Shown one piece after another: positions 1-64,000 of a DNA stretch of 64,000 bases. The DNA is taken from contig MTMD02000015.1 in assembly GCA_002010065.2 (NCBI GenBank), forward strand, positions 32,001 through 96,000, in the 5' to 3' direction. This DNA comes from Candidatus Pyrohabitans jungbluthii (GTDB lineage: Archaea; Hydrothermarchaeota; Hydrothermarchaeia; Hydrothermarchaeales; BMS3B). Position numbers and translations under genes: made by a program. Under the pieces are notes generated by a model that saw only the letters and a program-made list of their open reading frames with translations, was not told the DNA's origin and made no database searches. How positions within the stretch are numbered: position 1 is the stretch's first letter; the number at the start of each line of letters is the position of its first letter.

Positions 1-1
1 C

Positions 2-1942
2 ATCTACCCCACCAAGGCTCTTGCCAGAGACCAGCTCTCAAAATTTAAGGAGATTGAAGCCGCGACAGGCGTGCGCTTCGCTGTGCTGGACGGCGACACC
101 CCTCGCGAGGAGAGGGAGAAGATTTACGCCTCTCCGCCAGAGGTGTTGATAACCAACCCCGACATGCTTCACCTTCACCTCATGCTCCCCTGGAGCGAGT
201 TTCGCGGTCTTCTTCACGGGGTGTGCTACGTGGTGCTGGATGAAATCCACGAGTACACCGGTGCCTTCGGAGCGAGTATCCACTTTATCCTGCGAAGGCT
301 CCGAAGGTTTGCTAACTTCCAGCTAATAGCTGCAACCGCGACCCTCGCCAACCCTGAAGAGTTTGCCTCCCAGCTCTTCGGGTGTAGCGCTGAGCCTGTC
401 GCAGAAGAGGGGCGGAAGGGGAGGCTGCACTTTGCCATGCTCTACCCTGAAGAGGGTAGCGAGACCTCGCTGATAGTGGCGATAATGCGGGAGCTTTACC
501 AGGAAGGTCTCAAAAACCTTGTTTTTGCAAACACCCACAAAAATGCAGAGGTAATACTTAAAGTAGCTAGAAAGCAAAAGCTCAGGGCAGAGATTCACCG
601 CGCTGGTTTAACTAAAAAGCATCGCGAGGCTGTGGAGCGTGCCTTTAAGAGCGGAGAGCTTCGCTGCATGGTTGCGACGCCAACCCTTGAGCTGGGCATA
701 GATATCGGCGACTTAGACGCCGTCGTTACGATGCTCACCAGCTTTACCCGCGTGCTTCAGCGCATAGGTAGAGCCGGACGAAAGGGACAGGAGAGCCTAG
801 CTTTGATGGTGCTCAGAAACAACGACCCGATAAGCTCCTACTATCTGGAGCATCCCGATGACTACTTTGGCGACGTGGCTCCGGGCTACGTGGAGCCGGG
901 CAATGAGGTTGTGGCGAGGCATCACATTCTTGCAGCCGCGCTGGACATGCCCCTTCGCAGAGGAGAGTTCGCAGAGTTTGCGGGGCTAATTGAGAAGCTT
1001 GTGAAGGAGGGGCTGCTTGTTGAGAGGAGAGGGAGGCTATACCCGGACTACAGGCGAGTGCGAAAGGTTCTGGCTAATTATAATCTCCGTGGCGTTGGCG
1101 AGGAGGTGGTTATCCGCGAGGGCAAGCGGAGAATAGGCACTAGGAGCATGCCAATGGCGGCGCGGGAGCTCTTTCCGGGGGCGATTTACCTCCATGGGGG
1201 CGTGGCTTATGTGAGCAGAAGCTTTTATTTCTCCTCTGGCAGAGGCGAAGCTGTGGTTGAACGCTTCCACGGGGAGGAGAACATAAAGACCGAAGCCCTG
1301 CGCTTCTCTGTGCCTGAGATTGTAGAGACCATCGCGAGGCGTCGCGCTCTGGGTGCAGAGCTTGTATACGCGAAGCTGCGCATTACCGAGGTGGTGCACG
1401 GCTACGTGGTCAGGGATATATACACAAACAAGAAGCTGGAGGAGGCTTCGCTTGCAGAGCCCATAGAGTATACCTTCACCACCTACGGCGTAGCCTTCCG
1501 TGCGCCTGAGCCAGAGCCTTTGCCAGAGCCCCAAAGCGGTGCTTTTAGCCATGAGGAGATACTCTCCGGAACCTTCCACGCGCTGGAGCATGTGCTTATA
1601 GAGGGGAACAATATGCTCCTTGGCGGCGGCGCAGGCGAGCTTGGAGGCATTGCCATGGGCACCTCGGGGGTGATCTTCATCTACGACGGGTCGCCGGGTG
1701 GCAATGGGCTTGCAAAGCTCCTGTACGACCGTTTTGAGACTGGAGTTAAACGCGCGAGGGAGATTCTCAGGATTTGCAACTGCAAGCGCGACGACGGTTG
1801 TCCGCGATGCACCTACTCCTACCAGTGCGGAAACAACAACCGCCCCCTATTTAAGGCAGGCGCCCTCGCGTGTGCAGAAACACTGCTGCGAGGAAAGGCA
1901 AGAGCAATAGGAGACTATGAGGGTGAGAAGCCATACGTGTAG
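2..1942 (+). CDS. DEAD/DEAH-box SF2 helicase with C-terminal DUF1998/Zn-binding domain (SftH/Hrq1-like); 5' end lies outside the window
   Basis: Frame is open from position 2 (IYPTKALARDQ, motif Ia); DEIH, TAT, QRIGRAGR motifs; C-terminal C-x-C-x4-C-x2-C cluster. Confidence 0.9.
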   Translation: MYPTKALARDQLSKFKEIEAATGVRFAVLDGDTPREEREKIYASPPEVLITNPDMLHLHLMLPWSEFRGLLHGVCYVVLDEIHEYTGAFGASIHFILRRLRRFANFQLIAATATLANPEEFASQLFGCSAEPVAEEGRKGRLHFAMLYPEEGSETSLIVAIMRELYQEGLKNLVFANTHKNAEVILKVARKQKLRAEIHRAGLTKKHREAVERAFKSGELRCMVATPTLELGIDIGDLDAVVTMLTSFTRVLQRIGRAGRKGQESLALMVLRNNDPISSYYLEHPDDYFGDVAPGYVEPGNEVVARHHILAAALDMPLRRGEFAEFAGLIEKLVKEGLLVERRGRLYPDYRRVRKVLANYNLRGVGEEVVIREGKRRIGTRSMPMAARELFPGAIYLHGGVAYVSRSFYFSSGRGEAVVERFHGEENIKTEALRFSVPEIVETIARRRALGAELVYAKLRITEVVHGYVVRDIYTNKKLEEASLAEPIEYTFTTYGVAFRAPEPEPLPEPQSGAFSHEEILSGTFHALEHVLIEGNNMLLGGGAGELGGIAMGTSGVIFIYDGSPGGNGLAKLLYDRFETGVKRAREILRICNCKRDDGCPRCTYSYQCGNNNRPLFKAGALACAETLLRGKARAIGDYEGEKPYV

Positions 1943-1979
1943 CGCAAGATTTTTTATATATAATCTACAGGATATTGGC

Positions 1980-2171
1980 ATGGACGAGATTGTGCTCAGG
2001 CTGGATAAGAAGGCGATGCGCAAGCTCTATGCTGTCGCCCTCTTCTTTGGTGTTGTTATGGGACTTTTTTTAATACCAGACAGCACAATAGAGCTTGCAG
2101 GTATTGTCCTGCTCATCCTCCTGAGCATGTCCCTAGGTGTGATGCTCGAGAGGATAAGGGTGGAGAGTTAG
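1980..2171 (+). CDS. Small two-TM membrane protein, hypothetical
   Basis: ATG at 1980 just after a TTTTTATATA box; two hydrophobic segments. Confidence 0.6.
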   Translation: MDEIVLRLDKKAMRKLYAVALFFGVVMGLFLIPDSTIELAGIVLLILLSMSLGVMLERIRVES

Positions 2172-2184
2172 TGAAGGTGATAAA

Positions 2185-2880
2185 ATGAAGCTTATCTACG
2201 CTGGCAAGGCTAAAAGCTTGTATGAGCTGGACGAAGAGCGCGTGCTCATGGAGTTCCGCGACGACTTAACCGCAGGAGACGGTGCGAAGAAGGCGACAAA
2301 GGCTGGAAAGGGAGCGCTTAACGCAGAGATATCTGCTAAGTTCATGGAGCTTCTCAGGGGAAAGGGAATACCCACGCATTACCTCGCCTTTGAGGCGCCA
2401 AACAAGCACGTAGTGAAGCGCGTTAAGATAGTGCCCCTCGAGGTTATTGTGCGCAACATAGCCACAGGTAGCTTGGTGAGGCGCTACCCCTTTAAAGAGG
2501 GCACCGAGCTATCGCCACCCATTGTGGAGTTCTGCCTAAAGAGCGATGAATACCATGACCCCATGGTGAACGAAGACATAGCCCTCGCTTTGAGCGTCGT
2601 CTCTTCAAGGGAGGAGCTCGCGAAGATGCGCGAAATTGCGCTGAAGGTGAACGAAGTCCTGAGCGAGTTCCTGCGGGAGAAGGGGATTATACTCGTAGAC
2701 TTCAAGCTGGAGTTTGGCTATGACAGCGAAGGCAATCTCATTGTTGCGGACGAAATCTCTCCCGACACCTGCCGCTTTTGGGACGCGGAGACAAGGGAGA
2801 TTATGGATAAAGACCGCTTCCGGCGCGATCTTGGGGATGTACTGAAGTACTACGAGGAGGTAAAAAGGAGAATCTCATAA
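2185..2880 (+). CDS. purC: SAICAR synthetase
   Basis: GKAKSLY, FRDDLTAGDG, LVDFKLEFG, DEISPDTCRFWD motifs. Confidence 0.97.
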   Translation: MKLIYAGKAKSLYELDEERVLMEFRDDLTAGDGAKKATKAGKGALNAEISAKFMELLRGKGIPTHYLAFEAPNKHVVKRVKIVPLEVIVRNIATGSLVRRYPFKEGTELSPPIVEFCLKSDEYHDPMVNEDIALALSVVSSREELAKMREIALKVNEVLSEFLREKGIILVDFKLEFGYDSEGNLIVADEISPDTCRFWDAETREIMDKDRFRRDLGDVLKYYEEVKRRIS

Positions 2881-2913
2881 AACTGATGAAAAACTACAAG
2901 AAGAGTATAAAAA
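2876..2913 (-). terminator. U-rich archaeal terminator tract for the minus-strand RNA
   Basis: TTTTT…TTTTT…TTTT runs on the minus strand directly after the terminal stem. Confidence 0.45.
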
Positions 2914-3125
2914 CCGGATTTGAGGTCAAGCGGTTAAACCTTAAGGCACGCCTCAAAGGCTTACCCTTTTTAGGGGGCAAACCTCTTTAGCATTGCCTAT
3001 CAGGTACACAGCCCGGCGAACAGGTAGCTGTCCCGCACCTTCACTCCCAACCCGGGTTTCCCCGAATGAGAGTGTCGGGCAAAGACGAGCGCCCTGCCGA
3101 ACTGCCCGCTTGATTTCCTCTCCGG
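2914..3125 (-). ncRNA. Unidentified highly structured ncRNA (~212 nt, terminal stem plus four arms)
   Basis: 5'/3' ends pair (CCGGA-GAGG-UCAAGCGG with CCGCUUGA-CCUC-UCCGG); four internal hairpins with G-U pairs and GAAA/UUCG loops; upstream BRE/TATA; downstream oligo-U. Confidence 0.7.
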
Positions 3126-3148
3126 TGGAATAAATATTGTATTAGTCG

Positions 3149-3164
3149 CATAAATAGTTTTCGG
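3149..3164 (-). promoter_or_regulatory. BRE/TATA promoter of the putative ncRNA
   Basis: CCGAAAACTATTTATG about 25 nt upstream of the RNA 5' stem. Confidence 0.5.
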
Positions 3165-3373
3165 TTGATATTTATTACTCCTAGGAATCTGAAAGTGGGG
3201 TACGTAGATTATTTCGCCTAACTGAAGAGAGCATATGCCCAAGCTTCCTGACAGAAAGACAGGATGGGTAATCAGACATGTAACCTAGCCTTGGATCCAA
3301 ATGTGCAAGAGCTATAGAATCTCCTCAGAGTTTGAAGGGTTTCTCATCCCTCGAATGGTCAATCGCTCTGTTT

Positions 3374-3661
3374 TTATATTACTGCTCTGGCTTTATCAGA
3401 AGAAACTGCTTTCCCTCTTCCTCTTTTACCTTTTTAAAAAAATCGCAACCCATGCAGGTTAGTTGCTTCTCAGCAAAAGTCCCCTCCCATCGCAGAATGT
3501 ACCACTAACTGCCCAGCAAATCCTACCCCCGTTTTTTCCCCATTCAATCCATCATAAGAGGTATCAACTGCCGCAGGGCACACGCCGAATTCAGTTACCT
3601 TTGTCCCTCCTGGATGCCTACCACAATTCTTGAATTCCCAACAATTTTGCCGGTGTATCAT
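3374..3661 (-). pseudogene. Frameshifted 'two-CW domain' Cys-rich protein
   Basis: NCWEFKNCGR…CPAA…GLNG, then in a shifted frame KNGGRICWAVSGTFCDG, then in a third frame TFAEKQLTCMGCDFFKKVKEEEG…; two frame breaks. Confidence 0.7.
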
Positions 3662-3787
3662 TTTATTACCCTCTCTCTTTCTCGTGAATTTACCTTTAAT
3701 ACACTATATACGCGTAGATAGATAAACATTATTTTTCATAGCCTGAAACTTAATCGAAGTGCTGGCAAACTACTGCCTACGGTGACT

Positions 3788-5788
3788 CTACCTTACCCTG
3801 CTCCCCTCCTTAACATCCCTATCCAGAGTTATTGCCCTTGCTTTGCCATCTCCAACGCTGCGTAGCAGCAGCACCTCGCTTTTCTCACCAGCCACCTCGA
3901 AGGGTTCAATGTTCGTAAGTACCGCCACCAGCCTGCCTTCTAGCTTCTCCGCGTCGCTGAGCTGCGACACCGCTTGCTTTGTGGCATCGCCCAAGCTGAG
4001 GGTGAGCTTCCAGTATCCATTACCAAGCTTCTCCACTGCCTTCACGCGAGCCACGCGGAAGTCGAAACTGGAGAAGAAGTCGTAGGTTATTTCCTGCTTT
4101 GACTTGAAAATCTCCTCAAATTGGGTAACCTCCGATGTTATACTGCGCAGCCTCTCTATAGCCTCATCGTCGAGCTTCGGAAACAGCGGCTTTGGCTTAG
4201 CAATTTTCGTCCCGGGTTTAATCTTTTCAGTACCAACGTCGCTCAGCATGCCCAGCTCTGTGCCGAGGAGGCGGGCCACCTCCTGGGCGCTCTGGGGCAA
4301 AAACGGGCTCATCAGTATAGCCAAGTCGTAGCACAGGTTGGCGCATACATAAAGCGCAGCCTTCGCGCGCTCTGGCTCAGCCTTAACCTTCTTCCAGGGC
4401 TCCTGCGCCTGGAAGAAGGCGTTGCCGATATCTGAGAGTTCAAGCACCTTGCGTAGACCATCTCTAAGCTTTACATCCCACATGAGCGAGCGGTACTCTT
4501 CAGCGATTCTCCTGCTCTCTTTCAACGTTCGCCTGTCTTCGTCGCTCAGCTCAGCCTCGGGCACAGCTCCAGAGAAGTAGCGGTGGATGAAGCTCAGTGT
4601 GCGATAGAAGAAGTTTCCAAGGTTAGCAACAAGCTCGTTGTTCACTCTCTCCTTAAACTCCCTCCACTTCCACTCGGTATCGCTGGTCTCTGGAATAATG
4701 TAGGTTAGATAGAAGCGCCACACGTCGCTGCTGAGCTGTGCTTTAGGCAGGTTCTCGCAGAATATCCCCCATCCTCGCGATTTGGAAATCTTGTCACCCT
4801 CGTAGTTGAGATACTGCAGTCCAGCCACGCGGTAGGGTAGGTCATATTCTCCGTTTGCGAGCAACATGCCCGGCCAGAAGATGGTGTGGAAGGGTATGTT
4901 GTCCTTGCCTATAAAGTGGAATATCTTCGCCTCGCCCTTCCAGAAGGGTTTCCAGGCATCGGCATCGCCCTTAAGCCTTGCCCATTCCTTGGTGGAGGAA
5001 ATGTAGCCTATGGGCGCGTCGAACCACACGTAGAAAACCTTGTCCTCGTAGCCCTTTAGGGGGACCTTTACTCCCCACTCCAAGTCGCGGGTAATGCATC
5101 TCGGCTTTAACCCTTCTTTAATCCAGCCCATGGCCATGTTGTAAACCTGCTGGCTCCACACTCCGCGCCTGCTCTCTATCCACTCCTTAAGCTTCGGCTC
5201 AAGCTTGTCTAGGTTGAGAAACAGGTGCCGCGTTTCTTTAAAGACCGGCGTGTTTCCGCACAGAACGCACCTTGGCTCAATAAGCTCGTCCGGATTTAAT
5301 AGCGTCGAACAGCGCTCGCACTGATCGCCCCTCGCAGAGTCATAGCCGCAGCTCGGGCAGGTGCCTTCGACGTAACGGTCCGGGAGAAATCGCTTATCGT
5401 GCTCGCAGTAGGGTAAGAGGAGCACGCCCTCGGTTATGTAGCCGTTCTCGTATATCTTCAGAAAAAACTCCTTCGTGGTCTTATGATGAATCTCCCTCGA
5501 AGTGCGTGAAAAGTTGTCGTAGCTTATGTCCAGCCAGTCGTATATCTCCTTATGTACCTCGTAGTACTTGTCTGTAAGCTCTTTGGGAGAAACCCCCAGC
5601 TTTCGTGCAGCAACCTCTATGGGTGTGCCATGCTCATCGCTCCCGCCTATAAACACCGTCTCATAGCCCGCGAGGCGGCAAAAGCGGGCGAATATATCCG
5701 CTGGTAGATGCGAACCAGCGATGTTGCCTATGTGGGGTACGTTGTTCACATAGGGCAAGGCGCAGGTAATCAGTACCTTCTCCGCTAT
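3788..5788 (-). CDS. metG: Methionine--tRNA ligase (start inferred at ATA 5788; first canonical start is TTG 5758)
   Basis: KVLITCALPYVNNVPHIGN, Zn knuckles, YVWFDAPIGY, KISKS; divergent C-terminal tRNA-binding domain. Confidence 0.96.
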   Translation of the reverse strand: MAEKVLITCALPYVNNVPHIGNIAGSHLPADIFARFCRLAGYETVFIGGSDEHGTPIEVAARKLGVSPKELTDKYYEVHKEIYDWLDISYDNFSRTSREIHHKTTKEFFLKIYENGYITEGVLLLPYCEHDKRFLPDRYVEGTCPSCGYDSARGDQCERCSTLLNPDELIEPRCVLCGNTPVFKETRHLFLNLDKLEPKLKEWIESRRGVWSQQVYNMAMGWIKEGLKPRCITRDLEWGVKVPLKGYEDKVFYVWFDAPIGYISSTKEWARLKGDADAWKPFWKGEAKIFHFIGKDNIPFHTIFWPGMLLANGEYDLPYRVAGLQYLNYEGDKISKSRGWGIFCENLPKAQLSSDVWRFYLTYIIPETSDTEWKWREFKERVNNELVANLGNFFYRTLSFIHRYFSGAVPEAELSDEDRRTLKESRRIAEEYRSLMWDVKLRDGLRKVLELSDIGNAFFQAQEPWKKVKAEPERAKAALYVCANLCYDLAILMSPFLPQSAQEVARLLGTELGMLSDVGTEKIKPGTKIAKPKPLFPKLDDEAIERLRSITSEVTQFEEIFKSKQEITYDFFSSFDFRVARVKAVEKLGNGYWKLTLSLGDATKQAVSQLSDAEKLEGRLVAVLTNIEPFEVAGEKSEVLLLRSVGDGKARAITLDRDVKEGSRVR

Positions 5789-5902
5789 GACAAAACCTCC
5801 TATAACTGCGGTTTGTGAGAAGGAACCCGCAGGTGGTTCCTATCTCCGGACACGTCTTCTTCCACAGGGGGGTAGAGGGGGGACGGAGTCCCCCTCTCTC
5901 GG

Positions 5903-5940
5903 CAAGAATATTTATAGGGTTAACAATATAAGATTTCTTG
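5903..5940. promoter_or_regulatory. Overlapping divergent BRE/TATA promoters (metG leftwards, tRNA-binding protein/RNR operon rightwards)
   Basis: CAAGAATATTTATAGG on + and CAAGAAATCTTATATTG on -, arranged as a quasi-palindrome. Confidence 0.55.
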
Positions 5941-5941
5941 C

Positions 5942-6295
5942 ATGGGAGGCAAGAATGTTACTCTGGAGGATTTTGAGAAGCTTGACCTTCGCGTGGGCGT
6001 GGTAAAGGCAGCGGAGGAGATTAAGGGTTCTGAGAAGCTTCTGAAGCTCCTCGTGGATATAGGTGAAGTTACCCGGGGCACCGCTCCGGGTGACGGAGAG
6101 CGCCAGCTGGTCGCTGGCATAAAGAAGTGGTATTCGCCCGAGCAGCTGGTGGGGAAGCGCATAGTGGTGCTGGCAAATTTGAAGCCAGCCAAGCTCTTCG
6201 GCGTGCTGAGCCAGGGCATGCTGCTCGCAGCGCAGGATGAGCAGGGCGTGGCTCTGCTCATCGCCGAGGGGGAGCCCGGGGAAAGGGTGCGCTGA
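5942..6295 (+). CDS. Free-standing tRNA-binding OB-fold protein (MetRS C-terminal/Trbp111/CsaA family)
   Basis: EDFEKLDLRVG, RQLVAGI, NLKPAKLFGVLSQGMLLAA. Confidence 0.92.
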   Translation: MGGKNVTLEDFEKLDLRVGVVKAAEEIKGSEKLLKLLVDIGEVTRGTAPGDGERQLVAGIKKWYSPEQLVGKRIVVLANLKPAKLFGVLSQGMLLAAQDEQGVALLIAEGEPGERVR

Positions 6296-6296
6296 G

Positions 6297-8387
6297 ATGC
6301 GCGTAAAGAAGATTCGCAAGCGCGATGGCCGCGTTGAGGATTTCAACCCTGAGAAGATACGGAACGCTATTTTAAAAGCCTTTATCGCCACCGGAGAAGG
6401 CAACGGTAGCGTTGCCGGCGAAGTGGCGAGAGAGGTTGTCGCCCGCGTGGAGGAGCGTTTTGCGGGGCGCATTCCCGGCGTGGAGGATGTTCAGGACATA
6501 GTGGAAGAGACGCTTATCAAGCGGGGCTACGCCAAGGTGGCGAAGGCGTACATCCTATACAGAAAGCAGCGGGAGGAGATTCGCGCAGCCAAGAGTTTCA
6601 TCGGTGTGCGTGATGATTTAAAGCTGAGTGTTAATGCCACGCAGGTGCTGCAGAAGCGCTACCTGCTCAAGAACGATAAGGGCGAGGTTATAGAGACTCC
6701 AGCTCAGATGTTTCGCAGGGTGGCGAAGGCGATAGCAAAGCCTGAGAAGCGCTATGGCGGCGATGTTAAGCGTGCCGAGGAGCGCTTCTACTCGGCGATG
6801 GTTCGCCTGGATTTTCTTCCAAACTCGCCCACGCTGATGAACGCCGGAACGAAGCTGGGGCAGCTCAGCGCGTGTTTCGTCCTGCCCGTGGAGGATAGTC
6901 TTGAGAGCATCTTCGACGCTTTAAAGCACATGGCGCTGGTGCAGCAGAGCGGAGGTGGCACTGGCTTTAGCTTCTCAAAGCTCCGCCCTAAGGGCGACAT
7001 AGTGCGCTCCACAAAGGGCGTCGCTTCTGGGCCGGTGTCCTTCATACGCATCTTCGACGTCACGACGGACGTCATAAAGCAGGGGGGCAAACGCAGAGGA
7101 GCAAACATGGGCATTCTCAGAGTGGATCACCCGGATATAATAGAGTTCATTACAGTCAAGCAGCAGGAGGGTGTACTTGAGAACTTTAACATAAGCGTTG
7201 GCATTACCGACGCTTTCATGGAGGCTGTGCGTAAAGATGAGGAGTATCCGCTGGTGAACCCCCGGAATAAAGAGGTTGTCCGCCACATGCGTGCTCGCGA
7301 TGTGTTCGACATGATTGTAACCGCTGCCTGGCGCACAGGCGATCCCGGCTTGGTTTTCTTAGATGAGGTGAACCGCCACAATCCCACGCCGGCGCTTGGT
7401 GATATAGAGAGCACAAACCCTTGTGGGGAGGTACCTCTCCTGCCTTACGAGTCCTGCAATCTTGGCTCAATTAACCTCTCCCACTTTGTTTCTCGTGGAG
7501 AAGTGGACTGGGAGCGCCTGCGCAAGGCGGTTCGCCTGGGCGTGCACTTCCTGGACAATGTTATAGACGCCAACCGCTACCCCCTGCGCGCGATTGAGCG
7601 CATGACGAAGGGGAATCGGAAAATCGGCTTGGGGGTAATGGGCTTCGCTGAGATGCTCATAAAGCTGGGGATGCGCTACGATACCAAAGAGGCGGTGAGC
7701 TTTGCTGAGAAGCTGATGAGCTTCATTCAGCACGAGGCGAAGCAAAAATCTCGGGAGTTAGCGGAAGAGCGGGGCTCCTTCCCCAACATAGACAAGAGCA
7801 TCTACGCTGGCGAAGCCATGCGCAACGCCACTGTAACAACGATTGCTCCCACGGGAACAATAAGCATAATAGCCGGCACCAGCTCCGGGATAGAGCCGCT
7901 CTTCGCAATATCCTTCATCCGCAACGTTATGGAGGGCACAAAGCTGCTGGAGGTCAATCCCCTCTTCGAGCGCATCGCTCGCGAGAGAGGCTTCTATTCC
8001 ACGGCGCTCATGATGAAAATTGCAAAGACCGGCTCAATTCAGGATATGAAGGAGGTGCCCCGCGATGTTCGCGAACTCTTCGTCACAGCTATGGATATAG
8101 CACCGGAGTGGCATGTGCGCATGCAGGCGGCGTTCCAACGCCACGTGGACAACGCCGTATCTAAGACCATAAACCTGCCTCACGATGCCAGCTTGGAGGA
8201 CGTGCGCCGTGCCTTCTGGTTGGCGTACGAGCTGAAGTGCAAGGGCATAACCGTCTACCGCTATGGAAGCAAGCGGGAGCAGGTGCTCTACATAGGCTCA
8301 ATCCTGAAGAAGGAGACGGGCGAGGAGCACATAAGCGCAGACGCGGAGTATTCGGGGGGCTGTCCCACGAGGGAATGCATAGTGTGA
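6297..8387 (+). CDS. nrdJ: Adenosylcobalamin-dependent (class II) ribonucleotide reductase with N-terminal ATP cone
   Basis: KRDGRVEDF ATP cone, PNSPTLMNAG, LSACFV, TNPCGE, TIAPTGT, C-terminal CPTREC; adjacent cobalamin adenosyltransferase; no beta subunit nearby. Confidence 0.93.
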   Translation: MRVKKIRKRDGRVEDFNPEKIRNAILKAFIATGEGNGSVAGEVAREVVARVEERFAGRIPGVEDVQDIVEETLIKRGYAKVAKAYILYRKQREEIRAAKSFIGVRDDLKLSVNATQVLQKRYLLKNDKGEVIETPAQMFRRVAKAIAKPEKRYGGDVKRAEERFYSAMVRLDFLPNSPTLMNAGTKLGQLSACFVLPVEDSLESIFDALKHMALVQQSGGGTGFSFSKLRPKGDIVRSTKGVASGPVSFIRIFDVTTDVIKQGGKRRGANMGILRVDHPDIIEFITVKQQEGVLENFNISVGITDAFMEAVRKDEEYPLVNPRNKEVVRHMRARDVFDMIVTAAWRTGDPGLVFLDEVNRHNPTPALGDIESTNPCGEVPLLPYESCNLGSINLSHFVSRGEVDWERLRKAVRLGVHFLDNVIDANRYPLRAIERMTKGNRKIGLGVMGFAEMLIKLGMRYDTKEAVSFAEKLMSFIQHEAKQKSRELAEERGSFPNIDKSIYAGEAMRNATVTTIAPTGTISIIAGTSSGIEPLFAISFIRNVMEGTKLLEVNPLFERIARERGFYSTALMMKIAKTGSIQDMKEVPRDVRELFVTAMDIAPEWHVRMQAAFQRHVDNAVSKTINLPHDASLEDVRRAFWLAYELKCKGITVYRYGSKREQVLYIGSILKKETGEEHISADAEYSGGCPTRECIV

Positions 8388-8392
8388 TTCCC

Positions 8393-8914
8393 ATGCGCCG
8401 TGGCTTGGTCTACCTGTACACCGGCGAGGGGGAGGGAAAGACCACCAACGCAATAGGCTTGGCGGTTCGCGCTGTGGGGCAGGGCTTCAAGGCTATAGTG
8501 GTGCAGTTCCTCAAGGGAAACCCCGATATCGGCGAGTACAAGGTGCAGAAAAAGCTTGCTCCGCTCTACGAGGTCCACCAGTTCGGGAGCAGGCACTACA
8601 TCGACCTTCTCCACCCTCGTGCCGAGGATAAGGAGCACGCCAGGCGGGCGCTGGAATTTGCGAAGCGCGCAATGGAGCAGAAGCCACGTATCTTGGTGTT
8701 GGATGAGGTCAACCTCGCCGTCGCCTTTGGGCTTGTACCAAAGGAAGAAGTTCTTGAACTCATGGAGCGCGTGCCGCCAGAAACTGTACTGGTGCTTACA
8801 GGTAGGCGCGCACCCAAGGAATTCATAGAGCGCGCAGACCTGGTTACTGAGATGAGGCTGGTCAAACACCCCTACCAGCGGGGAGTTATCGGCAGGCGTG
8901 GCGTAGAGTACTAA
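8393..8914 (+). CDS. cobO: Cob(I)alamin adenosyltransferase (CobO/BtuR)
   Basis: YTGEGEGKTT, VQFLKG, VLDEVN, LTGR, ADLVTEM…KHP. Confidence 0.92.
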   Translation: MRRGLVYLYTGEGEGKTTNAIGLAVRAVGQGFKAIVVQFLKGNPDIGEYKVQKKLAPLYEVHQFGSRHYIDLLHPRAEDKEHARRALEFAKRAMEQKPRILVLDEVNLAVAFGLVPKEEVLELMERVPPETVLVLTGRRAPKEFIERADLVTEMRLVKHPYQRGVIGRRGVEY

Positions 8915-9540
8915 AGCAGCTTCTCGTACTTCTCCACCTTCTTCATCAGGTCTTCTCTTTCCAGCTCAAGTTTGCCTATCCTCTCCTTTAGCATGAAAAT
9001 TTCCTTTTCCTGCTCCTCCAGCTTTTTATCCTTCTTCTCCAGCTCCTTCTCCTTCTCCGCCAGATACCTCGTTAGAGTTTTCACCTCCGCCTCAAGCTCC
9101 GCGCTTTTACGCACAGCTTCGCGCAGCTCCCGCTCCTTTTCAAGCAGCAGCACCTTCTTCTCCTCTATATCTTCGCGATACCCCTCCACCTTTGCCTTAA
9201 AAGCAGCCCTCTCATTGGTAAGCTCAAGAATAATCTGCTCCTTCTCTTCCAGCTCCTTCTTAAGCCCTTCAAGCTCACTTTCCAGCTTCTCAAGCTGATT
9301 GTTCTTCTCTTTGAGCATTACCTTCAGCGCTTTTATCTCGCTCTCTGCCTTTTCGTAAAGCTCCTTAAGCTCGTCCCTCTCCTTCCTGTACTCCTCCAGC
9401 TGTGTTCTCTCCCCCTCCAGCTCCTGAAGCAGCTGCTCCTTCTCCTTTAGCTGCTTCAGCAGCGACTCTTCATGCTGCTTCAGCTTATTTATTTTGTCCT
9501 CGTAAAACTCTTTTTCCGTCGCATGCATAATGTTACGCAT
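8911..9540 (-). CDS. All-coiled-coil E/K-rich hypothetical protein
   Basis: Continuous heptad pattern over ~200 aa; host-like codon usage. Confidence 0.7.
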   Translation of the reverse strand: MRNIMHATEKEFYEDKINKLKQHEESLLKQLKEKEQLLQELEGERTQLEEYRKERDELKELYEKAESEIKALKVMLKEKNNQLEKLESELEGLKKELEEKEQIILELTNERAAFKAKVEGYREDIEEKKVLLLEKERELREAVRKSAELEAEVKTLTRYLAEKEKELEKKDKKLEEQEKEIFMLKERIGKLELEREDLMKKVEKYEKLL

Positions 9541-9550
9541 CCTTTAAAAG

Positions 9551-9624
9551 TGGAGTGGGGGAGATTTGAACTCCCGACCACTCGATCTTCAGTCGAGCGC
9601 TCTCCCAGGCTGAGCTACCACTCC
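9551..9624 (-). tRNA. tRNA-Phe(GAA)
   Basis: GGAGTGG acceptor stem, CTCGA-CTGAAGA-TCGAG anticodon arm, GTTCAAATC T-loop. Confidence 0.96.
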
Positions 9625-9773
9625 TAAGTATTATCATAATCTGAGCACGAACTTAAATATTTTACTCCGCTCTGTATTTTTAACATCATAAATCAGGTAT
9701 AACCCACAACGCCAGTTAAATACCCCGCAAGTTATTTATAGCTTCCGGCATAAAATCTGTTGGAGGGTGTGAT

Positions 9774-10985
9774 ATGAGAGGTAGATTAATCTTATTAACG
9801 TTCTGGATGCTTTTTATTCCCTTCACTTTCGCAGATAATGTTGATTTCTACATAATGAAGGTCTCTCCCGAAGAGGTTGCCCCAGGCGAAACCACAACGC
9901 TGAACATAACAATTGCCAACTTGGGCATAGATTATGCCGCATATGTGCATGCAATTCTCGACCCAGACTCGGTATCACCCCTCTCGGTGCTCGGGGCTAA
10001 GAAGATCTACGTAACAAAGTACGCGGCGGAGGGACAGCCAACCAAGTACTTCGGAGTTATACTCCAGAATGAAAGATTCACAGTGAGATACCGAGTACAC
10101 GTGGATAAAGACACGGCATTTGGCACTTATACTGTACCTCTCAAGCTGGTCTGGCGGGATGCGTACAATAACGTGCAGAGCGAGAACCTCGAGTTCGGGC
10201 TGAAGGTGGCTGGCGATCCCGAGATTGTTATTGCGGGGGTTAATAAGACCCCTGCGAGGATATATCCCGATACCGAGTTTACACTGGTGCTTGCTTTTGA
10301 GAATATAGGCACGGCAAAGGCGGAGAATGTTAAGGTGGAGCTTTCTCTGCCTCCTGGGATAACCGGCGAGAGGGTTGCATTTCTGGGCACCCTTGAAAGG
10401 GGCAGGCAAGCGGCTGCAACCTTCTCTTTGAAGGCTGAAAAGGAGGCTGAGGCGGGAGCCAAAAAGATAGGAGTAAAGTTGAGCTATACCACTGAGGAGA
10501 ACGCACAGGAACAACTCGATAAAGAGGTGGAGATCTTCATCTACGAGAAGGAACCCGCCAACTTAGAGGTTGCAGGCTTGGACACTTCTCCGGCGAAGCT
10601 CACGCCGGGTGCTGCATTTACCCTCTCCATCCAGCTTGAGAACATAGGCAAGCAGGATGCGAAGGCTGTTAAGGTTGAGCTTGCATTGCCTGAAACTTTC
10701 TCTGGCGGGCAGACCTCCTACTTGGGCACGATAAAGCAGGACGACACCTCTACTGCGATCTTTGACCTAGAGGTTTCACCCCTCGCCGAGCCGGAGAGCT
10801 ACCGCCTGCCGGTAAAGATTTACTATCTCGACGAAAAGGGTGAGCTTCACGAAGAGGAGAAGGAGATCGCAATAATCATAACCAGCCCCGAAAAGCGTCT
10901 GCCACTGGGATTGCTCGGTGGAGTTGGAATACTGCTAATTATTGCCCTCGCCTGGTGGCGCAGGCGGAGAAACGCCCAGCTCTAG
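9774..10985 (+). CDS. COG1361 S-layer-domain/Ig-like repeat membrane-anchored protein
   Basis: Signal peptide, repeated 'ENIG…A..VKVEL.LP' Ig-like units, C-terminal TM plus RRRR. Confidence 0.8.
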   Translation: MRGRLILLTFWMLFIPFTFADNVDFYIMKVSPEEVAPGETTTLNITIANLGIDYAAYVHAILDPDSVSPLSVLGAKKIYVTKYAAEGQPTKYFGVILQNERFTVRYRVHVDKDTAFGTYTVPLKLVWRDAYNNVQSENLEFGLKVAGDPEIVIAGVNKTPARIYPDTEFTLVLAFENIGTAKAENVKVELSLPPGITGERVAFLGTLERGRQAAATFSLKAEKEAEAGAKKIGVKLSYTTEENAQEQLDKEVEIFIYEKEPANLEVAGLDTSPAKLTPGAAFTLSIQLENIGKQDAKAVKVELALPETFSGGQTSYLGTIKQDDTSTAIFDLEVSPLAEPESYRLPVKIYYLDEKGELHEEEKEIAIIITSPEKRLPLGLLGGVGILLIIALAWWRRRRNAQL

Positions 10986-10995
10986 GGGGCGTGAA

Positions 10996-11682
10996 ATGGT
11001 AATTAAGCTTGAGAATGTGGTTAAGATATACCGCCTGGGCAAGGTTGAGGTACCCGCGCTGAGGGGGATAAACCTGGAGATACCCCGTGGGGAATACGCC
11101 TCCCTCATGGGGCCTTCCGGCTCTGGAAAGAGCACCCTGATGAACCTGATAGGCGCCTTAGACAGGCCGACCAGCGGGAAGGTTTACATCGATGGCACAG
11201 ACATAGCAAGGTTGAACGACGACCAGCTGGCGCTGCTCAGAAGGAAAAAGATAGGCTTCGTCTTCCAGCAGTTCAACCTCATAAACAAGCTCACAGCGCT
11301 GGAGAATGTGGCTCTGCCAATGTGGTTCTCAGGCATCAGCAGGAGCAGGAGGATGCGCCGGGCGAAGGAGCTGCTTGAGCTTGTGGGGCTTGGAGGGAGG
11401 CTGCACCATAAGCCATCGGAACTAAGCGGGGGAGAAAGGCAGCGTGTAGCCATCGCCCGAGCTTTGGCCAACGACCCGGAGATAATCCTTGCAGACGAGC
11501 CTACAGGCAACCTAGACACAGTCTCAGGCCTGGCGGTTATTGAGCTTCTGGAAGAGCTGAACAAGCTTGGGAAAACTCTTGTGGTGGTGACCCATGACGT
11601 GGAGTTTGGGAAGCGTGCGAGGATGAGGGTGAAGCTCAGAGACGGGATGATTCAGGATATAGAAGGGATTAACCATGCTTGA
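10996..11682 (+). CDS. ABC transporter ATPase (LolD/MacB family)
   Basis: GPSGSGKST, LSGGERQR, ILADEPTGNLD. Confidence 0.95.
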   Translation: MVIKLENVVKIYRLGKVEVPALRGINLEIPRGEYASLMGPSGSGKSTLMNLIGALDRPTSGKVYIDGTDIARLNDDQLALLRRKKIGFVFQQFNLINKLTALENVALPMWFSGISRSRRMRRAKELLELVGLGGRLHHKPSELSGGERQRVAIARALANDPEIILADEPTGNLDTVSGLAVIELLEELNKLGKTLVVVTHDVEFGKRARMRVKLRDGMIQDIEGINHA

Positions 11683-12862
11683 TTACCTTAGCTTCTCAGT
11701 CAAAAATCTCAGTCACCACAAGGTGAGAAGCTTTCTCACACTGCTTGGGGTTATTATTGGAATAATGGCAGTTGTGTCTATGATTTCCATAGGCTCAGGG
11801 ATGAAGGCATCGCTTAAGGAGCAGCTGGAGCAGCTGGGTAGCGATAAGATTTTTATCATTCCCAGGTTAGCCTATGGTACGGCCGCGACCACGCTAACCG
11901 ACGAGGATGCCGACGCGATAGAGCGCGTCGCAGGCGTAGCTTTCGTCTCACCCCTCTACAGCGTCGCAGGCGATGTTGGCTTTCGCAATGAACGCAAGAT
12001 TGTCAAGATATACGGGATTGACCCTGAGAAGGCAGAGGCCACCTTTGGCGGTGGGGCAAGTGGCTACCGCCTGCTAAAGGGGAGGTGGCTTCAGCGGGGG
12101 GACAGGTACAAAGTGGTTATAGGCTATGGCGTCGCCAGCGATGTTTTTTCCAGAGATGTGAATGTGGGCAATACCCTAAAGATTCACGGCGTGAACTTTG
12201 ACGTGGTGGGCGTATTCAAGAAGACTGGCGACCGCGAGAAGGACTATACCATCTACACCAACCTAGACACCATCCGGGAAATCTTCGGCGCCGGAGATAA
12301 GGTTACAATGATAATAGCGAGGATAGATAAGGGTGCAGATATAGACCAGGTGAGGCTGAGGGTAGAGAGGCGCCTGGAGAAAAGGAAGGGTTCAAAGGAG
12401 AACTTCTTTGTTATGACGCAGAAGGAGATTATTGAGCGCGTTGGCGAGGCATACCGCGTTGTGCAGGTGGTGTTTGGCGGCTTGGCTGCGGTTTCGCTTA
12501 TCGTCGGGGCAATAGGCATAGCGAATACCATGATTATGAATGTTACGGAGCGCACCCGGGAAATCGGCATACTCAAGGCTACAGGGGCGAGCAATGCCCA
12601 AGTTATGAAGATTTTTCTGACGGACGCGGCGATTCTGGGCTTGGTTGGCGGGGGTATAGGTGTAGCTCTGGGGTACCTCATTTCACTGGCGATTAACACA
12701 GCGGCGGCACGCTATCTTGGTGAAGGAGTGCTAACCACTTCGGTCTCATTTGAGCTTGTGCTTTTCGCGCTAACCTTCTCCCTTGTTATAGGCGTGGCCG
12801 CGGGTTTATATCCCGCTTACCGTGCGCTTAGGCTTAATCCGGTGGAGGCGCTCCGGGCATGA
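11675..12862 (+). CDS. ABC transporter permease (MacB/FtsX family)
   Basis: RSFLTLLGVIIG, ERTREIGILKATGA, PAYRALRLNPVEALR. Confidence 0.93.
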   Translation: MLDYLSFSVKNLSHHKVRSFLTLLGVIIGIMAVVSMISIGSGMKASLKEQLEQLGSDKIFIIPRLAYGTAATTLTDEDADAIERVAGVAFVSPLYSVAGDVGFRNERKIVKIYGIDPEKAEATFGGGASGYRLLKGRWLQRGDRYKVVIGYGVASDVFSRDVNVGNTLKIHGVNFDVVGVFKKTGDREKDYTIYTNLDTIREIFGAGDKVTMIIARIDKGADIDQVRLRVERRLEKRKGSKENFFVMTQKEIIERVGEAYRVVQVVFGGLAAVSLIVGAIGIANTMIMNVTERTREIGILKATGASNAQVMKIFLTDAAILGLVGGGIGVALGYLISLAINTAAARYLGEGVLTTSVSFELVLFALTFSLVIGVAAGLYPAYRALRLNPVEALRA

Positions 12863-14046
12863 TTGAGGAGCTGAGCTATGCGATTAAGAACATGCAATCT
12901 GCTAAGCTGCGAACCTTTCTAACGGTGCTGGGCATAGTTATAGGCATCGCCATAATCGTGGCAATGGTCTCCATCGGCGAGGGGATGCGCGCCAGCATAA
13001 CTGAGCAACTCGACGCGCTGGGTGGAGATAAGATAATGATAACTCCGCCACAGGCTTTTGCAGCTAGAGGTGCGCCCATGGAGTTCAAACCCTTCGACCA
13101 GGCAGATTTGCGTGCAGTTAAAAGCCTGCCCAATGTGAAGGACGTGCTCCCCATCTTCTACCGCCCGGGCACAATTGAGTACAGGGGGGAGAAGAAGGAG
13201 ATATATGTTATGGGGGTGGAGAGGAAGGGCGCAGACTACTTCAGGCAATTTTACAGCATCCGAGAGGGCAGATATTCTAACGACAACGAGCTGAAAAGTG
13301 TTAACCTGGGCTACCGCGTGGCTGAGAAGTTTTTTGACAAAAAGATACACGTTGGAGAGAGTGTGAAGATAAATCAGCGCCGCTTTGAGGTTGTGGGCAT
13401 CTTTGAGGAAATTGGCAACGCAGAGGACGATTCCAGCGTATACATGCCCCTAAAGGCTGCGCAGGATCTCTACGACGCTGGCGGTGAGATAACAATGCTG
13501 TGGGTTATCGCAGAGAATGAGAATGTGGTGAAAACCCTTGCAAAGAAGATAGAGCGCACGCTTGAGAAGCGGCGCGGGGGTAAGGACTTCGAGGTTTTTA
13601 CTACAGAGCAGCTTGCGGAGCAGATCGCCACGGTGATAACAATAATAACCTTCGTGCTCGGCGGAATAGCGAGCATCTCAATAATCGTGGGTGGAGTTAT
13701 AATAATGAACACCATGCTTACGTCGGTGCTCGAGCGCACCCGTGAAATAGGGGTGATGAAGGCAATTGGTGCCACCGATGGGATGGTTCTAAGGATTTTC
13801 CTTGTGGAGTCAGCGCTTATCGGCGCGCTCGGGGGCAGCATCGGCTTAGCCCTGGGGGCAGTTATTTCCAAGGCTATTGAGTTTGTGGGGCAGGCATACA
13901 TAGGCTCGAGCTTCATAACAGTCATCAACCGGGAGCTTGTGCTTGGCGCGCTCGGGTTTTCCCTTCTAGTGGGAGTGCTCTCTGGCGTTTACCCTGCGTA
14001 CAAGGCGGCTAAGCTCGACCCGATAGAGGCGCTGAGATACGAGTAG
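12859..14046 (+). CDS. ABC transporter permease (MacB/FtsX family), paralogue
   Basis: RTFLTVLGIVIG, ERTREIGVMKAIGA, PAYKAAKLDPIEALRYE. Confidence 0.93.
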   Translation: MIEELSYAIKNMQSAKLRTFLTVLGIVIGIAIIVAMVSIGEGMRASITEQLDALGGDKIMITPPQAFAARGAPMEFKPFDQADLRAVKSLPNVKDVLPIFYRPGTIEYRGEKKEIYVMGVERKGADYFRQFYSIREGRYSNDNELKSVNLGYRVAEKFFDKKIHVGESVKINQRRFEVVGIFEEIGNAEDDSSVYMPLKAAQDLYDAGGEITMLWVIAENENVVKTLAKKIERTLEKRRGGKDFEVFTTEQLAEQIATVITIITFVLGGIASISIIVGGVIIMNTMLTSVLERTREIGVMKAIGATDGMVLRIFLVESALIGALGGSIGLALGAVISKAIEFVGQAYIGSSFITVINRELVLGALGFSLLVGVLSGVYPAYKAAKLDPIEALRYE

Positions 14047-14227
14047 CCAGGGGAGGGGAATACCCCCCACTCCTTTGGTATACCTCTCCCCCGACGGGGA
14101 TATGAAGGAGAATACGATGGAAACATGGGGGTATTGAAGCGAAGCGGAAATACCGCAATATGACGATCAAACCGTCTGCGGTTTGCGCAGAGCAAAATTC
14201 TTAAGCGAGGAGAGCGATGCCTAAGCC

Positions 14228-15079
14228 ATGCTCCGAAAGCTCAGGATTATCCTGGAGATGATAAAGATAGAGCACACTCTCTTTGCCATGCCCTTCCTGT
14301 ACTCCGGTGCTATCTTGGCTGCGCAGGGTTTGCCTGACGCTTGGACGCTCTTCTGGATAACTTTGGGCTTGTTCTCAGCGCGCACGGCTGCAATGTGCTT
14401 GAACCGCTTAATAGATCGCGAGATAGACGCAAAGAATCCCAGGACGGCGGACAGAGCTTTACCTCAGGGATTGGTCTCACCGCGGGAGGTCTGGGCTATC
14501 GTGGCTATTTCTCTAGCTCTGCTCCTCCTCGCGGCGGCGATGCTCAACCCGCTATGTGTCAAGCTTTACCCCCTCGCCGTTGCCATAATCTGGGGTTATC
14601 CGTATATGAAGCGCTTCACCTGGCTAAGCCACCTTGTTCTCGGCTCGGCGCTTGCGATTGCTCCCTTCGGAGCATGGGTGGCAGTGCGCGCAAGCATAGA
14701 CCTTCCTGCGCTTCTTCTCGCGGCGGCGGTAATCTTCTGGGTGGCTGGTTTCGACATAATCTATGCCACGCAGGATGTGGAATTTGACCGTCGCGAAGGG
14801 CTCTTCTCAATTCCAGCGCGGTTCGGCATAGCAAATGCGCTAAAAATCTCCACGCTTTTCCACGGGGCTACACTTTTATTCTTGCTCCTTCTCTACTTCT
14901 TCTCCCCCCTCGGTAGGATTTACCTTTTCGGGTTTGTGATAATGTCCGCGCTTCTCGCCTACGAGCATGCGATAGTAAAACCAGAGAATCTGAAAAAGGT
15001 GGGTGTCGCCTTCTTCAATATAAATGTGCTCTTTAGCATTTGCCTCTTTACTTTCATAACCCTCGACGTTTTCATATAG
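14228..15079 (+). CDS. UbiA-family prenyltransferase (MqnP/UbiA-like)
   Basis: IKIEHTLFAMPF, NRLIDREIDAKNPRTADR, GFDIIYATQD. Confidence 0.9.
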   Translation: MLRKLRIILEMIKIEHTLFAMPFLYSGAILAAQGLPDAWTLFWITLGLFSARTAAMCLNRLIDREIDAKNPRTADRALPQGLVSPREVWAIVAISLALLLLAAAMLNPLCVKLYPLAVAIIWGYPYMKRFTWLSHLVLGSALAIAPFGAWVAVRASIDLPALLLAAAVIFWVAGFDIIYATQDVEFDRREGLFSIPARFGIANALKISTLFHGATLLFLLLLYFFSPLGRIYLFGFVIMSALLAYEHAIVKPENLKKVGVAFFNINVLFSICLFTFITLDVFI

Positions 15080-15104
15080 ACGTTACCCTCGCCCCACTTA
15101 TAAA

Positions 15105-17072
15105 ATGAAAGTTCTGGGCGTTGACATCCTAGCTGGGTCGCCTCACGCGAAGGTTCAGCCTCGCTATTCTGCGGTGCTCCTGGAGGATGGGAGGATAACC
15201 CTGCGGGAGGAACTAACCCGGGGAAAGCTTCTCAAGCTTATTCGGGAGGTTAAGCCGGACCGCCTCGCAGTGGACAACATCTTTGAACTCTTTCCAAAAA
15301 AGAAGCTCAAACCCTTCTTCTACTCACTGCCCCAGGAAACGCAGGTAGTGCAGGTTACCGGCTCTCCCGGCGAAGCGAAGGCGCTGCACATTGTGGCGAA
15401 GAACCACGGGGTGAAGCTTCGCAGGGACGCCGGTTCAATGGAGGAGGCAGAGGCTTGTGCTTTGCTGGCGTACATGAACATCGGCTGCGTTGTTGAGCTC
15501 TTCGAGAACAAGACCCGCATTGTGGTGAGCAGGGCAAGGAGCCTAACCAGAGGAGGGCAGAGCAAGGACCGCTACCGCAGAAAGGTGCACAACAACATCG
15601 CCATGAGCATCAAGGAGATAAAGGCGAAACTTAAGGAGCTTAAAGTTAGCTATAGCCTGGAAACAGTGCGCGCCGACAGCGGCTATTCGAGGGGCGAGTT
15701 TATTGTGCATGCGCCCCGTTCTGAGCTTAAAGGTATAAAAAGCGCCCGCGGGAGCGATGTTCAGATTAAAGTAACCCCTGTGGAAAAAGAGAGGTTCACC
15801 TTCACACCACTGGGGGCTGAGAAGGCTACTGTAATCTTCGGCGTTGACCCCGGCACAACGACTGCGATAGCCGCGATTAGCTTGGAGGGTAAGCTCCTCG
15901 AGGTTGTGAGCGCTCGCGATTTCTCGTTACATGAATCACTCCTGCTCGCTTCGAAATATAAAGCCGTAGCCATCGTAGCCAGCGATGTCTCGCCGGCACC
16001 GCGCTTTGTGGAAAAGGTGGCGTCAAAACTCAATGCCACGCTTTTCACCCCCTCCCAGTCCCTTGCAGTTGAGGAGAAGATTAGGTTAGTGGAGGAGAAG
16101 TTTGGTAAGGAGGCGTACCGCAATCCCCACGAGCGTGACGCCATCGCGGCTGCGCTGAAGGCGTACAACGCTGTGAAAAGCAAGCTTGAAAACATAGACC
16201 GGCGCCTGCAGAGCGTCAACGCATGGCACCTGCGCGACGAGGTCAGGTTAGCGGTGCTTCGCGGGGAAAGCCTGGACAGTGTGCTCAGAAGGCTGCTTAG
16301 GGTTGAGGAGCCTGAAGAGGAGGAAGAAGAGGAGAAGCTGGAGAGCATACCCAACGAGTACAGGGGGATAATTAAGAGGCTGAGAAACGACCTCAAGCTA
16401 CTGAGAGAGGAACTTGAGGAAAGGCAGCGGGTGATTGAGCGGAAGGAGCGCGCTATAGCCACGCTAAAGCGCAGGCTGCGCGAGGCACTGGCGAAAGAGC
16501 GCAGAGAGGTGCTCAGGGAGGAAGAGATACGCCGCAGAGAGCGTGCAATTGCTGAACTCAGAAAGAAGCTGGACGAGGCGATGAGGGAAAACGCCATGCT
16601 CAGGCGCAGGCTTGAGAAGCTGAAGCAGGAGATGGAGCTAAAAGCTCAGGCAGATTTAGAGGTGGTGAAGGTTATACAGAAATTTACACGGGAAGAGGTA
16701 CTCGCGGCGAAGGAAAAGCTCCGCCTCAGCGAAGGGGATGTGGTTTACATCGCCGATACGAGCGGCGCTGGCAAGAGCGCCGCGGAAGAGCTTGCCCTGC
16801 TCAAGCCGCGAGCAATAATCGCAGACATGCAAAGAGCCTCTCACCTCGCGAGAGAGGCCCTTGAAAGCGTGGTAATACTCGAGCCAGAGGAGATAAACCT
16901 CAAGCGCGTTGCTGACTTCGCGGTTGTTGAGAAGCATGCGCTAGAGGAGTTAATACAGAAGAAGAAGGCAAAGCTTGAGGTGGAGCAGGCGGCGAAGCGT
17001 CAGGCGTGGCTGGAGAAGCTCATCGCGGACTATCGTGCCGAGAGGGAGCTGCTCCTGAAGAAGAGGAATTAG
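15105..17072 (+). CDS. DUF460 protein (RNase H-like domains plus coiled coil)
   Basis: VLGVDI, AVDNIFEL, GVDPGTTTAIA, HERDAIAAA motifs. Confidence 0.85.
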   Translation: MKVLGVDILAGSPHAKVQPRYSAVLLEDGRITLREELTRGKLLKLIREVKPDRLAVDNIFELFPKKKLKPFFYSLPQETQVVQVTGSPGEAKALHIVAKNHGVKLRRDAGSMEEAEACALLAYMNIGCVVELFENKTRIVVSRARSLTRGGQSKDRYRRKVHNNIAMSIKEIKAKLKELKVSYSLETVRADSGYSRGEFIVHAPRSELKGIKSARGSDVQIKVTPVEKERFTFTPLGAEKATVIFGVDPGTTTAIAAISLEGKLLEVVSARDFSLHESLLLASKYKAVAIVASDVSPAPRFVEKVASKLNATLFTPSQSLAVEEKIRLVEEKFGKEAYRNPHERDAIAAALKAYNAVKSKLENIDRRLQSVNAWHLRDEVRLAVLRGESLDSVLRRLLRVEEPEEEEEEEKLESIPNEYRGIIKRLRNDLKLLREELEERQRVIERKERAIATLKRRLREALAKERREVLREEEIRRRERAIAELRKKLDEAMRENAMLRRRLEKLKQEMELKAQADLEVVKVIQKFTREEVLAAKEKLRLSEGDVVYIADTSGAGKSAAEELALLKPRAIIADMQRASHLAREALESVVILEPEEINLKRVADFAVVEKHALEELIQKKKAKLEVEQAAKRQAWLEKLIADYRAERELLLKKRN

Positions 17073-17115
17073 AAAGTTTTAATACCTCAGCGGCGAAGGT
17101 TTAGCAGGTGGTACA

Positions 17116-18291
17116 ATGCTTTCGGACAGAATTAATAGGGTTAAGCCCTCTGCAACTCTTGAAATAACGGCCAAGGCAAAGGCGTTACGCGCGCAGGGAA
17201 GGGAGATTATAAACTTCGGCGCGGGCGAACCTGATTTTGACACGCCGGAGCACATCAAGGAAGCGCTCCGTAAAGCCCTGGATGAGGGTTTCATCTACTA
17301 TACGCCAGCCGCAGGCATACCCGAGCTTCGCGAAGCTGTGGCAGAGAAACTGGAGAGGGAGAATAAAATAAGCTATGATCCCGAGGGGGAGGTGGTCATC
17401 ACACCTGGAGCGAAGATGGCGCTTTATGCTGCAATAATGGCGCTGGTGAACCCAGGGGATGAGGTGGTGATTCCCTCGCCCTGGTGGGTATCCTACGTGC
17501 CCATGGTGCAGCTCGCAGACGGCAAACCTGTGTTTGTTCCCACCTATGAAGAAGACGAGTTCCGCCTTCTCAGCGATGCAGTGGCTGAGAAGGTTACCCG
17601 AAAGACCAAGCTCCTCATTCTTAATTCGCCAAACAACCCCACGGGGGCGGTGCTGAGCAGAGAGGATTTGAAGGGCATCGCCGAAGTGTGCGAGGACCAT
17701 GATATCTTCATCATCTCCGACGAGATATACGAGTACATAATTTACGACGACGCTGAGCATGTAAGCATCGCCAGCTTGGGCAACATGAAGGAGCGCGTGG
17801 TTACTGTGAATGGGCTTTCAAAGGCGTATTCAATGACGGGCTGGAGAGTTGGCTATGCCGCAGGCCCCAGAGAAGTGATAAAGGCGATGACACGTTTGCA
17901 GGCGCACAGCGTGAGCAACGTCACAAGCTTTGTGCAGAAGGCGGCGGTAGCGGCGCTGCGCGGTCCCAGCGATGAGGTTGAGCGCATGGTTAAAGCGTTT
18001 GATGAGCGGCGACGCTACATAGTTAGTGAGCTGAGAAGCATCCCCGGCGTTAGCTGCGTAATGCCACGGGGAGCCTTCTACGCCTTCGCCAACTTCTCAG
18101 CTTATGAGAAGGACTCCTTCAAGCTGGCAAACTACCTTCTGGAGGAGGCTGGCGTTGCCGTGGTGCCGGGAGCGGCGTTTGGGGAAGAGGGCGAAGGCTA
18201 CATAAGGCTGAGCTATGCCACCAGCATGGAAAACATCAAGGCTGGGATGGAGAGGATAAGAGAAGCTATGGAGAGGTACCCCCGAGCTTAA
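17116..18291 (+). CDS. aspC: PLP-dependent aspartate/aromatic aminotransferase (class I)
   Basis: GAGEPDF, NSPNNPTG, SDEIY, SKAYSMTGWRVG. Confidence 0.9.
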   Translation: MLSDRINRVKPSATLEITAKAKALRAQGREIINFGAGEPDFDTPEHIKEALRKALDEGFIYYTPAAGIPELREAVAEKLERENKISYDPEGEVVITPGAKMALYAAIMALVNPGDEVVIPSPWWVSYVPMVQLADGKPVFVPTYEEDEFRLLSDAVAEKVTRKTKLLILNSPNNPTGAVLSREDLKGIAEVCEDHDIFIISDEIYEYIIYDDAEHVSIASLGNMKERVVTVNGLSKAYSMTGWRVGYAAGPREVIKAMTRLQAHSVSNVTSFVQKAAVAALRGPSDEVERMVKAFDERRRYIVSELRSIPGVSCVMPRGAFYAFANFSAYEKDSFKLANYLLEEAGVAVVPGAAFGEEGEGYIRLSYATSMENIKAGMERIREAMERYPRA

Positions 18292-18926
18292 ATTTTAACC
18301 AGCAGGTAATACCTCTCCTGCTTCTCCTCAGCATCCTTAACCTTGAGTATTTTTAAACCCTCGCCAGCGAAGTCCGGCTCTTCCTGGGCTAAGCCCGTCT
18401 TCGCAACGAAGAGCACCTTCCCGTGCCTCTTCAGCTTGGGCAGGAAGCGTTTTAGCGCTTTAAAGGAAGCCTCCGCCTCAAGGGTCAGGTCGTGGAGGAT
18501 AAGGTCTGCTTCCGGTAGCTGGGAAACGTCGAAAATGAAGGCATCGGCTATAAAAACCCTCACATTGTCCCTCTCAGCCTCAATATCACGCAGCTCCTTC
18601 TCAAACTCGCCGCTCACCTCAATGCCGTATACCTCTGAGGCGTACTCGCTTGCATAAAGCAGAAAACCCCCGGCGCTGCTCCCTATGTCTAAGACAACCC
18701 CCGCCCCCTTAACAAAACCCCACTCCTTATCAAGCTCCGCAAGCTTCCAGTAGCCTCGTGGTTTCTCTTCAGCGAGCACCTCTATGCTTGCGTCTGGGTT
18801 CACATCCTTCGCGGGCTTTGTTATGCGCTCCCCAGCCACGAGAACAAAGCCACGCCTTATTGCTTCCTTTGCCTTCTCTCGTGTAGAAAAGTACCCCCTC
18901 GCCACAAGGAGTTTATCCAGACGCAT
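18288..18926 (-). CDS. TlyA-like S4-domain rRNA methyltransferase
   Basis: MRLDKLLV…TREKAK S4 domain; LDIGSSAGGF. Confidence 0.85.
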   Translation of the reverse strand: MRLDKLLVARGYFSTREKAKEAIRRGFVLVAGERITKPAKDVNPDASIEVLAEEKPRGYWKLAELDKEWGFVKGAGVVLDIGSSAGGFLLYASEYASEVYGIEVSGEFEKELRDIEAERDNVRVFIADAFIFDVSQLPEADLILHDLTLEAEASFKALKRFLPKLKRHGKVLFVAKTGLAQEEPDFAGEGLKILKVKDAEEKQERYYLLVKI

Positions 18927-18927
18927 A

Positions 18928-21782
<2,855 letters not shown>

Positions 21783-21783
21783 A

Positions 21784-22185
21784 ATGCGCGTGATTGGTTT
21801 CCTCAAGTTTTACCTGATTCTCATCACCCTGCTCTTCCTAGGGATGAGCTTCTTCAACCTTAGCCTTGAGCAGAAGCTTCTGCTATTTCTCATAACCTCG
21901 CTGCTCTCCCCAACGCTCTTCAGGGAACTGCTCAACCTGCGGGGGATACGTAAGGGCGACATGGTGCTCGTTTCCTACTCGCACAAAAGCGAGTTTGGCA
22001 CACTGCTGCGGAAGGAGCTAGGTAAGGCGCTGACCTCTGGAAGGGTGGGGGAAGTGATTGAGGTGGAGCTTGCGGACAAGCTGGCAAAGGGAGAGGTTCG
22101 CAGCGTTGGCGGCTTTATTTTCCCTCCTGAGGTTAGCCTTCTCTACTATGAGGAGATACCCACAAAAAGGGGGGGATGGCTCTGA
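21784..22185 (+). CDS. Hypothetical membrane protein (NfeD-like architecture)
   Basis: Two N-terminal TM helices then a beta-rich domain; translationally coupled to neighbours. Confidence 0.6.
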   Translation: MRVIGFLKFYLILITLLFLGMSFFNLSLEQKLLLFLITSLLSPTLFRELLNLRGIRKGDMVLVSYSHKSEFGTLLRKELGKALTSGRVGEVIEVELADKLAKGEVRSVGGFIFPPEVSLLYYEEIPTKRGGWL

Positions 22186-22730
22186 ATCTAGTGTTCACCA
22201 CGAGAGAGGTAAAGGAGCTGATAATCTCCGCCATCGTTATCGCCTTTGTGTTCGCCTACCACTTCGTGGGTGGAATCCCCAGTTTAAGTCTGGTGGGGGT
22301 CTCTCTCATAGCGGTGAGCACAGGCTTTGTTTTCCATGAGCTTGCCCACAAGGTTACGGCGCAGCGCTTTGGATGCTGGGCAGAGTATCGCATGTGGGAG
22401 CTCGGCTTAATAGGCGCCTTTTTCCTAGTCGTCGTGACTGGATGGCTCTTCATAGCACCTGGTGCGGTTTACATAATGCCTGGTTACTTCGGCATCTCCC
22501 GACGCGAGGACGGCATAATCTCAGCCTCTGGCGCAACTGCCAACATAGCCCTCGCCATACTATTCCTGCTCATAGGCTTCAACTTCGGCGCTGCGATTAA
22601 CGCCTGGCTTGCGCTCTTCAACATGATACCCTTCCCACCTTTGGACGGCTCCAAGGTTATACGCTGGAACTTCGCTGTTTGGGGTGCGCTCGTGGCTGTT
22701 GCCCTACTGCTCCTCAGCATCTCCTATTAA
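22176..22730 (+). CDS. Membrane metalloprotease, M50/site-2 protease family
   Basis: HELAH and FNMIPFPPLDG motifs. Confidence 0.9.
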   Translation: MALNLVFTTREVKELIISAIVIAFVFAYHFVGGIPSLSLVGVSLIAVSTGFVFHELAHKVTAQRFGCWAEYRMWELGLIGAFFLVVVTGWLFIAPGAVYIMPGYFGISRREDGIISASGATANIALAILFLLIGFNFGAAINAWLALFNMIPFPPLDGSKVIRWNFAVWGALVAVALLLLSISY

Positions 22731-22731
22731 A

Positions 22732-23421
22732 CTACTCCTCCCCCAGGTTAGCCTCATACACCAGGCGGCGCATCTCCTGTATCTCTTCGTTAGTGGGTAT
22801 CTCCTCGGGGCATACCTCTCTGCACGTGCCACAGGTGGTGCACAGGTAGAGACCCTCCTCCACCGCTATAGCCAGGCGATCTAGGTTATCCCGGGGGTCG
22901 TGCACAAAGCGCGCTATAATCCTGAAGAGCATTGGCCCAGCAAACTCCTTGCTGTGAGTATGCGAAGGACATGAGCTCATGCAGGAGCTGCACTCTATGC
23001 AGCTCTTGAGCTTATCCAGCCTTTTAAGGTCCTTCGCAAGGAGCCTCTCTATCCTCGCCTCTCTCTTTTTGCCTCTGTGCAGGTATGGGCGGAGAGACCT
23101 TATCCTCGGGTAGCTCTTCTGTGTGGCTACGACAAGATCCTTTATCACAGGGAAGTTCCTCAACGGCTCAAGGAGCATGCCCTCTTCTACGTCAGTTCTA
23201 CACGCGAGCACGGGTTTACGGTTCGCAAGCACCGCGCAGGAACCGCATTGTCCAGCCCTGCAGGAGCTTCTGTAAGCGATGTTTGCACCATAACGCTCGT
23301 TGATCTGCTGCAGGGCGTCGATTATCTTCATGTGGGGATGATGCTCTACCACATAACTCTCATACCGCGGCTCATCCTCGGTTTGTGGATTATATCTAAA
23401 AACTGTGATCTTCATTCTCAA
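22732..23421 (-). CDS. Fumarate reductase/succinate dehydrogenase iron-sulfur subunit (TfrB N-terminal part only)
   Basis: SCRAGQCGSC [2Fe-2S], CIECSSCMSSCP, CTTCGTCREVCP. Confidence 0.9.
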   Translation of the reverse strand: MRMKITVFRYNPQTEDEPRYESYVVEHHPHMKIIDALQQINERYGANIAYRSSCRAGQCGSCAVLANRKPVLACRTDVEEGMLLEPLRNFPVIKDLVVATQKSYPRIRSLRPYLHRGKKREARIERLLAKDLKRLDKLKSCIECSSCMSSCPSHTHSKEFAGPMLFRIIARFVHDPRDNLDRLAIAVEEGLYLCTTCGTCREVCPEEIPTNEEIQEMRRLVYEANLGEE

Positions 23422-23424
23422 CCC

Positions 23425-25116
23425 TCACGGAGGAAGCTTGGTTATCACAGGCTCAACCGTCTTAACAAGCATTCCCTCGGCTGCTTTAGCTACGACGATG
23501 TTCTTAACCCAGCGCGGGTCCTCCTCGGGATAGTCGCTGCGGAAGTGCGCCCCTCTGCTTTCGGTGCGCAGGAGTGCACTCCTCGCTATCATCTCCGCAA
23601 CGAGAAGCATGTTGTCCAGCTCAACCGCAGCAAGCAGCTGAAGGTTGTATCGGAGCCCGCTTTCTACGGTTACTTCGCCGAGCTTGCTCCTTAGCATAGC
23701 GATAGCGCGGAGAGCCTCCTCAAGGCTCTGCCTGCTTCGCATTATTCCAACCTTCTCCCACATCACCCGCTGAAGCTGGCTTCTGACCTCGTAGGGTAAC
23801 AAGCCCTCGCCAGCCTCGAAGCGGAATATTCGCTCATGCTCATCCTCCAGCGCCTTATAATCCACCTTCGTATACCCATGCCTTTTAGCCTCTTTCGCAG
23901 CATTTTCGCCAGCGATTGCTCCGAAAACCTGCGTCTCAGCTAAAGAGTTGCCACCCAGGCGGTTTGCACCATGCACACCACCATTCACCTCGCCGCAGGC
24001 GAAGAGGTTGGGTATGGTCGTCCCTCTGCAGTCCTCGCTGGTGCGCACACCCCCCATGAAGTGGTGGGCGCTTGGAGAAACTTCCATGGGTTCGCGACGT
24101 ATGTCCACGCCAACGTCGAGAAACTGCTTGAGCATTGTGCCCAGCTTCTGCTCTATCACCTCATCTGGAACATGCGTAAGGTCGAGATAAACACCACCAT
24201 GCTCTGTTCCCCTGCCCTCAGTTATCTCCCTGAATATCGCTCGCGTAACAACGTCCCGAGTTGATAACTCCATTCTCTCAGGATCATACTTCGCCATGAA
24301 CCGCTCTCCCAGGCTATTATAGAGCTTTCCTCCTTCCCCGCGCACCGCTTCGGTTACGAGGAGCCCGCTTGCTGAGGGCGGGTAAACCATGCCCGTGGGA
24401 TGAAACTGCACCATCTCCATATCTATTAGCTCAGCACCAGCGTTGTACGCCAAGGCATAGCCGTCGCCGGTTTTTTGATATGGGTTTGTGGTTATTGAGT
24501 AAAGCCTGCCCGCGCCGCCAGTGGCGAGCACCACAGCTTTAGCCTTGAAGAGTAGAAAGCGCCCATGTATCAGGTCTAAGCCTGTTGCGCCCGTGATCAT
24601 GCCATCATTGATTAAAAGGCGCGTGATTGCTACCTCTTCCAGCACTTCAACGCCTACGCGGTATGCCTCCTCCTTCAGGGCATTCATCATCTCATGCCCT
24701 GTTCTATCCCCGCGGTGCACCGTCCTGCGAAAGCGTTGCCCGCCAAAGTAGCGCTGGTCCAGCTTATCCGGCTCAATCCTATCGAAGGTTGCACCAAAGC
24801 TCTCCAGCTCCAGCACGCGCTTGGGAGCATCTCTGACAAGAATCTCCACCAGTTTCTGGTTGTTCAGGAAGCGACCGCCTATCACAGTGTCCTCGAAGTG
24901 ATGCTGTTCGTTGTCTTCAGGATCGACAAAACCAAAGGCAGCATTGTACCCGCCCTCTGCCATAACTGTACAGCCGCTCCTTCCAAACAAGCCCTTGACC
25001 ACCAGGAGCACTTCAACATTATGGCGTCTTGCCTCTATCGCAGCCCTTGCACCTGCTCCACCGCCACCTATAACCAGGACATCGCACTGATAAACGTCAT
25101 CAACCAGCTCCACCAT
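23425..25116 (-). CDS. tfrA: Fumarate reductase flavoprotein subunit (TfrA-like)
   Basis: GGGGAG, RSGCTVMAEGG, QFHPTG, HHFMGG, HGANRLGGNSL, ESRGAH. Confidence 0.85.
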   Translation of the reverse strand: MVELVDDVYQCDVLVIGGGGAGARAAIEARRHNVEVLLVVKGLFGRSGCTVMAEGGYNAAFGFVDPEDNEQHHFEDTVIGGRFLNNQKLVEILVRDAPKRVLELESFGATFDRIEPDKLDQRYFGGQRFRRTVHRGDRTGHEMMNALKEEAYRVGVEVLEEVAITRLLINDGMITGATGLDLIHGRFLLFKAKAVVLATGGAGRLYSITTNPYQKTGDGYALAYNAGAELIDMEMVQFHPTGMVYPPSASGLLVTEAVRGEGGKLYNSLGERFMAKYDPERMELSTRDVVTRAIFREITEGRGTEHGGVYLDLTHVPDEVIEQKLGTMLKQFLDVGVDIRREPMEVSPSAHHFMGGVRTSEDCRGTTIPNLFACGEVNGGVHGANRLGGNSLAETQVFGAIAGENAAKEAKRHGYTKVDYKALEDEHERIFRFEAGEGLLPYEVRSQLQRVMWEKVGIMRSRQSLEEALRAIAMLRSKLGEVTVESGLRYNLQLLAAVELDNMLLVAEMIARSALLRTESRGAHFRSDYPEEDPRWVKNIVVAKAAEGMLVKTVEPVITKLPP

Positions 25117-25200
25117 GGCAATGCCTCGTCCCTTAAGCTGAGGTTACCGAAGGGAAAAATTCCAAAAAATTTTCCAAGGTTATGCTCTTCCCAGCTTCTC

Positions 25201-25275
25201 GGGCCCGTAACTCAGTCTGGCTAGAGTGGCTGGCTCTTAACCAGTTAGTCGCGGGTTCAAATCCCGTCGGGCCCG
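25201..25275 (+). tRNA. tRNA-Lys(CTT)
   Basis: GGGCCCG acceptor stem, GCTGG-CTCTTAA-CCAGT anticodon arm, GGTTCAAATCC. Confidence 0.96.
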
Positions 25276-25288
25276 TCTATCCCCGCTT

Positions 25289-26833
25289 TTATATCAATTC
25301 CTTCCTGTACTGCCTATGTGCTTGTTTTGTTTCTTCTCTCGTGTTGCCCGCAAGCACTATAATGTTCTGACCAGGCGCCCAGATGTCTCTGAATGTGAAC
25401 ATTTCAACTGCGCCAGGCTTTTCTAGCGCCTCCTTCTGCTCTTTGCTGAGCAGTTCCCCAACGACTTCCCCCACACCATCAGGAGCTTTATGCCCGCCTA
25501 GGATGACGATGTTCTTCTCTGATTTGTACGAGTCAAAGTTCTCTGGCAGAACGTGGACAACTTCATAACCCGCGTTGCGCAGGTATTCGAAGAAGTCAGT
25601 GGCAAGAGCGTAGTCGATGAGGTTGGCGAGGATTACCATTTTACCGCTGACCTGAGATTTGAGGTGAGAAACTATCAATAGCTGGTTATCCGGATTAACA
25701 ACGAGCAAGTCATCCAGCGCGCCGTCGCCGTCGTAATCGAACGGCGTCAAAGCCCTTGCGCCTGTTTTGTTGTAGGGAGAGATTTTTTTGTCATCTTCCC
25801 GATAATAGCCCACTTGGACCCCATCTCTAATCGCATAAATTTTGTTATCGCTTCCTGCAGCAAAGCTCTCCGTTTTTCCATCGCGATTGAAATCGATGGC
25901 AACAACATCTTTGAGTCTTCCTTTATAATAACTCTGTCTCTCTCCAGATGGAGATAATTTATAAAGAAGGGAAGAAAGAATAAAAACACCTCTATCATTA
26001 TCAAGTTGAAGTATTTTTATTTTCATCCCCTCTTCATAATCAATCTCATTCTCCCAGATTTTGTCACTCTTGTTAAAAGCAAAAACATGTCCTCTAAAGT
26101 CCACTACAATTATCTCAGAAGTATACCCATCACCATTCAGGTCAACAACTTTCACCTTCAGTATTCTATTTTTGAAAAACTCCTTACCAAATCTTTTTAT
26201 CTGCGTGCCTTGAGGGGAGATTAAAGAGACGGAGTACCCCTCAGCTAAAACTATTCCCTCCTTAACACCGTCTTGGTTAAGGTCTATTGCTGCAATCTTA
26301 TCCCCTCTCTCTGAAATATCTCTCTCCCAAAGTTTCGTTCCACTATTATCAAACGCAAGTATTTTATTCCACAGCCCAACTACAATATCGTCTTCGTTTC
26401 CATCCCTATTTAAATCAGCAATAGCAATTGAGAAGACAGAGCTGGGGAGACTTTGATTTTCCCAAAGAAGCTCACCTTTTGAATCAAAAGCTGAAAGATA
26501 TTTACTTCCAATCACTATCTTAGAAGGCGCTCCTAGAAGTTTTATTGAAGCTAATGCATAAGAACTACTCACAGGCACTTTAAAACTCTTATAAACTTCT
26601 GAGCTTCCAAAGTTTATTATCCTTACCCTTCCTGTTGCCGAATCAAGCACAACGACAGCGTCATCCTCTCCGTCACCATCTCTATCGATATATGAAAAGT
26701 GGACATCTCCCGTTATTGTTACGTATGAAACCTGAATGTAGTCCTTTGCAAATTCCTCAGTAAGTTCTTCAGAGTATACAGAAGGCAAAAACCCAGCTAG
26801 CATCACAAGTATAAATAATCCACCCCATCTCAT
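25289..26833 (-). CDS. Secreted FG-GAP/beta-propeller protein with C-terminal S-layer-C-like domain
   Basis: Signal peptide; repeated D-x-N/D-x-D-G loops; C-terminal NIVILGG…IIVLAGNTREET. Confidence 0.75.
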   Translation of the reverse strand: MRWGGLFILVMLAGFLPSVYSEELTEEFAKDYIQVSYVTITGDVHFSYIDRDGDGEDDAVVVLDSATGRVRIINFGSSEVYKSFKVPVSSSYALASIKLLGAPSKIVIGSKYLSAFDSKGELLWENQSLPSSVFSIAIADLNRDGNEDDIVVGLWNKILAFDNSGTKLWERDISERGDKIAAIDLNQDGVKEGIVLAEGYSVSLISPQGTQIKRFGKEFFKNRILKVKVVDLNGDGYTSEIIVVDFRGHVFAFNKSDKIWENEIDYEEGMKIKILQLDNDRGVFILSSLLYKLSPSGERQSYYKGRLKDVVAIDFNRDGKTESFAAGSDNKIYAIRDGVQVGYYREDDKKISPYNKTGARALTPFDYDGDGALDDLLVVNPDNQLLIVSHLKSQVSGKMVILANLIDYALATDFFEYLRNAGYEVVHVLPENFDSYKSEKNIVILGGHKAPDGVGEVVGELLSKEQKEALEKPGAVEMFTFRDIWAPGQNIIVLAGNTREETKQAHRQYRKELI

Positions 26834-27035
26834 GCTTGTATATTGGGAATTTATGGGTATATAATACTATCGCATACCTTATGCCATAATATATCCAGAT
26901 TCACTTTTAAAATATCTCTTTCAAAGACGTTTATCTCATTTATCTTAAAAAGAGATACATCTGAAAAAGTATACAGAAATTCAAAAACCACAATAAAATC
27001 TAAAAAACAAAAGAAAAAATAGAGGCTAGAGCCTC

Positions 27036-29426
27036 TTACAGCGCAGCTGCAAGCGCCTCGGCAGCAGCGCGGGTTTCTGTCCTGGTCTTACCAGCGACGA
27101 TTATTGCATACTTGCCGCTGGCAAAGGCATCGGCAATTACCTCTATGTCGCCATCGCTGGTTTCCCAGTTAACTGTGCTCTTCCCTGCTTCCACGAGGCT
27201 TGCGGTAAGCTTGTTCGCCACTGGTCCGCCGATAAGGACAAGGTTCATGTCCTTGTTAGCGGTGTCCTCGTCGACTATCTCGAGCTCTGGAGCCTTCTCT
27301 TCGCCACCGACTGCTGTAACAGTTATCGTCTCCGTGAGGAATTCCTTGTAGGGTTTCTTACCGGACCTCAGCTTTGAACCGCTGCTAACAGTGGTCTCCT
27401 CTGAGGTTCTAATCTTAAGCAGGTTGTTGTCATCATCGTACTCAACGGTATAAAGGGTATCCGGAACCTCAACAATCTCCTCGTCTTCCACTGTGAGGGT
27501 GGAGCTCCTGAACTCGAAGATAACATTGCTCGTGCTGGTTATGTCGCTGGGAGCCTTCACCTTCGCATAGCCAAGGACACCCTCGTCACCATCCTCAAAG
27601 GTAACAGTAGCGTCAGGGTCTACATAGCCGATGGTTATCGCTGAGTTGTCATCCACCGCACGAGCAACAAGGAAATCGCCGGAGAATATGTCCTTAACCT
27701 TATCGTCCTTGTCCGCGGTCACCCAGTCGCCTACAGCTTTACCAGTGAAGTTGTAGTAGTACAGCGAGCCATCTATCCATATACCAGCCAAGTTCGTGGT
27801 GCTGTTGTAGCTGTAGAAAGCAACCTCCTTGCCCTCAATTGTAATCTTGTTGGAAAGATCACTGGACTTGGGTATGGTCTTCTTGGAGATTATACCCATC
27901 TTTATTGTGTCCGCATCAGTGTCAATCTTGCTAACAAAGTACTGCTTGTCCCTGATCTTGGCTGTGCTACCATCCACGTACTTTAATACCTCTTTCTCAG
28001 TGGCTTTGAGGCGGTATGCAAAGGTAACATCTACCGACTTGCCGCCTTCCTCATAGTACATGAAGTCGTACAACAGGTAATCATCGTCATACTCTGGCGA
28101 GCCATCACCGTCTTCGTCAAAGTACAGCTTCACCGAATTGGTCGAAGAATTGCCAGACGCATAATCAGTTATTGTCTGATCTGCTCCAGGATCATCTGCA
28201 CTATCGCTGTCCAAGTCCTTGCTACCCCACTCTATCCTGAGGTCTTCGCCGACTGCTGTAACGGTTATTGTCTCTTTGAGGAATTCCTTGTAGGGTTTCT
28301 TACCGGACCTCAGCTTTGAACCGCTGCTAACAGTGGTCTCCTCTGAGGTTCTAATCTTAAGCAGGTTGTTGTCATCATCGTACTCAACGGTATAAAGGGT
28401 ATCCGGAACCTCAACAATCTCCTCGTCTTCCACTGTGAGGGTGGAGCTCCTGAACTCGAAGATAACATTGCTCGTGCTGGTTATGTCGCTGGGAGCCTTC
28501 ACCTTCGCATAGCCAAGGACACCCTCGTCACCATCCTCAAAGGTAACAGTAGCGTCAGGGTCTACATAGCCGATGGTTATCGCTGAGTTGTCATCCACCG
28601 CACGAGCAACAAGGAAATCGCCGGAGAATATGTCCTTAACCTTATCGTCCTTGTCCGCGGTCACCCAGTCGCCTACAGCTTTACCAGTGAAGTTGTAGTA
28701 GTACAGCGAGCCATCTATCCATATACCAGCCAAGTTCGTGGTGCTGTTGTAGCTGTAGAAAGCAACCTCCTTGCCCTCAATTGTAATCTTGTTGGAAAGA
28801 TCACTGGACTTGGGTATGGTCTTCTTGGAGATTATACCCATCTTTATTGTGTCCGCATCAGTGTCAATCTTGCTAACAAAGTACTGCTTGTCCCTGATCT
28901 TGGCTGTGCTACCATCCACGTACTTTAATACCTCTTTCTCAGTGGCTTTGAGGCGGTATGCAAAGGTAACATCTACCGACTTGCCGCCTTCCTCATAGTA
29001 CACTATGTTATACAGCTTGTAGTCATCGTCATACTCCGGTGAACCATCGCCATCTGCATCAAACCAGAGTGTCACGGAAGCATTGCCAGCCGTATAATCA
29101 CTAACACTTACATCCGCATTGTCATTGGTGGAATTTCCATCGCTGTTCAGATCCGGAGATGCCCACTCAATCTTTATATCGCCACCGACTCCGCTCACCT
29201 TCAGCTTCTCCGCCACAGCATCCTTAATTACCTCAGCGCTGGCAGTGTCAGCGTCCTTGCCAGGCGCGTCTTTGCCCACCACAAGCTGTGCCTTTGCCTC
29301 ACCGTTCTTTGCCAGCATGTCAGGCGAAAAATCGCTGGGCACACTTACCGCACTGGCTAAACCTACGGTTGCCCCAATAAACAGAGCACCCGTCGCAATC
29401 GCTCCTATTTTCTTCAAACTTACCAT
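27036..29426 (-). CDS. S-layer protein (Methanococcales/Thermococcales-type N- and C-terminal domains) with duplicated central domain
   Basis: KKIGAIATGALFIGAT signal, VVGKDAP…D, C-terminal NLVLIGGPVANKLT…IIVAGKTRTET; tandem strong promoters. Confidence 0.88.
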   Translation of the reverse strand: MVSLKKIGAIATGALFIGATVGLASAVSVPSDFSPDMLAKNGEAKAQLVVGKDAPGKDADTASAEVIKDAVAEKLKVSGVGGDIKIEWASPDLNSDGNSTNDNADVSVSDYTAGNASVTLWFDADGDGSPEYDDDYKLYNIVYYEEGGKSVDVTFAYRLKATEKEVLKYVDGSTAKIRDKQYFVSKIDTDADTIKMGIISKKTIPKSSDLSNKITIEGKEVAFYSYNSTTNLAGIWIDGSLYYYNFTGKAVGDWVTADKDDKVKDIFSGDFLVARAVDDNSAITIGYVDPDATVTFEDGDEGVLGYAKVKAPSDITSTSNVIFEFRSSTLTVEDEEIVEVPDTLYTVEYDDDNNLLKIRTSEETTVSSGSKLRSGKKPYKEFLKETITVTAVGEDLRIEWGSKDLDSDSADDPGADQTITDYASGNSSTNSVKLYFDEDGDGSPEYDDDYLLYDFMYYEEGGKSVDVTFAYRLKATEKEVLKYVDGSTAKIRDKQYFVSKIDTDADTIKMGIISKKTIPKSSDLSNKITIEGKEVAFYSYNSTTNLAGIWIDGSLYYYNFTGKAVGDWVTADKDDKVKDIFSGDFLVARAVDDNSAITIGYVDPDATVTFEDGDEGVLGYAKVKAPSDITSTSNVIFEFRSSTLTVEDEEIVEVPDTLYTVEYDDDNNLLKIRTSEETTVSSGSKLRSGKKPYKEFLTETITVTAVGGEEKAPELEIVDEDTANKDMNLVLIGGPVANKLTASLVEAGKSTVNWETSDGDIEVIADAFASGKYAIIVAGKTRTETRAAAEALAAAL
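27335..29002. repeat. 726 bp direct repeat (27335-28060 = 28277-29002), period 942 bp, inside the S-layer gene
   Basis: Identical translated sequence and identical DNA at every point compared by eye; flanks diverged. Confidence 0.9.
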
Positions 29427-29482
29427 ACTTATCCTACCTCCTTTCAGGGGTACCTCCTCTTCGTATATCTAACCCAAACCCC

Positions 29483-29559
29483 GGTATTTATACCTTTCGC
29501 ATATTTCCCGGGGTAGTTAACAGGGTGAGTTCATAGGAAGGCGGTATATAAACCTTTCG
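29483..29559 (-). promoter_or_regulatory. Tandem BRE-TATA promoters of the S-layer gene, 60 bp apart
   Basis: CGAAAGGTTTATATACC (29559-29543) and CGAAAGGTATAAATACC (29499-29483). Confidence 0.75.
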
Positions 29560-29687
29560 AAGCGCGCCGGGGTTGCACTAAATCCGCCTCTTATCTCCTT
29601 TTGAGTAGGTTGGACACCTCAGGCTTGGCATATATATAGGTGAGGATAGCTAATAGCTATAATCCATTAGATATATGGAGGCAACAT

Positions 29688-30182
29688 ATGGAAAGCACCA
29701 CTCAGGTCCTCACAGGCGCACCCCCGGAGCTGGTTGTTATTGTAATCGCCGCATTACCCGTATCTGAGCTTCGAGGAGCTATACCCATGGCTCTGAAGAT
29801 ATACGGGATGAGCCCTTGGAAGAGTTACATACTCGCGGTGTTTGGAAACCTCTTACCCGTGCCGGTGTTGCTTTTATTCCTCGGCAGGGTTGAAAGCTAC
29901 CTGAGGAGCAGGTTTTCAATTTTTGATAGCTTTTTCTCCTGGCTTTTTTCAAGGACGAGAAGGAGAACCAAGGATAAGGTGGAAAAGTACGGCGCCCTGG
30001 GTTTGGTGCCCTTCGTAGCATTGCCACTGCCGGTGACGGGAGCGTGGACCGGCGTAGCCGCAGCCTACGTGTTTGGAATAAGGTTCCGCTACGCCTTCCC
30101 TGCGATAGCGCTGGGCGTGATAATAGCTGGGGTTATTGTCACCCTTGCATCCCTGGGCGCGCTAAGCATCATCGGGATGTGA
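29688..30182 (+). CDS. COG2426 small multidrug-export-related membrane protein
   Basis: LPVSELRGAIP, FVALPLPVTGAWTG. Confidence 0.88.
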   Translation: MESTTQVLTGAPPELVVIVIAALPVSELRGAIPMALKIYGMSPWKSYILAVFGNLLPVPVLLLFLGRVESYLRSRFSIFDSFFSWLFSRTRRRTKDKVEKYGALGLVPFVALPLPVTGAWTGVAAAYVFGIRFRYAFPAIALGVIIAGVIVTLASLGALSIIGM

Positions 30183-31034
30183 GCTCCGCAAGAGATGCGT
30201 ACCGTCGCAGCTCCGCGCTGTGTTCAACCTAAAACCTTCACGACAGGTGGCGAAGGTTATCCCGTGCTTATCGCATGCGTCGCGCACGCGTTGCATGAGC
30301 TTAAAGCGCACTTCTCTGGGTAGGTAGTATGAGTTCTGAATCCTCTCCCCCTTCTCAAAGTAAAGCTCTTTTAGATTCACCGCAGATTCGGGGAAAGCTT
30401 TGCTAAAGCGGCGCCAGGAGTCGGGGCGAGGTTTAAAGGTAGAGGAGGTTACATGGGCTACGCCTATGTCGGCAAGCTCTTTAACCAAGGCGCTTAAATC
30501 ATCGTTTATCCCGGGGATAATCGGGTCGATTCTGCACGCCACTGGTATGCCGCGTTCCGCCAAGCTTTGCAGGGTGCGCAGCCTGCGCTCAGGCGGAGGT
30601 GCGAAGGGCTCAAGCCTCGCTGCGATGCCCTCATCGAGGGTGGTTATGGTCATAGCCACGGCTGCGCGCATCTCCGCAAGCAGGTCAGCATCTCTCACCA
30701 CTAGGTCCCCCTTTGTAATTATCTCCACCCCGAAATTAAAATCCTTCAAAAGCTTCAGGCAAGCTCTGGTTTGCCTGTAATCTCTCTCCAGTGGCTGGTA
30801 GGGGTCTGAGCTGTTGGAGATAGTAACAGGTATGCGCGGGTCGAGTTTCGCTATGTCGCGCTTAACCTGCTTCAACAGGTTCTTCTTCAACCTCGCCTCA
30901 AAGCCGCGTGGGATGTAGCTGGTGATGTAGCAGTACACGCAGCTATGCGAGCACCCCGTATATGGGTTCAGCGAGTACTTTCGCGGGCAGGTGCACAGCT
31001 TCGAACGCCAGGGGTCAAATAGGGAGATTGCCAT
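30162..31034 (-). CDS. Radical SAM protein, SPL-like (COG1533)
   Basis: LNPYTGCSHSCVYCY, SNSSDPYQPLE, ITKG, RIDPIIPG. Confidence 0.88.
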   Translation of the reverse strand: MAISLFDPWRSKLCTCPRKYSLNPYTGCSHSCVYCYITSYIPRGFEARLKKNLLKQVKRDIAKLDPRIPVTISNSSDPYQPLERDYRQTRACLKLLKDFNFGVEIITKGDLVVRDADLLAEMRAAVAMTITTLDEGIAARLEPFAPPPERRLRTLQSLAERGIPVACRIDPIIPGINDDLSALVKELADIGVAHVTSSTFKPRPDSWRRFSKAFPESAVNLKELYFEKGERIQNSYYLPREVRFKLMQRVRDACDKHGITFATCREGFRLNTARSCDGTHLLRSSHPDDA

Positions 31035-31035
31035 G

Positions 31036-31596
31036 CTACGGGAAGGGCTTCTTCCAGAGCGACATCAATCTCTTCTCTTTGAGCTCTCTAGCCTTGCGGT
31101 CAAGGAAGCGGTAGACTGCGCTGTGGGGCTTGCCCTGCACCAGCATGAGCACAGCCTCGCGGGCAACCTGCACCTCCTCAATAGGGCCAATAATTGCAAC
31201 GCTCTTGCCGTAGACGCTGACGTTTGTGCCTGTGGTTTCCTCTATGTAGCGCCGCGTTTTGCCTTTCGTGCCTATTATGCGCGCCTTCTGGCGGATAATC
31301 GCCTTGGGGGTGCGCAGATACTCGCTCAGGTCGATAAGCTCCAGCATGTAATCCTCATGGGTGAGCTTCATTGCCTTCTCTGGGCTCATACCACGAGCTA
31401 TCGCTCGTACAATATCGCGGGCTGTCCACGTAGCTAGTGGCTCGCCCCCGGCGTTCTCTATGGTAACCATGCCCTCCTTATCCACTGTGATCTTAACCTT
31501 CAGCTCGGCTTCAATCCTGCGCTTTACCTCACCTCCCTTACCGATAAGCACACCTATTCTTTCCTTAGGAATCCTCAGGTACTCCACCTTCACCAC
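31036..31596 (-). CDS. KH-domain ribosome biogenesis protein (Dim2/Pno1)
   Basis: RIGVLIGKGG, RIIGTKGKTR KH motifs; follows RIO1. Confidence 0.9.
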   Translation of the reverse strand: MVKVEYLRIPKERIGVLIGKGGEVKRRIEAELKVKITVDKEGMVTIENAGGEPLATWTARDIVRAIARGMSPEKAMKLTHEDYMLELIDLSEYLRTPKAIIRQKARIIGTKGKTRRYIEETTGTNVSVYGKSVAIIGPIEEVQVAREAVLMLVQGKPHSAVYRFLDRKARELKEKRLMSLWKKPFP

Positions 31597-32359
31597 CGCA
31601 TGAAGTTATGTAATTATAAACCTCATCATAATCTACAGGAAAATACCTTCTGAAATACCTCACCAGATTAGCGATGTCGCGGTGCAGAAATTCTGATGCA
31701 TAGGGGTGCTCCCTCACCACACCCGAGGAGAGGTCTATTATCACCGGAAGGTCATCCTTAACTAAGATGTTATACTCGCTAAGATCAGCGTGCACAAGGT
31801 TTGCGCGGCAGTAGAGCTTTTTAACATTGGCTAGAAGGTCTCTGAAGAACTCCTCTGGCTGAGAAAGCCCCACATTCTTGAGCATTGGTGACGGCGTGGA
31901 ATCACTGCCTATAAACTCCATGATGATGACGTTGTTCTTAAAGGCAACTGGCTTAGGCACGCGCACACCGTTGAGATAAGCCCGCTCCAGGTTTTTAAAC
32001 TCCTTCCTCACCCAGGTGTAAACTATGCCGCGGCGGTTTCTTCTGAATCCAGTGAAGCGCGGGTCACCCTCTATATATTTCGTCATAGCCCTGAAGTCGC
32101 TCGTGGCGATGCGGTGAATTTTAACTGCAAGCGGCTTGCCATCGCTATCCTTCGCAAGAAACACATTGGACTCCTTGCCTGTTTTAATCACCCCGTAGAG
32201 TAGGTCTATGTAACCCTTATTGGCAAGCTCGTACAGCGTCAAAAGCGTAGCCTTGTCAAAAACCTCGCTGGCTACCTTTAAGTCCTCTATGCCTTTAACC
32301 TTCCTGCGCAGGGCGTCCAGCTCGCGCTCCAGCTGGGAAAGCTTCTTATCAATGCTCAT
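31565..32359 (-). CDS. rio1: RIO1 serine kinase
   Basis: KTGKESNVF, AVKIHR, LVHADLSEYNIL, IIDL. Confidence 0.92.
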   Translation of the reverse strand: MSIDKKLSQLERELDALRRKVKGIEDLKVASEVFDKATLLTLYELANKGYIDLLYGVIKTGKESNVFLAKDSDGKPLAVKIHRIATSDFRAMTKYIEGDPRFTGFRRNRRGIVYTWVRKEFKNLERAYLNGVRVPKPVAFKNNVIIMEFIGSDSTPSPMLKNVGLSQPEEFFRDLLANVKKLYCRANLVHADLSEYNILVKDDLPVIIDLSSGVVREHPYASEFLHRDIANLVRYFRRYFPVDYDEVYNYITSCGGEGGVPEDS

Positions 32360-32362
32360 GAC

Positions 32363-32668
32363 TTAGAGAAGCCCCATATTGATAAGGCGGTCAACCTGAG
32401 GCTTGGTGTAGCGCCAGACCACGTCGCCCTTCTTGTCCCCCTGCACCTTCCAGGGCTTTACTATTACCACGTCCCCAACCTTGATCCATATTCTGCGCTT
32501 TATTTTACCCGGGATGCGCACCATGCGAAGCTTGTTGTCCTTGCAGCGCACCAGCATGCGGGAACCGCCGAACATCTGCTCCACTACGCCAAGAACCTCA
32601 TCATCTTTGGGCAGGCGAAGCCTCCGCAAAGCAGCCTCTTCGTCCTCGTACTCTTCCTCTACTACCAA
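32363..32668 (-). CDS. eif1a: Translation initiation factor aIF-1A
   Basis: RIPGKIKRRIWIKVGDVVIVKPW…KGDVVWRY. Confidence 0.95.
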   Translation of the reverse strand: MVVEEEYEDEEAALRRLRLPKDDEVLGVVEQMFGGSRMLVRCKDNKLRMVRIPGKIKRRIWIKVGDVVIVKPWKVQGDKKGDVVWRYTKPQVDRLINMGLL

Positions 32669-33121
32669 TGAATCACCTCTCTATTTATCTCCCCAATCGC
32701 TTTATAAAAGTTCCGTGGGTGATGCACGCGCTGGATAAGATTATATCTTAATTACTATTTAACGTTGTAAACCCTATCGCAGGGTTAGAATTGGTAACTC
32801 GCTAACCAAGTAGCTGAGGCGCTACCGCAGGCTCAGTGAAAAGCTGCAGGCTTTTCCATATCTTGCAAATCAAAGCAAAACACAGGGTTTAGTTGTACGC
32901 AAAGTATCATACTAATCTTACAACTTTTTGTTGATAGGCAGGAGATTCTAAGTTTCTGCTTTCATTTCTTTTAATTCCATCTGCCTGTCAAGGAATTTAA
33001 TAATCGTATCCATACTAATTGAAAGTTATATTAGAGGTAAAGAGCCGTAATCTAATTTTCACTGCCGACGATAAACTTAATATAGCTCAATAGCATTATC
33101 ACACTGTTAAAGAAAAATTTA

Positions 33122-33241
33122 ATGCGGGGTGCAAGAGTGGACAGGAAGGAGAGAAAGGATTGGAAGCTCACCATTGAAGATTTTGAGAAGGCTGCCTGCT
33201 ACCGTGACCACGGTGACTACCGCCCCATTGCGCCTCAGTAG
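33122..33241 (+). CDS. Putative RiPP precursor peptide MRGARVDRKERKDWKLTIEDFEKAACYRDHGDYRPIAPQ (alternative GTG start at 33137, 34 aa)
   Basis: Short ORF read manually; upstream TATA-like box near 33075; GGGGTG SD before the GTG; 18 nt before an RRE-rSAM gene. Confidence 0.72.
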   Translation: MRGARVDRKERKDWKLTIEDFEKAACYRDHGDYRPIAPQ

Positions 33242-33259
33242 TATCCTGGTGCCGACGCA

Positions 33260-34570
33260 ATGGCTGCGCATGTGGTGAGAAGGAACCCCAACGTAGTTTA
33301 TCGCAGAGAAACCCGGGGTGGCACGGTAGAGGGTTTACTACTTTTTAACTATTCCACTCGTGGGATACATTTTCTTGAGGGTTTAGCAGCTAAGCTATGG
33401 GAAGTGTGCGAGGGGAAGAGCGCAGAGGAGATTGCGCATTCTCTAAAGCTGAGCAAAGCTGAGGTTGAGCGCTTTCTTGGGGAGCTTGAGGCTCGCAGGC
33501 TGGTGCGCTACAAAGGCGAGGGTAGCGAGGGTGACAACGAGGCTTTGAGCACCTCTGGCAAAGGAATGTGGAGCTCCCGGGTTTACTTCGATTCGCCAAT
33601 CTTTGTGCAATTCGACGTTACCAATGCCTGCAACCTGCGCTGCGCCCACTGCGTTACCTCCTCGGGTGAACCTCTGGAAAATGAGCTTTCAACGCAGGAG
33701 GCGCTCTCGTTGATTGATGAGCTTGCGTCGCTCGGGGTTTTCCAGATAGGCTTCTCCGGCGGAGAAGCGCTGCTACGCAGGGATATCTTCACGCTGATGG
33801 AGCACGCGAAAAAGCGAGGCATAAAGGTGCAGCTCACCACAAACGCAACGCTTATCAGCGAAGCTACAGCGAAGAAGCTGGTGAAGCTCGAGCCTATCAC
33901 CGTTGGGGTTAGCCTTGAAGGAGCAACAAAGCAGAGCTACGGAAGCTTTCGCGGCGAGGAGAACTTTGAGCGTGCCCTCTCCGGGGTACGCGCGCTCTTG
34001 CGCCACTCGCTGCCGGTGAAGCTGAAGGTCGCTGTTTCAAGGCGCAATCTTAGCGAGGTGGACGCAATTCTCAAGCTGGCGGTTGAGCTGGGCGTTGAGG
34101 CTGTGGATATGTTCCTACTCTATCCCGAGGGGAGAGCCAGGGGCATGAAGGACGAAGCCCTGAGCAGCACGGAAATTAAGGAGTTCTTAACCCTGCTTGC
34201 AAGGAGGCGCAGGGAGTACGAGGGAAAGCTTGCGATAGATGTGGACGACAAGCCCAACGCCTTTCTGGTTGACGCTTCTCTGGGTGCGAGCACCTGTGGC
34301 GCAGGCGCGTACTGGGCGGAGGTGCTGCCAAACGGAGATGTGGTGCCCTGCATTTTCCTGCGCAGTATGCGCGCTGGCAATGTGCGCGAGGCGAGCTTCA
34401 AGGAGATATGGCAGGGCAGCGTGTGGGAGCCTCTGCGCTCCCGTAGGCTAAAGGGGAGGTGCGGTGAGTGTGAGCACGCCTCTCGCTGCGGCGGGGGATG
34501 CAGGGCGAATGCGCTTTTACTGCTGGGCGACATAATGCAAGAGGATGCGCTGTGCTGGTACGGTGGTTAG
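33260..34570 (+). CDS. PqqD/RRE-fused radical SAM-SPASM peptide maturase
   Basis: N-terminal LLLFN…IHFLEGLAAKLWEVCEGKSAEEIA…VERFLGEL (RRE-like); CNLRCAHC; SPASM C…PC…CGEC…CGGGC…C. Confidence 0.85.
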   Translation: MAAHVVRRNPNVVYRRETRGGTVEGLLLFNYSTRGIHFLEGLAAKLWEVCEGKSAEEIAHSLKLSKAEVERFLGELEARRLVRYKGEGSEGDNEALSTSGKGMWSSRVYFDSPIFVQFDVTNACNLRCAHCVTSSGEPLENELSTQEALSLIDELASLGVFQIGFSGGEALLRRDIFTLMEHAKKRGIKVQLTTNATLISEATAKKLVKLEPITVGVSLEGATKQSYGSFRGEENFERALSGVRALLRHSLPVKLKVAVSRRNLSEVDAILKLAVELGVEAVDMFLLYPEGRARGMKDEALSSTEIKEFLTLLARRRREYEGKLAIDVDDKPNAFLVDASLGASTCGAGAYWAEVLPNGDVVPCIFLRSMRAGNVREASFKEIWQGSVWEPLRSRRLKGRCGECEHASRCGGGCRANALLLLGDIMQEDALCWYGG

Positions 34571-34571
34571 G

Positions 34572-35570
34572 GTGAACGCCTCAGGGTTATACGCGGTGGA
34601 GATCAGGCTAACAAAAGCGTGCAACCTGCGCTGCGCTCATTGCTCCGTCGCCGGAGGGGAGGCGGCGCGGGATGAGCTGGGCACCTCTGAGATAAAGCAC
34701 GTGCTTGACCAGCTTGCAGAGCTTCGCGTTCCCTACGTCACCTTCACAGGGGGCGAGCCTCTGCTGCGCAGGGACGCGATAAAGCTCATCGCATATGCAT
34801 CTTCGCGGGGGCTGCGCCCAAACCTGGACACCAACGGCATGCTCATAAACCCTGCCAAAGCCAAGCGCCTTAAAGAGGTAGGCATTGATCTGGTGCAGGT
34901 GAGTATCGATGGCACAGAGGAGACCCACGAAAAGATACGCGGGCAGGGAAGCTATGCTGCGGCGATTCGTGGTGCCAGGGAGGTGGTCAGGGCAGGGATT
35001 CCACTGCACATCAACTTCACCCTATCCAAGCTCAACCTCTCCGACCTCGAAGCAGTGGTGGAAACCGCCTCTTCCTTGGGGGCGAGAAGCCTCAGCCTGG
35101 AGAGGTTCATCGCCATCGGCAGGGGAGGAGCTATCGCCGAGCAGGCGCTTAGCAGCGAGGAGTTTCGTGAGGCACTGCACAGGTTTTTCTCACTGGCTGA
35201 GCATACACAGGTAAAGCTTCTCACCACCGACCCGCTGCGCGTGCTCATAGATCGCAAGCTTATAGAGCGCTACCGCGAGGAGATGTCGCGAAGAGTTTGC
35301 GGTGGGTGCACCGCTGGCATTGCAGCGCTAACCATATCCTACGACGGTGAGGTGTACCCCTGTCCGAAGCTACCCCTAAGCGTAGGTAATGTTCGTGAGC
35401 AGAGCATCGCAGAGATATGGCAGGGCAATGAGACCCTAGCGGCGCTGCGCGCGCGGGAGTTTAAGGGCAGGTGCGGTGAATGTGAGCTGGTAAATCTGTG
35501 CGGTGGGTGCAGGGGCGAGGCATTCGCGAGGGGAGATTTTCTTGGCGAAGACACCATGTGCTGGAAGTGA
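34572..35570 (+). CDS. Radical SAM-SPASM enzyme (no RRE)
   Basis: CNLRCAHC, TGGEPLLR, CTAG…YPC…CGEC…CGGC…C. Confidence 0.88.
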   Translation: MNASGLYAVEIRLTKACNLRCAHCSVAGGEAARDELGTSEIKHVLDQLAELRVPYVTFTGGEPLLRRDAIKLIAYASSRGLRPNLDTNGMLINPAKAKRLKEVGIDLVQVSIDGTEETHEKIRGQGSYAAAIRGAREVVRAGIPLHINFTLSKLNLSDLEAVVETASSLGARSLSLERFIAIGRGGAIAEQALSSEEFREALHRFFSLAEHTQVKLLTTDPLRVLIDRKLIERYREEMSRRVCGGCTAGIAALTISYDGEVYPCPKLPLSVGNVREQSIAEIWQGNETLAALRAREFKGRCGECELVNLCGGCRGEAFARGDFLGEDTMCWK

Positions 35571-35574
35571 TGGT

Positions 35575-36651
35575 ATGCGTGACGAGGAGCTTAAGGTTGA
35601 ACTTCTGTGCCGGGGAATGAAGGTTCCTGAGCAAGCGTGGAGCTACTACAAGCGGAGCGCGGGCTTTCCGATAAGGTTTGGGGATACGCTGGTAAGCGTG
35701 CCCTCCTTGGGCAAGTACGACCGCTACAGCTTCGTAGAAGCTTCGCCTTACAGCATAACGAGAAGCGACGGGAAGTGGCTGCTTCTTAAGGACGGGGAAG
35801 TGATTCGCGAAGTCGACGTAGCCGAGGTGCCCGGCTTTTACGAGAAGCTGAGCAGCGATGGCGTGGAGATGAAGCGCATATTCCAGGTTTGTGGCTGGGA
35901 CTGCGTGCTCACAGGCGTTGTTCAGAGCTGTGCCTACCAGAGGCGTGGCACCCAATGCAGGTTCTGTGGCACCATCTACAACCCTGCCTACGAGGGCAGG
36001 CTGGACAGGAAAACGCCTCAGCAGCTTGCTGAAGCCGCTGAAGCAGCGGTGGAGCACGGGATAAAGCATGCGGTTATAACCTCCGGCGTAATGCCCACCC
36101 CCGACAGGGGAGCGCGCCTCTTGCTGGAGGCTGCGAAGGCGATTAAGGAACGCGTGGATATCCCGCTTGAGGCTGAGCTCGCTCCGCCACAGGATTTGCG
36201 CTACTTGGAGCTTCTTTTAGAGCACGTGGACAGCGTGAGCATAAACATCGAAACTTTAGACCAGCGAGTGCGAGAGTACGCCTGTCCCGATAAATCCAAT
36301 ATACCCTACGAGGAATACTTCGCGGCGTATGAGCTCGCCCTCGAGGCTCTCGGCGAAAACCAAGTGAACTCCTGGCTCATCGCCGGTCTAGGGGAGAGTG
36401 ATGAGGCGATCATCGAAGGGGTTGAAGAGCTCGCTGAACGAGGCGTCTTCCCCTTCCTTGTGCCCCTCCGTCCCACAAAGGGCACGGGCTATGAGAACAC
36501 GCCGCCACCATCGCCGGAGAGGCTGAGCACGCTTGCCATGCAGGCTGCGGAGGTGGTTAAAGACTTCGGGCTGAAGCCAGAGAAGAACAAAGCCGGATGC
36601 ATGAGGTGCTCCGCGTGCTCACCCGTGAGGGACTTTCTGAAGCTGGTGTAG
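35575..36651 (+). CDS. Radical SAM enzyme, MSMEG_0568/biotin-synthase-like, CX8CX2C motif
   Basis: QSCAYQRRGTQCRFC; ITSG; LIAGLGE; C-terminal GCMRCSACS. Confidence 0.8.
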   Translation: MRDEELKVELLCRGMKVPEQAWSYYKRSAGFPIRFGDTLVSVPSLGKYDRYSFVEASPYSITRSDGKWLLLKDGEVIREVDVAEVPGFYEKLSSDGVEMKRIFQVCGWDCVLTGVVQSCAYQRRGTQCRFCGTIYNPAYEGRLDRKTPQQLAEAAEAAVEHGIKHAVITSGVMPTPDRGARLLLEAAKAIKERVDIPLEAELAPPQDLRYLELLLEHVDSVSINIETLDQRVREYACPDKSNIPYEEYFAAYELALEALGENQVNSWLIAGLGESDEAIIEGVEELAERGVFPFLVPLRPTKGTGYENTPPPSPERLSTLAMQAAEVVKDFGLKPEKNKAGCMRCSACSPVRDFLKLV

Positions 36652-37313
36652 GGCTAAAGGAGAAGTGGAGGCGCGGCTACGAAGGGTTGGCTCAGCTTAT
36701 AGCACAGCATATTTACGGGCGCGTGCTTGAGGCGGGCGCTGGCAGAGGACAGCTCACTCAGGCGCTATTGCGCTACCACGAGAACCTCGTAGCCCTGGAT
36801 GCATCGCCGGGAGAGCTTTTTAAGCTTAAACAAAGCTGCCATGTTACGGCGGTGGCAGGAGCTTTTGAGGCGCTGCCCTTCGCGGCGGGGAGCTTCAACT
36901 GCGTGGTGAGCAACTTCACCGCGGGCTGGCTAAACGAGGAGCACTTGCTCAGAGCGCTTAAAGAGTTTAAACGGGTGCTCGCCAAAGGCGGCGTCGCGAT
37001 ACTCAGCGACTTTTACCCGGAGGCAAGGAGCAAGGCGGAAGAGGTGGCGCTGCTTCAGGGCTTGCCCGAGAACAACCTCTTGCCTTCGGAGAAGTGGTGG
37101 CATCCCGAGGAGATTGCAGCGCTTGCAGCGAAGGCTGGCTTTGAGGAGGAGAAGCTAGCCTTCTACGACTGGGGCATACGCTTCACCAGAGAGGAGGCGA
37201 TACTCCAGCTCACGCGGTGGCATGCTAAGCAGGAGTTCATAGGCCGCATAGACGCTCTGCTTTCAAGGCATGGCATGGCTCTTCCCCAAAGCTATGTGCT
37301 CATGCTGAGGTAG
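36597..37313 (+). CDS. Class I SAM-dependent methyltransferase (true start uncertain, probably near 36650-36690)
   Basis: VLEAGAGRG, ALDAS, LPFAAGSFNCVV, RVLAKGG. Confidence 0.8.
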   Translation: MHEVLRVLTREGLSEAGVGLKEKWRRGYEGLAQLIAQHIYGRVLEAGAGRGQLTQALLRYHENLVALDASPGELFKLKQSCHVTAVAGAFEALPFAAGSFNCVVSNFTAGWLNEEHLLRALKEFKRVLAKGGVAILSDFYPEARSKAEEVALLQGLPENNLLPSEKWWHPEEIAALAAKAGFEEEKLAFYDWGIRFTREEAILQLTRWHAKQEFIGRIDALLSRHGMALPQSYVLMLR

Positions 37314-37317
37314 GGAT

Positions 37318-38106
37318 ATGAAGCTTCTCATCCTGGCTGGAGTGCATGGAGATGAGCCTGCTGCAGTGGAGGCAGCGAAGAGACTGGCGAGGCTTTTCCG
37401 GGACAGTGAAGAGGTTGAGGTGGTGCCGGAGGCTAACCCGGAGGCATGCTTTGCCGGCACCAGGCTGAGCCCCAGCGATGGCAGGGATTTAAACCGCTGC
37501 TTTCCAGGAAATGAAGAAGGGACGAGCACAGAGAGGCTTGCATTTAGGCTTTTTCAGAAGGTGCTTGAGGCTGAGGTTGTGGTGGACCTGCACACGCCCA
37601 GCATGGGCAGAGCGTACCTGCCCCACGCCAGGCTGCGCGTGGCCATGCCAAAGCTGAGAGAGCTGTGCTCCTATGCGGGCATGGACTATGCCACCCTTGA
37701 TGTACCTGAGCAGGGAATGCTCCAGGTGGAGGCTTCTCAGCGGGGGATACCTGTGCTCACCCTTGAGGCTGGAGAGGGAGGCAAAGCAGGCGAAGAAACG
37801 GTTAACGCTCTTGTGGAAGCGGTGCTGGGAGTGGCGCGAAGTCTGGGCGTAGCAGAAGGCGAGGCTGCTCGCGGAGAGGTGCGCTTTGTGAAGCGGGAGC
37901 GGATTCTGAGCGATGCCTCGGGTAAGCTTAAGATGAAGGTGGCGCTAGGCGATGAGGTGAGGCTGGGCACCATAGTTGCGAAGGTTGGAAAGACAAGAAT
38001 AAAGTCCCACGTGAATGGCATTGTTCTGGGTGTGAGTTCTCAGGAGTACGTGGAGGAGAATGAGTTTGTCGCCAGCATAGGCGTGGAGGTTCAGCATGAA
38101 TTATGA
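37318..38106 (+). CDS. M14-family Zn hydrolase (succinylglutamate desuccinylase/aspartoacylase-like)
   Basis: GVHGDE, DLNRCFPG, VDLH, TLEAG. Confidence 0.88.
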   Translation: MKLLILAGVHGDEPAAVEAAKRLARLFRDSEEVEVVPEANPEACFAGTRLSPSDGRDLNRCFPGNEEGTSTERLAFRLFQKVLEAEVVVDLHTPSMGRAYLPHARLRVAMPKLRELCSYAGMDYATLDVPEQGMLQVEASQRGIPVLTLEAGEGGKAGEETVNALVEAVLGVARSLGVAEGEAARGEVRFVKRERILSDASGKLKMKVALGDEVRLGTIVAKVGKTRIKSHVNGIVLGVSSQEYVEENEFVASIGVEVQHEL

Positions 38107-38638
38107 GGAATGCTATGAGCTTATAAAGCGCGCTCGCTACCGCGATGCAATCTCTTGCTTAGAACGCCTGCTCAGCGCCAACCCGCGCGACGACCGCGCG
38201 TGGGTTACCAAGGCGGGGGCGCACCGTGCCATAGGCGAATACCACGAGGCTTTGAGCTGCTACGACGAGGCGATTAAGCTCAACCCGAGCAACGACGACG
38301 CGTGGTACTTCCGCGGCAAGCTCTTCGCCAGATGGAGTGAGCACGCTGAGGCTGAGCGCTGCTTTGCCGAGGTGCTGAAGCTCAACCCGCGCGATGAGTA
38401 CGCATGGATAGGCAGAGGAAAGGCGCTTAAAGGTTTAGCCCGCTACGAGGAGGCGCTGCGCTGCCTGGACAAAGCTATTGAGATTAACCAGCGCAACGAG
38501 GACTCGTGGATGCTTAAGGCGGAGGTGCTGCTGAAGCTGGGGAAGCGCGACGCTGCCATCGCCTGCCTCAAGCGCGTGCTGGAAATTAACCCCAGAAACG
38601 AGGACGCGAAGGATAAGCTGGAGAGGATAAGGGAATGA
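38096..38638 (+). CDS. Tetratricopeptide repeat protein
   Basis: About five 34-aa repeats with AW..(K/R)G…A..C…(A/V)(I/L)..NP. Confidence 0.9.
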   Translation: MNYEECYELIKRARYRDAISCLERLLSANPRDDRAWVTKAGAHRAIGEYHEALSCYDEAIKLNPSNDDAWYFRGKLFARWSEHAEAERCFAEVLKLNPRDEYAWIGRGKALKGLARYEEALRCLDKAIEINQRNEDSWMLKAEVLLKLGKRDAAIACLKRVLEINPRNEDAKDKLERIRE

Positions 38639-39702
38639 CGCTGAGCGTTGCTGACAAGAAGATACTTATCCAGAGCAAGGGGCTGAGAATCCCCTGGGAA
38701 GTGGAAAAAGAGCTAGCACAGCGCTTCGCGGGCGTTGAGAGCGACTATCCCAGCTTCTTCCTCGAGGGCAGCACACCTGTGGGTCTGCTCAACGGCTTCT
38801 ACACTGAAGCCTCGCCCTTTGAGCTTCGCAGGCATTGCAAGGGGTATGCGATTTTTTGCGACGACGAACCCTTCGCAGAGGTGAGCTTTCTACCTCGCAC
38901 CCCCTTCCTCGACAGGCGCACCTCTCGAGGCATAGCAATGAGGCGCATTGTTAAGATGGTTGCCCCCGGGTTTCCGATAATCTACCTTAACACGGGATGC
39001 ATGTACTGGGGGGAGAAGCAGTGCAAGTTCTGCGTGGTGGGGCACATAGACACAGAGAAGTTTAAGAACCCAGAGGATGTGGCTGAAACCGTCGAAGCTG
39101 GAGTCAAAGACGGTGGTATAAAAACCCACGTGGCGCTCACCAGTGGGGCTTTGCCCAAGGATAAGGCGATTGACCTGCTCGCAGCCACTGTAAAGGCGAT
39201 TAAAGAGCGCGTAGATATACCGGTTTCCGTTAATCTTGAGCCTCCAAGGGATTTGGGCAAGCTTGAGATGCTTGCTGATGCTGACTCTATATACCTGAAC
39301 ATGGAAGTCTACGACCCTGCCGCAAGGAAGCGCTTTCTCCCGGGCAAGAGCGAATTCTCGCCTGAGTACTACTTCAGAGCCTTTAAAGCATGCCTCGATA
39401 TATTCGAGGAGAACCAGGTATGCTCTGTGCTGCTCGCTGGCCTAGAGAGCGACGAGAGCTATCTGCGCGGCGTTGAAGCCCTCGCCGAGCGTGGCGTGCT
39501 CCCCGTAACCACGCCCTTCTACCCAGCGCTCCTCTCAAAGCTAGCGGACGAGAAGCCGCCCTCCGCCGAGAGGATGCGCCGCATATACGAGCGCAGCGTG
39601 GAGATAATCCGCGCCTATGGTTTGGACCCCTTCAAGACAAAAGCAGGTTTTATGCGCGGCGGCGCAATCTTCGCCCTCAAGGAGGTTTGGAAGGAGATGT
39701 AA
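38635..39702 (+). CDS. Radical SAM enzyme, paralogue of 35575, CX7CX2C motif, no C-terminal Cys
   Basis: TGCMYWGEKQCKFC; LTSG; LLAGLE; C-terminal AGFMRGGAIF. Confidence 0.8.
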   Translation: MTLSVADKKILIQSKGLRIPWEVEKELAQRFAGVESDYPSFFLEGSTPVGLLNGFYTEASPFELRRHCKGYAIFCDDEPFAEVSFLPRTPFLDRRTSRGIAMRRIVKMVAPGFPIIYLNTGCMYWGEKQCKFCVVGHIDTEKFKNPEDVAETVEAGVKDGGIKTHVALTSGALPKDKAIDLLAATVKAIKERVDIPVSVNLEPPRDLGKLEMLADADSIYLNMEVYDPAARKRFLPGKSEFSPEYYFRAFKACLDIFEENQVCSVLLAGLESDESYLRGVEALAERGVLPVTTPFYPALLSKLADEKPPSAERMRRIYERSVEIIRAYGLDPFKTKAGFMRGGAIFALKEVWKEM

Positions 39703-39940
39703 AAGGGCTATCCAAATTATCCTTATTATCCTTAATATATATGACCAGCCAGAACATTTCAATGATGCTGCTATATAGGCCTACCAAACCCAAAATCTCC
39801 CGCAAGTCTAGTTTCCTCATTATTATGTGATATGAGGGTACTAAATTATTCAGTAATACCCCAAACAATACAAGGGGAGCGATAAACTATATATATGCAG
39901 AATTTTTAAGGAGATAATTACCAATCCCGGAGACCAGATT

Positions 39941-41122
39941 ATGGCGTACAGAACTGAGAGTGGTGCGGAGGATATTGTAAGCCGTCTTGAGGCATTGCGC
40001 AAGCGTGCACCACCACGAGAGGAAGGAGCTCCTGCTGCACCTTCACCCCCTCCTGACGATAGAAGGAGAAAAATCTACAGGATTGTGGGTATTGCTGTTA
40101 TAATAATCATAATTTTTGGTCTCTTTTTTGCAGGTTATAAGCTTATAATAAAACCTATAGAGGAGGAGGCAAAGTTAGCGGAGGAGAAGGCGATAAAGGC
40201 TCGGGAAGCCCTGGTTCAGGCAAAGAATCAGAAGATTGCAGAGATTGAGCAGGCTTTTTCAGGTCTTCCTACTAAATATGCCACTGAGAAAGATGAACTT
40301 ATCGCCCAGGTAAAGGCTGCAAAAAACATGGGGGAGCTTAATGCTGTCGACATTAGGGGAGCGGCGAACCGCGCCTGGCGCGCTTATCTCAGCGATGAGG
40401 CGGCAGCGAAGAAAGAGGTATTTGGCGAGGATAGAATGCTCATGACGGCAGGTAATCAAACCTATAAAGGCTACTCCAAGATAATCTCAGCCATATCAAG
40501 CCTAGACTTCACCCTCCTCAAGGGGGCAGTTATTGAGCAGATGCGCACAATATTCGTCCCCGTAAGGCTACCAAGAGACCAGGCTGCGGGTGGTTTCATT
40601 ATGCCCGGCGACTTTGTGAACATCTACTACAAAAACAAGACTGAGGCTGTGGAGATAGTAACAGATGCACAGGTGATTGCGATACTCAGGGCCACTGCTT
40701 CTATAAGTCTCAGCGAGAAGGAAAACAAGATTATCTCAGGACAGGGAGGCGAGGCAAAGGGTGAAGGCACAATCTCCACAGGCGGCGTTAGTTCACTTAC
40801 GGGGCCGATAAGTATAGGCGTGAGGCAAAGCAGCTCCAGCACCACATACACCGTAGATTTGAAAGAGGTGCAGAAAGCTGCGGCTGCGAACAAGATTGAC
40901 CCTACCTATATCGAGGAGGTTCTACGCAACTATGGAATAAAGCTAAGCAGACTTGAGATAGAGAGCCAGGTGGGAGATTTTGACGAGGAGTATTTGATCC
41001 TCCTGGAGATGAGGGAAGAAGAAGCAAAGGCTCTTATTTCCAAGTCTCTCTCCGATAAAGAGAGGGCAAACCTCCAGATGGTGCTCTCCAAACCTTCACC
41101 CTGGATGGCACAGGAGAGGTGA
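39941..41122 (+). CDS. DUF515 protein (CpaB/RcpC-like segment; pilus-associated in other archaea)
   Basis: N-terminal TM, coiled coil, VPVRLPRDQAAGGFIMPGDFVNIY. Confidence 0.7.
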   Translation: MAYRTESGAEDIVSRLEALRKRAPPREEGAPAAPSPPPDDRRRKIYRIVGIAVIIIIIFGLFFAGYKLIIKPIEEEAKLAEEKAIKAREALVQAKNQKIAEIEQAFSGLPTKYATEKDELIAQVKAAKNMGELNAVDIRGAANRAWRAYLSDEAAAKKEVFGEDRMLMTAGNQTYKGYSKIISAISSLDFTLLKGAVIEQMRTIFVPVRLPRDQAAGGFIMPGDFVNIYYKNKTEAVEIVTDAQVIAILRATASISLSEKENKIISGQGGEAKGEGTISTGGVSSLTGPISIGVRQSSSSTTYTVDLKEVQKAAAANKIDPTYIEEVLRNYGIKLSRLEIESQVGDFDEEYLILLEMREEEAKALISKSLSDKERANLQMVLSKPSPWMAQER

Positions 41123-42063
41123 TAGCGATGCGAGTCCTCGCTATCATCGCTGTCATTTTTTTTCTCAGCCTCTCGCTGGTGCATGCCGAAGATCTGGGTC
41201 TAAGCTTGGTTGAGTACGGGTATATTACACCTTCAGAGGTGACCACCTACATAGAGGCAACAATAGAAAACCGTGGATTTTACCGGGTATTCGTTGCCCT
41301 GCCGAAGAGCTGGGAGCTGGACATGAGCGAGTACAACGTTAAATCCTATGCGGTGAGGGAGTATGGACTCTGGAGGATTTATGGAGAGGGTAAAAACTCC
41401 ATGCTCTCCCAAGGAAAGGTATACACCACAAAGGGCTTAATGCCGAAGAGTTCGGTTACCATCACAACCAGTGAGGGTACCTACACCGGCTGGTATCTGA
41501 AGCCAAATGAGGGTCTCAAGATTAAGGTGAAAACAAAACCGATACCCAGCGAGGGTGTGGTCGACCCTCTGAAAATCGAGAAGCTCTATCCTGGCATAGT
41601 GGTACTGAAGTGGTATGAGGAGTTTGAACTTAAGCTTCCTGCTGGCAGCTACGGATGGGTTCGCGCGCCCTGGGTGGTGAGAGGCGCTACGCTAACAGAA
41701 GCATCTCCAGCACCCTATGGCGAGGCGTCAAAGACCATCATAACGGGTAAGAGTTTTGTTGGTGTTGAGGGACCTCGCGATGAGTATCTTGAGGTGAGCG
41801 TTGACGTGCCCCGCTGGGACGAGTGGCTACCACTGAGGAATCCCTTAGCTTATGCACTGATTTCAAAGCCTCTTGCAAGGACCAACCTGGAATTTATGGA
41901 GGTTGAACCCCTCGACTATGTACGCCCTGTTTGGGACACTCAGAAGCACAGGACAAGCGTAATCTACTATGCATACGAGTGGGAGCGGGAGAAGGAGATA
42001 AAGGGCATCACATTTTTCAGGGATGATATGAAGGAAATCCCGTCCTGGATGGAGCTGTTTTAG
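41119..42063 (+). CDS. Secreted hypothetical protein
   Basis: Signal peptide; coupled to the DUF515 gene. Confidence 0.65.
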   Translation: MIAMRVLAIIAVIFFLSLSLVHAEDLGLSLVEYGYITPSEVTTYIEATIENRGFYRVFVALPKSWELDMSEYNVKSYAVREYGLWRIYGEGKNSMLSQGKVYTTKGLMPKSSVTITTSEGTYTGWYLKPNEGLKIKVKTKPIPSEGVVDPLKIEKLYPGIVVLKWYEEFELKLPAGSYGWVRAPWVVRGATLTEASPAPYGEASKTIITGKSFVGVEGPRDEYLEVSVDVPRWDEWLPLRNPLAYALISKPLARTNLEFMEVEPLDYVRPVWDTQKHRTSVIYYAYEWEREKEIKGITFFRDDMKEIPSWMELF

Positions 42064-42071
42064 GTGTAGCT

Positions 42072-42419
42072 ATGCGTGAGCCCACTCCGCGCGAGGTGTG
42101 CGCATTTGAGGCAGGAATCAAGCTGGGGGCGCTTTTTCATCAGTTTATTGGCACGCCTGTGAGCGAGGCTTCTAAGGCGAGTTTGGAGGAGGCGATTCGC
42201 AGGGCGGTGATGAACCAGCCTTACGTAAAGAGGGTAGAGGTGAGAATAAGGAGCGACGTTCTGAAGCGAGCCTCCAAGAACACCTTTGGATATGCTTCCC
42301 TTTCCCCAGAGATGCTGGAGGCAAGCGTCTGGATAGAATACGGTGGGGCAACCTGCCGTGGCAGGCTGGCTTACGACGTGGAGAAAAGATATCCGCTAAT
42401 GACACTGGAGTTTGAGTAG
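42072..42419 (+). CDS. mptD: Archaeal dihydroneopterin aldolase
   Basis: FEAGIKLGALFHQFIGTPVS, QPYV, YPLM. Confidence 0.9.
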   Translation: MREPTPREVCAFEAGIKLGALFHQFIGTPVSEASKASLEEAIRRAVMNQPYVKRVEVRIRSDVLKRASKNTFGYASLSPEMLEASVWIEYGGATCRGRLAYDVEKRYPLMTLEFE

Positions 42420-42469
42420 CACCGAAAGGTAATTATTCCCCCGCTTACATATTTAATAGGGGTGTTGAG

Positions 42470-42592
42470 ATGTCGAAGTTGGACAAGAGAGGTAAGGAAA
42501 GGAAGGGTAGTGAGAAAGTCAAACTCCTGGAGAAGAAGCTCCTGGAGGAGGTGATTGCGGAAGAGGCAAAGCTGGCATCTCACTCCTCATAG
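42470..42592 (+). CDS. Small charged protein, 40 aa (MSKLDKRGKERKGSEKVKLLEKKLLEEVIAEEAKLASHSS)
   Basis: GGGGTG SD, upstream CGAAAGGTAATTATT promoter-like motif, host-like codon usage. Confidence 0.5.
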   Translation: MSKLDKRGKERKGSEKVKLLEKKLLEEVIAEEAKLASHSS

Positions 42593-44805
42593 GGCGAGGT
42601 TACCACTCGCCTTATCTCCTCTGCTATTTTTTCTCCAATGCCATGCACGCGCTCAAGCTCCTCTTTGCTGGCTGTGAATACCCTCTCAACACTTCCGAAT
42701 TCCTTAAGCAGCCTTCTTGCAAGCTTTGTGTTCACGTTGGGTAAGCCTGCGACTATAAACTCCTGCTCCTCTCTCAGCGTAGCAACGCGCTTCTCGCCGC
42801 GAATCTCCACGTAGCGCTCACCCTCCTGCTGCTCCCTCCTTGCAATCGCCGCAATAAGTGCTGCGCTCTCCGCCTCGTTAGCTGTGAAGAATATGGGTAC
42901 CCCGAGGTCTATGGCAATCGCTGCAAGGGCGCCGCGAATCGCCTGAGGCGAGATGTTGCGCTTCGCGTACAGGGAATCGCCCTCTATTAGCATTAAAGGC
43001 TTTGCATAGCTGCGCTTGAGCATCAGCGCCTGCTCAAAGAGCCTGCCATCTATTATGCTCTGCAGAAAGTCTTCGGTGGTCTTGCGCTCAACGCACACTC
43101 GAGAGCTCAGAACGTAGTCTCCCACCTCCAACCTCTTGGGCTTTGAGATTACCCCCAGCGAAAGAAGCTCACGCACCACATTGGAGGAAAGCTCCCGCGA
43201 ATCAACGACTATAGTAATGCTGCTCTCAAAGAAGTCATCTAGTGTTGAAGACTTTGGTGAGGTTTCTTGCACTTGCTTGGCTTTGCTGAACCTGCGCTTG
43301 AGGTTGGTGAGTATCTCGCGCATTCTTTTCTCTTTGCGGCGGGCGCTCCAGTAGAAAGCCTCGTCCCGCGTTTTCTCAGCAATGAGCACTATCACCCTGC
43401 CTGCGCTTCTCCTACCAGTGCGCCCGCGGCGTTGAATCGCACGGATTTCGCTGGGTATGGGCTCATAGAAGATAACGAGGTCAACCTTGGGTATATCTAA
43501 GCCTTCCTCAGCCACGCTTGTAGCCACTAATATATTATGCTCGCCGCGGCGAAATTTCTCAAGCACCTCCAGCTGTTTCCGCTGTGTGAGCCCCTCGTCG
43601 TCCCTACTCCTGGAAGCCTGCCCCACAAAGCGCGCCGCGCTCACGTTGGGAAGGCGGTTGAGCTCCTCCACCAGCTTTTTGACGGTGTCGCGATACTGGG
43701 TGAAAATTATTGCGCGCTTTTGCGAGAGGTCTTCCTTTTTTATAATCTCCAGAAGCTTCTCCAGCTTCGGGTGGTGCATCTCCTCCGCCAAGTTGGCGCA
43801 CTTGCGGAGGGCACGCAAGAAATCAACGTCATGCAGAAGCTCCTTCGTGGCCTTGGAGCGCGCAGCGCGCTGAAGACGCATGAAGTAGTGGTTCAGAGTC
43901 TCCAGCCCCTGAGTCTCCAGAAGCTCCAGCGCATGGGCAAGGTTTATGCACCCTGCCACGAGGGAGAGGGCTGCGAAGTGCTCGGGCGTCGCCTCCGTCG
44001 CCAAGCTCTGCTGAATCTTCGCCCGAATCTCTAAAAGCTCGCGCTTGCTTATATTTACCTCCGCCGACGTTGCAACGCCAAGACGCTTTAGTTCCCTGAG
44101 TCTCGTTCTAAGCGCTTTCTCAAGGGAAGCCTTTATCTCCGCAAACTCCGGCGGGAGATTTACACGAACCCACTCTACCTTTATACCCTTAATGTATGGG
44201 CGCACATCCTCGTCGCTCTCTGTGCGCACTTCAATGTTCTCTATATAGAGGTTCTCTACCACCTCTGCTATCTTCTCCTCATCTCCTCCCGGCGAGGCGG
44301 TCAACGCGAGTATTCGTGGGTGCTTCGCTTGAGTCATATAGCGCTGGGCTATGAAGGCATAGGGATAATCCCCCACACTTCTGTGCGCTTCGTCAAACAC
44401 AATGAGGGAGACTTCCTCAAGCGAATAACGCGAAGAGATGAGGTCGTTCTGCACAACCTGAGGAGTGGCGCATACAACGCGAGCGCTTTCCCACAGCGAC
44501 TGCCTCTTTTGAGGCGAGATGCTGCCCGTGAAGGTCACCACCTCATCCTTGGATAGCTTCAGAAACTTTTTGAAGCTTGCTGCATGCTGTGCCACAAGTG
44601 GCTTCGTTGGCGCAAGCATGAGCACCTTGCTTTCAGGATAGCGGCTCAGCCTGTGGGCAGCTAGTATTACTGCAATGACCGTCTTACCCAGCGCTGTGGG
44701 TGCCACTACCAGTGTATTCGCACGAGTGGCGCTGGCGAGGATTACCTGCTGATAGAGCCTCGCCTCCACCGTGCCTTCCTTTATAAGTGGGTGGGAAACA
44801 AACAT
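42580..44805 (-). CDS. hef: Hef (FANCM-like) helicase-ERCC4 nuclease
   Basis: APTALGKT, DEAH, LTASPG, QRRGRTGR, VDSRE, GDY…VERKT, HhH. Confidence 0.94.
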   Translation of the reverse strand: MFVSHPLIKEGTVEARLYQQVILASATRANTLVVAPTALGKTVIAVILAAHRLSRYPESKVLMLAPTKPLVAQHAASFKKFLKLSKDEVVTFTGSISPQKRQSLWESARVVCATPQVVQNDLISSRYSLEEVSLIVFDEAHRSVGDYPYAFIAQRYMTQAKHPRILALTASPGGDEEKIAEVVENLYIENIEVRTESDEDVRPYIKGIKVEWVRVNLPPEFAEIKASLEKALRTRLRELKRLGVATSAEVNISKRELLEIRAKIQQSLATEATPEHFAALSLVAGCINLAHALELLETQGLETLNHYFMRLQRAARSKATKELLHDVDFLRALRKCANLAEEMHHPKLEKLLEIIKKEDLSQKRAIIFTQYRDTVKKLVEELNRLPNVSAARFVGQASRSRDDEGLTQRKQLEVLEKFRRGEHNILVATSVAEEGLDIPKVDLVIFYEPIPSEIRAIQRRGRTGRRSAGRVIVLIAEKTRDEAFYWSARRKEKRMREILTNLKRRFSKAKQVQETSPKSSTLDDFFESSITIVVDSRELSSNVVRELLSLGVISKPKRLEVGDYVLSSRVCVERKTTEDFLQSIIDGRLFEQALMLKRSYAKPLMLIEGDSLYAKRNISPQAIRGALAAIAIDLGVPIFFTANEAESAALIAAIARREQQEGERYVEIRGEKRVATLREEQEFIVAGLPNVNTKLARRLLKEFGSVERVFTASKEELERVHGIGEKIAEEIRRVVTSPYEE

Positions 44806-44900
44806 TTTCTTTTAAAAGCTCTCAGCGGAAGTATTAAATATTTTGGGGAGCACAGGAAAAGTGTACCATATGTACCATAATATTTTAAGGGGTTAAGGAA

Positions 44901-45074
44901 GTGAAAAGGGAAGAGCTTGGACTGGTGCTCATAATCCTCGGAGTTGCAGTTTGGCCTATAGCTGTGGTGTTCCACATAGCAGTACGCACCGCATTGGTTC
45001 TCCATTTAAGCTTTATAATCCCGGGAGTCCTCCTCAGAGGAAGCAGGCTCCTGACAAAGCTCAGGAGAAAGTAA
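44901..45074 (+). CDS. Small two-TM membrane protein, 57 aa (MKREELGLVLIILGVAVWP…)
   Basis: GTG start, two hydrophobic stretches, basic tail; below ORF-track length cutoff. Confidence 0.55.
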   Translation: MKREELGLVLIILGVAVWPIAVVFHIAVRTALVLHLSFIIPGVLLRGSRLLTKLRRK

Positions 45075-45121
45075 TATATAGAGGATGCCCCAAAAAGTAG
45101 CTTGTTCCAGGTGAGTCGGCA

Positions 45122-45415
45122 ATGGAAAAGTCAAAAGGATTCTGGACAAAGCATACGCGGAAGGTCAGGAAGTCTGTTAGGGAGCGCGGTCTCGTGCCCC
45201 TGACGAGGATGCTTCAGCAGTTCTCACCCGGCGATAGGGTGCATATAAAGATTGAGCCTTCAATTCAGAAGGGCATGCCCCACCCGCGCTTCCATGGCTA
45301 CACCGGCGTTGTTAAAGGCAGGCGAGGCAGGGCGTACATCGTCGAGGTAAGAGATGGCAATGCAATAAAGCAGATAATCGCACTACCTGTGCATTTAGAG
45401 GCGCAGAAGCAATGA
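45122..45415 (+). CDS. rpl21e: 50S ribosomal protein L21e
   Basis: GDRVHIKIEPSIQKGMPHPRFHGYTG. Confidence 0.96.
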   Translation: MEKSKGFWTKHTRKVRKSVRERGLVPLTRMLQQFSPGDRVHIKIEPSIQKGMPHPRFHGYTGVVKGRRGRAYIVEVRDGNAIKQIIALPVHLEAQKQ

Positions 45416-45759
45416 GCGGAAGAGGTATTATTGAGGTTAAGCCAATAACCATGTATGAAGCCAGGGCTATTCTGGAGAAGGAACTGGAGGAGAGCGAGGA
45501 GCCCCTGTACGAGCAGAAGATCTGCCTAGACTACCTCAACAAGTTTGCAAAGCTCTCGCCTGAGGAAGGGCGCAAGATAGTGGAGGAAATTCTAAAGGTA
45601 AGTGACAAGATCCGTCCTGAGATAGCAGTGAAAATCGCTGACCTCCTGCCTCGGGACGAGGAGGACGTGCGCGCTATTTTTGCCAAGGAGAGGGCGATTC
45701 TTGACAAGAGTGAGATAGCAAAGATAATTGAGATATGCGCACCTTACATAAAGGACTGA
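45412..45759 (+). CDS. rpo4: RNA polymerase subunit Rpo4 (F)
   Basis: YEQKICLDYLNKF, AVKIADLLP; conserved position after rpl21e. Confidence 0.92.
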   Translation: MSGRGIIEVKPITMYEARAILEKELEESEEPLYEQKICLDYLNKFAKLSPEEGRKIVEEILKVSDKIRPEIAVKIADLLPRDEEDVRAIFAKERAILDKSEIAKIIEICAPYIKD

Positions 45760-45778
45760 GGGAGGCGCGGCGGTGGGG

Positions 45779-46360
45779 ATGGAAGAGTACGTTTATGTTC
45801 TTGATTACTTACCTCATGGAAGACCAGAGGATGAGCGTCCAATATACAAGAAAGAGCCCCTTGTCCTTGCTATAGGCGAGAAGTACCTATCCCTTCTTGA
45901 ACTCGTTCCAAAGCGCGGGGTGGAGTTAAAGCCGCATGAGCGGGTTTACATCGGCAAGAAGGAGAGGGACAAGATAGACTACATCAAGCGCAGGATAAGC
46001 TATGAGGAACTCAGCTCAGCGGCAAAAGCGGAGCTCCCTTACGTGCTGGAGAAGCTCGTGAAGAAAGATGAGAAGCGCTACGTGGAGTTCTTCAACAAGG
46101 CTGCACCGCTAACCACGCGCTTGCACATGCTGGAGCTTCTCCCGGGCATAGGGAAAAAGCTGATGTGGGAGATTCTGGAAGAGCGAAGGAAGAAGCCCTT
46201 TGAGAGCTTTGAGGACATCTCGAAGCGGATTAAGGCTATCTCTGATCCGGTCAAGCTCATAGTAAATCGCATAATTACAGAGCTTTCCGAAGAGGATGTG
46301 AAGCACGGGAAGCGCAAGTACAGGATATTCGTCTCGCCGTGGCAGAGGCGGGAGAGGTGA
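45779..46360 (+). CDS. DUF655 RNA-binding protein
   Basis: VLDYLPHG, RLHMLELLPGIGKK. Confidence 0.9.
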   Translation: MEEYVYVLDYLPHGRPEDERPIYKKEPLVLAIGEKYLSLLELVPKRGVELKPHERVYIGKKERDKIDYIKRRISYEELSSAAKAELPYVLEKLVKKDEKRYVEFFNKAAPLTTRLHMLELLPGIGKKLMWEILEERRKKPFESFEDISKRIKAISDPVKLIVNRIITELSEEDVKHGKRKYRIFVSPWQRRER

Positions 46361-47184
46361 GTCTTCTCGAAGAGACAAAGCTGATTTTGCAGAGGTATGG
46401 AATTAAGCCAAAGAAAAGGCTGGGGCAGCACTTTTTGATAAGCGAACCCGTGATAAAGCGTGAGGTTGAGCATGCTGAGCTTTCGAGAGATGAGACGGTT
46501 CTTGAGATAGGCGCTGGGATAGGCAACCTCACCAAGTACCTTTTAAGCGAGGGGTGTGAGGTAATTGCGATAGAGCGCGATCCCCTCTTAGCCAGAGTGC
46601 TGCGGGAGCGATTTCCCAGAGCAAAGCTTCGGGTAATCTGCGGCGATGCCACCAAAGTTGAGCTTCCGCAATTCGACAAGGTCGTCGCCAATCTGCCTTT
46701 TGCCATCTCCTCGCCCATAACCTTCAGGCTTCTGAGGCATAGATTCAGGAAGGCGGTGCTGATTTACCAGAAGGAGTTTGCCCAGCGCCTGATAGCCAAG
46801 CCTGGTACAAGGGCATACTCGCGAGTGAGCGTCGCCTGCTACTACTTCGCCGAGGCGAAGCTGCTGGAGCGCATCCCCCGAGGAGCCTTCTACCCGCCGC
46901 CAGAGGTGGACGCCGCACTGGTGGAGCTGACTCCACGAAGGGAGCGCATGCACGTGGATGAGGACTTCTTTCTGCGCTTTCTGGCGGCGCTCTTCCCATA
47001 TAAGCGAAAAACGCTAAAGCGTGCGCTTGCCCTTGCGGCGAAGAGGCTTTTTGGCGAAGAGGTGGAGCCTGCGAGCGTCGCCGGGGAGGAGCTTCTTGAA
47101 AGGCGAGTGTTCCAGCTTACCCCGGAAGAGCTCGCACAGGTTAGCGAGGCACTGCGAAGATGGAGTACAGAGGGGTTAAAATAA
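46357..47184 (+). CDS. ksgA: 16S rRNA adenine dimethyltransferase
   Basis: LGQHFL, VLEIGAGIG, VANLPFAISSP, FYPPPEVD. Confidence 0.93.
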   Translation: MSLLEETKLILQRYGIKPKKRLGQHFLISEPVIKREVEHAELSRDETVLEIGAGIGNLTKYLLSEGCEVIAIERDPLLARVLRERFPRAKLRVICGDATKVELPQFDKVVANLPFAISSPITFRLLRHRFRKAVLIYQKEFAQRLIAKPGTRAYSRVSVACYYFAEAKLLERIPRGAFYPPPEVDAALVELTPRRERMHVDEDFFLRFLAALFPYKRKTLKRALALAAKRLFGEEVEPASVAGEELLERRVFQLTPEELAQVSEALRRWSTEGLK

Positions 47185-47750
47185 CCACATGCGAAAAGGT
47201 TTACCCGCCCTGCGACGACACATTTATGTTAGCGGATGCCCTCGTGAGAGAGGTAAGGCAGGGAGACCTCGTCCTCGACGTAGGCACAGGCACGGGTTTG
47301 CTCGCGATACTCGCAGCCAAGCATGCTGAGAAGGTGCTCGCTATTGATGTAAGCGACTTCGCCGTAGCCTGCGCCCAGCGCAATGTCGCAGCGAACCGCG
47401 CGCTGAATGTGGAGGTGAGGAAGAGCGACCTCTTCGCAGATGTGGAGGGAAAATTCGACCTCATCCTCTTCAACCCACCCTATCTGCCAAGCGAGGAGCT
47501 TGAGCCTAAGGATGAGTTAACGCGGGCGTGGGACGGTGGCAAGGACGGTCGCAGGGTGATAGACCGCTTCATACGTGAATGCCGGGGGTATCTCACAGAA
47601 GGCGGGCGTGTGCTCATGGTTCAGTCCTCCCTCAGTGACCTTGAGAAAACCCGGGAAATGTTTTTAAGGCAGGGGTTTGAAGTAAGCGTTATTGCTGAGA
47701 GGAGTTTCTTCTTCGAGAGGCTGTACGTGGTAAAGGCGGTGCTGAAGTGA
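47160..47750 (+). CDS. HemK2/Mtq2-like release factor glutamine methyltransferase
   Basis: [29 protein letters not shown]. Confidence 0.88.
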
Positions 47751-48325
47751 TACTCTCAGATCGTGATATAAAGCGCTATCTGCGCGAGGGCAGAATAAGG
47801 ATAGAGCCCCTCGATGAAGAGGTGCAGGTGCAGCCGAGCAGTGTGGACCTTCGCCTGGGAAACCATTTTAAAATCTTCAAACACATCCGCAAGTCCCACA
47901 TAGACCCTCTTCGCGACAACGTGGAGGAGTACACCGAGGATGTGTTTATTGAAGAAGGGGAATGCTTTATTCTTCATCCTGGGGAGTTTGTTCTCGCCAC
48001 AACCCAGGAATGGGTGGAGGTACCGCCTGAGCTTGTTGCGCGCGTTGAGGGGCGCTCAAGTCTGGGCAGGTTGGCGCTTCTCGTTCATGCCACCGCCGGC
48101 TTCATAGACGCCGGCTTCAGGGGGAGGATAACCCTTGAGCTGAGCAATGTGGGCAAGATGCCAATAGCTCTTCGCCCGGGTATGCGTATCTGCCAGCTCG
48201 CCTTTGAGATGATGAGCTCGCCCGCTGAGAGACCCTACGGGCACCCCTCACGGGGGAGCAAGTATCAGAATCAGGAGAGCGTAACTCCGAGCAGGATTCA
48301 CCTGGATAGGGAGTTTAGGGGCTGA
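47747..48325 (+). CDS. dcd: dCTP deaminase
   Basis: [44 protein letters not shown]. Confidence 0.93.
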
Positions 48326-48328
48326 GCT

Positions 48329-48682
48329 ATGGAATACAAGCAGGTCATAGTGGTGCGAGTAGATTTAAAGATGACCCGAGGAAAAGCATGCGCACAGGTA
48401 GCACACGCAAGCCTGGGCGCGACAGAGGTAGCGATGCGGGAGCACGTGGATTGGTACGAAGCTTGGAAGCGCACCGGAGAGAAGAAGGTGGTTGTTAGGG
48501 GCGAGAATCAGGAGCATCTGGGCAGGCTCTTCGAGGAGGCGAAGAAGCTGCGCCTGCCCTGCTTCTTGGTGAGAGACGCTGGCTTGACTCAGCTTCCGCC
48601 TGGCACCACCACAGCGCTTGCTATCGGCCCCGCACCAGAGGAGAAGGTGGATCGCCTGACTGGTGAGCTGAAGCTCTTTTAA
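48329..48682 (+). CDS. pth2: Peptidyl-tRNA hydrolase Pth2
   Basis: KQVIVVRVDLKM…GK..AQVAHA, DAGLTQ, IGPAP. Confidence 0.94.
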   Translation: MEYKQVIVVRVDLKMTRGKACAQVAHASLGATEVAMREHVDWYEAWKRTGEKKVVVRGENQEHLGRLFEEAKKLRLPCFLVRDAGLTQLPPGTTTALAIGPAPEEKVDRLTGELKLF

Positions 48683-48718
48683 TAACTTCCGCCAATGTTG
48701 CTTTTCATTGTGTAGGGG

Positions 48719-49345
48719 ATGGCAGGCGAGGGTGAGAAAATTGAGCAGGAAAGTTTTGAGCAGATAGAGAAGAGACTTTCCCACATCCCCCTACCAGAGC
48801 GCGATGTGGTTAAACGCGTGGTTCACGCCACGGCTGACTTCAGCTTTGCAAGAAGCGTGTTTTTTCACCGCGACGCAGTGAGAGAGGCTGTAAAGGCAAT
48901 TCGCGATGGCTGCGATGTGATAACCGACGTTAAGATGGTGGCGTGCGGAATTAATGCACCCCGCTTGGCTAAGTATGGTGGCGAGATGAAGTGCTTTATC
49001 TCCTCGCCAGAGGTGATTGAGGAGGCGAAGAAGCTGGGAATAACCAGAGCCAGAGCCAGCGTACGGCTACACCGGGGAGAGATTGAGGGTAACATCTTCG
49101 TGGTTGGAAATGCGCCCACAGCGCTGTTTGAGCTCTTTGAGCTGATTGAAGCAGGGGTGAAGCCGCGCTTCATCGTAGCAGCGTGCGTGGGCTTCGTAGG
49201 CGCCGCCGAAGCAAAGGAGCGCGTGCTGAAATACGACATTCCGGCGATAGTGGTACGTGGAAAACGTGGAGGTAGCAACATCGCCGCGGCGATAACCAAT
49301 GCCCTGATTTTGCTGGCGGATAGTGATATAACCAGTCATTCATAA
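48719..49345 (+). CDS. cbiC: Precorrin-8X/cobalt-precorrin-8 methylmutase
   Basis: IEQESF, RVVHATADF, DVKMV, VGNAPTAL, GFVGAAEAKE, GGS. Confidence 0.92.
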   Translation: MAGEGEKIEQESFEQIEKRLSHIPLPERDVVKRVVHATADFSFARSVFFHRDAVREAVKAIRDGCDVITDVKMVACGINAPRLAKYGGEMKCFISSPEVIEEAKKLGITRARASVRLHRGEIEGNIFVVGNAPTALFELFELIEAGVKPRFIVAACVGFVGAAEAKERVLKYDIPAIVVRGKRGGSNIAAAITNALILLADSDITSHS

Positions 49346-49455
49346 GTCGCCTTAAATTTTAATGCTGATTTGTAAAGTATCGCCCACAAAGTTTTATAAA
49401 TCATAAATACAATATACATAGGGGCTAAATAGCTTATAATAGGGAGGAACTATAG

Positions 49456-52089
49456 TTGGGTATTAAAGGAATTGCAGAGGAAAGTTATCGCACTCTAATA
49501 GATGCTCTTGTAGATGCGGTGATAATCACAGATGTTAATGGAAAAATTATACTCTTTAATAAGAAAGCTGAGGAAATTTTTGGTTATAAATACAGTGAGC
49601 TTAAAGGCAAAGAGATTACTGTTTTAGTACCTCCCAGATCCGCTGAGATGCATGGTAAGTGCGTCTCTGATATCTATGCTATGAGAAAGGACGGCTCAGA
49701 AATTCCTGTAGAGGTATCCTTCTCAAAGCTGGAAATTGAAGGCGAAACCTATATTGCTGCGATTGTTCGCGACATCACCCAGAGAAAGCAAATTGAAGAG
49801 GCGCTCAAGGAAAGCGAGGAGATGTTCAGAACTGTAGCGGAGCACTCACTGGTTGGAATATACCTGATCCAGGAGGGTGTTTTTAAGTACGTCAACCCAA
49901 GGTTTGCGGAGATTTTCGGTTATAAGGTGGAAGAGCTTGTAAATAAGAGGGGTCCAAAGGATCTCGTTTATCCGGAAGATTGGCCAATTGTGGAGGACAA
50001 CCTGAACAAGCGCATAAGAGGTGAAGTTACTGCTATCTGTTACGATTTCCGTGGGGTTAAAAAGAATGGAGAGGTGATTTATGTCGAGGTTTATGGCGCC
50101 AAGGTGATGTACCGTGGCAAGCCGGCGGTTATAGGCTCCCTTCTTGATATAACGGACAGAAAGCTTGCCGAGGAAAAGATAACCCATCTAAACAGTGTTC
50201 TCAGCGCTATAAGGGGTATCAATCAGGTTATTGTGCGTGAAAGAGATATGAAAAAACTTCTGCGCAAAGTTTGTGAATTTCTCTACAGGGTCAGAGGCTA
50301 CAGTGTGGTGGAAATATGGCTCATCGACGAGAGTAGCGGCGAATTGAAGCTTGTGGCTCACGTAGGGGAAAAGGAAAGCACAGCGTATGGCAGGGACTTT
50401 GCAGAAAGAGCAATAATAGCTCGCAAGCTCATTGTGGTTAGAGAAGGCAGAGCCACCACCACCGTCCCCATCATCCATGAGAATAAGGTCTACGGCGCGC
50501 TCTGTCTCTGCTCTGACATGAAAGATGCCTTTGACAAGGAGGAGACAGAACTACTGGAGGATGTGACAAATGACATAGCCTATGCTATCAGAGCTATTGA
50601 AGATGAGACCATGCGGAAGCGCGCTGAGGAGGAGCTGCGGCGGCAGAAAGTTTTCTATGAGACTCTTATCCACACCGCTACGGATTTGATACTGGTGATA
50701 GATAGGAAGGGGCGATTCGTCTATGCGAACCGCGCCGCTAAGGATATCCTTGGAGAAGACGTGGTGAGGAAGCATATAAGCGAGGTGGTCGCTCCCGAAT
50801 ATCTTGAATTGACGCTGAACAACTTCAAACGACGCCTCCGCGGAGAGATAGTGAAGCCTTATGTAATCCAAGCCATCGACAAAAATGGCAGGCGAAGGTG
50901 GATGGAGATAAATGGAACCAGATTAGAGATAGACGGGAAAGTGATAGGCACATGCGCGATAGCGAGGGACGTGACTGAAAGGGTAAAGCTGGAGGAGGAA
51001 GTGGCAGAGACCAAGGAGTTCTTGCACAGCATCCTTGAAAGCTCCGCTGATGCGATAATCGCCACCGACGTGGAAGGTAAAATAACCTACTTCTCACGGG
51101 GAGCCGAAGAGATGCTTGGATATAAGGCATCGCAGGTAATCGGAAAACCCATCCTTGAGCTTTGCCCCCCCGTAATCAGGGAAGAGGTGCAGAAGTTTTA
51201 CCAAACACTTTTTGAAAAAGAGGTTCTGAGGAACATAAGAACAAAGCTGTTGTGCATCGAGGGCAGGGTGGTGGACGTCAGCCTCTCCCTTGCGCTGCTC
51301 AGAGATAAAGAGGGCAGACCCATAGGCACGGTTGGTGTTGCTAAGGACATAACAAAGGAGGTGCGCGCTGAGGAGGCGCTGAGGCGTGCTTATGAGGAGC
51401 TAAAGCGCCTTGACCAGCTTAAGAGCGACATAATCGCCAACGTGAGTCATGAGATTCGCACCCCAATCACCATCGCAAAGGGTTACATAGAGCTTGCAAT
51501 GGATGAAATCGACGAGAATGAGCGCAGGGATGAGCTTCAGACGGCAGTTAAAGCCCTGATGAGGCTAAATGAAACTGTTGACGACCTCATCGCCATAGCA
51601 GACATTGAAAGAGGTGACTTCAGCCTAAAACGCCGGGAGGCAAAAATAGAGGATATAATATCCAGAGCACTGGAAACAAAAGAGGAGTTTGCAAGGAGTA
51701 GGGATGTGAGCATTGATGTGGATGTAAATTACAGGGATAAAGTGTGGGTTGACCCGCCGAAGCTTCAGCGCGCCCTTATGAACCTGATAGACAACGCAAT
51801 AAAGTTCAACCGTAGAGGGGGGAAGGTTAATATTCGCGTTGAGAAAAGGGATGGAGAGCTTCTTTTCAGCGTAAGCGACACCGGTATAGGGATACCTGAA
51901 GACAAGCTGGAGGAGATATTCAAACCTTTAACCCAGCTGGACCCCAGCTCCACCCGCTACTACGGCGGCACCGGTACTGGTTTAACAGTGGCAAAGAAGA
52001 TAATCGAAGCCCACGGCGGAAAAATATGGGTGGAGAGCAAACTCGGGGAAGGCTCCACCTTCTACTTCACCATTCCTCTTCGCAACTAA
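49456..52089 (+). CDS. Cytoplasmic sensor histidine kinase (PAS-PAS-GAF-PAS-PAS-HisKA-HATPase)
   Basis: Multiple PAS/PAC motifs, [27 protein letters not shown]. Confidence 0.92.
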
Positions 52090-53000
52090 ATAAAGTCCAG
52101 CCAGTGGTGGTATTTTTCGTCTTTTCCTCGGGTAACATCGAAGAACTTTGCCTGAAGCTTTCGCGTAATCTCGCCCGGCTTGCCTATCTCGTAGCCATCT
52201 ATCTCGCGAATAGGCGTTAGCTCAGCCGCGGTGCCCGTGAAGAAGACCTCGTCCGCCAGCAGCAGCTCCGCCCGGGTTATATCCTTTTCAACCACCTCGT
52301 AGCCCATATCCCTCGCAAGGGTGATAACGCTGTCCCGGGTTATTCCGGGAAGGATGCTGGCATGCTCCGGTGGAGTGTAGATAACGCCATCTTTCACTAT
52401 GAATATATTTTCGCCCGGCCCCTCGCTCACAAATCCGCGGTAGTCAAGCATAATCGCTTCGTCATAGCCAGCCTTTAGCGACTCCAGCTTCGCTAGTATA
52501 GAGTTGGCATATTGCCCTGTGCACTTCGCCACAGGCGGCAGAATATTCGGTGCTATGCGCTGGAAGGATGAAATCTTAACTCTTATACCATTCTTCAGTC
52601 CCTCTTCGCCCAGATAGGCTCCCCAGGGCCATGCAGCGATGGCAACCTCGACGGGAGCGTTAAGCGGATTCAGACCCATCTCTCCGTAGCCGCGAAACGC
52701 TATTGGGCGGATGTAGCATTCTTTGAGCCCATTGGCCTTAATAAGCTCCTTCGCCGCCTGCATGAGCTCCTCAACGGTGTAGGGTATCTCCATGAAGTAG
52801 AGCTTTGCAGAACGATGCAGGCGCTGCATGTGCTCGCGGTGCCTGAAAATAGCGGAACCCTTATCTGTGGAGTAGCACCTTATGCCCTCGAAAACGCCTG
52901 AGCCGTAGTGAAGCGCATGCGTAAGAACATGCACCTTCGCCTGCTTCCACTCGACGAGCTCACCATTCATCCATATGTAGCTGACCTCAGGGATGGGCAT
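52086..53000 (-). CDS. ilvE: Branched-chain amino acid aminotransferase
   Basis: [44 protein letters not shown]. Confidence 0.94.
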
Positions 53001-53142
53001 GGCAACCACCAGACACGGAATGTTTATACATACCCATATAAATCTCTTCCGCCGGGCGTAGGAATGGACACCTGCTTGAAGCCTGATGAACTGTGAAAAT
53101 GTTCGAGAAAAGACATAAAAGGTGAAGAGTTGAGAATCAAAC

Positions 53143-53970
53143 ATGATAAAAGCAGGGATTATCAGAGGCGAGGGGAAGGGAAAGGTTGTAATCAGAGTGA
53201 GGTCTACTCAGCCCTACACCGCCGAAATCACCTCTGAACAGCTTCGCGTGCTTGCAGAAGTTGCGAGAAAGTACGGCTCCCGCGTGGTGCACACCACTCC
53301 GAGACAGGCTATAGAGATACCCGACGTGGAGGAAAGCCTGGTTGAGGAGGCAATAAGAGAGCTGGAGAAGGCAGGCTTTAAAGCCGGAGCTTCAGGAGAG
53401 CTGACGAGGCATACATTCGCGTGCTCGAGGTGGTGCCTGTACAACTCAACTCCCGTAGCAGAGATGGTAGAAGAGATTAACGAAAAATATGGCGATGTGG
53501 AGATGCCAGCGAAGCTCACCATCTCATTCTCGGGCTGTGACTTCTCCTGCGCTCGCTCAAGAACCTCTGACATAGGGGTAATAGCAAAAACCAGAATAAA
53601 AGTAGAGCCCGATAGGTGTATTAAATGCGGATTATGCGTTAATGACCCCCTCGGCTGCCAGGTCGATGCTCTGACGGTCTCAAAGGAGAAGCCAGTGGAG
53701 TGGGACAGCGAGAAATGCGTTGGCTGCGGCTTCTGCTCCAACATCTGCCCTGTGGGTTCAATTACCGCACAGGAGAAAGGCTTTGACATCTATATCGCAG
53801 GGGGAGGCGGGATGTTCCCGAGAGAGGCCAGGCTGCTGAAGGAGTTCGTGAGTGAGGAGCGTGTGCTGGAGGAAGTAGACAGGATAGTGGAGAAGTACAG
53901 AGCCCTAGCAAAGCCTGGGGAGAGGTTGTTCTCTGTTGTTGAGCGCGTGGGTATAGAGGAGTTTGATTGA
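53143..53970 (+). CDS. Sulfite/nitrite reductase-like (Dsr-LP/AsrC-like) protein with ferredoxin insert, subunit 1
   Basis: EITSEQL…A.KYG, HTTPRQ, ACSRWC, SGCDFSC, CIKCGLC and CVGCGFC. Confidence 0.75.
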
Positions 53971-53971
53971 A

Positions 53972-54862
53972 ATGGCTGAGGAAGGCTTCAAGCTGGAGCT
54001 GCCGAAGGTGGGAATAATAAAGGGGGTTAAGCCCAAGGATATTGAGGTTGTAGGAGAGAAAATTGTCAATATTAGGGCGAGGGCGAAGCCGTATTCTAAC
54101 ATCTACACAGCGGAGCAGCTGGAGAAGGTTGCGGAGGTGGCCGAGAAGTACGGCTCTGGCAAGGTTCATCTCAGCCCGAGGCACAACCTGGAGATACCTG
54201 AGGTCAGGAACAGCATGCTCATGCCCGCGCTTCAGGAGCTTTTCGCAGCAGGACTCCAGGCAGGTGGTTCAGGCACGTCGGTAAGAAACATATTCACCTG
54301 CGCCGACTACTGCCCCAACAAGGTGAGGGGTGTTAGAGAGCTCGGCGCCATTGTGAGCGAACTCTATGGCGACCTTCCCCTGCCAAACAAGTTTACCATC
54401 TCCTTTGCCGCCTGCCCGAGCGGGTGCTCGAGACCATGGAATGTGGACATTGGCATAATTGGCATTGCAGAGCTTGCTCTTGAAGAAGAGAAGTGCGTCG
54501 ATGGTTGCACCGCTTGCCTCGAAGCCTGCCCGGTGGAAGGCGCCATATCTATAGAAGGTGGGCTGAAGATAGACTCTGAGCGATGCGTGCGCTGTGCCAG
54601 GTGCGCCCGAGCATGCACTGAGGGTGCAATTAAGGTTAAAGACACAGGGTTTAAAGTTGTAGTAGGCGGTAAAGAGGGTAGGACGGTGTTGTTTGGAGAG
54701 GAGTATTTAAGCTTTGCAAAGGATTACGAGGTGATCGAGGCAATAGACAAAGTGATTAGACAGTACAAGAAGCTCGCCCAAAAGAGAGACAGAAAGAAGT
54801 ATGAGAGGCTTGGAGAGGTTATTCAGCGCATAGGTGGTCTGGAAGCTTTTATGAGCAGCTAA
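53972..54862 (+). CDS. Sulfite/nitrite reductase-like (Dsr-LP/AsrC-like) protein with ferredoxin insert, subunit 2
   Basis: TAEQL…AEKYGSG, HLSPRH, TCADYC, AACPSGC, two ferredoxin Cys motifs, ERLG. Confidence 0.75.
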   Translation: MAEEGFKLELPKVGIIKGVKPKDIEVVGEKIVNIRARAKPYSNIYTAEQLEKVAEVAEKYGSGKVHLSPRHNLEIPEVRNSMLMPALQELFAAGLQAGGSGTSVRNIFTCADYCPNKVRGVRELGAIVSELYGDLPLPNKFTISFAACPSGCSRPWNVDIGIIGIAELALEEEKCVDGCTACLEACPVEGAISIEGGLKIDSERCVRCARCARACTEGAIKVKDTGFKVVVGGKEGRTVLFGEEYLSFAKDYEVIEAIDKVIRQYKKLAQKRDRKKYERLGEVIQRIGGLEAFMSS

Positions 54863-54919
54863 AGCCTTTCAAGCTCTGCCCGGGGTTAACTTTTTAACTC
54901 CCATCTTCAACATTTCCCC

Positions 54920-55351
54920 ATGCGCTGCTCAGCGTGCAACTCACCTGTGGCGAGCTATGAGCTGTACCCGAGGAGTTACCGCCTATACGTCTACGCCTGC
55001 CACCGCTGTCGCAGGGCGAAGCTGGCGCACAACTTCGATGTTGAGCTGGACATAATCCCCCTGAAGGAGCTCGAGGTTAAGGAAAATGACGGGCTGTTCT
55101 TCATCCTTGGCTTGGAGGTGGAGCCCAGAGTCTTTAATTTTGAGGTAACCCAGGGGGAGGCGGTTATTGTAGCGGACGCTGAGATGGCGCTGGGCGAGCT
55201 TGTGAAAACAGACAAGGGGTATGCCTTTGCCAGCTACTCCAAGCGAGCAAAGCTAAGGCTGTGCAGGCTTCTCAAGCTCGGCGATTGCAACGACATGCCC
55301 GAGGGCAAGCTGGCTGAGATTCTCGCACAGAAGCTGGAGGGGGCGAGGTGA
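54920..55351 (+). CDS. Hypothetical protein with N-terminal CxxC…CxxC Zn ribbon
   Basis: CSAC…CHRC. Confidence 0.6.
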   Translation: MRCSACNSPVASYELYPRSYRLYVYACHRCRRAKLAHNFDVELDIIPLKELEVKENDGLFFILGLEVEPRVFNFEVTQGEAVIVADAEMALGELVKTDKGYAFASYSKRAKLRLCRLLKLGDCNDMPEGKLAEILAQKLEGAR

Positions 55352-55620
55352 TAGCTGAGATTGAGGCTTACGTTAGGAGGGAGATTGAGAAGCTCACCGA
55401 GGGGCAGAAAATAACACTCAAAGCTTTAATCTTCGCGGGCTACAAGGGCGAACGAGAAGAGCTTGTAAAGATGCTGATAGAAGCCTTCGGGGGCGATGGA
55501 ATAAAAGAGAGCCCGCTGGTGGAGAGCTTTACCTATACCTTCTCAGGCGAAGATGTGAGGTACTGGCGGATTTTACCCGAGTATTACCGTGCGGTGAGGA
55601 AAATTATTTTTGGGGATTAG
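55348..55620 (+). CDS. Hypothetical protein
   Basis: GTGA overlap with the upstream gene; host-like codon usage. Confidence 0.6.
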   Translation: MIAEIEAYVRREIEKLTEGQKITLKALIFAGYKGEREELVKMLIEAFGGDGIKESPLVESFTYTFSGEDVRYWRILPEYYRAVRKIIFGD

Positions 55621-56197
55621 CCACGCAAGCTCTGCAAACAACCTCGCCGCGCCTCTCCTCTGCGTAGGCTTTAAGCACCAGCTCTCCGCAGTTAGAACAG
55701 TAAGCGTGAGCCAAGCTCGGGTAGGGTTCCTGCTTGAAGGGTGGCGCTTCCTTAATCTCGAAGAGCTCCTCGTCGCTCTTCTCCATGAGCTTCGCCACTA
55801 TCTCTTTGCCTCTGCGCATGTGCTCTTCCGCAGCCTGTTTGCGTTCAGCTACGGGCATGTTCTTTATCTCCTCACCCCTGCGGCCGTAATCCAGCGTGGC
55901 TTCAAGGATTTCCTTTCTAACCAGAATACGAAGAGACTTTCCGCTTGCCAGGTCGTAAAAAGAAGCCGCGAATTTGCCGAGAGGCTTGAGGATTAGCGTG
56001 CTCTTGCCGAAGGTGGCGCCTGTAACAAAGGCAATGCCATCCGCCAAGCAATTCTGGAACTCCACCACGGCGAGGAGCTTCATTCCGCCCTCTCTCGCCC
56101 TGCCCAGCTTTTTCAGCGCGAGCTTGCCCATACGGTAGCCCAGGGCAAGCATGGGGCACAGGTGGCCATGAAAGCGTGCCGCTTCCTCGAGACTCAT
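55604..56197 (-). CDS. FmdE-family protein with C-terminal Zn finger
   Basis: FHGHLCP, CLADGIAFVTGATFGK, CSNCGE…CRAC. Confidence 0.88.
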   Translation of the reverse strand: MSLEEAARFHGHLCPMLALGYRMGKLALKKLGRAREGGMKLLAVVEFQNCLADGIAFVTGATFGKSTLILKPLGKFAASFYDLASGKSLRILVRKEILEATLDYGRRGEEIKNMPVAERKQAAEEHMRRGKEIVAKLMEKSDEELFEIKEAPPFKQEPYPSLAHAYCSNCGELVLKAYAEERRGEVVCRACVANPQK

Positions 56198-56234
56198 GAT
56201 TACCTTTTTACTTTCTCCCGTCGAAAAAAGTTTC

Positions 56235-56945
56235 ATGAAGCCTGAGCTTGAGGAGTACTACTCCAGGCGGGCGGCGACATACCACGATCTCGATGTTCCT
56301 GCGACGATAGTAGCGGCGGTGCGCAGACGTGGTGTAGCTGACCATGTGGCGATAATCAGCGCCAGCGAAAAGCAGCGCATCCTCGACGTTGGCACGGGCA
56401 CGGGCAGGTTTCTCGCTGTTTTTCCTCGCTGTGTGGGCGTAGATCTCACCGAGGAGATGCTTAAGCGAGCAAAGGTTTACCACAAACCCCTGGTTAGAGC
56501 GGATGCCGAGCACCTGCCCTTCCGTGACGAAAGCTTCGACGTGGTGCACAGTGCAGGCTTGCTGGGCGTTTACCGCTCGGCGAAGATTATTGCGGAGTGT
56601 GCGCGCGTGGCAAAGCGTGGCGGTAAGGTGTACATAAGCTTCCCCGCCAGGGAGAGCGTCAGCGGCTTTTTCTTCATGTTGTTCAAAAAGCTCTTCAATC
56701 GCAACGTTACGCTGCTGGACGAATGGTACTCCATCCAGGAGATTCACGAGCTTTACCCTGAGTCTCTTAAAATCGTGAAGGTGCACCGCCTGGGCTTCGA
56801 GTTGCCATTTCAGCGCTGGTACAAGAATCTAACCTCCAAGAGGCTTACGAAGCTATTCCTCTGGCTGGAGGAGAGGCTTCGCGAGAGGCGTGCCTTCAGA
56901 TACTTCAAGGCGAGATATTTGGTTGAGGCTGTGAAGGTGGGTTGA
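56235..56945 (+). CDS. Class I SAM-dependent methyltransferase
   Basis: [26 protein letters not shown]. Confidence 0.85.
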   Translation: MKPELEEYYSRRAATYHDLDVPATIVAAVRRRGVADHVAIISASEKQRILDVGTGTGRFLAVFPRCVGVDLTEEMLKRAKVYHKPLVRADAEHLPFRDESFDVVHSAGLLGVYRSAKIIAECARVAKRGGKVYISFPARESVSGFFFMLFKKLFNRNVTLLDEWYSIQEIHELYPESLKIVKVHRLGFELPFQRWYKNLTSKRLTKLFLWLEERLRERRAFRYFKARYLVEAVKVG

Positions 56946-56982
56946 CGTTAACTTTTTAACCTTCCCGCGGTGATTTAGGGGC

Positions 56983-59706
56983 ATGGTCGATGAAAAGCGC
57001 ATGAAGGCGGAGTTCCGCAAGAAAGCCCAAGCTGATCCAGAGAAGTACTACCCAGTGCAGACGCTCATCGAGGCTGGATTTGAGCGCAGGCAGTGCAAGC
57101 GTTGCGGCAACTACTTCTGGAGCGCGTCGCCAGAGCGCGAGGTGTGCGGCGAGCCCGAGTGCAGCGGGGGCTACACCTTCATAGGCAACTCTCCCGCCAA
57201 GGAAAAGATGGACTTTATTCAAACCTGGAAGAAGTTTTCCAGGCTGTTCAAAAAGCTTGGTTATACTCCAATAAAGCGCTATCCCATCGCCGCTCGCTGG
57301 AGAGATGACACAGACTTCGTCCAAGCGTCAATTTACGATTTCCAGCCTTATGTGGTTACGGGTGAAGTCGAGCCTCCAGCTAACCCGCTGGTGGTGCCTC
57401 AGTTCTGCGTTCGTTTCAACGACATAGACAATGTGGGCATTACCGGGAGGCACTACACTGGCTTTGTTATGATAGGCCAGCACGCCTTCGAACCGCCTGA
57501 AAGCTATGCGCCGGAGGATTATCTTCACCACATTTACCTTTGGCTCACCCAGGGGATGAAGATTCCCAAGGAGGAGATTCAGTTTCATGAGGATGCGTGG
57601 GCAGGTGGGGGCAACCTTGGCCCGAGCATGGAGTTCTTCTCCCGCGGTCTGGAGATAGGCAACCAGGTATACATGCAGTACGACATCACCTCGGGCGAGC
57701 TTCGCGAGCTCAGCATTAAAGTTCTCGACATGGGCATGGGGCAGGAGCGCCCCGCGTGGTTCACATACGCCACAAACACAAGCTACGAGGCGGTGTTCGC
57801 GGACGTGGTAAAGAAGCTGTACGCGCGCACAGGGATTAAGCCCGACCACGAGCTTATGCGCAGGTTTCTGCCCTACTCAGGCTTGCTGAACGTGGACGAG
57901 CGCTCCAGCATAGAGGAAACCTGGCGTGAGGTCGCTAGCAAGATAGGCGTTGACGTGGAGGAGCTTAAGGAGAAGGTTCTCCCCCTGGCGGCGCTTTATT
58001 CCATAGGCGACCACACTCGAAGCCTGCTCGTAGCCCTTGCTGACGGAGCGCTGCCCAGCAACGTGGGTGGGGGGTACAACCTGCGCGTGCTTGTGAGGCG
58101 CAGCTTAGACTTCATCGCAAAGCATGGGTGGGATGTGAGCTTAGCTGAGGTGTGCGAGTGGCACGCTCGCTACCTGAAGCCCCAGTACCCCGAGCTTCTG
58201 GAGCATCTCGACGAGGTGGCTAAGATTCTCGCCGTGGAGGAGCGCAAGTACGCTGAGACAAAGCGCAGGTCTCGCGAGATAGTGGCAAAGCTCAAAGGCA
58301 AGAGGATAACCGTTGAAAAGCTTCTGGAGCTTTACGACTCCCACGGGATAAGCCCTGAGATGCTTGCTGAGGCTGGACTGGAGGTGGAGGTTCCTGAGGA
58401 CTTCTACATCCGCTTGGCAGCGCGGCATGAGCGCAGTCGCGAAGCTGCCCAGATAAAGAAGTTTAAGGAGTTTGACATCTCAGGTTTGCCGGCCACTGAG
58501 ATTCTGTACTACGATGATTATCTCCTGCTGGAGTTCGAGGCGCGTGTGTTGCGCGTGTACGAGGGCAAGTATGTGGTGCTTGATCGCACCGCTTTTTACC
58601 CCACCAGCGGCGGGCAGATCGCAGACCGCGGCTATCTCGGCGATGCCCGCGTTGTAGATGTCTTCAAGCAGAGTAATGTGGTCTTCCACCGCATAGAGGG
58701 CGAGCCTCCTAAGGAGGGAAGCGTGGTTAAAGGTAAAATAGATGCGGAGCGCCGCGTGCAACTCGCCCAGCACCACACAGCGACGCACATAATCAACGGC
58801 GTGGCTCGAAGCCTGCTTGGCGAACACGTGTGGCAGGCTGGCGCCGAGAAGACGCCGGAGAAGGCGAGGCTGGACATAACCCACTACGAGAGCCTGAGCA
58901 GCGAGGAGCTCTCGCGAATAGAAGAGCTTGCCAATGAAGTTATTGCGAAGGCTATACCTGTGAAGAGCATGCTTCTGCCACGAAACGAGGCGGAGAAGCG
59001 CTACGGCTTTCGCCTCTACCAGGGCGGTGCCGTACCCGGGAAGACGATCAGGGTGGTGAAAATCGGCGACCTAGATACTGAAGCCTGCGGCGGCACCCAC
59101 CTGAAGAATACGCGGGAAGCCAGGCTTATAAAGATTATAGGCTCCACCAAGATTCAGGATGGCGTGGTGCGAATAGAGTTCGCCGCTGGAAAAGCTGCCT
59201 TCGAGTACATCCGCGAGAGGGAGCGTCTCCTCACCTTGGCTTCGGAGAAGCTGAGCGTCAACCCGGAACAGCTTCCCGAGACGGTTGAGAAGTTCTTCCG
59301 GGAGTGGAAGGCGCTGCGTAAGGAGGTTGAGAAGCTCCGCGAGGAGATAGCGGAGCTGAAGAAGGCGGAGCTGGAGAAGCAGGCTGTAAGCACCGCAGAG
59401 GGCGAGTACCTCGTCGCGCAGATAGATGCTGCAATGGAGGAGACGATAAAAGCTGCGCAGGCGCTGGTTGCGCCAAAAAGAGCAGTCATACTTTTCGGCG
59501 TCGCCGATAAGGTCTACGTCGCAGGGGTCAGAGGAAAAGAGCTCGATCTGGACATCTCTCGAATAGTGCGTGAGGTGTGCTCCCTCCTTGGCGGCGGGGG
59601 CGGAGGCAAAGCCGAGTTCGCCCAGGGCGCGGGGAAGAATAAGGATAAGTTAGCAGAAGCAAAGACTCTGGCTGAGGAAAAGCTGAGGGAAGCCCTAGCA
59701 CAGTAG
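56983..59706 (+). CDS. alaS: Alanine--tRNA ligase (archaeal type)
   Basis: ARWRDD…ASIYDFQP, GRHYTGF, DHTR, HTATH…CGGTH editing site, GGGGGG C-terminal domain. Confidence 0.97.
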   Translation: MVDEKRMKAEFRKKAQADPEKYYPVQTLIEAGFERRQCKRCGNYFWSASPEREVCGEPECSGGYTFIGNSPAKEKMDFIQTWKKFSRLFKKLGYTPIKRYPIAARWRDDTDFVQASIYDFQPYVVTGEVEPPANPLVVPQFCVRFNDIDNVGITGRHYTGFVMIGQHAFEPPESYAPEDYLHHIYLWLTQGMKIPKEEIQFHEDAWAGGGNLGPSMEFFSRGLEIGNQVYMQYDITSGELRELSIKVLDMGMGQERPAWFTYATNTSYEAVFADVVKKLYARTGIKPDHELMRRFLPYSGLLNVDERSSIEETWREVASKIGVDVEELKEKVLPLAALYSIGDHTRSLLVALADGALPSNVGGGYNLRVLVRRSLDFIAKHGWDVSLAEVCEWHARYLKPQYPELLEHLDEVAKILAVEERKYAETKRRSREIVAKLKGKRITVEKLLELYDSHGISPEMLAEAGLEVEVPEDFYIRLAARHERSREAAQIKKFKEFDISGLPATEILYYDDYLLLEFEARVLRVYEGKYVVLDRTAFYPTSGGQIADRGYLGDARVVDVFKQSNVVFHRIEGEPPKEGSVVKGKIDAERRVQLAQHHTATHIINGVARSLLGEHVWQAGAEKTPEKARLDITHYESLSSEELSRIEELANEVIAKAIPVKSMLLPRNEAEKRYGFRLYQGGAVPGKTIRVVKIGDLDTEACGGTHLKNTREARLIKIIGSTKIQDGVVRIEFAAGKAAFEYIRERERLLTLASEKLSVNPEQLPETVEKFFREWKALRKEVEKLREEIAELKKAELEKQAVSTAEGEYLVAQIDAAMEETIKAAQALVAPKRAVILFGVADKVYVAGVRGKELDLDISRIVREVCSLLGGGGGGKAEFAQGAGKNKDKLAEAKTLAEEKLREALAQ

Positions 59707-59746
59707 GACGCTAGCCTTTTAGACGTTACCTCGCCTGTATTAGGTT

Positions 59747-60688
59747 ATGATAGGTATCACCGCCCTGGTGCCGGCGGAAGTGATATACTCCTGCGGCGAG
59801 GCTGCACTGGATTTAAACAACTTCGTGCCGAATTCCAAGCTTGAGCCAGAGGAAAAGCTGTGCGCCTGGACAGCGATATGGCGAGAGCTTGTGCTGAGAG
59901 GGAAGGTTAAAATCGACAAGCTGGTAGTCGTTGCCGGTGGGGACTGCTACAATGCCCTCGTGGAGGGGGAGAAGGTTGAGCTGGCGGGGAAGCCTACACA
60001 CTACTTCACCTATCCCTTCGACCGGGATAGCAAGGTGATGCAGGAAGAGCTGAACGCGCTTGCGGAGTTCCTTGGTGGGATAAAGGAGGAAGCTTTCGAC
60101 GAGGTGGCTGAGCTGAAGAAGCTCGCTCTAGAGATACATGAGATGCGCTGCAATGGTGAGGTGAGCGCTGAGAAGGGATTCTTAATCGAAGTCTCGGGAA
60201 GCGACCTCATGGGTAGCCTGGAAAAGTACCGCTCTGCCATAGAGGAGGTGAGGGAAGAGGAGGTGGACTATGAGTACCGCGTTGCACTGCTGGGCATTCC
60301 CCCGATTTACCCGGACTTCCATGCGTTTCTTCAAGAGGTAGGCATGCATGTGGTCTTCGACGAGATGCCCTTTGAGTTCATCCGCCACTCAGGAAAGAAC
60401 CTGAAGGAGGTGGCGAGGAGCTACGCTAACTACACTTTCGCGGGCCACATAAAGCATCGCCTGAGGTTTCTTGAGTCTCAGCTAAGGCGCCACCGCGTTG
60501 ATGCGGTAATCCACTTTCAGCAGTTCGCATGCCACCACAAGCTTGAGGACCGCCTGCTTCGCGATTATCTGTACGAGAAGCTGGGCTACCCGTACATGAC
60601 CATAGAGGCAGACCTGCCTTCACCTACCCCCCAGCAGGCGAGGCTCCGCCTTGAAGCTTTTGCTGAGCGCCTGAGGGAGGTGTGGTAA
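59747..60688 (+). CDS. 2-hydroxyacyl-CoA dehydratase family subunit (HgdB-like)
   Basis: VPAEVI, CAW, GGDC, DAVIHFQQFAC, RLRLEAFAE. Confidence 0.8.
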   Translation: MIGITALVPAEVIYSCGEAALDLNNFVPNSKLEPEEKLCAWTAIWRELVLRGKVKIDKLVVVAGGDCYNALVEGEKVELAGKPTHYFTYPFDRDSKVMQEELNALAEFLGGIKEEAFDEVAELKKLALEIHEMRCNGEVSAEKGFLIEVSGSDLMGSLEKYRSAIEEVREEEVDYEYRVALLGIPPIYPDFHAFLQEVGMHVVFDEMPFEFIRHSGKNLKEVARSYANYTFAGHIKHRLRFLESQLRRHRVDAVIHFQQFACHHKLEDRLLRDYLYEKLGYPYMTIEADLPSPTPQQARLRLEAFAERLREVW

Positions 60689-61398
60689 TGCTTATAGGCT
60701 TAGACGTCGGCTCGAGGGCCGCGAAGGCGGCTTACTACTCCGGCGATGGGTATGAGTTCCGCATAGTTAGCTCGCAGAACTGGGAGGACCTTCTGAGGGA
60801 TAAGGAAGGCGTCGTCGTCTCCACGGGCTACTTCCGCAAGCGTGTGCCGCACGATTTCAACGTAACCGAGATAACCACCGCCATCTACGGCGTTAGGCGC
60901 TTCATAAAGCGGAAGGTGGATGTAATAATAGATATAGGGGGGCAGGACACCAAGGTGATAGACATTGCGAGGAACGACTTCAGGATGAACGATAAGTGCA
61001 GCGCGGGTACGGGCACTTTCCTGGAGTACATAGCCAGCTACTTCGCTTTGGACGTAGCGGAGTTAGCGAAACTGCACCGCTTAGCCAAGTGCGCAGCGCC
61101 GATAAACTCCACGTGCAGCGTGTTCGCCCAGAGCGAGATAGTCTCCCGCTTGGTGGAGGGATACACAAAGGAGGAGGTGATTAAAGGCGTGCACCACGCC
61201 TTTGCTAAGCGAATAGCTCAGATGGTGCCCAAACGCGCGAGGAGCGTCGCCGTTATAGGAGGCACCGCCAAGAATCGTGGCGTAGTGGAGGCGCTTGGCA
61301 AGGAGCTTGGGGTTAGAGTTTTCGTACCTGAGGAGCCGCAGGTGGTTAATGCAGTTGGCGCTGTTGAGTACTACTTAGCCAGGGAGGGGGAGCGCTGA
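60688..61398 (+). CDS. ATP-dependent dehydratase activase (HgdC/BadF/BcrA family)
   Basis: GLDVGS, IDIGGQDTK, MNDKCSAGTGTFLE, STCSVFAQSE. Confidence 0.9.
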   Translation: MLIGLDVGSRAAKAAYYSGDGYEFRIVSSQNWEDLLRDKEGVVVSTGYFRKRVPHDFNVTEITTAIYGVRRFIKRKVDVIIDIGGQDTKVIDIARNDFRMNDKCSAGTGTFLEYIASYFALDVAELAKLHRLAKCAAPINSTCSVFAQSEIVSRLVEGYTKEEVIKGVHHAFAKRIAQMVPKRARSVAVIGGTAKNRGVVEALGKELGVRVFVPEEPQVVNAVGAVEYYLAREGER

Positions 61399-61910
61399 GG
61401 ATTTACTTAATCCCCTTCGGCGGTGTCGCAGAGGAATTTGCGCAGAAGCTGTGTACTGGGATAAGCGCCCATTTGAATGTGAAGTGTACTGTTCTCCCAA
61501 AACAGGAGCTTCCTGTGGTGGGATACAACGCCTCGAGGGGGCAATACTCCGGGGAAGTATTTCTCAGAGAAGTGGCCAAGCTCAGAGTTGAGGCGGGGGC
61601 GAAGCATCTGGGGATATTTGATGTTGACATTTACGCCAAGGGGCTTAAATTTATCTTCGGAATAGCCCTGATAGGAGGTGATTTCGCTCTCATATCTCTG
61701 AAGAGGCTCAGCTTTCCTGAAGAGCTCCTATTTGAGCGTGCTTTAAAAGAGGCAATACACGAGCTTGGTCACACTCTGGGCATGACCCACTGCCCCCGAA
61801 AGGACTGCGTTATGTCCTTCTCAAACAGTCTTCAGGATGTGGATGCAAAAAATGCAGATTTCTGCGAAGAGCACAGTGCACAGCTTAGACTGATTCTTGG
61901 TGAGGGATAG
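61395..61910 (+). CDS. amzA: Archaemetzincin Zn protease (start inferred at CTG 61395; first canonical start is TTG 61473)
   Basis: RGQY, DIY…FIFG, KEAIHELGHTLGMTHC…CVMSFSNS…C. Confidence 0.9.
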   Translation: MRIYLIPFGGVAEEFAQKLCTGISAHLNVKCTVLPKQELPVVGYNASRGQYSGEVFLREVAKLRVEAGAKHLGIFDVDIYAKGLKFIFGIALIGGDFALISLKRLSFPEELLFERALKEAIHELGHTLGMTHCPRKDCVMSFSNSLQDVDAKNADFCEEHSAQLRLILGEG

Positions 61911-61926
61911 CCGAGTTTTGAGCCAA

Positions 61927-62271
61927 TAGTCTAATTCTGACCTTAACCTTCTCCTGGCGGTGCCACCTCTCGCCCTTATTTCAATCCTACATTAGTCTAA
62001 TTCTGACTTCCAACATTCAGCACCCCCGTATCACTTCGCGCGCATTTCAATCCTACATTAGTCTAATTCTGACTCTGTGTAAAGTTGACTACAACGTCTG
62101 ACGCAACGTATTTCAATCCTACATTAGTCTAATTCTGACCATTTCGTTGTTCAACAGTTTTTTAAGCACATCATCATTTCAATCCTACATTAGTCTAATT
62201 CTGACCGAGATCAACGGCGAGTTCGAACTCGTGCCACTCTAATTTCAATCCTACATTAGTCTAATTCTGAC
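61927..62271 (-). CRISPR. CRISPR array: five full 30 bp repeats plus one degenerate distal repeat, five 36 bp spacers
   Basis: ATTTCAATCCTACATTAGTCTAATTCTGAC at 61978, 62044, 62110, 62176, 62242; partial copy at 61927-61941; reverse strand ends in ATTGAAAT. Confidence 0.97.
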
Positions 62272-62400
62272 CCGGCAAACTTTTTCATATTTTATCTAGA
62301 TCGCATATAAAATTTGCTCATTTTTGAGGCTGCGAATCGTGGATCTACGGTCATGCATTCTCTTTAAAAATATCCACGACTTAATCTAAGAGAATATTCT
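62272..62400 (-). promoter_or_regulatory. AT-rich CRISPR leader
   Basis: Lies on the side opposite the degenerate repeat; TATA-like TTTTTAAA on the minus strand. Confidence 0.65.
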
Positions 62401-62472
62401 TCACAGGAAAACAGCTGAGGAACGAGGCTTTGATATTGTTGGCAACGTTAAGGTAGGTTAAAGCACCTGACT

Positions 62473-62546
62473 GGGGCCGTAGGGTAGCCTGGTTATCCTC
62501 GTGGCTTTGGGAGCCATGGACTCCGGTTCGAATCCGGGCGGCCCCA
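62473..62546 (+). tRNA. tRNA-Pro(TGG)
   Basis: GGGGCCG acceptor stem, GTGGC-TTTGGGA-GCCAT anticodon arm, GGTTCGAATCC. Confidence 0.96.
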
Positions 62547-62580
62547 TTTTGACTTACTATGTATGCTTTTTACTTGTATT

Positions 62581-63183
62581 CTATTCATTTTTAAGATTTT
62601 TAATTAGATCATAAATTATAATTGACCAAGCAAATAAAATAATCGTGAATATAACAAAATCGATCAGATCTATATTTTCAAAAATTAAAATCATCAAAAA
62701 AATACTGAATAATATTATATAAATCCCAAATAAATTATGAACTCTTAATATTTCGTATATTCTAAAAGGCCCACGATATACCTTCTTTTTTTCAGATATA
62801 ATTTCTTTTAAAGCGGGGTTGTCATTTTTACAATCTTTTTCATTGAATAGCCGAGCTATCCACATTTTAAATTCAGGTGTCTTCTCAATTTGTTCTATCC
62901 TAGCATTTATTATTTGATTCGTATATGTTAGGCGTCTATCTATTAAATAGGCAATAATGAGTGGAAGGACTGATATAAGTGCGATTGCGCTTAAAAATTC
63001 AGTATCTTTTAAATTTGGGGGATTTTTAAAAATATATGTTAAAAGTACTGCCGAGGTTGGAATGAAAATGGCCATCATTTGATAACTCATATTTGTATTT
63101 TTGATTTTTTCGGTGTGAAGTCTTTCATATTCAAATTTTAATTTTTCTATTTCAAATGAAAGTTTTTCATTTTTATCACTCAT
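62581..63183 (-). CDS. Very AT-rich multi-TM membrane protein, probably horizontally acquired
   Basis: GGAGGAAGG-like SD upstream; about four TM helices; base composition far below the neighbouring genes. Confidence 0.7.
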   Translation of the reverse strand: MSDKNEKLSFEIEKLKFEYERLHTEKIKNTNMSYQMMAIFIPTSAVLLTYIFKNPPNLKDTEFLSAIALISVLPLIIAYLIDRRLTYTNQIINARIEQIEKTPEFKMWIARLFNEKDCKNDNPALKEIISEKKKVYRGPFRIYEILRVHNLFGIYIILFSIFLMILIFENIDLIDFVIFTIILFAWSIIIYDLIKNLKNE

Positions 63184-63285
63184 TTCACACCTTCCCTCCT
63201 CCAATAGTTTTTTATCTCATTATTATTTAAGCTTTTACTCATCTGCGCTTATGTTGGATGGTTTAGAATTATGGAAGCTCATCCC

Positions 63286-63966
63286 TTACACCTCAACCCC
63301 AATATAACTCAGCAGAAACGTCGTCGAATTTATCACCATGTGGGCAGTTATCACAAGGGTGAGGGAGCGCGTTCTCAAATAGGCAAAAGCGAGAATGGCG
63401 CCCAGGACGAAGATGGGGAAGAAGGCTCTGGCATCCAAATGCACCACCGCGAAGTAAGCGCTGCTGAGAACAACACCCGCCTTTTCTCCAAACCTTTTAG
63501 CAAGGGCGCTGAGCATATAGCCCCTGAAGTACACCTCCTCGCTCAGAGGGGCAAGGATGGCGCCCACTAACAGCATGACCACCAATCCCTGCTCGCTTTT
63601 TGCTGCTTCCACGAGGGCACGCTGAAGCTGGCTCTCACCAATGTAATCGTGGAGAAAGTGATAGCTCACCCTTTCAATGAGGAACATCCCAAGCCCAAGG
63701 GCTGCGCCGTAGGCAACCGTCCTTCTTTCTGCCCCGAATCCAAAATCCCTCGCTCGCCACTTCTGCCTGCCTGCAATAAGGAACGTTAGTAGGAGCAGAG
63801 ACACTGAAAAAGTACCTTGGATGAGGATAAAAAGAGGTGAGGTGAGATAGTCGGTCAAACTCTGACTGGGCATGTAGGGCATGAGCAAGTAGCCGAGAAA
63901 GAAACTCAGAGAGTAGGCAATGATAAGGATAATAAATCCAAGCTTTATACTGAGCTTTTTGGTCAT
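63286..63966 (-). CDS. CPBP/Abi (CAAX protease-like) intramembrane metalloprotease
   Basis: APLSEEVYFRG, FAVVH, AHMVIN. Confidence 0.9.
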   Translation of the reverse strand: MTKKLSIKLGFIILIIAYSLSFFLGYLLMPYMPSQSLTDYLTSPLFILIQGTFSVSLLLLTFLIAGRQKWRARDFGFGAERRTVAYGAALGLGMFLIERVSYHFLHDYIGESQLQRALVEAAKSEQGLVVMLLVGAILAPLSEEVYFRGYMLSALAKRFGEKAGVVLSSAYFAVVHLDARAFFPIFVLGAILAFAYLRTRSLTLVITAHMVINSTTFLLSYIGVEV

Positions 63967-64000
63967 GAGATACAATTCTGCTTTAGATGTATAAATAGCT

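Follow-up and report, generated by a model that had tools for sequence, protein, structure and literature searches.

A conserved structured RNA gene in Hydrothermarchaeales with a predicted bulge-helix-bulge closing stem and a putative circular product

The RNAs known to carry the bulge-helix-bulge motif (BHB) and to be processed through it comprise tRNA introns and rRNA precursors, together with a small number of mRNAs and a single SRP RNA, a permuted one that is repaired. Some tRNA introns, once excised at the BHB and ligated by RtcB, are stable rings with a function of their own, such as the tRNA-Trp intron with its C/D box guide. The motif recognised by archaeal splicing endonucleases is described as two 3-nt bulges on opposite strands, with a 4-bp helix between them and flanking helices on either side (PMC6379350). 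The SRP RNA of Thermoproteus tenax and T. uzoniensis is reported as a stand-alone gene with a TATA box, whose leader and trailer form a BHB that is cut by the splicing endonuclease, giving a circular product (Plagens et al. 2015, PMC4731332). The processing stems of archaeal pre-16S and pre-23S rRNA are described as giving circular intermediates in many archaea (PMC12558985), and in Haloferax volcanii EndA is reported to cut canonical motifs in the 5' UTR of HVO_1309 and in a 16S-like precursor (Schwarz et al. 2020, PMC7714728).

The window analysed here is the whole stretch of 64,000 nucleotides from Candidatus Pyrohabitans jungbluthii. It contains an RNA gene at 3125..2914 on the minus strand, the letters of which match those quoted in the original prediction. 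Like the Thermoproteus SRP RNA as published, this ncRNA has a gene to itself, with a TATA box and with a short leader and trailer that pair as a BHB, the circle being a prediction in the present case. The Thermoproteus account, however, concerns a recognisable SRP RNA in which circularisation repairs a permutation, whereas here the SRP RNA is normal and encoded elsewhere, and the enclosed interior matches no known family. The enzymes differ as well, being of the relaxed heterotetrameric type there, while a single 183-codon EndA frame is found here. The motif layout is the same as in pre-rRNA processing stems, and the AAA bulges are those of the 16S stem of the same genome, but pre-rRNA circles are intermediates that are reopened later, and the RNA enclosed here has ~195 nt and is not rRNA-like (the gene is single-copy, and BLAST of the source genome with the RNA matched only the locus itself). 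The layout is also identical to that of the tRNA-Trp intron of this genome; unlike circular tRNA introns, the locus has no surrounding tRNA, its 'exons' are ~11-15 nt each, no C/D boxes were noticed and there is no Rfam match. With the H. volcanii sites it shares a BHB outside tRNA and rRNA; as described, those sites sit in an mRNA leader or an rRNA-like fragment, whereas the present one belongs to a dedicated conserved structured RNA gene. Term searches of the literature, together with the passages that they returned, yielded no gene devoted to a BHB-flanked structured RNA that is not otherwise known, and the Hydrothermarchaeota literature found by term search was about metabolism. We propose, with moderate confidence, that the locus is a single-copy, independently transcribed structured ncRNA gene, whose transcript would be cut by EndA and joined by RtcB into a 195-nt ring that is likely the functional product.

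Folding of the minus strand gave an MFE of -116.2 kcal/mol (z -8.58); its 200 dinucleotide shuffles had a mean of -75.9 +/- 4.7, and none of them equalled it, while the plus strand of the same stretch reached -81.9 (z -3.74) in the same kind of test. The original prediction had placed the RNA on the minus strand, and this call is right because the plus strand folds much less well. A TATA-like box (CTATTTATG) is located ~28 nt upstream of the first paired base, next to a BRE-like stretch; both were assigned on the archaeal consensus, and together they constitute a predicted promoter (Table 1). The TTT at 3154-3152 and the TAA at 3144-3142 are invariant in the seven aligned loci, with diverged bases around them, so that the upstream BRE/TATA described in the original prediction is upheld by a TATA-like box conserved in 7/7 loci. 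Oligo-T is an established archaeal terminator, and the downstream oligo-U that had also been described corresponds to a T5 run, with a T-rich stretch at the same position in all homologues.

The purC gene (SAICAR synthetase) is located at 2185-2877 on the plus strand and is convergent with the RNA gene, with its stop codon 34 nt away; its identity agrees with the earlier statement that the RNA converges on purC and has no downstream gene to regulate. The next upstream gene on the strand of the RNA encodes methionyl-tRNA synthetase (metG, 5758-3791). The neighbouring genes (metG, purC, a DEAD/MrfA-type helicase and a class II ribonucleotide reductase) gave no functional lead for the RNA. The helicase gene, at window 71-1939 on the plus strand and upstream of a purS-like gene and purC, has no evident RNA link; its product is a DEAD/Helicase_C protein that has an MrfA Zn-binding domain at the C-terminus. 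Between metG and the RNA, at window 3661-3382 on the minus strand, there is a small two-CW-domain gene (NF045718) split over three frames, with profile positions 1-40 in 3661-3473, 41-56 in 3530-3462 and 60-80 in 3480-3382. The frame changes are near A6 and G5 runs, and the split gene is either a pseudogene or the result of homopolymer assembly errors.

Table 1. Features of the RNA gene and of the compared BHB motifs. Coordinates are window positions unless a locus is named; in the motif sequences hyphens separate the elements, and in the tRNA-Trp row the hyphen marks the cut.
Feature	Coordinates	Strand	Remarks
Predicted primary transcript, ~218 nt	2909..3126	(-)	inferred from TATA spacing and T run
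Predicted promoter	3149..3164	(-)	BRE-like CCGAAAA at 3164-3158, purine-rich, and TATA-like CTATTTATG at 3157-3149
Outer helix, 5' strand CCGGA	3121..3125	(-)	pairs with 2918-2914; with GAGGAA, the predicted 5' 'exon'
Central 4-bp helix, 5' strand GAGG	3117..3120	(-)	pairs with CCUC at 2925-2922
5' three-base bulge AAA	3114..3116	(-)	unpaired in MFE and consensus folds; cut predicted at 3115/3114
Inner helix, 5' strand UCAAGCGG	3106..3113	(-)	8 bp with 2933-2926; 100% of cells paired
Arm A	3008..3105	(-)	10-bp helix GCAGUUCGGC/GCCGGGCUGU; irregular stem GCU-GUC/GAC-AGC; 2x2 purine loop GA/AA; hairpin CACUCUC..GAAA..GGGAGUG
Arm B	2936..3007	(-)	base helix GUACCU/AGGUUU; GGCA..UGCC; 2x2 purine loop AA/GA; variable apical hairpin
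Inner helix, 3' strand CCGCUUGA	2926..2933	(-)	MFE fold and alignment
Central helix, 3' strand CCUC	2922..2925	(-)	invariant
3' three-base bulge AAA	2919..2921	(-)	MFE and consensus folds; cut predicted at 2920/2919
Outer helix, 3' strand UCCGG	2914..2918	(-)	MFE fold and alignment
T5 run, likely terminator	2909..2913	(-)	directly 3' of the last paired base
Predicted excised, circularised product, 195 nt	2920..3114	(-)	length computed from the predicted cuts
16S processing stem, same genome			..CAGU-GGUG-AAA-CCCGG.. / ..CCGGG-CACC-AAA-UCUG..; handedness as in the RNA
23S processing stem, same genome			..GCUGA-GUGC-AAU-CUGAC.. / ..GUCAG-GCAC-UGA-UCAGC..; handedness as in the RNA
tRNA-Trp intron (position 37/38), same genome			CUCC, then AG-A / GGAG, then AU-A; handedness as in the RNA
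RNA gene of genome G017	L027:1424-1659	(+)	BHB-flanked, 249-nt interior, z -5.4

On the RNA strand the closing stem reads CCGGA-GAGG-AAA-UCAAGCGG ... CCGCUUGA-CCUC-AAA-UCCGG. The 3-4-3 layout of AAA, GAGG:CCUC and AAA is present in both the single-sequence MFE fold and the RNAalifold fold, and in these models the interrupted closing stem is a canonical BHB motif, a character that the original prediction did not mention. The two flanking helices, outer (5 bp) and inner (8 bp), are all Watson-Crick in the window, and both show compensatory changes. The outer helix covaries between CCGGA/UCCGG, AUAGGA/UCCUAU, GCGA/UCGC and GGCGAA/UUCGCC, and the inner helix has one pair with a double-sided change and three with a single-sided one. 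All nine aligned copies, 190-217 nt in total length, have the same central helix, bulge lengths and first two inner pairs, and GAGG/CCUC is kept also in a tenth copy, that of genome G017.

The motif also has a handedness: relative to the central helix, the bulge of the 5' strand is on the inner side and that of the 3' strand on the outer side, and a transcript of the opposite strand would have the mirror form. BHB motifs are readable in the rRNA processing stems of the source genome (G000:C14:175081-176994 and 176924-180379), where a tRNA is located in the 16S-23S spacer. In the tRNA-Trp intron, as called by ARAGORN, each cut follows the second base of its bulge. ARAGORN also called a tRNA-Arg(CCG) at G000:C2:215068-215305 with a 148-nt intron at position 32, which may be another long BHB-excised RNA, and a tRNA-Ile(GAT) at G000:C14:22737-25279, the 2452-nt 'intron' of which is probably spurious. 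One EndA gene (C4:13695-13946 region, PF01974, 121 bits, 183-codon frame) and one RtcB gene (PF01139, 566 bits) were found in the genome. The length of the EndA frame suggests the small homotetrameric type, a type reported to be strict in its demand for the canonical motif (PMC4090602).

When 61 related genomes were searched by BLAST with the locus, seven gave matches, the source genome among them. Copies with ~89-90% identity are present in all four other genomes of the same genus, and two of the three sister-genus genomes were matched, in BLAST at the 3' end only; the alignment showed that both sister-genus loci hold the whole RNA with diverged arms. A covariance model (R1) was built from seven sequences, namely the window genome, the four same-genus and the two sister-genus copies. 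Over 35 genomes of the order, R1 found the same seven and no others, and over 38 genomes of the class it gave one extra, weak match (22 bits, E 0.026), in genome G017 of another family. The RNA is therefore present in 7/35 genomes of the order, and neither the family's third genus nor most of the order's families gave a copy; with filters off, R1 gave nothing below E 0.99 at nine purC loci of other genera. A pattern scan of the genomes of 185,579 species returned nine stretches, six of them in Hydrothermarchaeales and three in bacteria, the latter without an R1 match at E<=1. The corresponding metagenome scan returned six stretches, of which three are genus-1-like copies. The other three were discarded, having no R1 match at E<=1 and no matching outer helix, and appearing coding-like by eye (one with a G-protein P-loop motif). 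The motif pattern with a gap of 60-400 occurred in 14/38 genomes of the class, but the eight extras lacked helix complementarity and the reversed-pattern control gave nine matches; in 401 archaeal genomes, likewise, five extras without helix complementarity were found, against six in the reversed-pattern control.

Homologues are thus restricted to Hydrothermarchaeales. In family 1 the convergent placement with purC is constant across two genera. In G007, a sister-genus genome that is 96% complete, the RNA gene has been replaced by a transposase remnant, with only its last ~30 nt (..CCTGACCTCAAATCCTA) left, indicating that the RNA is dispensable or lineage-specific. The remnant (L043:1240-1480, on G007:C24; ~270 nt, opposite strand) appears, by eye from its translation, to be the C-terminal end of an rve-type (DDE) transposase. 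The RNA family is real, narrow in distribution and, going by the term searches, undescribed.

The weak match in G017 is a second BHB-flanked RNA gene (Table 1). Its motif reads GGCGAA-GAGG-AAU-UCAAG..CUUGA-CCUC-AAA-UUCGCC, preceded by a TATA box and followed by a T run. Its interior is well folded in its own right but is unrelated to that of family 1 and cannot be aligned with it (the R1 score being the 22 bits given above). The gene does not adjoin purC; its neighbours are a HEAT-repeat-like gene on one side and genes for hypothetical membrane proteins on the other. BLAST with this RNA over the order found no relatives, only two 27-nt matches. The one in G016 was rejected, as it falls in a coding sequence that is RadA/RadB-like by eye; the other is in G024.

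The RNAalifold consensus comprises 85 pairs, with 94.7% of cells being standard pairs. Double-sided changes were found at 24/85 pairs, against 11.6 +/- 2.4 in 500 column shuffles, none of which reached 24, although the alignment consists of nine distinct sequences from only two genera and so contains few independent events. When the partners were slid by 1-3 columns as a control, just 2-8 double-sided changes remained, and the signal is consistent along both arms. Covariation among homologues, which the original prediction had named as a check, is therefore present, and the claim of a stand-alone structured RNA agrees with it, with the fold z-score and with the RNA's own conserved TATA box. 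The RNA gene of these uncultured hydrothermal archaea is real, conserved, highly folded and non-coding, and its fold is well supported.

The better-supported shape of the modelled RNA is a Y, consisting of the closing stem and two long arms, rather than four arms on one junction as had been predicted. Two arms of that earlier layout, arm 2 (CACUCUC..GAAA..GGGAGUG) and arm 4 (GGCA..UGCC, inner hairpin included), are in the consensus, as is the terminal stem, and all three are kept across the nine sequences. Arm 3 is not supported, since its base helix AGGUGC/GUACCU is poorly kept (75.9% paired) and GUACCU pairs instead with a downstream segment (AGGUAU), with double changes at 4/6 pairs. Arm 1 (UCGGCAGGG..CUUUGCCCGA) can be accommodated by the alignment, with 92.4% of cells paired and double changes at 3/9 pairs, but competes with the long-range 10-bp helix GCAGUUCGGC/GCCGGGCUGU, which is paired in 98.9% of cells, and it is possible that arm 1 is a local alternative to this helix. 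In arm A, GUC/GAC covaries to AUG/CAU and GUG/CAC in the sister genus, and in arm B double-sided changes affect 12/28 pairs. Each arm has one conserved 2x2 purine internal loop. Between genera the apical loops differ, and the GAAA tetraloop is among those without conservation.

For the processing of this RNA we propose the following path. Transcription would start near 3126 and end at the T run, and leader and trailer would pair into the BHB, with its 5-bp outer helix, GAGG/CCUC, two AAA bulges and 8-bp inner helix. In each bulge the EndA cut would follow the second base, that is at 3115/3114 and 2920/2919, positions chosen by analogy because the cuts of the tRNA-Trp intron follow the second bulge base. 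The 8-bp inner helix would hold the ends for ligation by RtcB, in analogy to what happens with tRNA introns, with pre-rRNA and with the SRP RNA of Thermoproteus (PMC4731332). The product would be a covalently closed, Y-shaped 195-nt RNA with a new 7-base loop, CCUCAAA, and the by-product a ligated leader-trailer hairpin of ~25 nt with a GAGGAAA loop. The predicted ring has 195 nt in six of the seven genus-1 copies and 194 in the remaining one; in the sister genus it has 168 and 178 nt. The RNA very probably enters the splicing endonuclease and ligase pathway.

Geometry alone is weak evidence for such processing, as a loose scan of the genome (G-U allowed, 5+4+6 bp, span 40-420 nt) gave 934 canonical and 912 mirror-handed sites; the mirror control is not independent for Watson-Crick pairs, as it recovers the same sites on the other strand. 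Under stricter rules the motif is rare: all-Watson-Crick 5+4+5 bp sites number 11 in the genome, and the all-Watson-Crick 5+4+8 motif (span 30-420 nt) occurs once in 2 Mb, at the RNA locus; for this motif our own calculation puts the chance expectation at ~0.1 per genome. Seven of the ten other 5+4+5 sites were inspected; four are within open frames (128-448 codons), one consists of AT-rich sequence of low complexity, and the remaining two lie across gene ends with weak folds (z -3.0 and -2.5). The case rests, however, not on mere occurrence but on the position of the motif as the closing stem of a conserved, independently transcribed RNA, on its invariance across three genera with covarying flanks, on its strand-correct handedness and on its likeness to the substrates within the genome.

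The frequency of BHB-like shapes under loose rules is one reason to consider that the RNA may instead be a linear structured small RNA, in which the AAA bulges are an uncut structural or protein-binding feature of the closing stem. A second is that the invariance of GAGG/CCUC is superfluous for EndA and could mean a sequence-specific binder of the intact stem. The central-helix sequences of the rRNA and tRNA motifs differ, so EndA has no need for a given one, and for this reason the invariance hints at a role in a product. A linear RNA would leave the exact 3-4-3 geometry and the handedness, constant in three genera while the outer helix varies, to be accounted for. Moreover, an exposed canonical motif in a cell bearing EndA is expected to be cut, because EndA of this size class is reported to act on the canonical BHB whatever its context, be it rRNA, mRNA or SRP RNA precursor (PMC6379350; PMC7714728; PMC4731332). 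We regard the uncut linear RNA as unlikely, although it is the alternative that should be taken most seriously.

An orphaned or selfish BHB 'intron', derived from a former tRNA or rRNA intron or from a mobile BHB cassette, with its promoter kept and no host function, would account for one motif around unrelated interiors in two families, for the patchy distribution and for the loss of the gene in G007 beside a transposase remnant. In addition, the ligated leader and trailer would presumably mimic an anticodon stem-loop (5 bp and a 7-base loop). Against such an origin, the gene is single-copy, its purC-adjacent position is constant across two genera, the interior helices are under compensatory change, the promoter is conserved and the flanks are not tRNA-like. 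Single copy, kept position, compensatory changes and conserved promoter together point to selection on the RNA itself, and we consider the selfish origin improbable.

Standard covariance models are reported to miss permuted genes (PMC4731332), and the RNA could in principle be a known one in disguise, by circular permutation as in Thermoproteus or in some other way, the candidates being SRP RNA, RNase P RNA, 5S rRNA and guides of the C/D or H/ACA type. The genome nevertheless encodes RNase P RNA (C8:80134-80490, 193 bits), SRP RNA (C2:240017-240335, 219 bits) and 5S rRNA (C2:515496-515616, 91 bits) elsewhere, each of them full-length and unpermuted, and 16S and 23S rRNA (C14) are likewise found elsewhere, in line with the earlier remark that the locus lacks RNase P and SRP signatures. 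With all of these universal RNAs full-length elsewhere, a disguised copy at the locus is very unlikely. Rfam 15 at gathering thresholds found three tRNAs and nothing else in the 64-kb window. In a permissive search of window 2750-3300 (E<=10) the best matches had E 0.36-3.1, far below gathering scores, so that not even a partial match of any worth was obtained, and three homologous loci gave no match at E<=1; the absence of a recognisable family noted in the original prediction thus extends to the homologues. No conserved C/D boxes (RUGAUGA/CUGA), ACA boxes (ACA after a pocket hairpin) or K-turn were noticed by eye; there is a CUGA at 3004-3001, which the sister genus does not keep, and no ACA was seen by eye after either arm. 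A T-loop-like GUUCGCC was considered and set aside, as it is not conserved in the sister genus. We give very little credence to a disguised known RNA, and as little to a cis-acting or antisense element, such as a terminator region or a structure in a 3' UTR, connected with purC or with one of the genes upstream (two-CW, metG). The convergent purC stop codon 34 nt away would favour such an element; against it are the absence of overlap with purC, the RNA's own conserved TATA box, the location of the related G017 RNA away from purC and a fold far larger than any terminator.

Returning to the ring as the proposed product, a coding circular RNA was considered and rejected, as no stop-free frame runs around the predicted ring in any of the nine copies. 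Every frame contains 1-5 stops in the seven copies with a length divisible by three, and the other two have 6 or 10 stops per reading over three passes. With stops in all frames and no long conserved single strand, the ring is not read as coding or as a guide RNA, and the conserved 2x2 purine loops and shape-conserving arms would fit a stable protein-binding or scaffold role. A far more speculative idea, to which we assign little probability, starts from the 3' end of the 16S gene of this genome, CCTCCT. Hydrothermarchaeales, and perhaps other archaea, could carry dedicated 'all-intron' genes that yield nothing but a ring excised by the tRNA-splicing enzymes. The invariant CCUC, freed into the 7-base loop, would then imitate the end of 16S rRNA that bears the anti-Shine-Dalgarno CCUCC, and such BHB-born rings would be regulatory RNAs that titrate ribosome-binding sites or their reader, with interiors that could differ as cargo.

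The RNA family is absent from Rfam and is a candidate for addition. If the proposed processing is true, archaea would make dedicated circular ncRNAs via the splicing endonuclease and ligase route, and the locus, with a leader and trailer of ~12 nt each, would provide a natural compact scaffold for that route.

Follow-up and report, generated by a model that had tools for sequence, protein, structure and literature searches.

The window, a stretch of 64,000 nucleotides from a deep-sea archaeon, carries eight ORFs between positions 33122 and 39702, all co-oriented on the + strand and either overlapping or separated by gaps of at most 18 nt; each of the tightly packed genes described in the earlier note is found at its reported position. 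The first encodes a short precursor peptide and is followed by seven protein genes, lettered A to G in order, so that the commonest form of the operon reads peptide-A-B-C-D-E-F-G. A putative archaeal TATA box, TTAATATA (33077..33084, + strand), can be read from the sequence about 40 nt 5' of the peptide ORF, and the element is kept as TTAATATA or TTAACATA in two loci of the same genus. According to Pfam and NCBIfam, A (33260..34570, 436 aa) is an RRE-fused radical SAM/SPASM enzyme and B (34545..35570, 341 aa) a radical SAM/SPASM enzyme without an RRE. C (vrSAM1, 35575..36651, 358 aa) and G (vrSAM2, 38635..39702, 355 aa) are variant radical SAM enzymes, as indicated by NCBIfam and their motifs. 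The remaining genes, assigned by Pfam, encode a class I SAM-dependent methyltransferase (D, 36597..37313, 238 aa), an AstE/AspA-type Zn amidohydrolase (E, 37318..38106, 262 aa) and a TPR protein (F, 38096..38638, 180 aa). The ORF list opens C at GTG 35503, while ATG 35575 lies 4 nt past the stop of B; the true start of D may be later than 36597. In agreement with the earlier note, no transporter gene was found by Pfam within the operon in the window.

The ORF of the precursor peptide (33122..33241, + strand; MRGARVDRKERKDWKLTIEDFEKAACYRDHGDYRPIAPQ) yields 39 aa from ATG 33122, but its translation probably starts at GTG 33137, giving 34 aa, as suggested by a Shine-Dalgarno-like GGGGTG and by the lengths of the orthologues. 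It contains a near-invariant block of 22 residues, WKLTIEDFEKAACYRDHGDYRP (33161..33226), which follows the pattern WKLxIEDFE[KR][AT]ACYRDHGDY[RT]P and precedes the same enzymes in six of 38 Hydrothermarchaeota genomes. A conserved small ORF upstream of the homologous enzymes, which the earlier note proposed to look for, is present directly before A at all six operon loci (those of the window, G001, G004, G009, G019 and G025), where each peptide start is preceded by a Shine-Dalgarno-like GGAGG or GAGGTG. The peptide is identical to the window copy in G001 and G004 and 71-77% identical in G009, G019 and G025; the protein database adds five further members of the family, and the alignment of the eight distinct peptides has 18 invariant columns. 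These peptides have 30-39 aa, a single Cys and a variable C-terminal tail of 2-6 residues (IAPQ, VEPQ, VGDF and similar). Across the 22-codon block, variable columns number 4, 2 and 15 of 22 at codon positions 1, 2 and 3, respectively, and the window and G004 copies differ there by seven synonymous codons and no non-synonymous one. In-frame stops upstream exclude a longer ORF, and the gene is present in a single copy in the genome of the window. Sequence comparison thus strongly supports the short ORF as a real gene under selection. Two segments can be distinguished within the block: WKLxIEDF, predicted from modelling to be the RRE-binding strand, and the invariant CYRDHGDYRP, presumed to be the modified core, in which metal-ligand residues (Cys, His, Asp and Tyr) abound.

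The N-terminal domain of A (residues ~1-85, 33260..33514, + strand) is strongly supported as an RRE fold by structure modelling. The model (pLDDT 83.7) shows strands at residues 12-19, 23-30 and 35-40 followed by three helices, a beta3-alpha3 arrangement, and the first dozen Foldseek matches in the PDB are mostly RRE proteins (TbiB1, PbtF-RRE, TigE, TruD, CteB and LynD), with PqqD, lasso B1 and SuiB ranking lower. The RRE/PqqD fusion recognised in the earlier note is upheld by this topology and these matches, with the limits that the Foldseek E-values are weak (best 1.1e-3) and that the Pfam PqqD match (E 0.0017, 19.1 bits) falls below its cut-off of 23.4. The orthologues of A form 27 clusters at or above 55% identity, beyond which identity drops to 38%; seven of these clusters, with proteins of 335-344 aa, lack the RRE, and in G019 the RRE is encoded as a separate ORF. 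Binding of the peptide to this RRE is predicted by complex modelling: the model of the pair scores 0.82, against 0.02 for the best of three controls. Of 157 solved complexes, 116 attained this mark, as did 2 of 215 mismatched pairs. At least 80% of the contacts are common to the runs, the partner pLDDT is at least 57, and the predicted interface includes peptide residues 14-29 and 32-34. WKLxIEDF is modelled as a strand pairing with RRE strand beta3 (A 35-39) against helix alpha3 (68-79), while the invariant core enters the radical-SAM/SPASM barrel of A. As the model resembles solved RRE-leader complexes, its pass may reflect this likeness rather than binding of this particular pair.

Regarding the catalytic domains, Pfam assigns both A (Radical_SAM 2.1e-23, SPASM 1.5e-11) and B (1.2e-27 and 2.2e-13, respectively). 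A has the cluster motif CX3CX2C (C124/C128/C131) and seven Cys in the SPASM region, and its best sequence matches in the PDB are PqqE (6c8v, 1.9e-22) and SkfB (6efn, 5.2e-18). Against the curated triceptide, sactipeptide, PQQ and mycofactocin maturases, A and B both remain below the NCBIfam cut-offs. Their best curated-family matches are NirJ2 and AhbD (230.4, 215.8, 250.8 and 236 bits; for B, AhbD 250.8 and NirJ2 236), which could indicate that A and B are tetrapyrrole enzymes of the AhbC/AhbD/NirJ type, that C, G and D decorate a tetrapyrrole, for example by thiolation and methylation, and that the small ORF is incidental. This explanation is very improbable. The scores of A and B to AhbC/AhbD-type families span 154-251 bits, far below cut-offs of 500-650 (500 for both matches of B), and two AhbD candidates are encoded elsewhere in the genome of the window, the one at G000:C2 being a far better match (463.5 bits) and the one at C7 reaching 297.5 bits. 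In a quick tree, whose rows carry names assigned automatically from their sources, A and B each form a starred clade of their own (99), outside the starred clade of 20 rows that holds all heme-synthase-labelled rows except P0191, which lies in a third clade, likewise apart from A and B. No heme-pathway gene adjoins the operon, the small ORF is under purifying selection, and A carries an RRE predicted to bind a peptide. A and B are thus placed outside the AhbC/AhbD clades and away from heme-synthesis synteny, points on which the earlier note had made its peptide reading partly depend.

The other two radical SAM proteins belong to a different group. The cluster motifs reported in the earlier note, CX8CX2C in C (C-AYQRRGTQ-C-RF-C) and CX7CX2C in G (C-MYWGEKQ-C-KF-C), can be read directly in the ORF translations, and Pfam Radical_SAM matches both (1.2e-13 and 8.1e-9, respectively). 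Judged by their family scores, C and G are members of the uncharacterised MSMEG_0568/NitD-like "variant rSAM" group: both pass NF045502 'variant_rSAM' (185.6 and 182.1 bits, cut-off 125), and C reaches 262.6 bits for TIGR04043, below the cut-off of 303.7. C also has a C-terminal CX2CX2C triad, which could hold a second Fe-S cluster; within C, the cysteines C119, C128, C131, C342, C345 and C348 are invariant in 22 sequences. G lacks the triad, with AGFMRGGA where C has AGCMRCSAC. The solved folds closest to the barrel of C are LipA (5exi, 8.4e-9, TMq ~0.49), HydE (5few, 4.2e-8) and BioB (8vcw, 1.1e-7), and in the model of C an additional domain of ~100 residues, rich in beta structure, forms the N-terminus. 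Archaeal homologues of C adjoin either FdhD together with a cysteine desulfurase-type gene, or HcyBio. That C and G might be a two-component lipoyl synthase (LipS1/LipS2-like) or a biotin synthase, located beside the peptide genes by chance, is suggested by these folds, by weak family matches of C (LipS2 8.8e-9, lipA 2.3e-7, bioB 3e-5) and by the fact that C and G are a paralogous pair, as are LipS1 and LipS2. However, the corresponding scores amount to 15-35 bits where the cut-offs lie at 225-310, the genome of the window contains a better LipS2-like gene (G000:C11, 230.8 bits, against 35.3 for C and 21.7 for G), and orthologues of C occur only together with the peptide operon, in six of 38 genomes, all of which makes this alternative hardly credible.

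D, E and F complete the set. D matches Methyltransf_11 (4.4e-16), its best NCBIfam matches being BioC and DVU_1556-type families, all far below cut-offs, and is present at all six loci, as is F (TPR_1, 2e-33; 54-93% identity). E matches AstE_AspA_cat (2e-30) and, in the PDB, 3cdx (6.5e-19) and DoeB (6twm, 2e-15), and its Zn-site residues H10, E13, H92, R60 and E150 are invariant in five orthologues. The earlier call of an M14 Zn hydrolase is to be corrected in that E is of the succinylglutamate desuccinylase/aspartoacylase type, a relative of M14, and not a classical M14 carboxypeptidase.

The operon is distributed over four families of Hydrothermarchaeota and appears to be confined to some members of this phylum. 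The peptide pattern returned six stretches from 185,579 species genomes, five of them operon loci and one a chance match inside a long ORF, and a profile run against 1.84 billion representatives retrieved only the family's own cluster and one unrelated repeat protein; neither the peptide nor the gene set turned up beyond Hydrothermarchaeota. An occurrence in six of the 38 genomes is in itself a point against a cofactor reading. The same gene order in five other genomes, together with purifying selection on the small ORF, indicates an arrangement beyond chance. This order is kept as peptide-A-B-C-D-(E)-F-(G), and the flanks vary (eIF1A/RIO/KH in the genus of the window, NosL in G009, DUF362 in G019). 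Since one of the six loci lacks E and another lacks G, the eight genes represent the commonest form and not an invariant core. At the G025 locus there is no E, and that genome has only a gene of 34% identity at another site; in G019, the 578 nt of contig beyond F code for a nucleotidyltransferase-like protein in place of G. The pathway might therefore be smaller, consisting of the peptide, RRE/A, B, C, D and F, with G and perhaps E as neighbours of independent housekeeping function. For G, such a separate role may be indicated by solitary G-type genes of 55-59% identity next to NMT1-type ABC transporters in the operon-less G013, G017 and G066, and the genome of the window has no further G-type copy. 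Against this, the start of G overlaps the stop of F by 4 nt, G follows F at five of six loci, including that of G009, where both flanks differ, and a 48% G-type copy elsewhere in G019 could act in trans; homologues of E were present in three of three operon genomes tested and in none of two operon-less ones. The smaller pathway is accordingly rather unlikely.

Taken together, the locus is likely to be a genuine RiPP-type biosynthetic operon, perhaps leading to an intracellular, cofactor-like product, with its chemistry deduced from the enzyme families. In the proposed pathway, A and then the RRE-less B would introduce radical cross-links or oxidative changes into the core, which reads as three consecutive aromatic-X-X triplets (YRD, HGD and YRP). 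Candidate reactions include C-C bonds joining Tyr or His to an adjacent side chain, a thioether from Cys to Asp, or PqqE/AhbD-like chemistry on Asp carboxylate side chains, and any choice of a specific cross-link type among them would be a guess. C, with its paralogue G, might carry out an additional radical reaction, sulfur insertion being one possibility; D would methylate; E would trim the variable C-terminal tail, or an amide; and F could hold the peptide for the enzymes that have no RRE. An intracellular product resembling a cofactor or metal ligand is tentatively preferred, given the near-invariance of the peptide beside enzymes diverged to ~58-64% identity and the lack of any transporter, immunity gene or secreted protein in the operon; no enzyme dependent on the putative cofactor was identified. 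The somewhat less probable alternative is that the same pathway makes a bioactive peptide for export (an antimicrobial, a signal or a metal scavenger), with its transporter encoded elsewhere. A precursor, an RRE-rSAM-SPASM enzyme, further tailoring enzymes and a hydrolase are a typical gene set of RiPP natural products, the patchy spread and differing flanks resemble an accessory, mobile trait, and the metal ligands of the core would suit this role, as would the NosL-type copper-chaperone gene directly upstream of the G009 operon. This adjacency, however, is found at one of six loci; no transporter, immunity gene, signal-peptide-bearing leader protease or secreted protein occurs at any of them; and a core that is near-invariant across lineages with such diverged enzymes is unlike arms-race peptides.

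The most likely reading, a new RiPP-type pathway, can be set against several known systems. The view that neither the gene set nor the peptide corresponds to a described family is borne out by the curated scores of A and B and by the literature searched, in which no description of either was found. PQQ biosynthesis also combines a short, highly conserved precursor with an RRE, fused or separate as in PqqD/PqqE, and an rSAM-SPASM enzyme, of which PqqE is the best solved-structure match of A; in both, acidic and Tyr residues of the core are conserved and a transporter is lacking. In contrast, A falls short of the PqqE cut-off (134.5 bits, with 381.35 required), the Glu-X3-Tyr of the PqqA core is replaced by E-X4-Y and D-X3-Y, and the operon has no PqqB- or PqqC-type gene. 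Its further components are another SPASM enzyme, the two variant rSAMs, the methyltransferase and the TPR protein. Mycofactocin systems (MftA/B/C/E/D/F/M) follow the logic of a peptide-derived cofactor and share the small conserved peptide, the RRE, the rSAM-SPASM enzyme, a hydrolase freeing the core and, in some cases, a methyltransferase, and MftC is among the top curated matches of A (189.2 bits, below the cut-off of 265). The mycofactocin peptide ends in Gly-Val-Tyr, which is missing here; the hydrolase is of the AstE/AspA rather than the creatininase type, and there are no equivalents of MftD or MftF. LipA, LipS1-LipS2, HydE and BioB resemble C in fold and in its possible second Fe-S site, but differ from it in the added N-terminal domain, in the modest TMq with 18-22% identity and in the low family scores. 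Like MSMEG_0568/NitD of Nit1C, C and G pass the variant rSAM model and C comes near TIGR04043, although both are below the equivalog cut-off, G has no C-terminal Cys triad, nitrilase, GNAT and AIR-synthase-like neighbours are absent, and the operon of the two encodes a peptide and an RRE; the available part of one source (PMC11049912) characterises NitD no further than as belonging to the S-adenosylmethionine superfamily and to the nit1C cluster. Triceptides are defined, in the accessible text of PMC11499958, by aromatic-X-X motifs that carry an aromatic-to-C-beta cross-link, characterised examples being YDR, HTK and HAA; the core triplets are alike in motif only, and no triceptide-maturase family is found among the best 25 of the 85 and 89 NCBIfam families for A and B. 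Finally, in CrpC/CrpA from Methanococcus voltae, as far as the available portion of PMC13692751 describes it, an archaeal RRE-bearing rSAM-SPASM enzyme installs ranthionine links. As predicted here, its substrate is a neighbouring gene product; that substrate is a large Cys-rich protein, whereas the operon of the window pairs a 30-39 aa peptide containing one Cys with three further rSAMs.

An ORF list returned all eight co-oriented genes that the earlier note had placed at 33122-39702 on the forward strand. A short precursor peptide (33122-33241, an ORF of 39 aa) is followed by the genes named here A (33260-34570, 436 aa) and B (34545-35570, 341 aa), both with Radical_SAM and SPASM domains (Pfam), and by C (35575-36651, 358 aa), whose only Pfam domain is Radical_SAM, as is that of the last gene, G (38635-39702, 355 aa). 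The cluster motifs claimed for these two variant radical SAM (rSAM) enzymes, CX8CX2C in C and CX7CX2C in G, can be read directly from their ORFs. Between them lie a class I methyltransferase (D, 36597-37313, 238 aa), a protein with an AstE/AspA catalytic domain (E, 37318-38106, 262 aa) and a protein with TPR repeats (F, 38096-38638, 180 aa), all three assigned with Pfam. Since intergenic gaps from the peptide to G are of at most 18 nt or are replaced by overlaps, the block reads as one operon. It is flanked 5' by housekeeping genes for eIF1A, a RIO kinase and a KH protein on the opposite strand, and 3' by genes for a DUF515 membrane protein and dihydroneopterin aldolase. An Rfam scan of the whole window reported three tRNAs, none of them in or adjoining the operon. 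Base composition varies along the window: GC content is 0.59 at 34001-38000, in the operon, versus 0.50-0.54 in the flanks, which fits a transferred cassette, and it is 0.43 versus about 0.53 at 25289-29426, where two large secreted-looking proteins are encoded on the reverse strand, one of which, 796 aa long and with about 300 aa duplicated internally, may be an S-layer or surface protein.

The peptide is a real gene under selection. A conserved small ORF upstream at homologous loci, for which the earlier note had proposed to look, was found by tblastn directly 5' of A in all five other operon loci (6/6 in total), and the peptides differ mostly through synonymous changes. The peptide is 100% identical in G001 and G004, two genomes of the window's genus whose enzymes are 73-99% identical to those of the window, and 71-77% identical in three genomes whose A enzymes share 58-63% identity with that of the window (G009, G019 and G025). 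An in-frame stop lies upstream of the peptide in every locus, and GGAGG, GAGGTG or GGTGAT precedes each start. In the window, an internal GTG at 33137 behind GGGGTG is the likely start and would give 34 aa, matching the 30-37 aa of the orthologues. With the query extended by three in-frame upstream codons, five further peptides were recovered from the protein collection, and the eight distinct peptides share 18 invariant columns (W K L x I E D F E x x A C Y R D H G D Y x P), flanked by a variable Lys/Glu-rich N-terminus and by 2-6 variable residues at the C-terminal end. Within this 22-codon block, the variable columns at codon positions 1, 2 and 3 number 4, 2 and 15, and the window and G004 differ by seven synonymous and no non-synonymous codons. 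The core comprises three consecutive aromatic-X-X triplets (YRD, HGD and YRP), invariant or nearly so, together with one Cys and two invariant Asp.

The core pattern is present as a single copy in the window's genome, and across 185,579 species genomes it returned the five related loci and one chance match (L028), which lies inside a 512-aa ORF with no operon genes nearby. A profile search with the peptide alignment against 1.84 billion representative proteins retrieved the family's own cluster and a single other protein, P0193, a repeat protein of 1336 aa whose CYFDH[ND]DY repeats are a chance likeness.

Regarding recognition of this peptide, the N-terminus of A is predicted to have the RRE fold, a PqqD-like winged helix, in agreement with the RRE that the earlier note had read there. 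The model of residues 1-100 (mean pLDDT 83.7) shows three strands followed by three helices, and most of the first dozen matches of a fold search against the PDB are RREs (TbiB1, the PbtF RRE, TigE, TruD, CteB and LynD), with PqqD, lasso B1 and SuiB ranking lower; the best E-value is 1.1e-3 (none at or below 0.001) and TM scores range from 0.61 to 0.74. The Pfam PqqD model gives 19.1 bits, below its cut-off of 23.4. In G019, the fused enzyme is naturally split: the RRE is a separate ORF (L025:1487-1813) that ends within the first bases of the rSAM-SPASM gene (1806-2840). Likewise, 7 of the 27 clusters of A orthologues consist of forms of 335-344 aa without an RRE, so the module can be part of the enzyme or stand free, like PqqD/PqqE. 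The modelled complex of A with the peptide scores 0.82 versus 0.02 for the best of three controls, passing a mark that 116 of 157 solved complexes and 2 of 215 mismatched pairs attain, although the pass may reflect likeness, since RRE-leader complexes have already been solved. Contacts agree across runs to at least 80%, and the pLDDT of the partner is 57 or more. Residues 18-21 of the peptide are placed against residues 35-39 of A, near residues 68-79 of a helix, and peptide residues 22-34 reach residues of the barrel and the SPASM domain. As a prediction, the model supports binding of the leader peptide to the RRE of A.

A and B could alternatively be heme-synthesis enzymes of the AhbC/AhbD type, as the families that they match best in NCBIfam are NirJ2, AhbD and MftC. 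Both stay far below every curated cut-off: A scores 230.4 bits with NirJ2, 215.8 with AhbD and 157.3 with AhbC, and B 236, 250.8 and 177.2 bits, respectively, versus cut-offs of 500-650. A genome-wide AhbD search places a gene on contig 2 of the window's genome first (463.5 bits), followed by one on contig 7 (297.5), B (250.6) and A (154). A quick maximum-likelihood tree was drawn from 53 rows, comprising the A and B sequences of six genomes, two paralogues of the window's genome and the 39 database proteins that ranked next (P0154-P0192). A and B are not sisters in it, and each makes up a starred clade (99) of its own. Of the four rows labelled as heme synthases, labels that are the automatic names of the sources, three belong to a starred clade of 20 rows that contains neither A nor B; the fourth, P0191, is in a different clade of three rows, also away from A and B. 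Heme-pathway synteny was not found at the operon, whose neighbours are the eIF1A, RIO, KH and DUF515 genes. The AhbC/AhbD assignment was therefore rejected, on the scores, the separate clades and the better AhbD candidate on contig 2. On contig 5 (L090:5467-6696), the window's genome also encodes a second rSAM-SPASM enzyme, which matches A over residues 50-292 and so into the RRE region; its gene is preceded by a 579-aa ORF and, before that, by a 522-aa ORF that resembles lipoate-protein ligase by a reading of its N-terminus only.

The two other rSAM enzymes, C and G, belong to a less characterised type. Both pass the NF045502 'variant_rSAM' domain model (185.6 and 182.1 bits, respectively, versus a cut-off of 125) and miss the TIGR04043 (MSMEG_0568) equivalog (262.6 and 169.8 bits versus 303.7). 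In the model of C (pLDDT 91.8), about 100 N-terminal residues make up a beta-rich domain, after which comes a barrel whose nearest folds are lipoyl synthase, HydE, biotin synthase and ThiH (E-values of about 1e-8 to 1e-6, TMq of about 0.49, 18-22% identity); the sequence profile of C reaches only human LIAS (2e-4). These likenesses raise the question of a lipoyl or biotin synthase. The family scores of C are 35.2-35.3 bits with LipS2 (cut-off 270), 30.5 with lipA (310) and 26 with LipS1 (230), and G scores 21.7 bits with LipS2. Canonical lipA was not found in the window's genome, whose best LipS2-like gene lies on contig 11 (230.8 bits). Because C and G both score far lower than this gene, and on the family scores, they were rejected as lipoyl or biotin synthases.

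The three cluster cysteines of C and its C-terminal CX2CX2C are invariant in 22 orthologues, and AGFMRGGA replaces the latter site in G and in all G-type proteins. The bacterial relatives belong to the Nit1C cluster, where NitD is described, in the available text of two papers, only as belonging to the S-adenosylmethionine superfamily (PMC11049912; PMC7815647). Pfam detected no Nit1C-type neighbours (nitrilase, GNAT or AIR-synthase-like) in the operon. Among C homologues of other archaea that carry the CxxCxxC tail (L086:7362-11300 in G076, L085:6640-10015 in G255 and L084:9224-10860 in G195), the neighbours are a cysteine desulfurase-type aminotransferase with FdhD, or HcyBio (a homocysteine sulfur-incorporation enzyme), or GNAT, the last being found only at the distant homologue L084. 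By analogy, these neighbourhoods hint at a sulfur chemistry for C. For G, the protein atlas returned generic Radical_SAM clusters only.

E is, by its sequence, a predicted Zn amidohydrolase of the AstE/AspA type, related to M14: it passes PF24827 (106.2 bits versus 25, Pfam) and meets no specific equivalog (DoeB 67.9 versus a cut-off of 402.7). Its residues H10, E13, H92 and E150, the putative Zn/catalytic site, are invariant in five orthologues. E homologues were found in 3/3 operon genomes tested and in 0/2 operon-less genomes tested. The G025 locus lacks E, D being directly followed by F, and the rest of that genome offers only a gene of 34% identity.

Orthologues of A and C with very high scores occur in 6 of the 38 Hydrothermarchaeota genomes, under four family codes (G000, the window's genome of 1.99 Mb, in which the window lies on contig 15, with G001, G004, G009, G019 and G025). 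In the protein collection, C has 22 clusters of at least 55% identity, followed by a drop to 41%, and A has 27, followed by a drop to 38%; their names in all sources are 'radical SAM protein' or the TIGR04043 family label, and nothing more. A metagenome scan with the C alignment gave 85 pattern matches and four confirmed loci, which at 1.8-2.8 kb are too short for context. All six loci keep the order peptide, A, B, C, D, F. The flanks differ between families, so that the operon acts like a transferable unit: in G001 (L021:10006-11166) and G004 (L022:11040-12158), the gene directly 3' of G encodes a multiheme cytochrome c, NosL precedes the peptide and FmdE follows the operon in G009, and DUF362 precedes it in G019. 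In the window, G is followed by 238 non-coding bases (39703-39940), with no multiheme cytochrome. A PemK/MazF-like toxin ORF lies between E and F in G004 (L022:9080-9313).

The position of G is less constant. G follows F in 5/6 loci, the G025 contig ending inside it, and a nucleotidyltransferase-like gene takes its place in G019. Stand-alone G-type genes, 48-59% identical to G of the window (55-59% in G013, G017 and G066), lie beside NMT1/THI5-type ABC transporter genes in G013 (L050:9307-10359), G017 (L052:7963-9027), G019 (contig 2, L051:8569-9627) and G066 (L087:8965-10032). In G013 and G019, a small protein of the PqqD family and a B12-binding rSAM are also encoded close by, and the G019 gene adjoins MfnB (4-HFC-P synthase). 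These loci may represent a second, unrelated pathway using the same enzyme type, and, given them and the absence of G after F in G019, G may have, or derive from, a role independent of the peptide pathway. G031 carries two G-type genes 2.7 kb apart (L055:7201-8259 and 10960-11541), with no A or B homologue nearby.

Taken as one pathway, the operon suggests the following sequence of events. The WKLxIEDF leader strand would dock on the RRE, with the core placed in the barrel of A as modelled, and A, then B, would introduce radical cross-links or oxidative changes into CYRDHGDYRP. C together with G might carry out a further radical modification, possibly with sulfur, D would methylate the peptide, and E could remove the variable tail or an amide, while F might present the peptide to the enzymes without an RRE. 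A weapon is less favoured than an intracellular product like PQQ or mycofactocin, because the core hardly varies between loci whose enzymes have diverged, and because exporter, immunity gene and secreted component are all missing from the operon. The presence of the operon in only 6 of 38 phylum genomes speaks against a cofactor, and no enzyme dependent on the product was found. A bolder proposal, which we consider rather unlikely, is that PQQ and mycofactocin are joined here by a third redox cofactor or metal-binding prosthetic group that derives from a peptide, which would be the first known from archaea; two SPASM enzymes and two NitD/MSMEG_0568-like variant rSAMs, one of them inserting sulfur, would build it from the invariant CYRDHGDY core. 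If true, it would give the first catalytic function for this widespread family.

Hydrothermarchaeota are an uncultivated phylum of the subseafloor crust. Archaeal radical-SAM RiPP pathways are almost unexplored, and none has been described for this phylum. The open-access papers and preprints searched hold no description of the peptide, the gene set or any Hydrothermarchaeota RiPP; among the open-access papers listed, MSMEG_0568 is not mentioned, nor is TIGR04043/NF045502, for which only Nit1C papers were retrieved, and the single paper in which Hydrothermarchaeota, radical SAM and RiPP all occur names the first two among its references only. The operon offers a clean system, with a substrate of 30-39 aa, a near-invariant block of 22 residues, a defined recognition domain and four rSAM enzymes. 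Solving its product could reveal a new cross-link or sulfur-insertion chemistry, would provide substrate context for the chemistry of the MSMEG_0568/NitD-like family of C and G, widespread in bacteria and archaea, and, should the product remain intracellular, could extend the set of cofactors derived from peptides by a new one.

Compared with known systems, the closest solved structures to A by sequence are PqqE (1.9e-22) and SkfB (5.2e-18). With the PqqE equivalog, A and B score 134.5 and 141.3 bits versus a cut-off of 381.35, and Pfam found no PqqB or PqqC domains in the operon; with MftC, they score 189.2 and 167.1 bits versus 265. Scores with sactipeptide and ranthipeptide maturase families are also below the cut-offs (StsB 162/625, SkfB 85.7/300, AlbA 78.2/850 and PapB 76.2/340 bits), and the peptide has one Cys, in contrast to the Cys-rich core of those systems. 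Triceptide synthases act, according to the available part of PMC11499958, on aromatic-X-X motifs, and by the definition given there this motif type is shared with the operon peptide core; no triceptide-synthase family is among the best 25 of 85 NCBIfam families for A or the best 25 of 89 for B. The closest archaeal precedent in the papers searched, CrpC/CrpA of Methanococcus, differs in its substrate, which the accessible portion of the source presents as a large Cys-rich protein (PMC13692751). What the operon shares with known pathways is the logic of RRE and rSAM-SPASM enzymes. Its family of precursors is new, as is the use of two variant rSAMs of the NitD-like kind alongside a TPR protein and a hydrolase of the AstE type.

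Follow-up and report, generated by a model that had tools for sequence, protein, structure and literature searches.

A conserved small peptide, probably a radical-SAM precursor, encoded ahead of a seven-gene cassette in Hydrothermarchaeota

A short open reading frame within the 64,000-nt stretch of DNA analysed here (the window) very probably encodes a translated precursor peptide that is recognized by the PqqD-like recognition element (RRE) of the radical-SAM/SPASM protein encoded immediately downstream, designated A, and is modified by the products of the gene cassette to which both belong. The original prediction, made from the DNA letters and their open reading frames, had taken the ORF for a precursor acted on by the adjacent radical-SAM/SPASM enzymes, and this reading is supported by the conservation of the peptide and by a predicted complex with A. 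Peptide and cassette are co-inherited in some Hydrothermarchaeota, and four radical-SAM enzymes probably turn the precursor into a small molecule with extensive modifications, of a type that has yet to be described.

The peptide gene

Translation of positions 33122 to 33241 of the plus strand gives the 39-codon open frame MRGARVDRKERKDWKLTIEDFEKAACYRDHGDYRPIAPQ, and bears out the ORF as first described, with a maximal length of 39 aa from ATG 33122 and a 34-aa form that starts at a GTG preceded by GGGGTG. We place the precursor peptide gene at 33137..33241 (+), which comprises the 34 codons from the GTG and the stop codon. The Shine-Dalgarno-like GGGGTG (33126..33131, +) lies 5 nt upstream of this start, and homologues in three other lineages have GGTG or GGAGG 5-6 nt 5' of their start codons; since the Shine-Dalgarno positions in the four lineages favour the shorter form, the 34-aa peptide from GTG 33137 is likely to be the product. 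The upstream ATG (33122) overlaps the ribosome-binding site. Farther upstream there is an A/T-rich TATA-like element (TTAATATA; 33077..33084, +), and each of the four lineages compared has an A/T-rich element some 45-60 nt ahead of the peptide start; it is a putative archaeal promoter of the cassette. The peptide ORF sits in a 590-nt AT-rich spacer, bounded on one side by the divergent eIF-1A gene (32363-32668, minus strand) and on the other by the 436-aa radical-SAM/SPASM gene A, which begins 18 nt past the peptide stop. The gene is single-copy in its genome, its product has no match in Pfam or NCBIfam, and an Rfam search of 32600-33400 returned just one chance sub-threshold match to an lncRNA.

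The peptide can be divided into three parts. Residues 1-20 (33137..33196, +) form the leader, a Lys/Glu/Arg-rich N-terminus followed by the segment W-K-L-x-[IV]-E-D-F-E-[KR]-[AT]-A. Residues 21-30 (33197..33226, +) form the core, C-Y-R-D-H-G-D-Y-[RT]-P, and these are followed by a variable C-terminal tail (33227..33238, +), which is IAPQ here and 3-7 residues long in relatives, VGDF and TYPRKR being other examples. The Tyr-x-x-His-x-x-Tyr spacing seen at the outset in the core is present in the translated ORF; the repeated YR that had also been pointed out is found in this peptide, although its second copy is not invariant and is Y-T in one lineage.

A search upstream of homologous radical-SAM genes had been suggested as a check, and a small ORF of the same sequence type was found directly upstream of A in all five of the other genomes that have an A orthologue. 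The peptides of G001 and G004 are identical to that of the window, and those of G009, G025 and G019 are MEKKEVKKWKLSIEDFERAACYRDHGDYRPVEPQ, MEEKTEWKLSIEDFEKAACYRDHGDYRPVGDF and MDEKEWKLTIEDFEKTACYRDHGDYTPIPPE, respectively. Six clusters of the peptide at 90 % identity (P0001-P0006) come from a collection of 5.8 billion proteins, and two more variants (L038 and L039) from a metagenome scan. The window, the relatives' genomes, the protein clusters and the metagenome scan together yield 10 distinct sequences, and all 10 fit the pattern W-K-L-x-[IV]-E-D-F-E-[KR]-[AT]-A-C-Y-R-D-H-G-D-Y-[RT]-P, so that the leader segment is conserved in every variant. Conservation at the amino acid level in related loci, one of the two points on which the precursor reading had beforehand been staked (the other being binding by the adjacent enzymes), is most evident in the stretch ACYRDHGDY, the CYRDHGDY of the core included, which is invariant in 10 of 10 variants, whereas the A orthologues drop to 55-58 % identity.

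The nucleotide sequences agree with this. Across 22 aligned codons pS is 0.55-0.86 and pN 0-0.10 for the non-identical pairs (the identical pair L001/L021 being left out of the range), and third codon positions take 89 of the 119 pairwise nucleotide differences. The peptide frame shows 13 % amino acid differences and no stop, against 23-48 % in the other five frames, all of which contain stops. Judged by these substitutions, the ORF is a real gene under strong purifying selection.

The cassette

Seven genes, A to G, follow in the orientation of the peptide gene and are closely packed, neighbours overlapping or standing no more than 4 nt apart. Two downstream radical-SAM/SPASM genes had been noted at the outset, and both are there; the total of radical-SAM genes in the cassette is four, however (A, B, C and G), rather than two. 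A (33260..34570, +; Pfam Radical_SAM, 2.1e-23, and SPASM, 1.5e-11) encodes a radical-SAM/SPASM maturase with an N-terminal PqqD-like RRE. Its Cys124, Cys128 and Cys131 make up a CX3CX2C radical-SAM motif, the seven-Cys SPASM pattern is intact (C346-X12-G-X4-C364; C401-X2-C-X5-C-X3-C414; C432), and all of these radical-SAM and SPASM cysteines are invariant in 17 orthologues. B (34545..35570, +, as its longest frame, with translation perhaps starting at GTG 34563 or 34572) encodes a second radical-SAM/SPASM protein, which has no RRE. An origin of A and B by tandem duplication is unsupported, the two falling into separate, non-sister clades with an SH-aLRT of 99 each in a quick, unfinished tree of 52 rows. 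Nor is B likely to be the housekeeping heme synthase AhbD, since other contigs of the same genome carry better candidates, at 463.5 and 297.5 bits.

C (35503..36651, +, with Met25 at 35575 as the likely start) is a variant radical-SAM protein of the MSMEG_0568 type, with a CX8CX2C motif and a nearly invariant CxxCxxC at the C-terminus. It scores 262.3 bits against TIGR04043 (cut-off 303.7) and 185.3 bits against NF045502 (cut-off 125). A PDB sequence search with C gave no match at all; the structures closest to its model (pLDDT 92) by Foldseek are those of LipA, HydE, LIAS, BioB and ThiH, at TM 0.45-0.6. The second variant radical-SAM protein, G (38635..39702, +), has CX7CX2C and no C-terminal Cys triad, and scores 182.1 bits against NF045502 and 169.8 bits against TIGR04043, for which the cut-offs are the same.

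The three genes between C and G encode a class I SAM-dependent methyltransferase (D; 36597..37313, +; Pfam Methyltransf_11, 4.4e-16), a Zn hydrolase of the AstE/AspA family (E; 37318..38106, +; Pfam AstE_AspA_cat, 2e-30) and a TPR-repeat protein (F; 38096..38638, +; Pfam TPR_1, 2e-33); D, F and G are syntenic in relatives. E is deacylase- or carboxypeptidase-like, has HGDE near its N-terminus, and finds 3cdx, DoeB (6twm) and MpaA among PDB sequences, that is, N-acyl-amino-acid deacylases and MpaA. It belongs to the cassette in five of six genomes, G025 having just a 34 %-identical copy on another contig. Judging from Pfam domains there is no leader peptidase, exporter or immunity gene in the conserved cassette, and since a leader peptidase and an exporter are lacking, the release of the mature product is unexplained.

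Predicted recognition of the peptide by A

The PqqD model PF05402 matches 11 of 17 A orthologues, the best at 7.1e-08, with the window's own A below threshold (19.1 bits against 23.4). In the AlphaFold model of A, residues 12-78 form three strands and then three helices, which is the RRE topology; mean pLDDT is 70 for the whole model and block means are 70-94 over residues 1-80, the SPASM part being of low confidence (below 50 for residues 329-373 and 395-436). The RRE is not always fused: in the G019 lineage and seven protein clusters (P0025-P0031) it is not within the radical-SAM protein of about 340 aa, and in L006 and L023 it is a separate frame of about 80 aa that ends in a stop codon. 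The top Foldseek ranks for A are taken by SkfB, PqqE, SuiB, TigE, CteB and anSME, and its best PDB sequence match is PqqE (1.9e-22).

Co-folding of the leader with the RRE, proposed earlier as a check, came out in favour of binding as far as a prediction can: the peptide and A score 0.83 (the median of 0.83, 0.84 and 0.78) against 0.02 for the best control. Of 157 solved complexes 116 attain this mark, as do 2 of 215 mismatched pairs. At least 88 % of contacts are common to the runs and the partner pLDDT is at least 59; the input alignments were shallow, with 17 rows for A and 6 for the peptide. The expected error is lowest where peptide residues 11-17 (L-T-I-E-D-F-E) lie on residues 35-46 and 72-79 of A; within the predicted complex residues 35-39 are the third strand of the RRE and 42-46 and 72-79 belong to its helices. 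The tightest predicted contacts join residues 35-39 of A to peptide residues 13-17, so that the leader segment IEDFE is laid on the β3 strand with the core in the barrel, where peptide residues up to 32 touch the ends of barrel strands and SPASM residues. The score may owe part of its height to likeness, since similar complexes have been solved, for example SuiB-SuiA (5v1t). The model supports binding of the leader to A through the RRE.

In the mechanism that we propose, the leader segment W-K-L-x-I-E-D-F-E-K-A-A would dock as an added β-strand on the N-terminal PqqD-like RRE of A, and docking would feed the invariant core C-Y-R-D-H-G-D-Y-R-P into the radical-SAM barrel of the same protein. 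We infer roles in maturation for B to G as well. A first, and then the paralogue-like B with no RRE, would install cross-links in the core by hydrogen-atom abstraction; the LipA/HydE/BioB-like variant radical-SAM proteins C, with its extra Cys triad, and G would tailor the product; the methyltransferase D and the Zn hydrolase E would join in tailoring and trimming it; and F, the TPR protein, probably serves those enzymes that have no RRE by holding the peptide.

Comparison with known systems

The action of an RRE-guided radical-SAM/SPASM enzyme on a short precursor is an already known logic, and a short adjacent precursor, an RRE and the radical-SAM and SPASM motifs are present here, together with a predicted binding of the leader to the RRE. 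The cassette enzymes are less readily assigned: among the best 25 of 85 NCBIfam matches they reach no curated equivalog cut-off, those of the PQQ, mycofactocin and sactipeptide models included. For A the scores are 230 bits with NirJ2 and 216 with AhbD (cut-off 500 for each), 163 with WgkB (650) and 162 with StsB (625), and the best NCBIfam match of B is AhbD, at 251 bits against 500. The PqqE model TIGR02109 (cut-off 381.35) gives 134.5 bits with A and 141.3 with B, and the MftC model TIGR03962 (cut-off 265) gives 189.2 and 167.1.

The PQQ system offers several parallels. A short precursor, PqqA in that system, lies directly upstream, the PqqD-type element is here fused to the radical-SAM protein, one lineage splits the two as PqqD and PqqE are split, and the cassette has no exporter. 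PqqA carries an acidic-X3-Tyr motif, and the invariant core described here likewise has an acidic residue and a tyrosine four apart (D24 to Y28), although the acidic residue is Asp and not Glu. The present system further differs from PQQ in having a second SPASM enzyme, two variant radical-SAM proteins, a methyltransferase and an AstE-like hydrolase, and in being archaeal, and a Pfam search of the seven cassette proteins found no PqqB or PqqC domain among them. Mycofactocin is comparable in its RRE-dependent logic and in its small, highly conserved precursor, and MftC is, among the best 25 of 85 NCBIfam matches, the peptide-maturase model that comes nearest to its cut-off for A. The MftA precursor ends in a C-terminal Gly-Val-Tyr, however, whereas the peptides here have no such ending and carry variable tails instead, and a Pfam search of the cassette showed neither a creatininase-type peptidase nor a flavoenzyme nor a glycosyltransferase.

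The maturase of the streptide system (SuiA/SuiB), SkfB and CteB share with A the architecture of RRE, radical-SAM barrel and SPASM domain and include its top structural matches, and the predicted binding of the leader to β3 resembles that in the solved complexes. They are only 15-23 % identical to A in sequence, their NCBIfam models all stay below cut-off, and both the core sequence and the accessory enzymes are different here. The triceptides are a further point of comparison. We know of no triceptide counterpart for the five further cassette enzymes, the kinship of A appears to be with the AhbD/NirJ/MftC/PqqE group, and no triceptide model is found among the best 25 of 85 NCBIfam matches; the solved triceptide synthase ChlB (9gmc) is missing from the PDB sequences that match A with an E-value of 1e-5 or better, and comes 46th in the Foldseek ranking. 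In PMC11499958, triceptides are defined by the motif Omega1-X2-X3, with YDR, HTK, HAA and HNR as examples that begin with Tyr or His, and the core has the tandem Y-R-D, H-G-D and Y-[RT]-P, a likeness that lies in the presence of the motif alone.

Chemistry of the modification and alternative explanations

The original prediction had Tyr, His and Cys as candidate cross-link sites and two links that the two SPASM enzymes could install; the two other radical-SAM proteins, the methyltransferase, the Zn hydrolase and the TPR protein did not enter into it. Three readings of the core suggest themselves: it contains three aromatic-X-X triads in tandem (Y-R-D, H-G-D and Y-[RT]-P), it has a PqqA-like acidic-X3-Tyr pair (D24 to Y28), and its single Cys could be the donor of a thioether. 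To carbon-carbon links between an aromatic residue and another side chain, of the PQQ, streptide or cyclophane type and placed on the Tyr, His or Asp residues, we give about an even chance; a thioether at Cys21 is considerably less probable, and the remaining probability goes to chemistry of another type. The preference for carbon-carbon links over a Cys thioether stems from the kin of A, which appear to be PqqE, MftC and AhbD and not the thioether or triceptide synthases.

A stricter version of the thioether reading would have a sactipeptide- or ranthipeptide-type bond from Cys21 to a core residue, formed by A or B, as the main modification, with the aromatic residues not taking part; this contests the favoured chemistry and leaves the peptide a precursor, and we regard it as improbable. 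It gains from the invariance of Cys21 in 10 of 10 variants, from the presence of SkfB and CteB among the closest structures to A and from sub-threshold matches to the StsB, PapB, AlbA and SkfB models, but in A these matches fall far short of the cut-offs (162 bits against 625, 76.2 against 340, 78.2 against 850 and 85.7 against 300, respectively). Sactipeptides and ranthipeptides usually have several thioether donors, whereas this peptide has just one Cys, and the equally strict invariance of Y-R-D-H-G-D-Y would be left unexplained.

That the enzymes instead process something other than a peptide, for instance a tetrapyrrole or another cofactor intermediate, with the small protein as an accessory subunit or regulator, seems to us quite unlikely. 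The idea arises from the best NCBIfam matches of A and B, which are to NirJ2 and AhbD, enzymes of heme d1 and heme b, from the resemblance of C to the small-molecule enzymes LipA, HydE and BioB, and from a multiheme cytochrome c gene that comes just after the cassette in two congeners. The heme-model scores, however, are under or barely half the cut-off of 500 (A, 230 and 216 bits; B, 251 and 236), better AhbD candidates exist in the genome, as mentioned above, and the cytochrome gene occurs in a cassette-less congener too and is not beside the cassette in this genome; moreover, A carries a peptide-recognition element and the co-fold threads the core into its barrel. The last alternative, that the ORF is an unmodified small protein merely co-located with the enzymes or an untranslated chance ORF, draws on its shortness and lack of Pfam and NCBIfam matches and is very improbable in view of the frame-specific purifying selection, the conserved Shine-Dalgarno motif, the strict co-occurrence with A (six of six) and the predicted complex.

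Product and novelty

With the ORF taken as a precursor, its product could be a small intracellular molecule, cofactor-like or metal-binding, or a released peptide natural product, and we put each of these fates at somewhat under an even chance, and equally so. An intracellular small molecule fits the invariance of leader and core, the single-copy precursor, the conserved cassette without exporter, leader peptidase or immunity gene, the deacylase-type hydrolase and the kinship of A, B and C with cofactor maturases; an accessory natural product fits the patchy, cassette-like distribution equally well. The invariance of the peptide across families while the enzymes diverge would suit a cofactor, a metal ligand, a specific signal or some other product that depends on its precise structure. 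We suggest, tentatively and as a narrower proposal, that what the cassette produces from the C-Y-R-D-H-G-D-Y core is a cofactor or metal-binding prosthetic molecule of peptide origin, used within the cell by some Hydrothermarchaeota. If so, it would rank beside PQQ and mycofactocin as a third system of this type and would be the first archaeal one, a system in which four radical-SAM enzymes carve the core and the auxiliary cluster of the LipA/BioB-like one could insert sulfur.

To our knowledge, radical-SAM-modified archaeal peptides are almost unexplored. Searches of the literature on Hydrothermarchaeota radical SAM proteins, archaeal SPASM RiPPs, MSMEG_0568 and peptide-derived cofactors, taken without supplements, turned up no account of the family. 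The two occurrences of Hydrothermarchaeota in PMC13635244 are both entries of its reference list, and PMC13692751, as its abstract and outline present it, treats a different, Cys-rich protein system. The precursors, their invariant core and the enzyme ensemble appear from their sequences to constitute a genuine new precursor family, matching no curated family among those tested. No characterized counterpart was found for the enzyme set of two SPASM radical-SAM proteins, two of the MSMEG_0568 type, a methyltransferase and an AstE-like hydrolase, and for this reason knowing the structure of the product would probably uncover novel radical chemistry, while the MSMEG_0568/variant radical-SAM family would gain its first function. 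The cassette is compact, at 6.6 kb, and is directly testable by heterologous expression.

Distribution and genomic setting

A search of 41 relatives' genomes found orthologues of A in five genomes besides that of the window, at 59-94 % identity (E 4e-148 or better), with the next-best matches at 40 % identity or less. Of 38 genomes searched in the phylum, 6 match the peptide HMM; they come from 4 of 21 genera and are the same six that carry the A orthologues. In protein clusters the A orthologues likewise form a tight group, with 27 clusters at 55 % identity or more and then a gap to 39 % or less, and C has 22 clusters at 55 % or more, followed at 36-46 % by MSMEG_0568-family proteins from Methanomicrobia and Asgard archaea. 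When 1.84 billion representatives were searched with the peptide profile there was one true cluster. Two other hits look like chance matches: P0123 is a repeat protein of 1336 aa whose repeats resemble CYFDHNDY, and P0124 is a repetitive protein of 464 aa. Three bacterial matches from the genome scan (L026-L028) were rejected, since they are internal stretches of proteins of 389-757 aa and their surroundings hold no homologue of A, B, C, D, E or G and just one weak TPR match to F (E 4e-4). As far as the searches reach, the peptide family seems to be confined to Hydrothermarchaeota-type genomes, and since small ORFs are often not called in metagenomes the counts from protein databases understate its spread.

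L021, L022 and L025 all show the order peptide gene, A, B, C, D, E, F, G; L023 has it to the end of its contig, and L024 has it without E. The genes flanking the cassette are common to relatives solely within the genus. In the congener G002 the genes for eIF-1A, a multiheme cytochrome c and DUF515 stand side by side and the cassette is absent from that site, which indicates that the 6.6-kb block is a self-contained unit, present in some genomes and absent from others. We note that it is in two congeners that the multiheme cytochrome c gene follows just past the cassette. A link to copper suggested by two NosL genes and a MacB-type ABC transporter was also considered; these flank the cassette in G009 alone and were set aside as not conserved. 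Within the window the cassette has eIF-1A, a RIO kinase, a KH protein, an S-layer protein and DUF515 as neighbours, genes that mark the organism as an archaeon; the G+C content of the cassette is 0.577 against 0.521 in the rest of the window.

Variation in enzyme A and in the calling of its start

In one lineage (genome G019; loci L006/L023) the PqqD-like RRE, elsewhere the N-terminal part of the rSAM/SPASM enzyme A, is encoded by an ORF of its own, about 80 aa in length, which stops just upstream of a gene for an rSAM/SPASM protein of about 340 aa. The two ORFs, at about 1254–1493 and 1504–2508, constitute a natural split of enzyme A, and this separation of the RRE from the rSAM/SPASM protein parallels that of PqqD and PqqE in the PQQ system. 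The rSAM protein of about 340 aa likewise lacks the RRE in proteins P0025–P0031. The called sequence of P0023 (482 aa), an orthologue of A in the protein collection, begins with additional N-terminal residues, apparently the peptide gene translated in the wrong frame; P0023 is an example of a mis-called start masking the small peptide ORF. We note that the peptide profile also matches eight stretches of P0123, a large repeat protein of metagenomic origin (1336 aa) bearing C-Y-F-D-H-N-D-Y-like motifs, although their likeness to the peptide core is probably due to chance within a beta-rich repeat domain.

Genes surrounding the cassette

In congeners the DUF515 gene is separated from the cassette, or from eIF-1A, by a gene for a multiheme cytochrome c of 386–388 aa (L021, 10006–11166; L044, 11440–12606). 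The window's genome lacks the cytochrome gene at that site, and only a low-GC spacer of 240 nt (39703–39940) is left. Genome G009 (locus L025) alone has a pair of NosL-family genes just 5′ of the cassette, together with a MacB-type ABC transporter composed of an FtsX permease and an ATPase (5346–9860); the same locus contains a 149-aa ORF that overlaps the end of gene G and has no Pfam match.

A further rSAM protein, with a match to DUF1848, is encoded on the minus strand of the window (30162–31034) adjoining the KH, RIO and eIF-1A genes, with which it is kept together in the congeners; it is not a member of the cassette. The S-layer-like gene (27036–29426, minus strand; 796 aa) contains a near-exact direct repeat, whose two copies within the gene (27305–28041 and 28247–28983) are each about 735 nt long and are spaced 942 nt apart from start to start. 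This repeat could reflect either the recent duplication of a domain in frame or an error of assembly.
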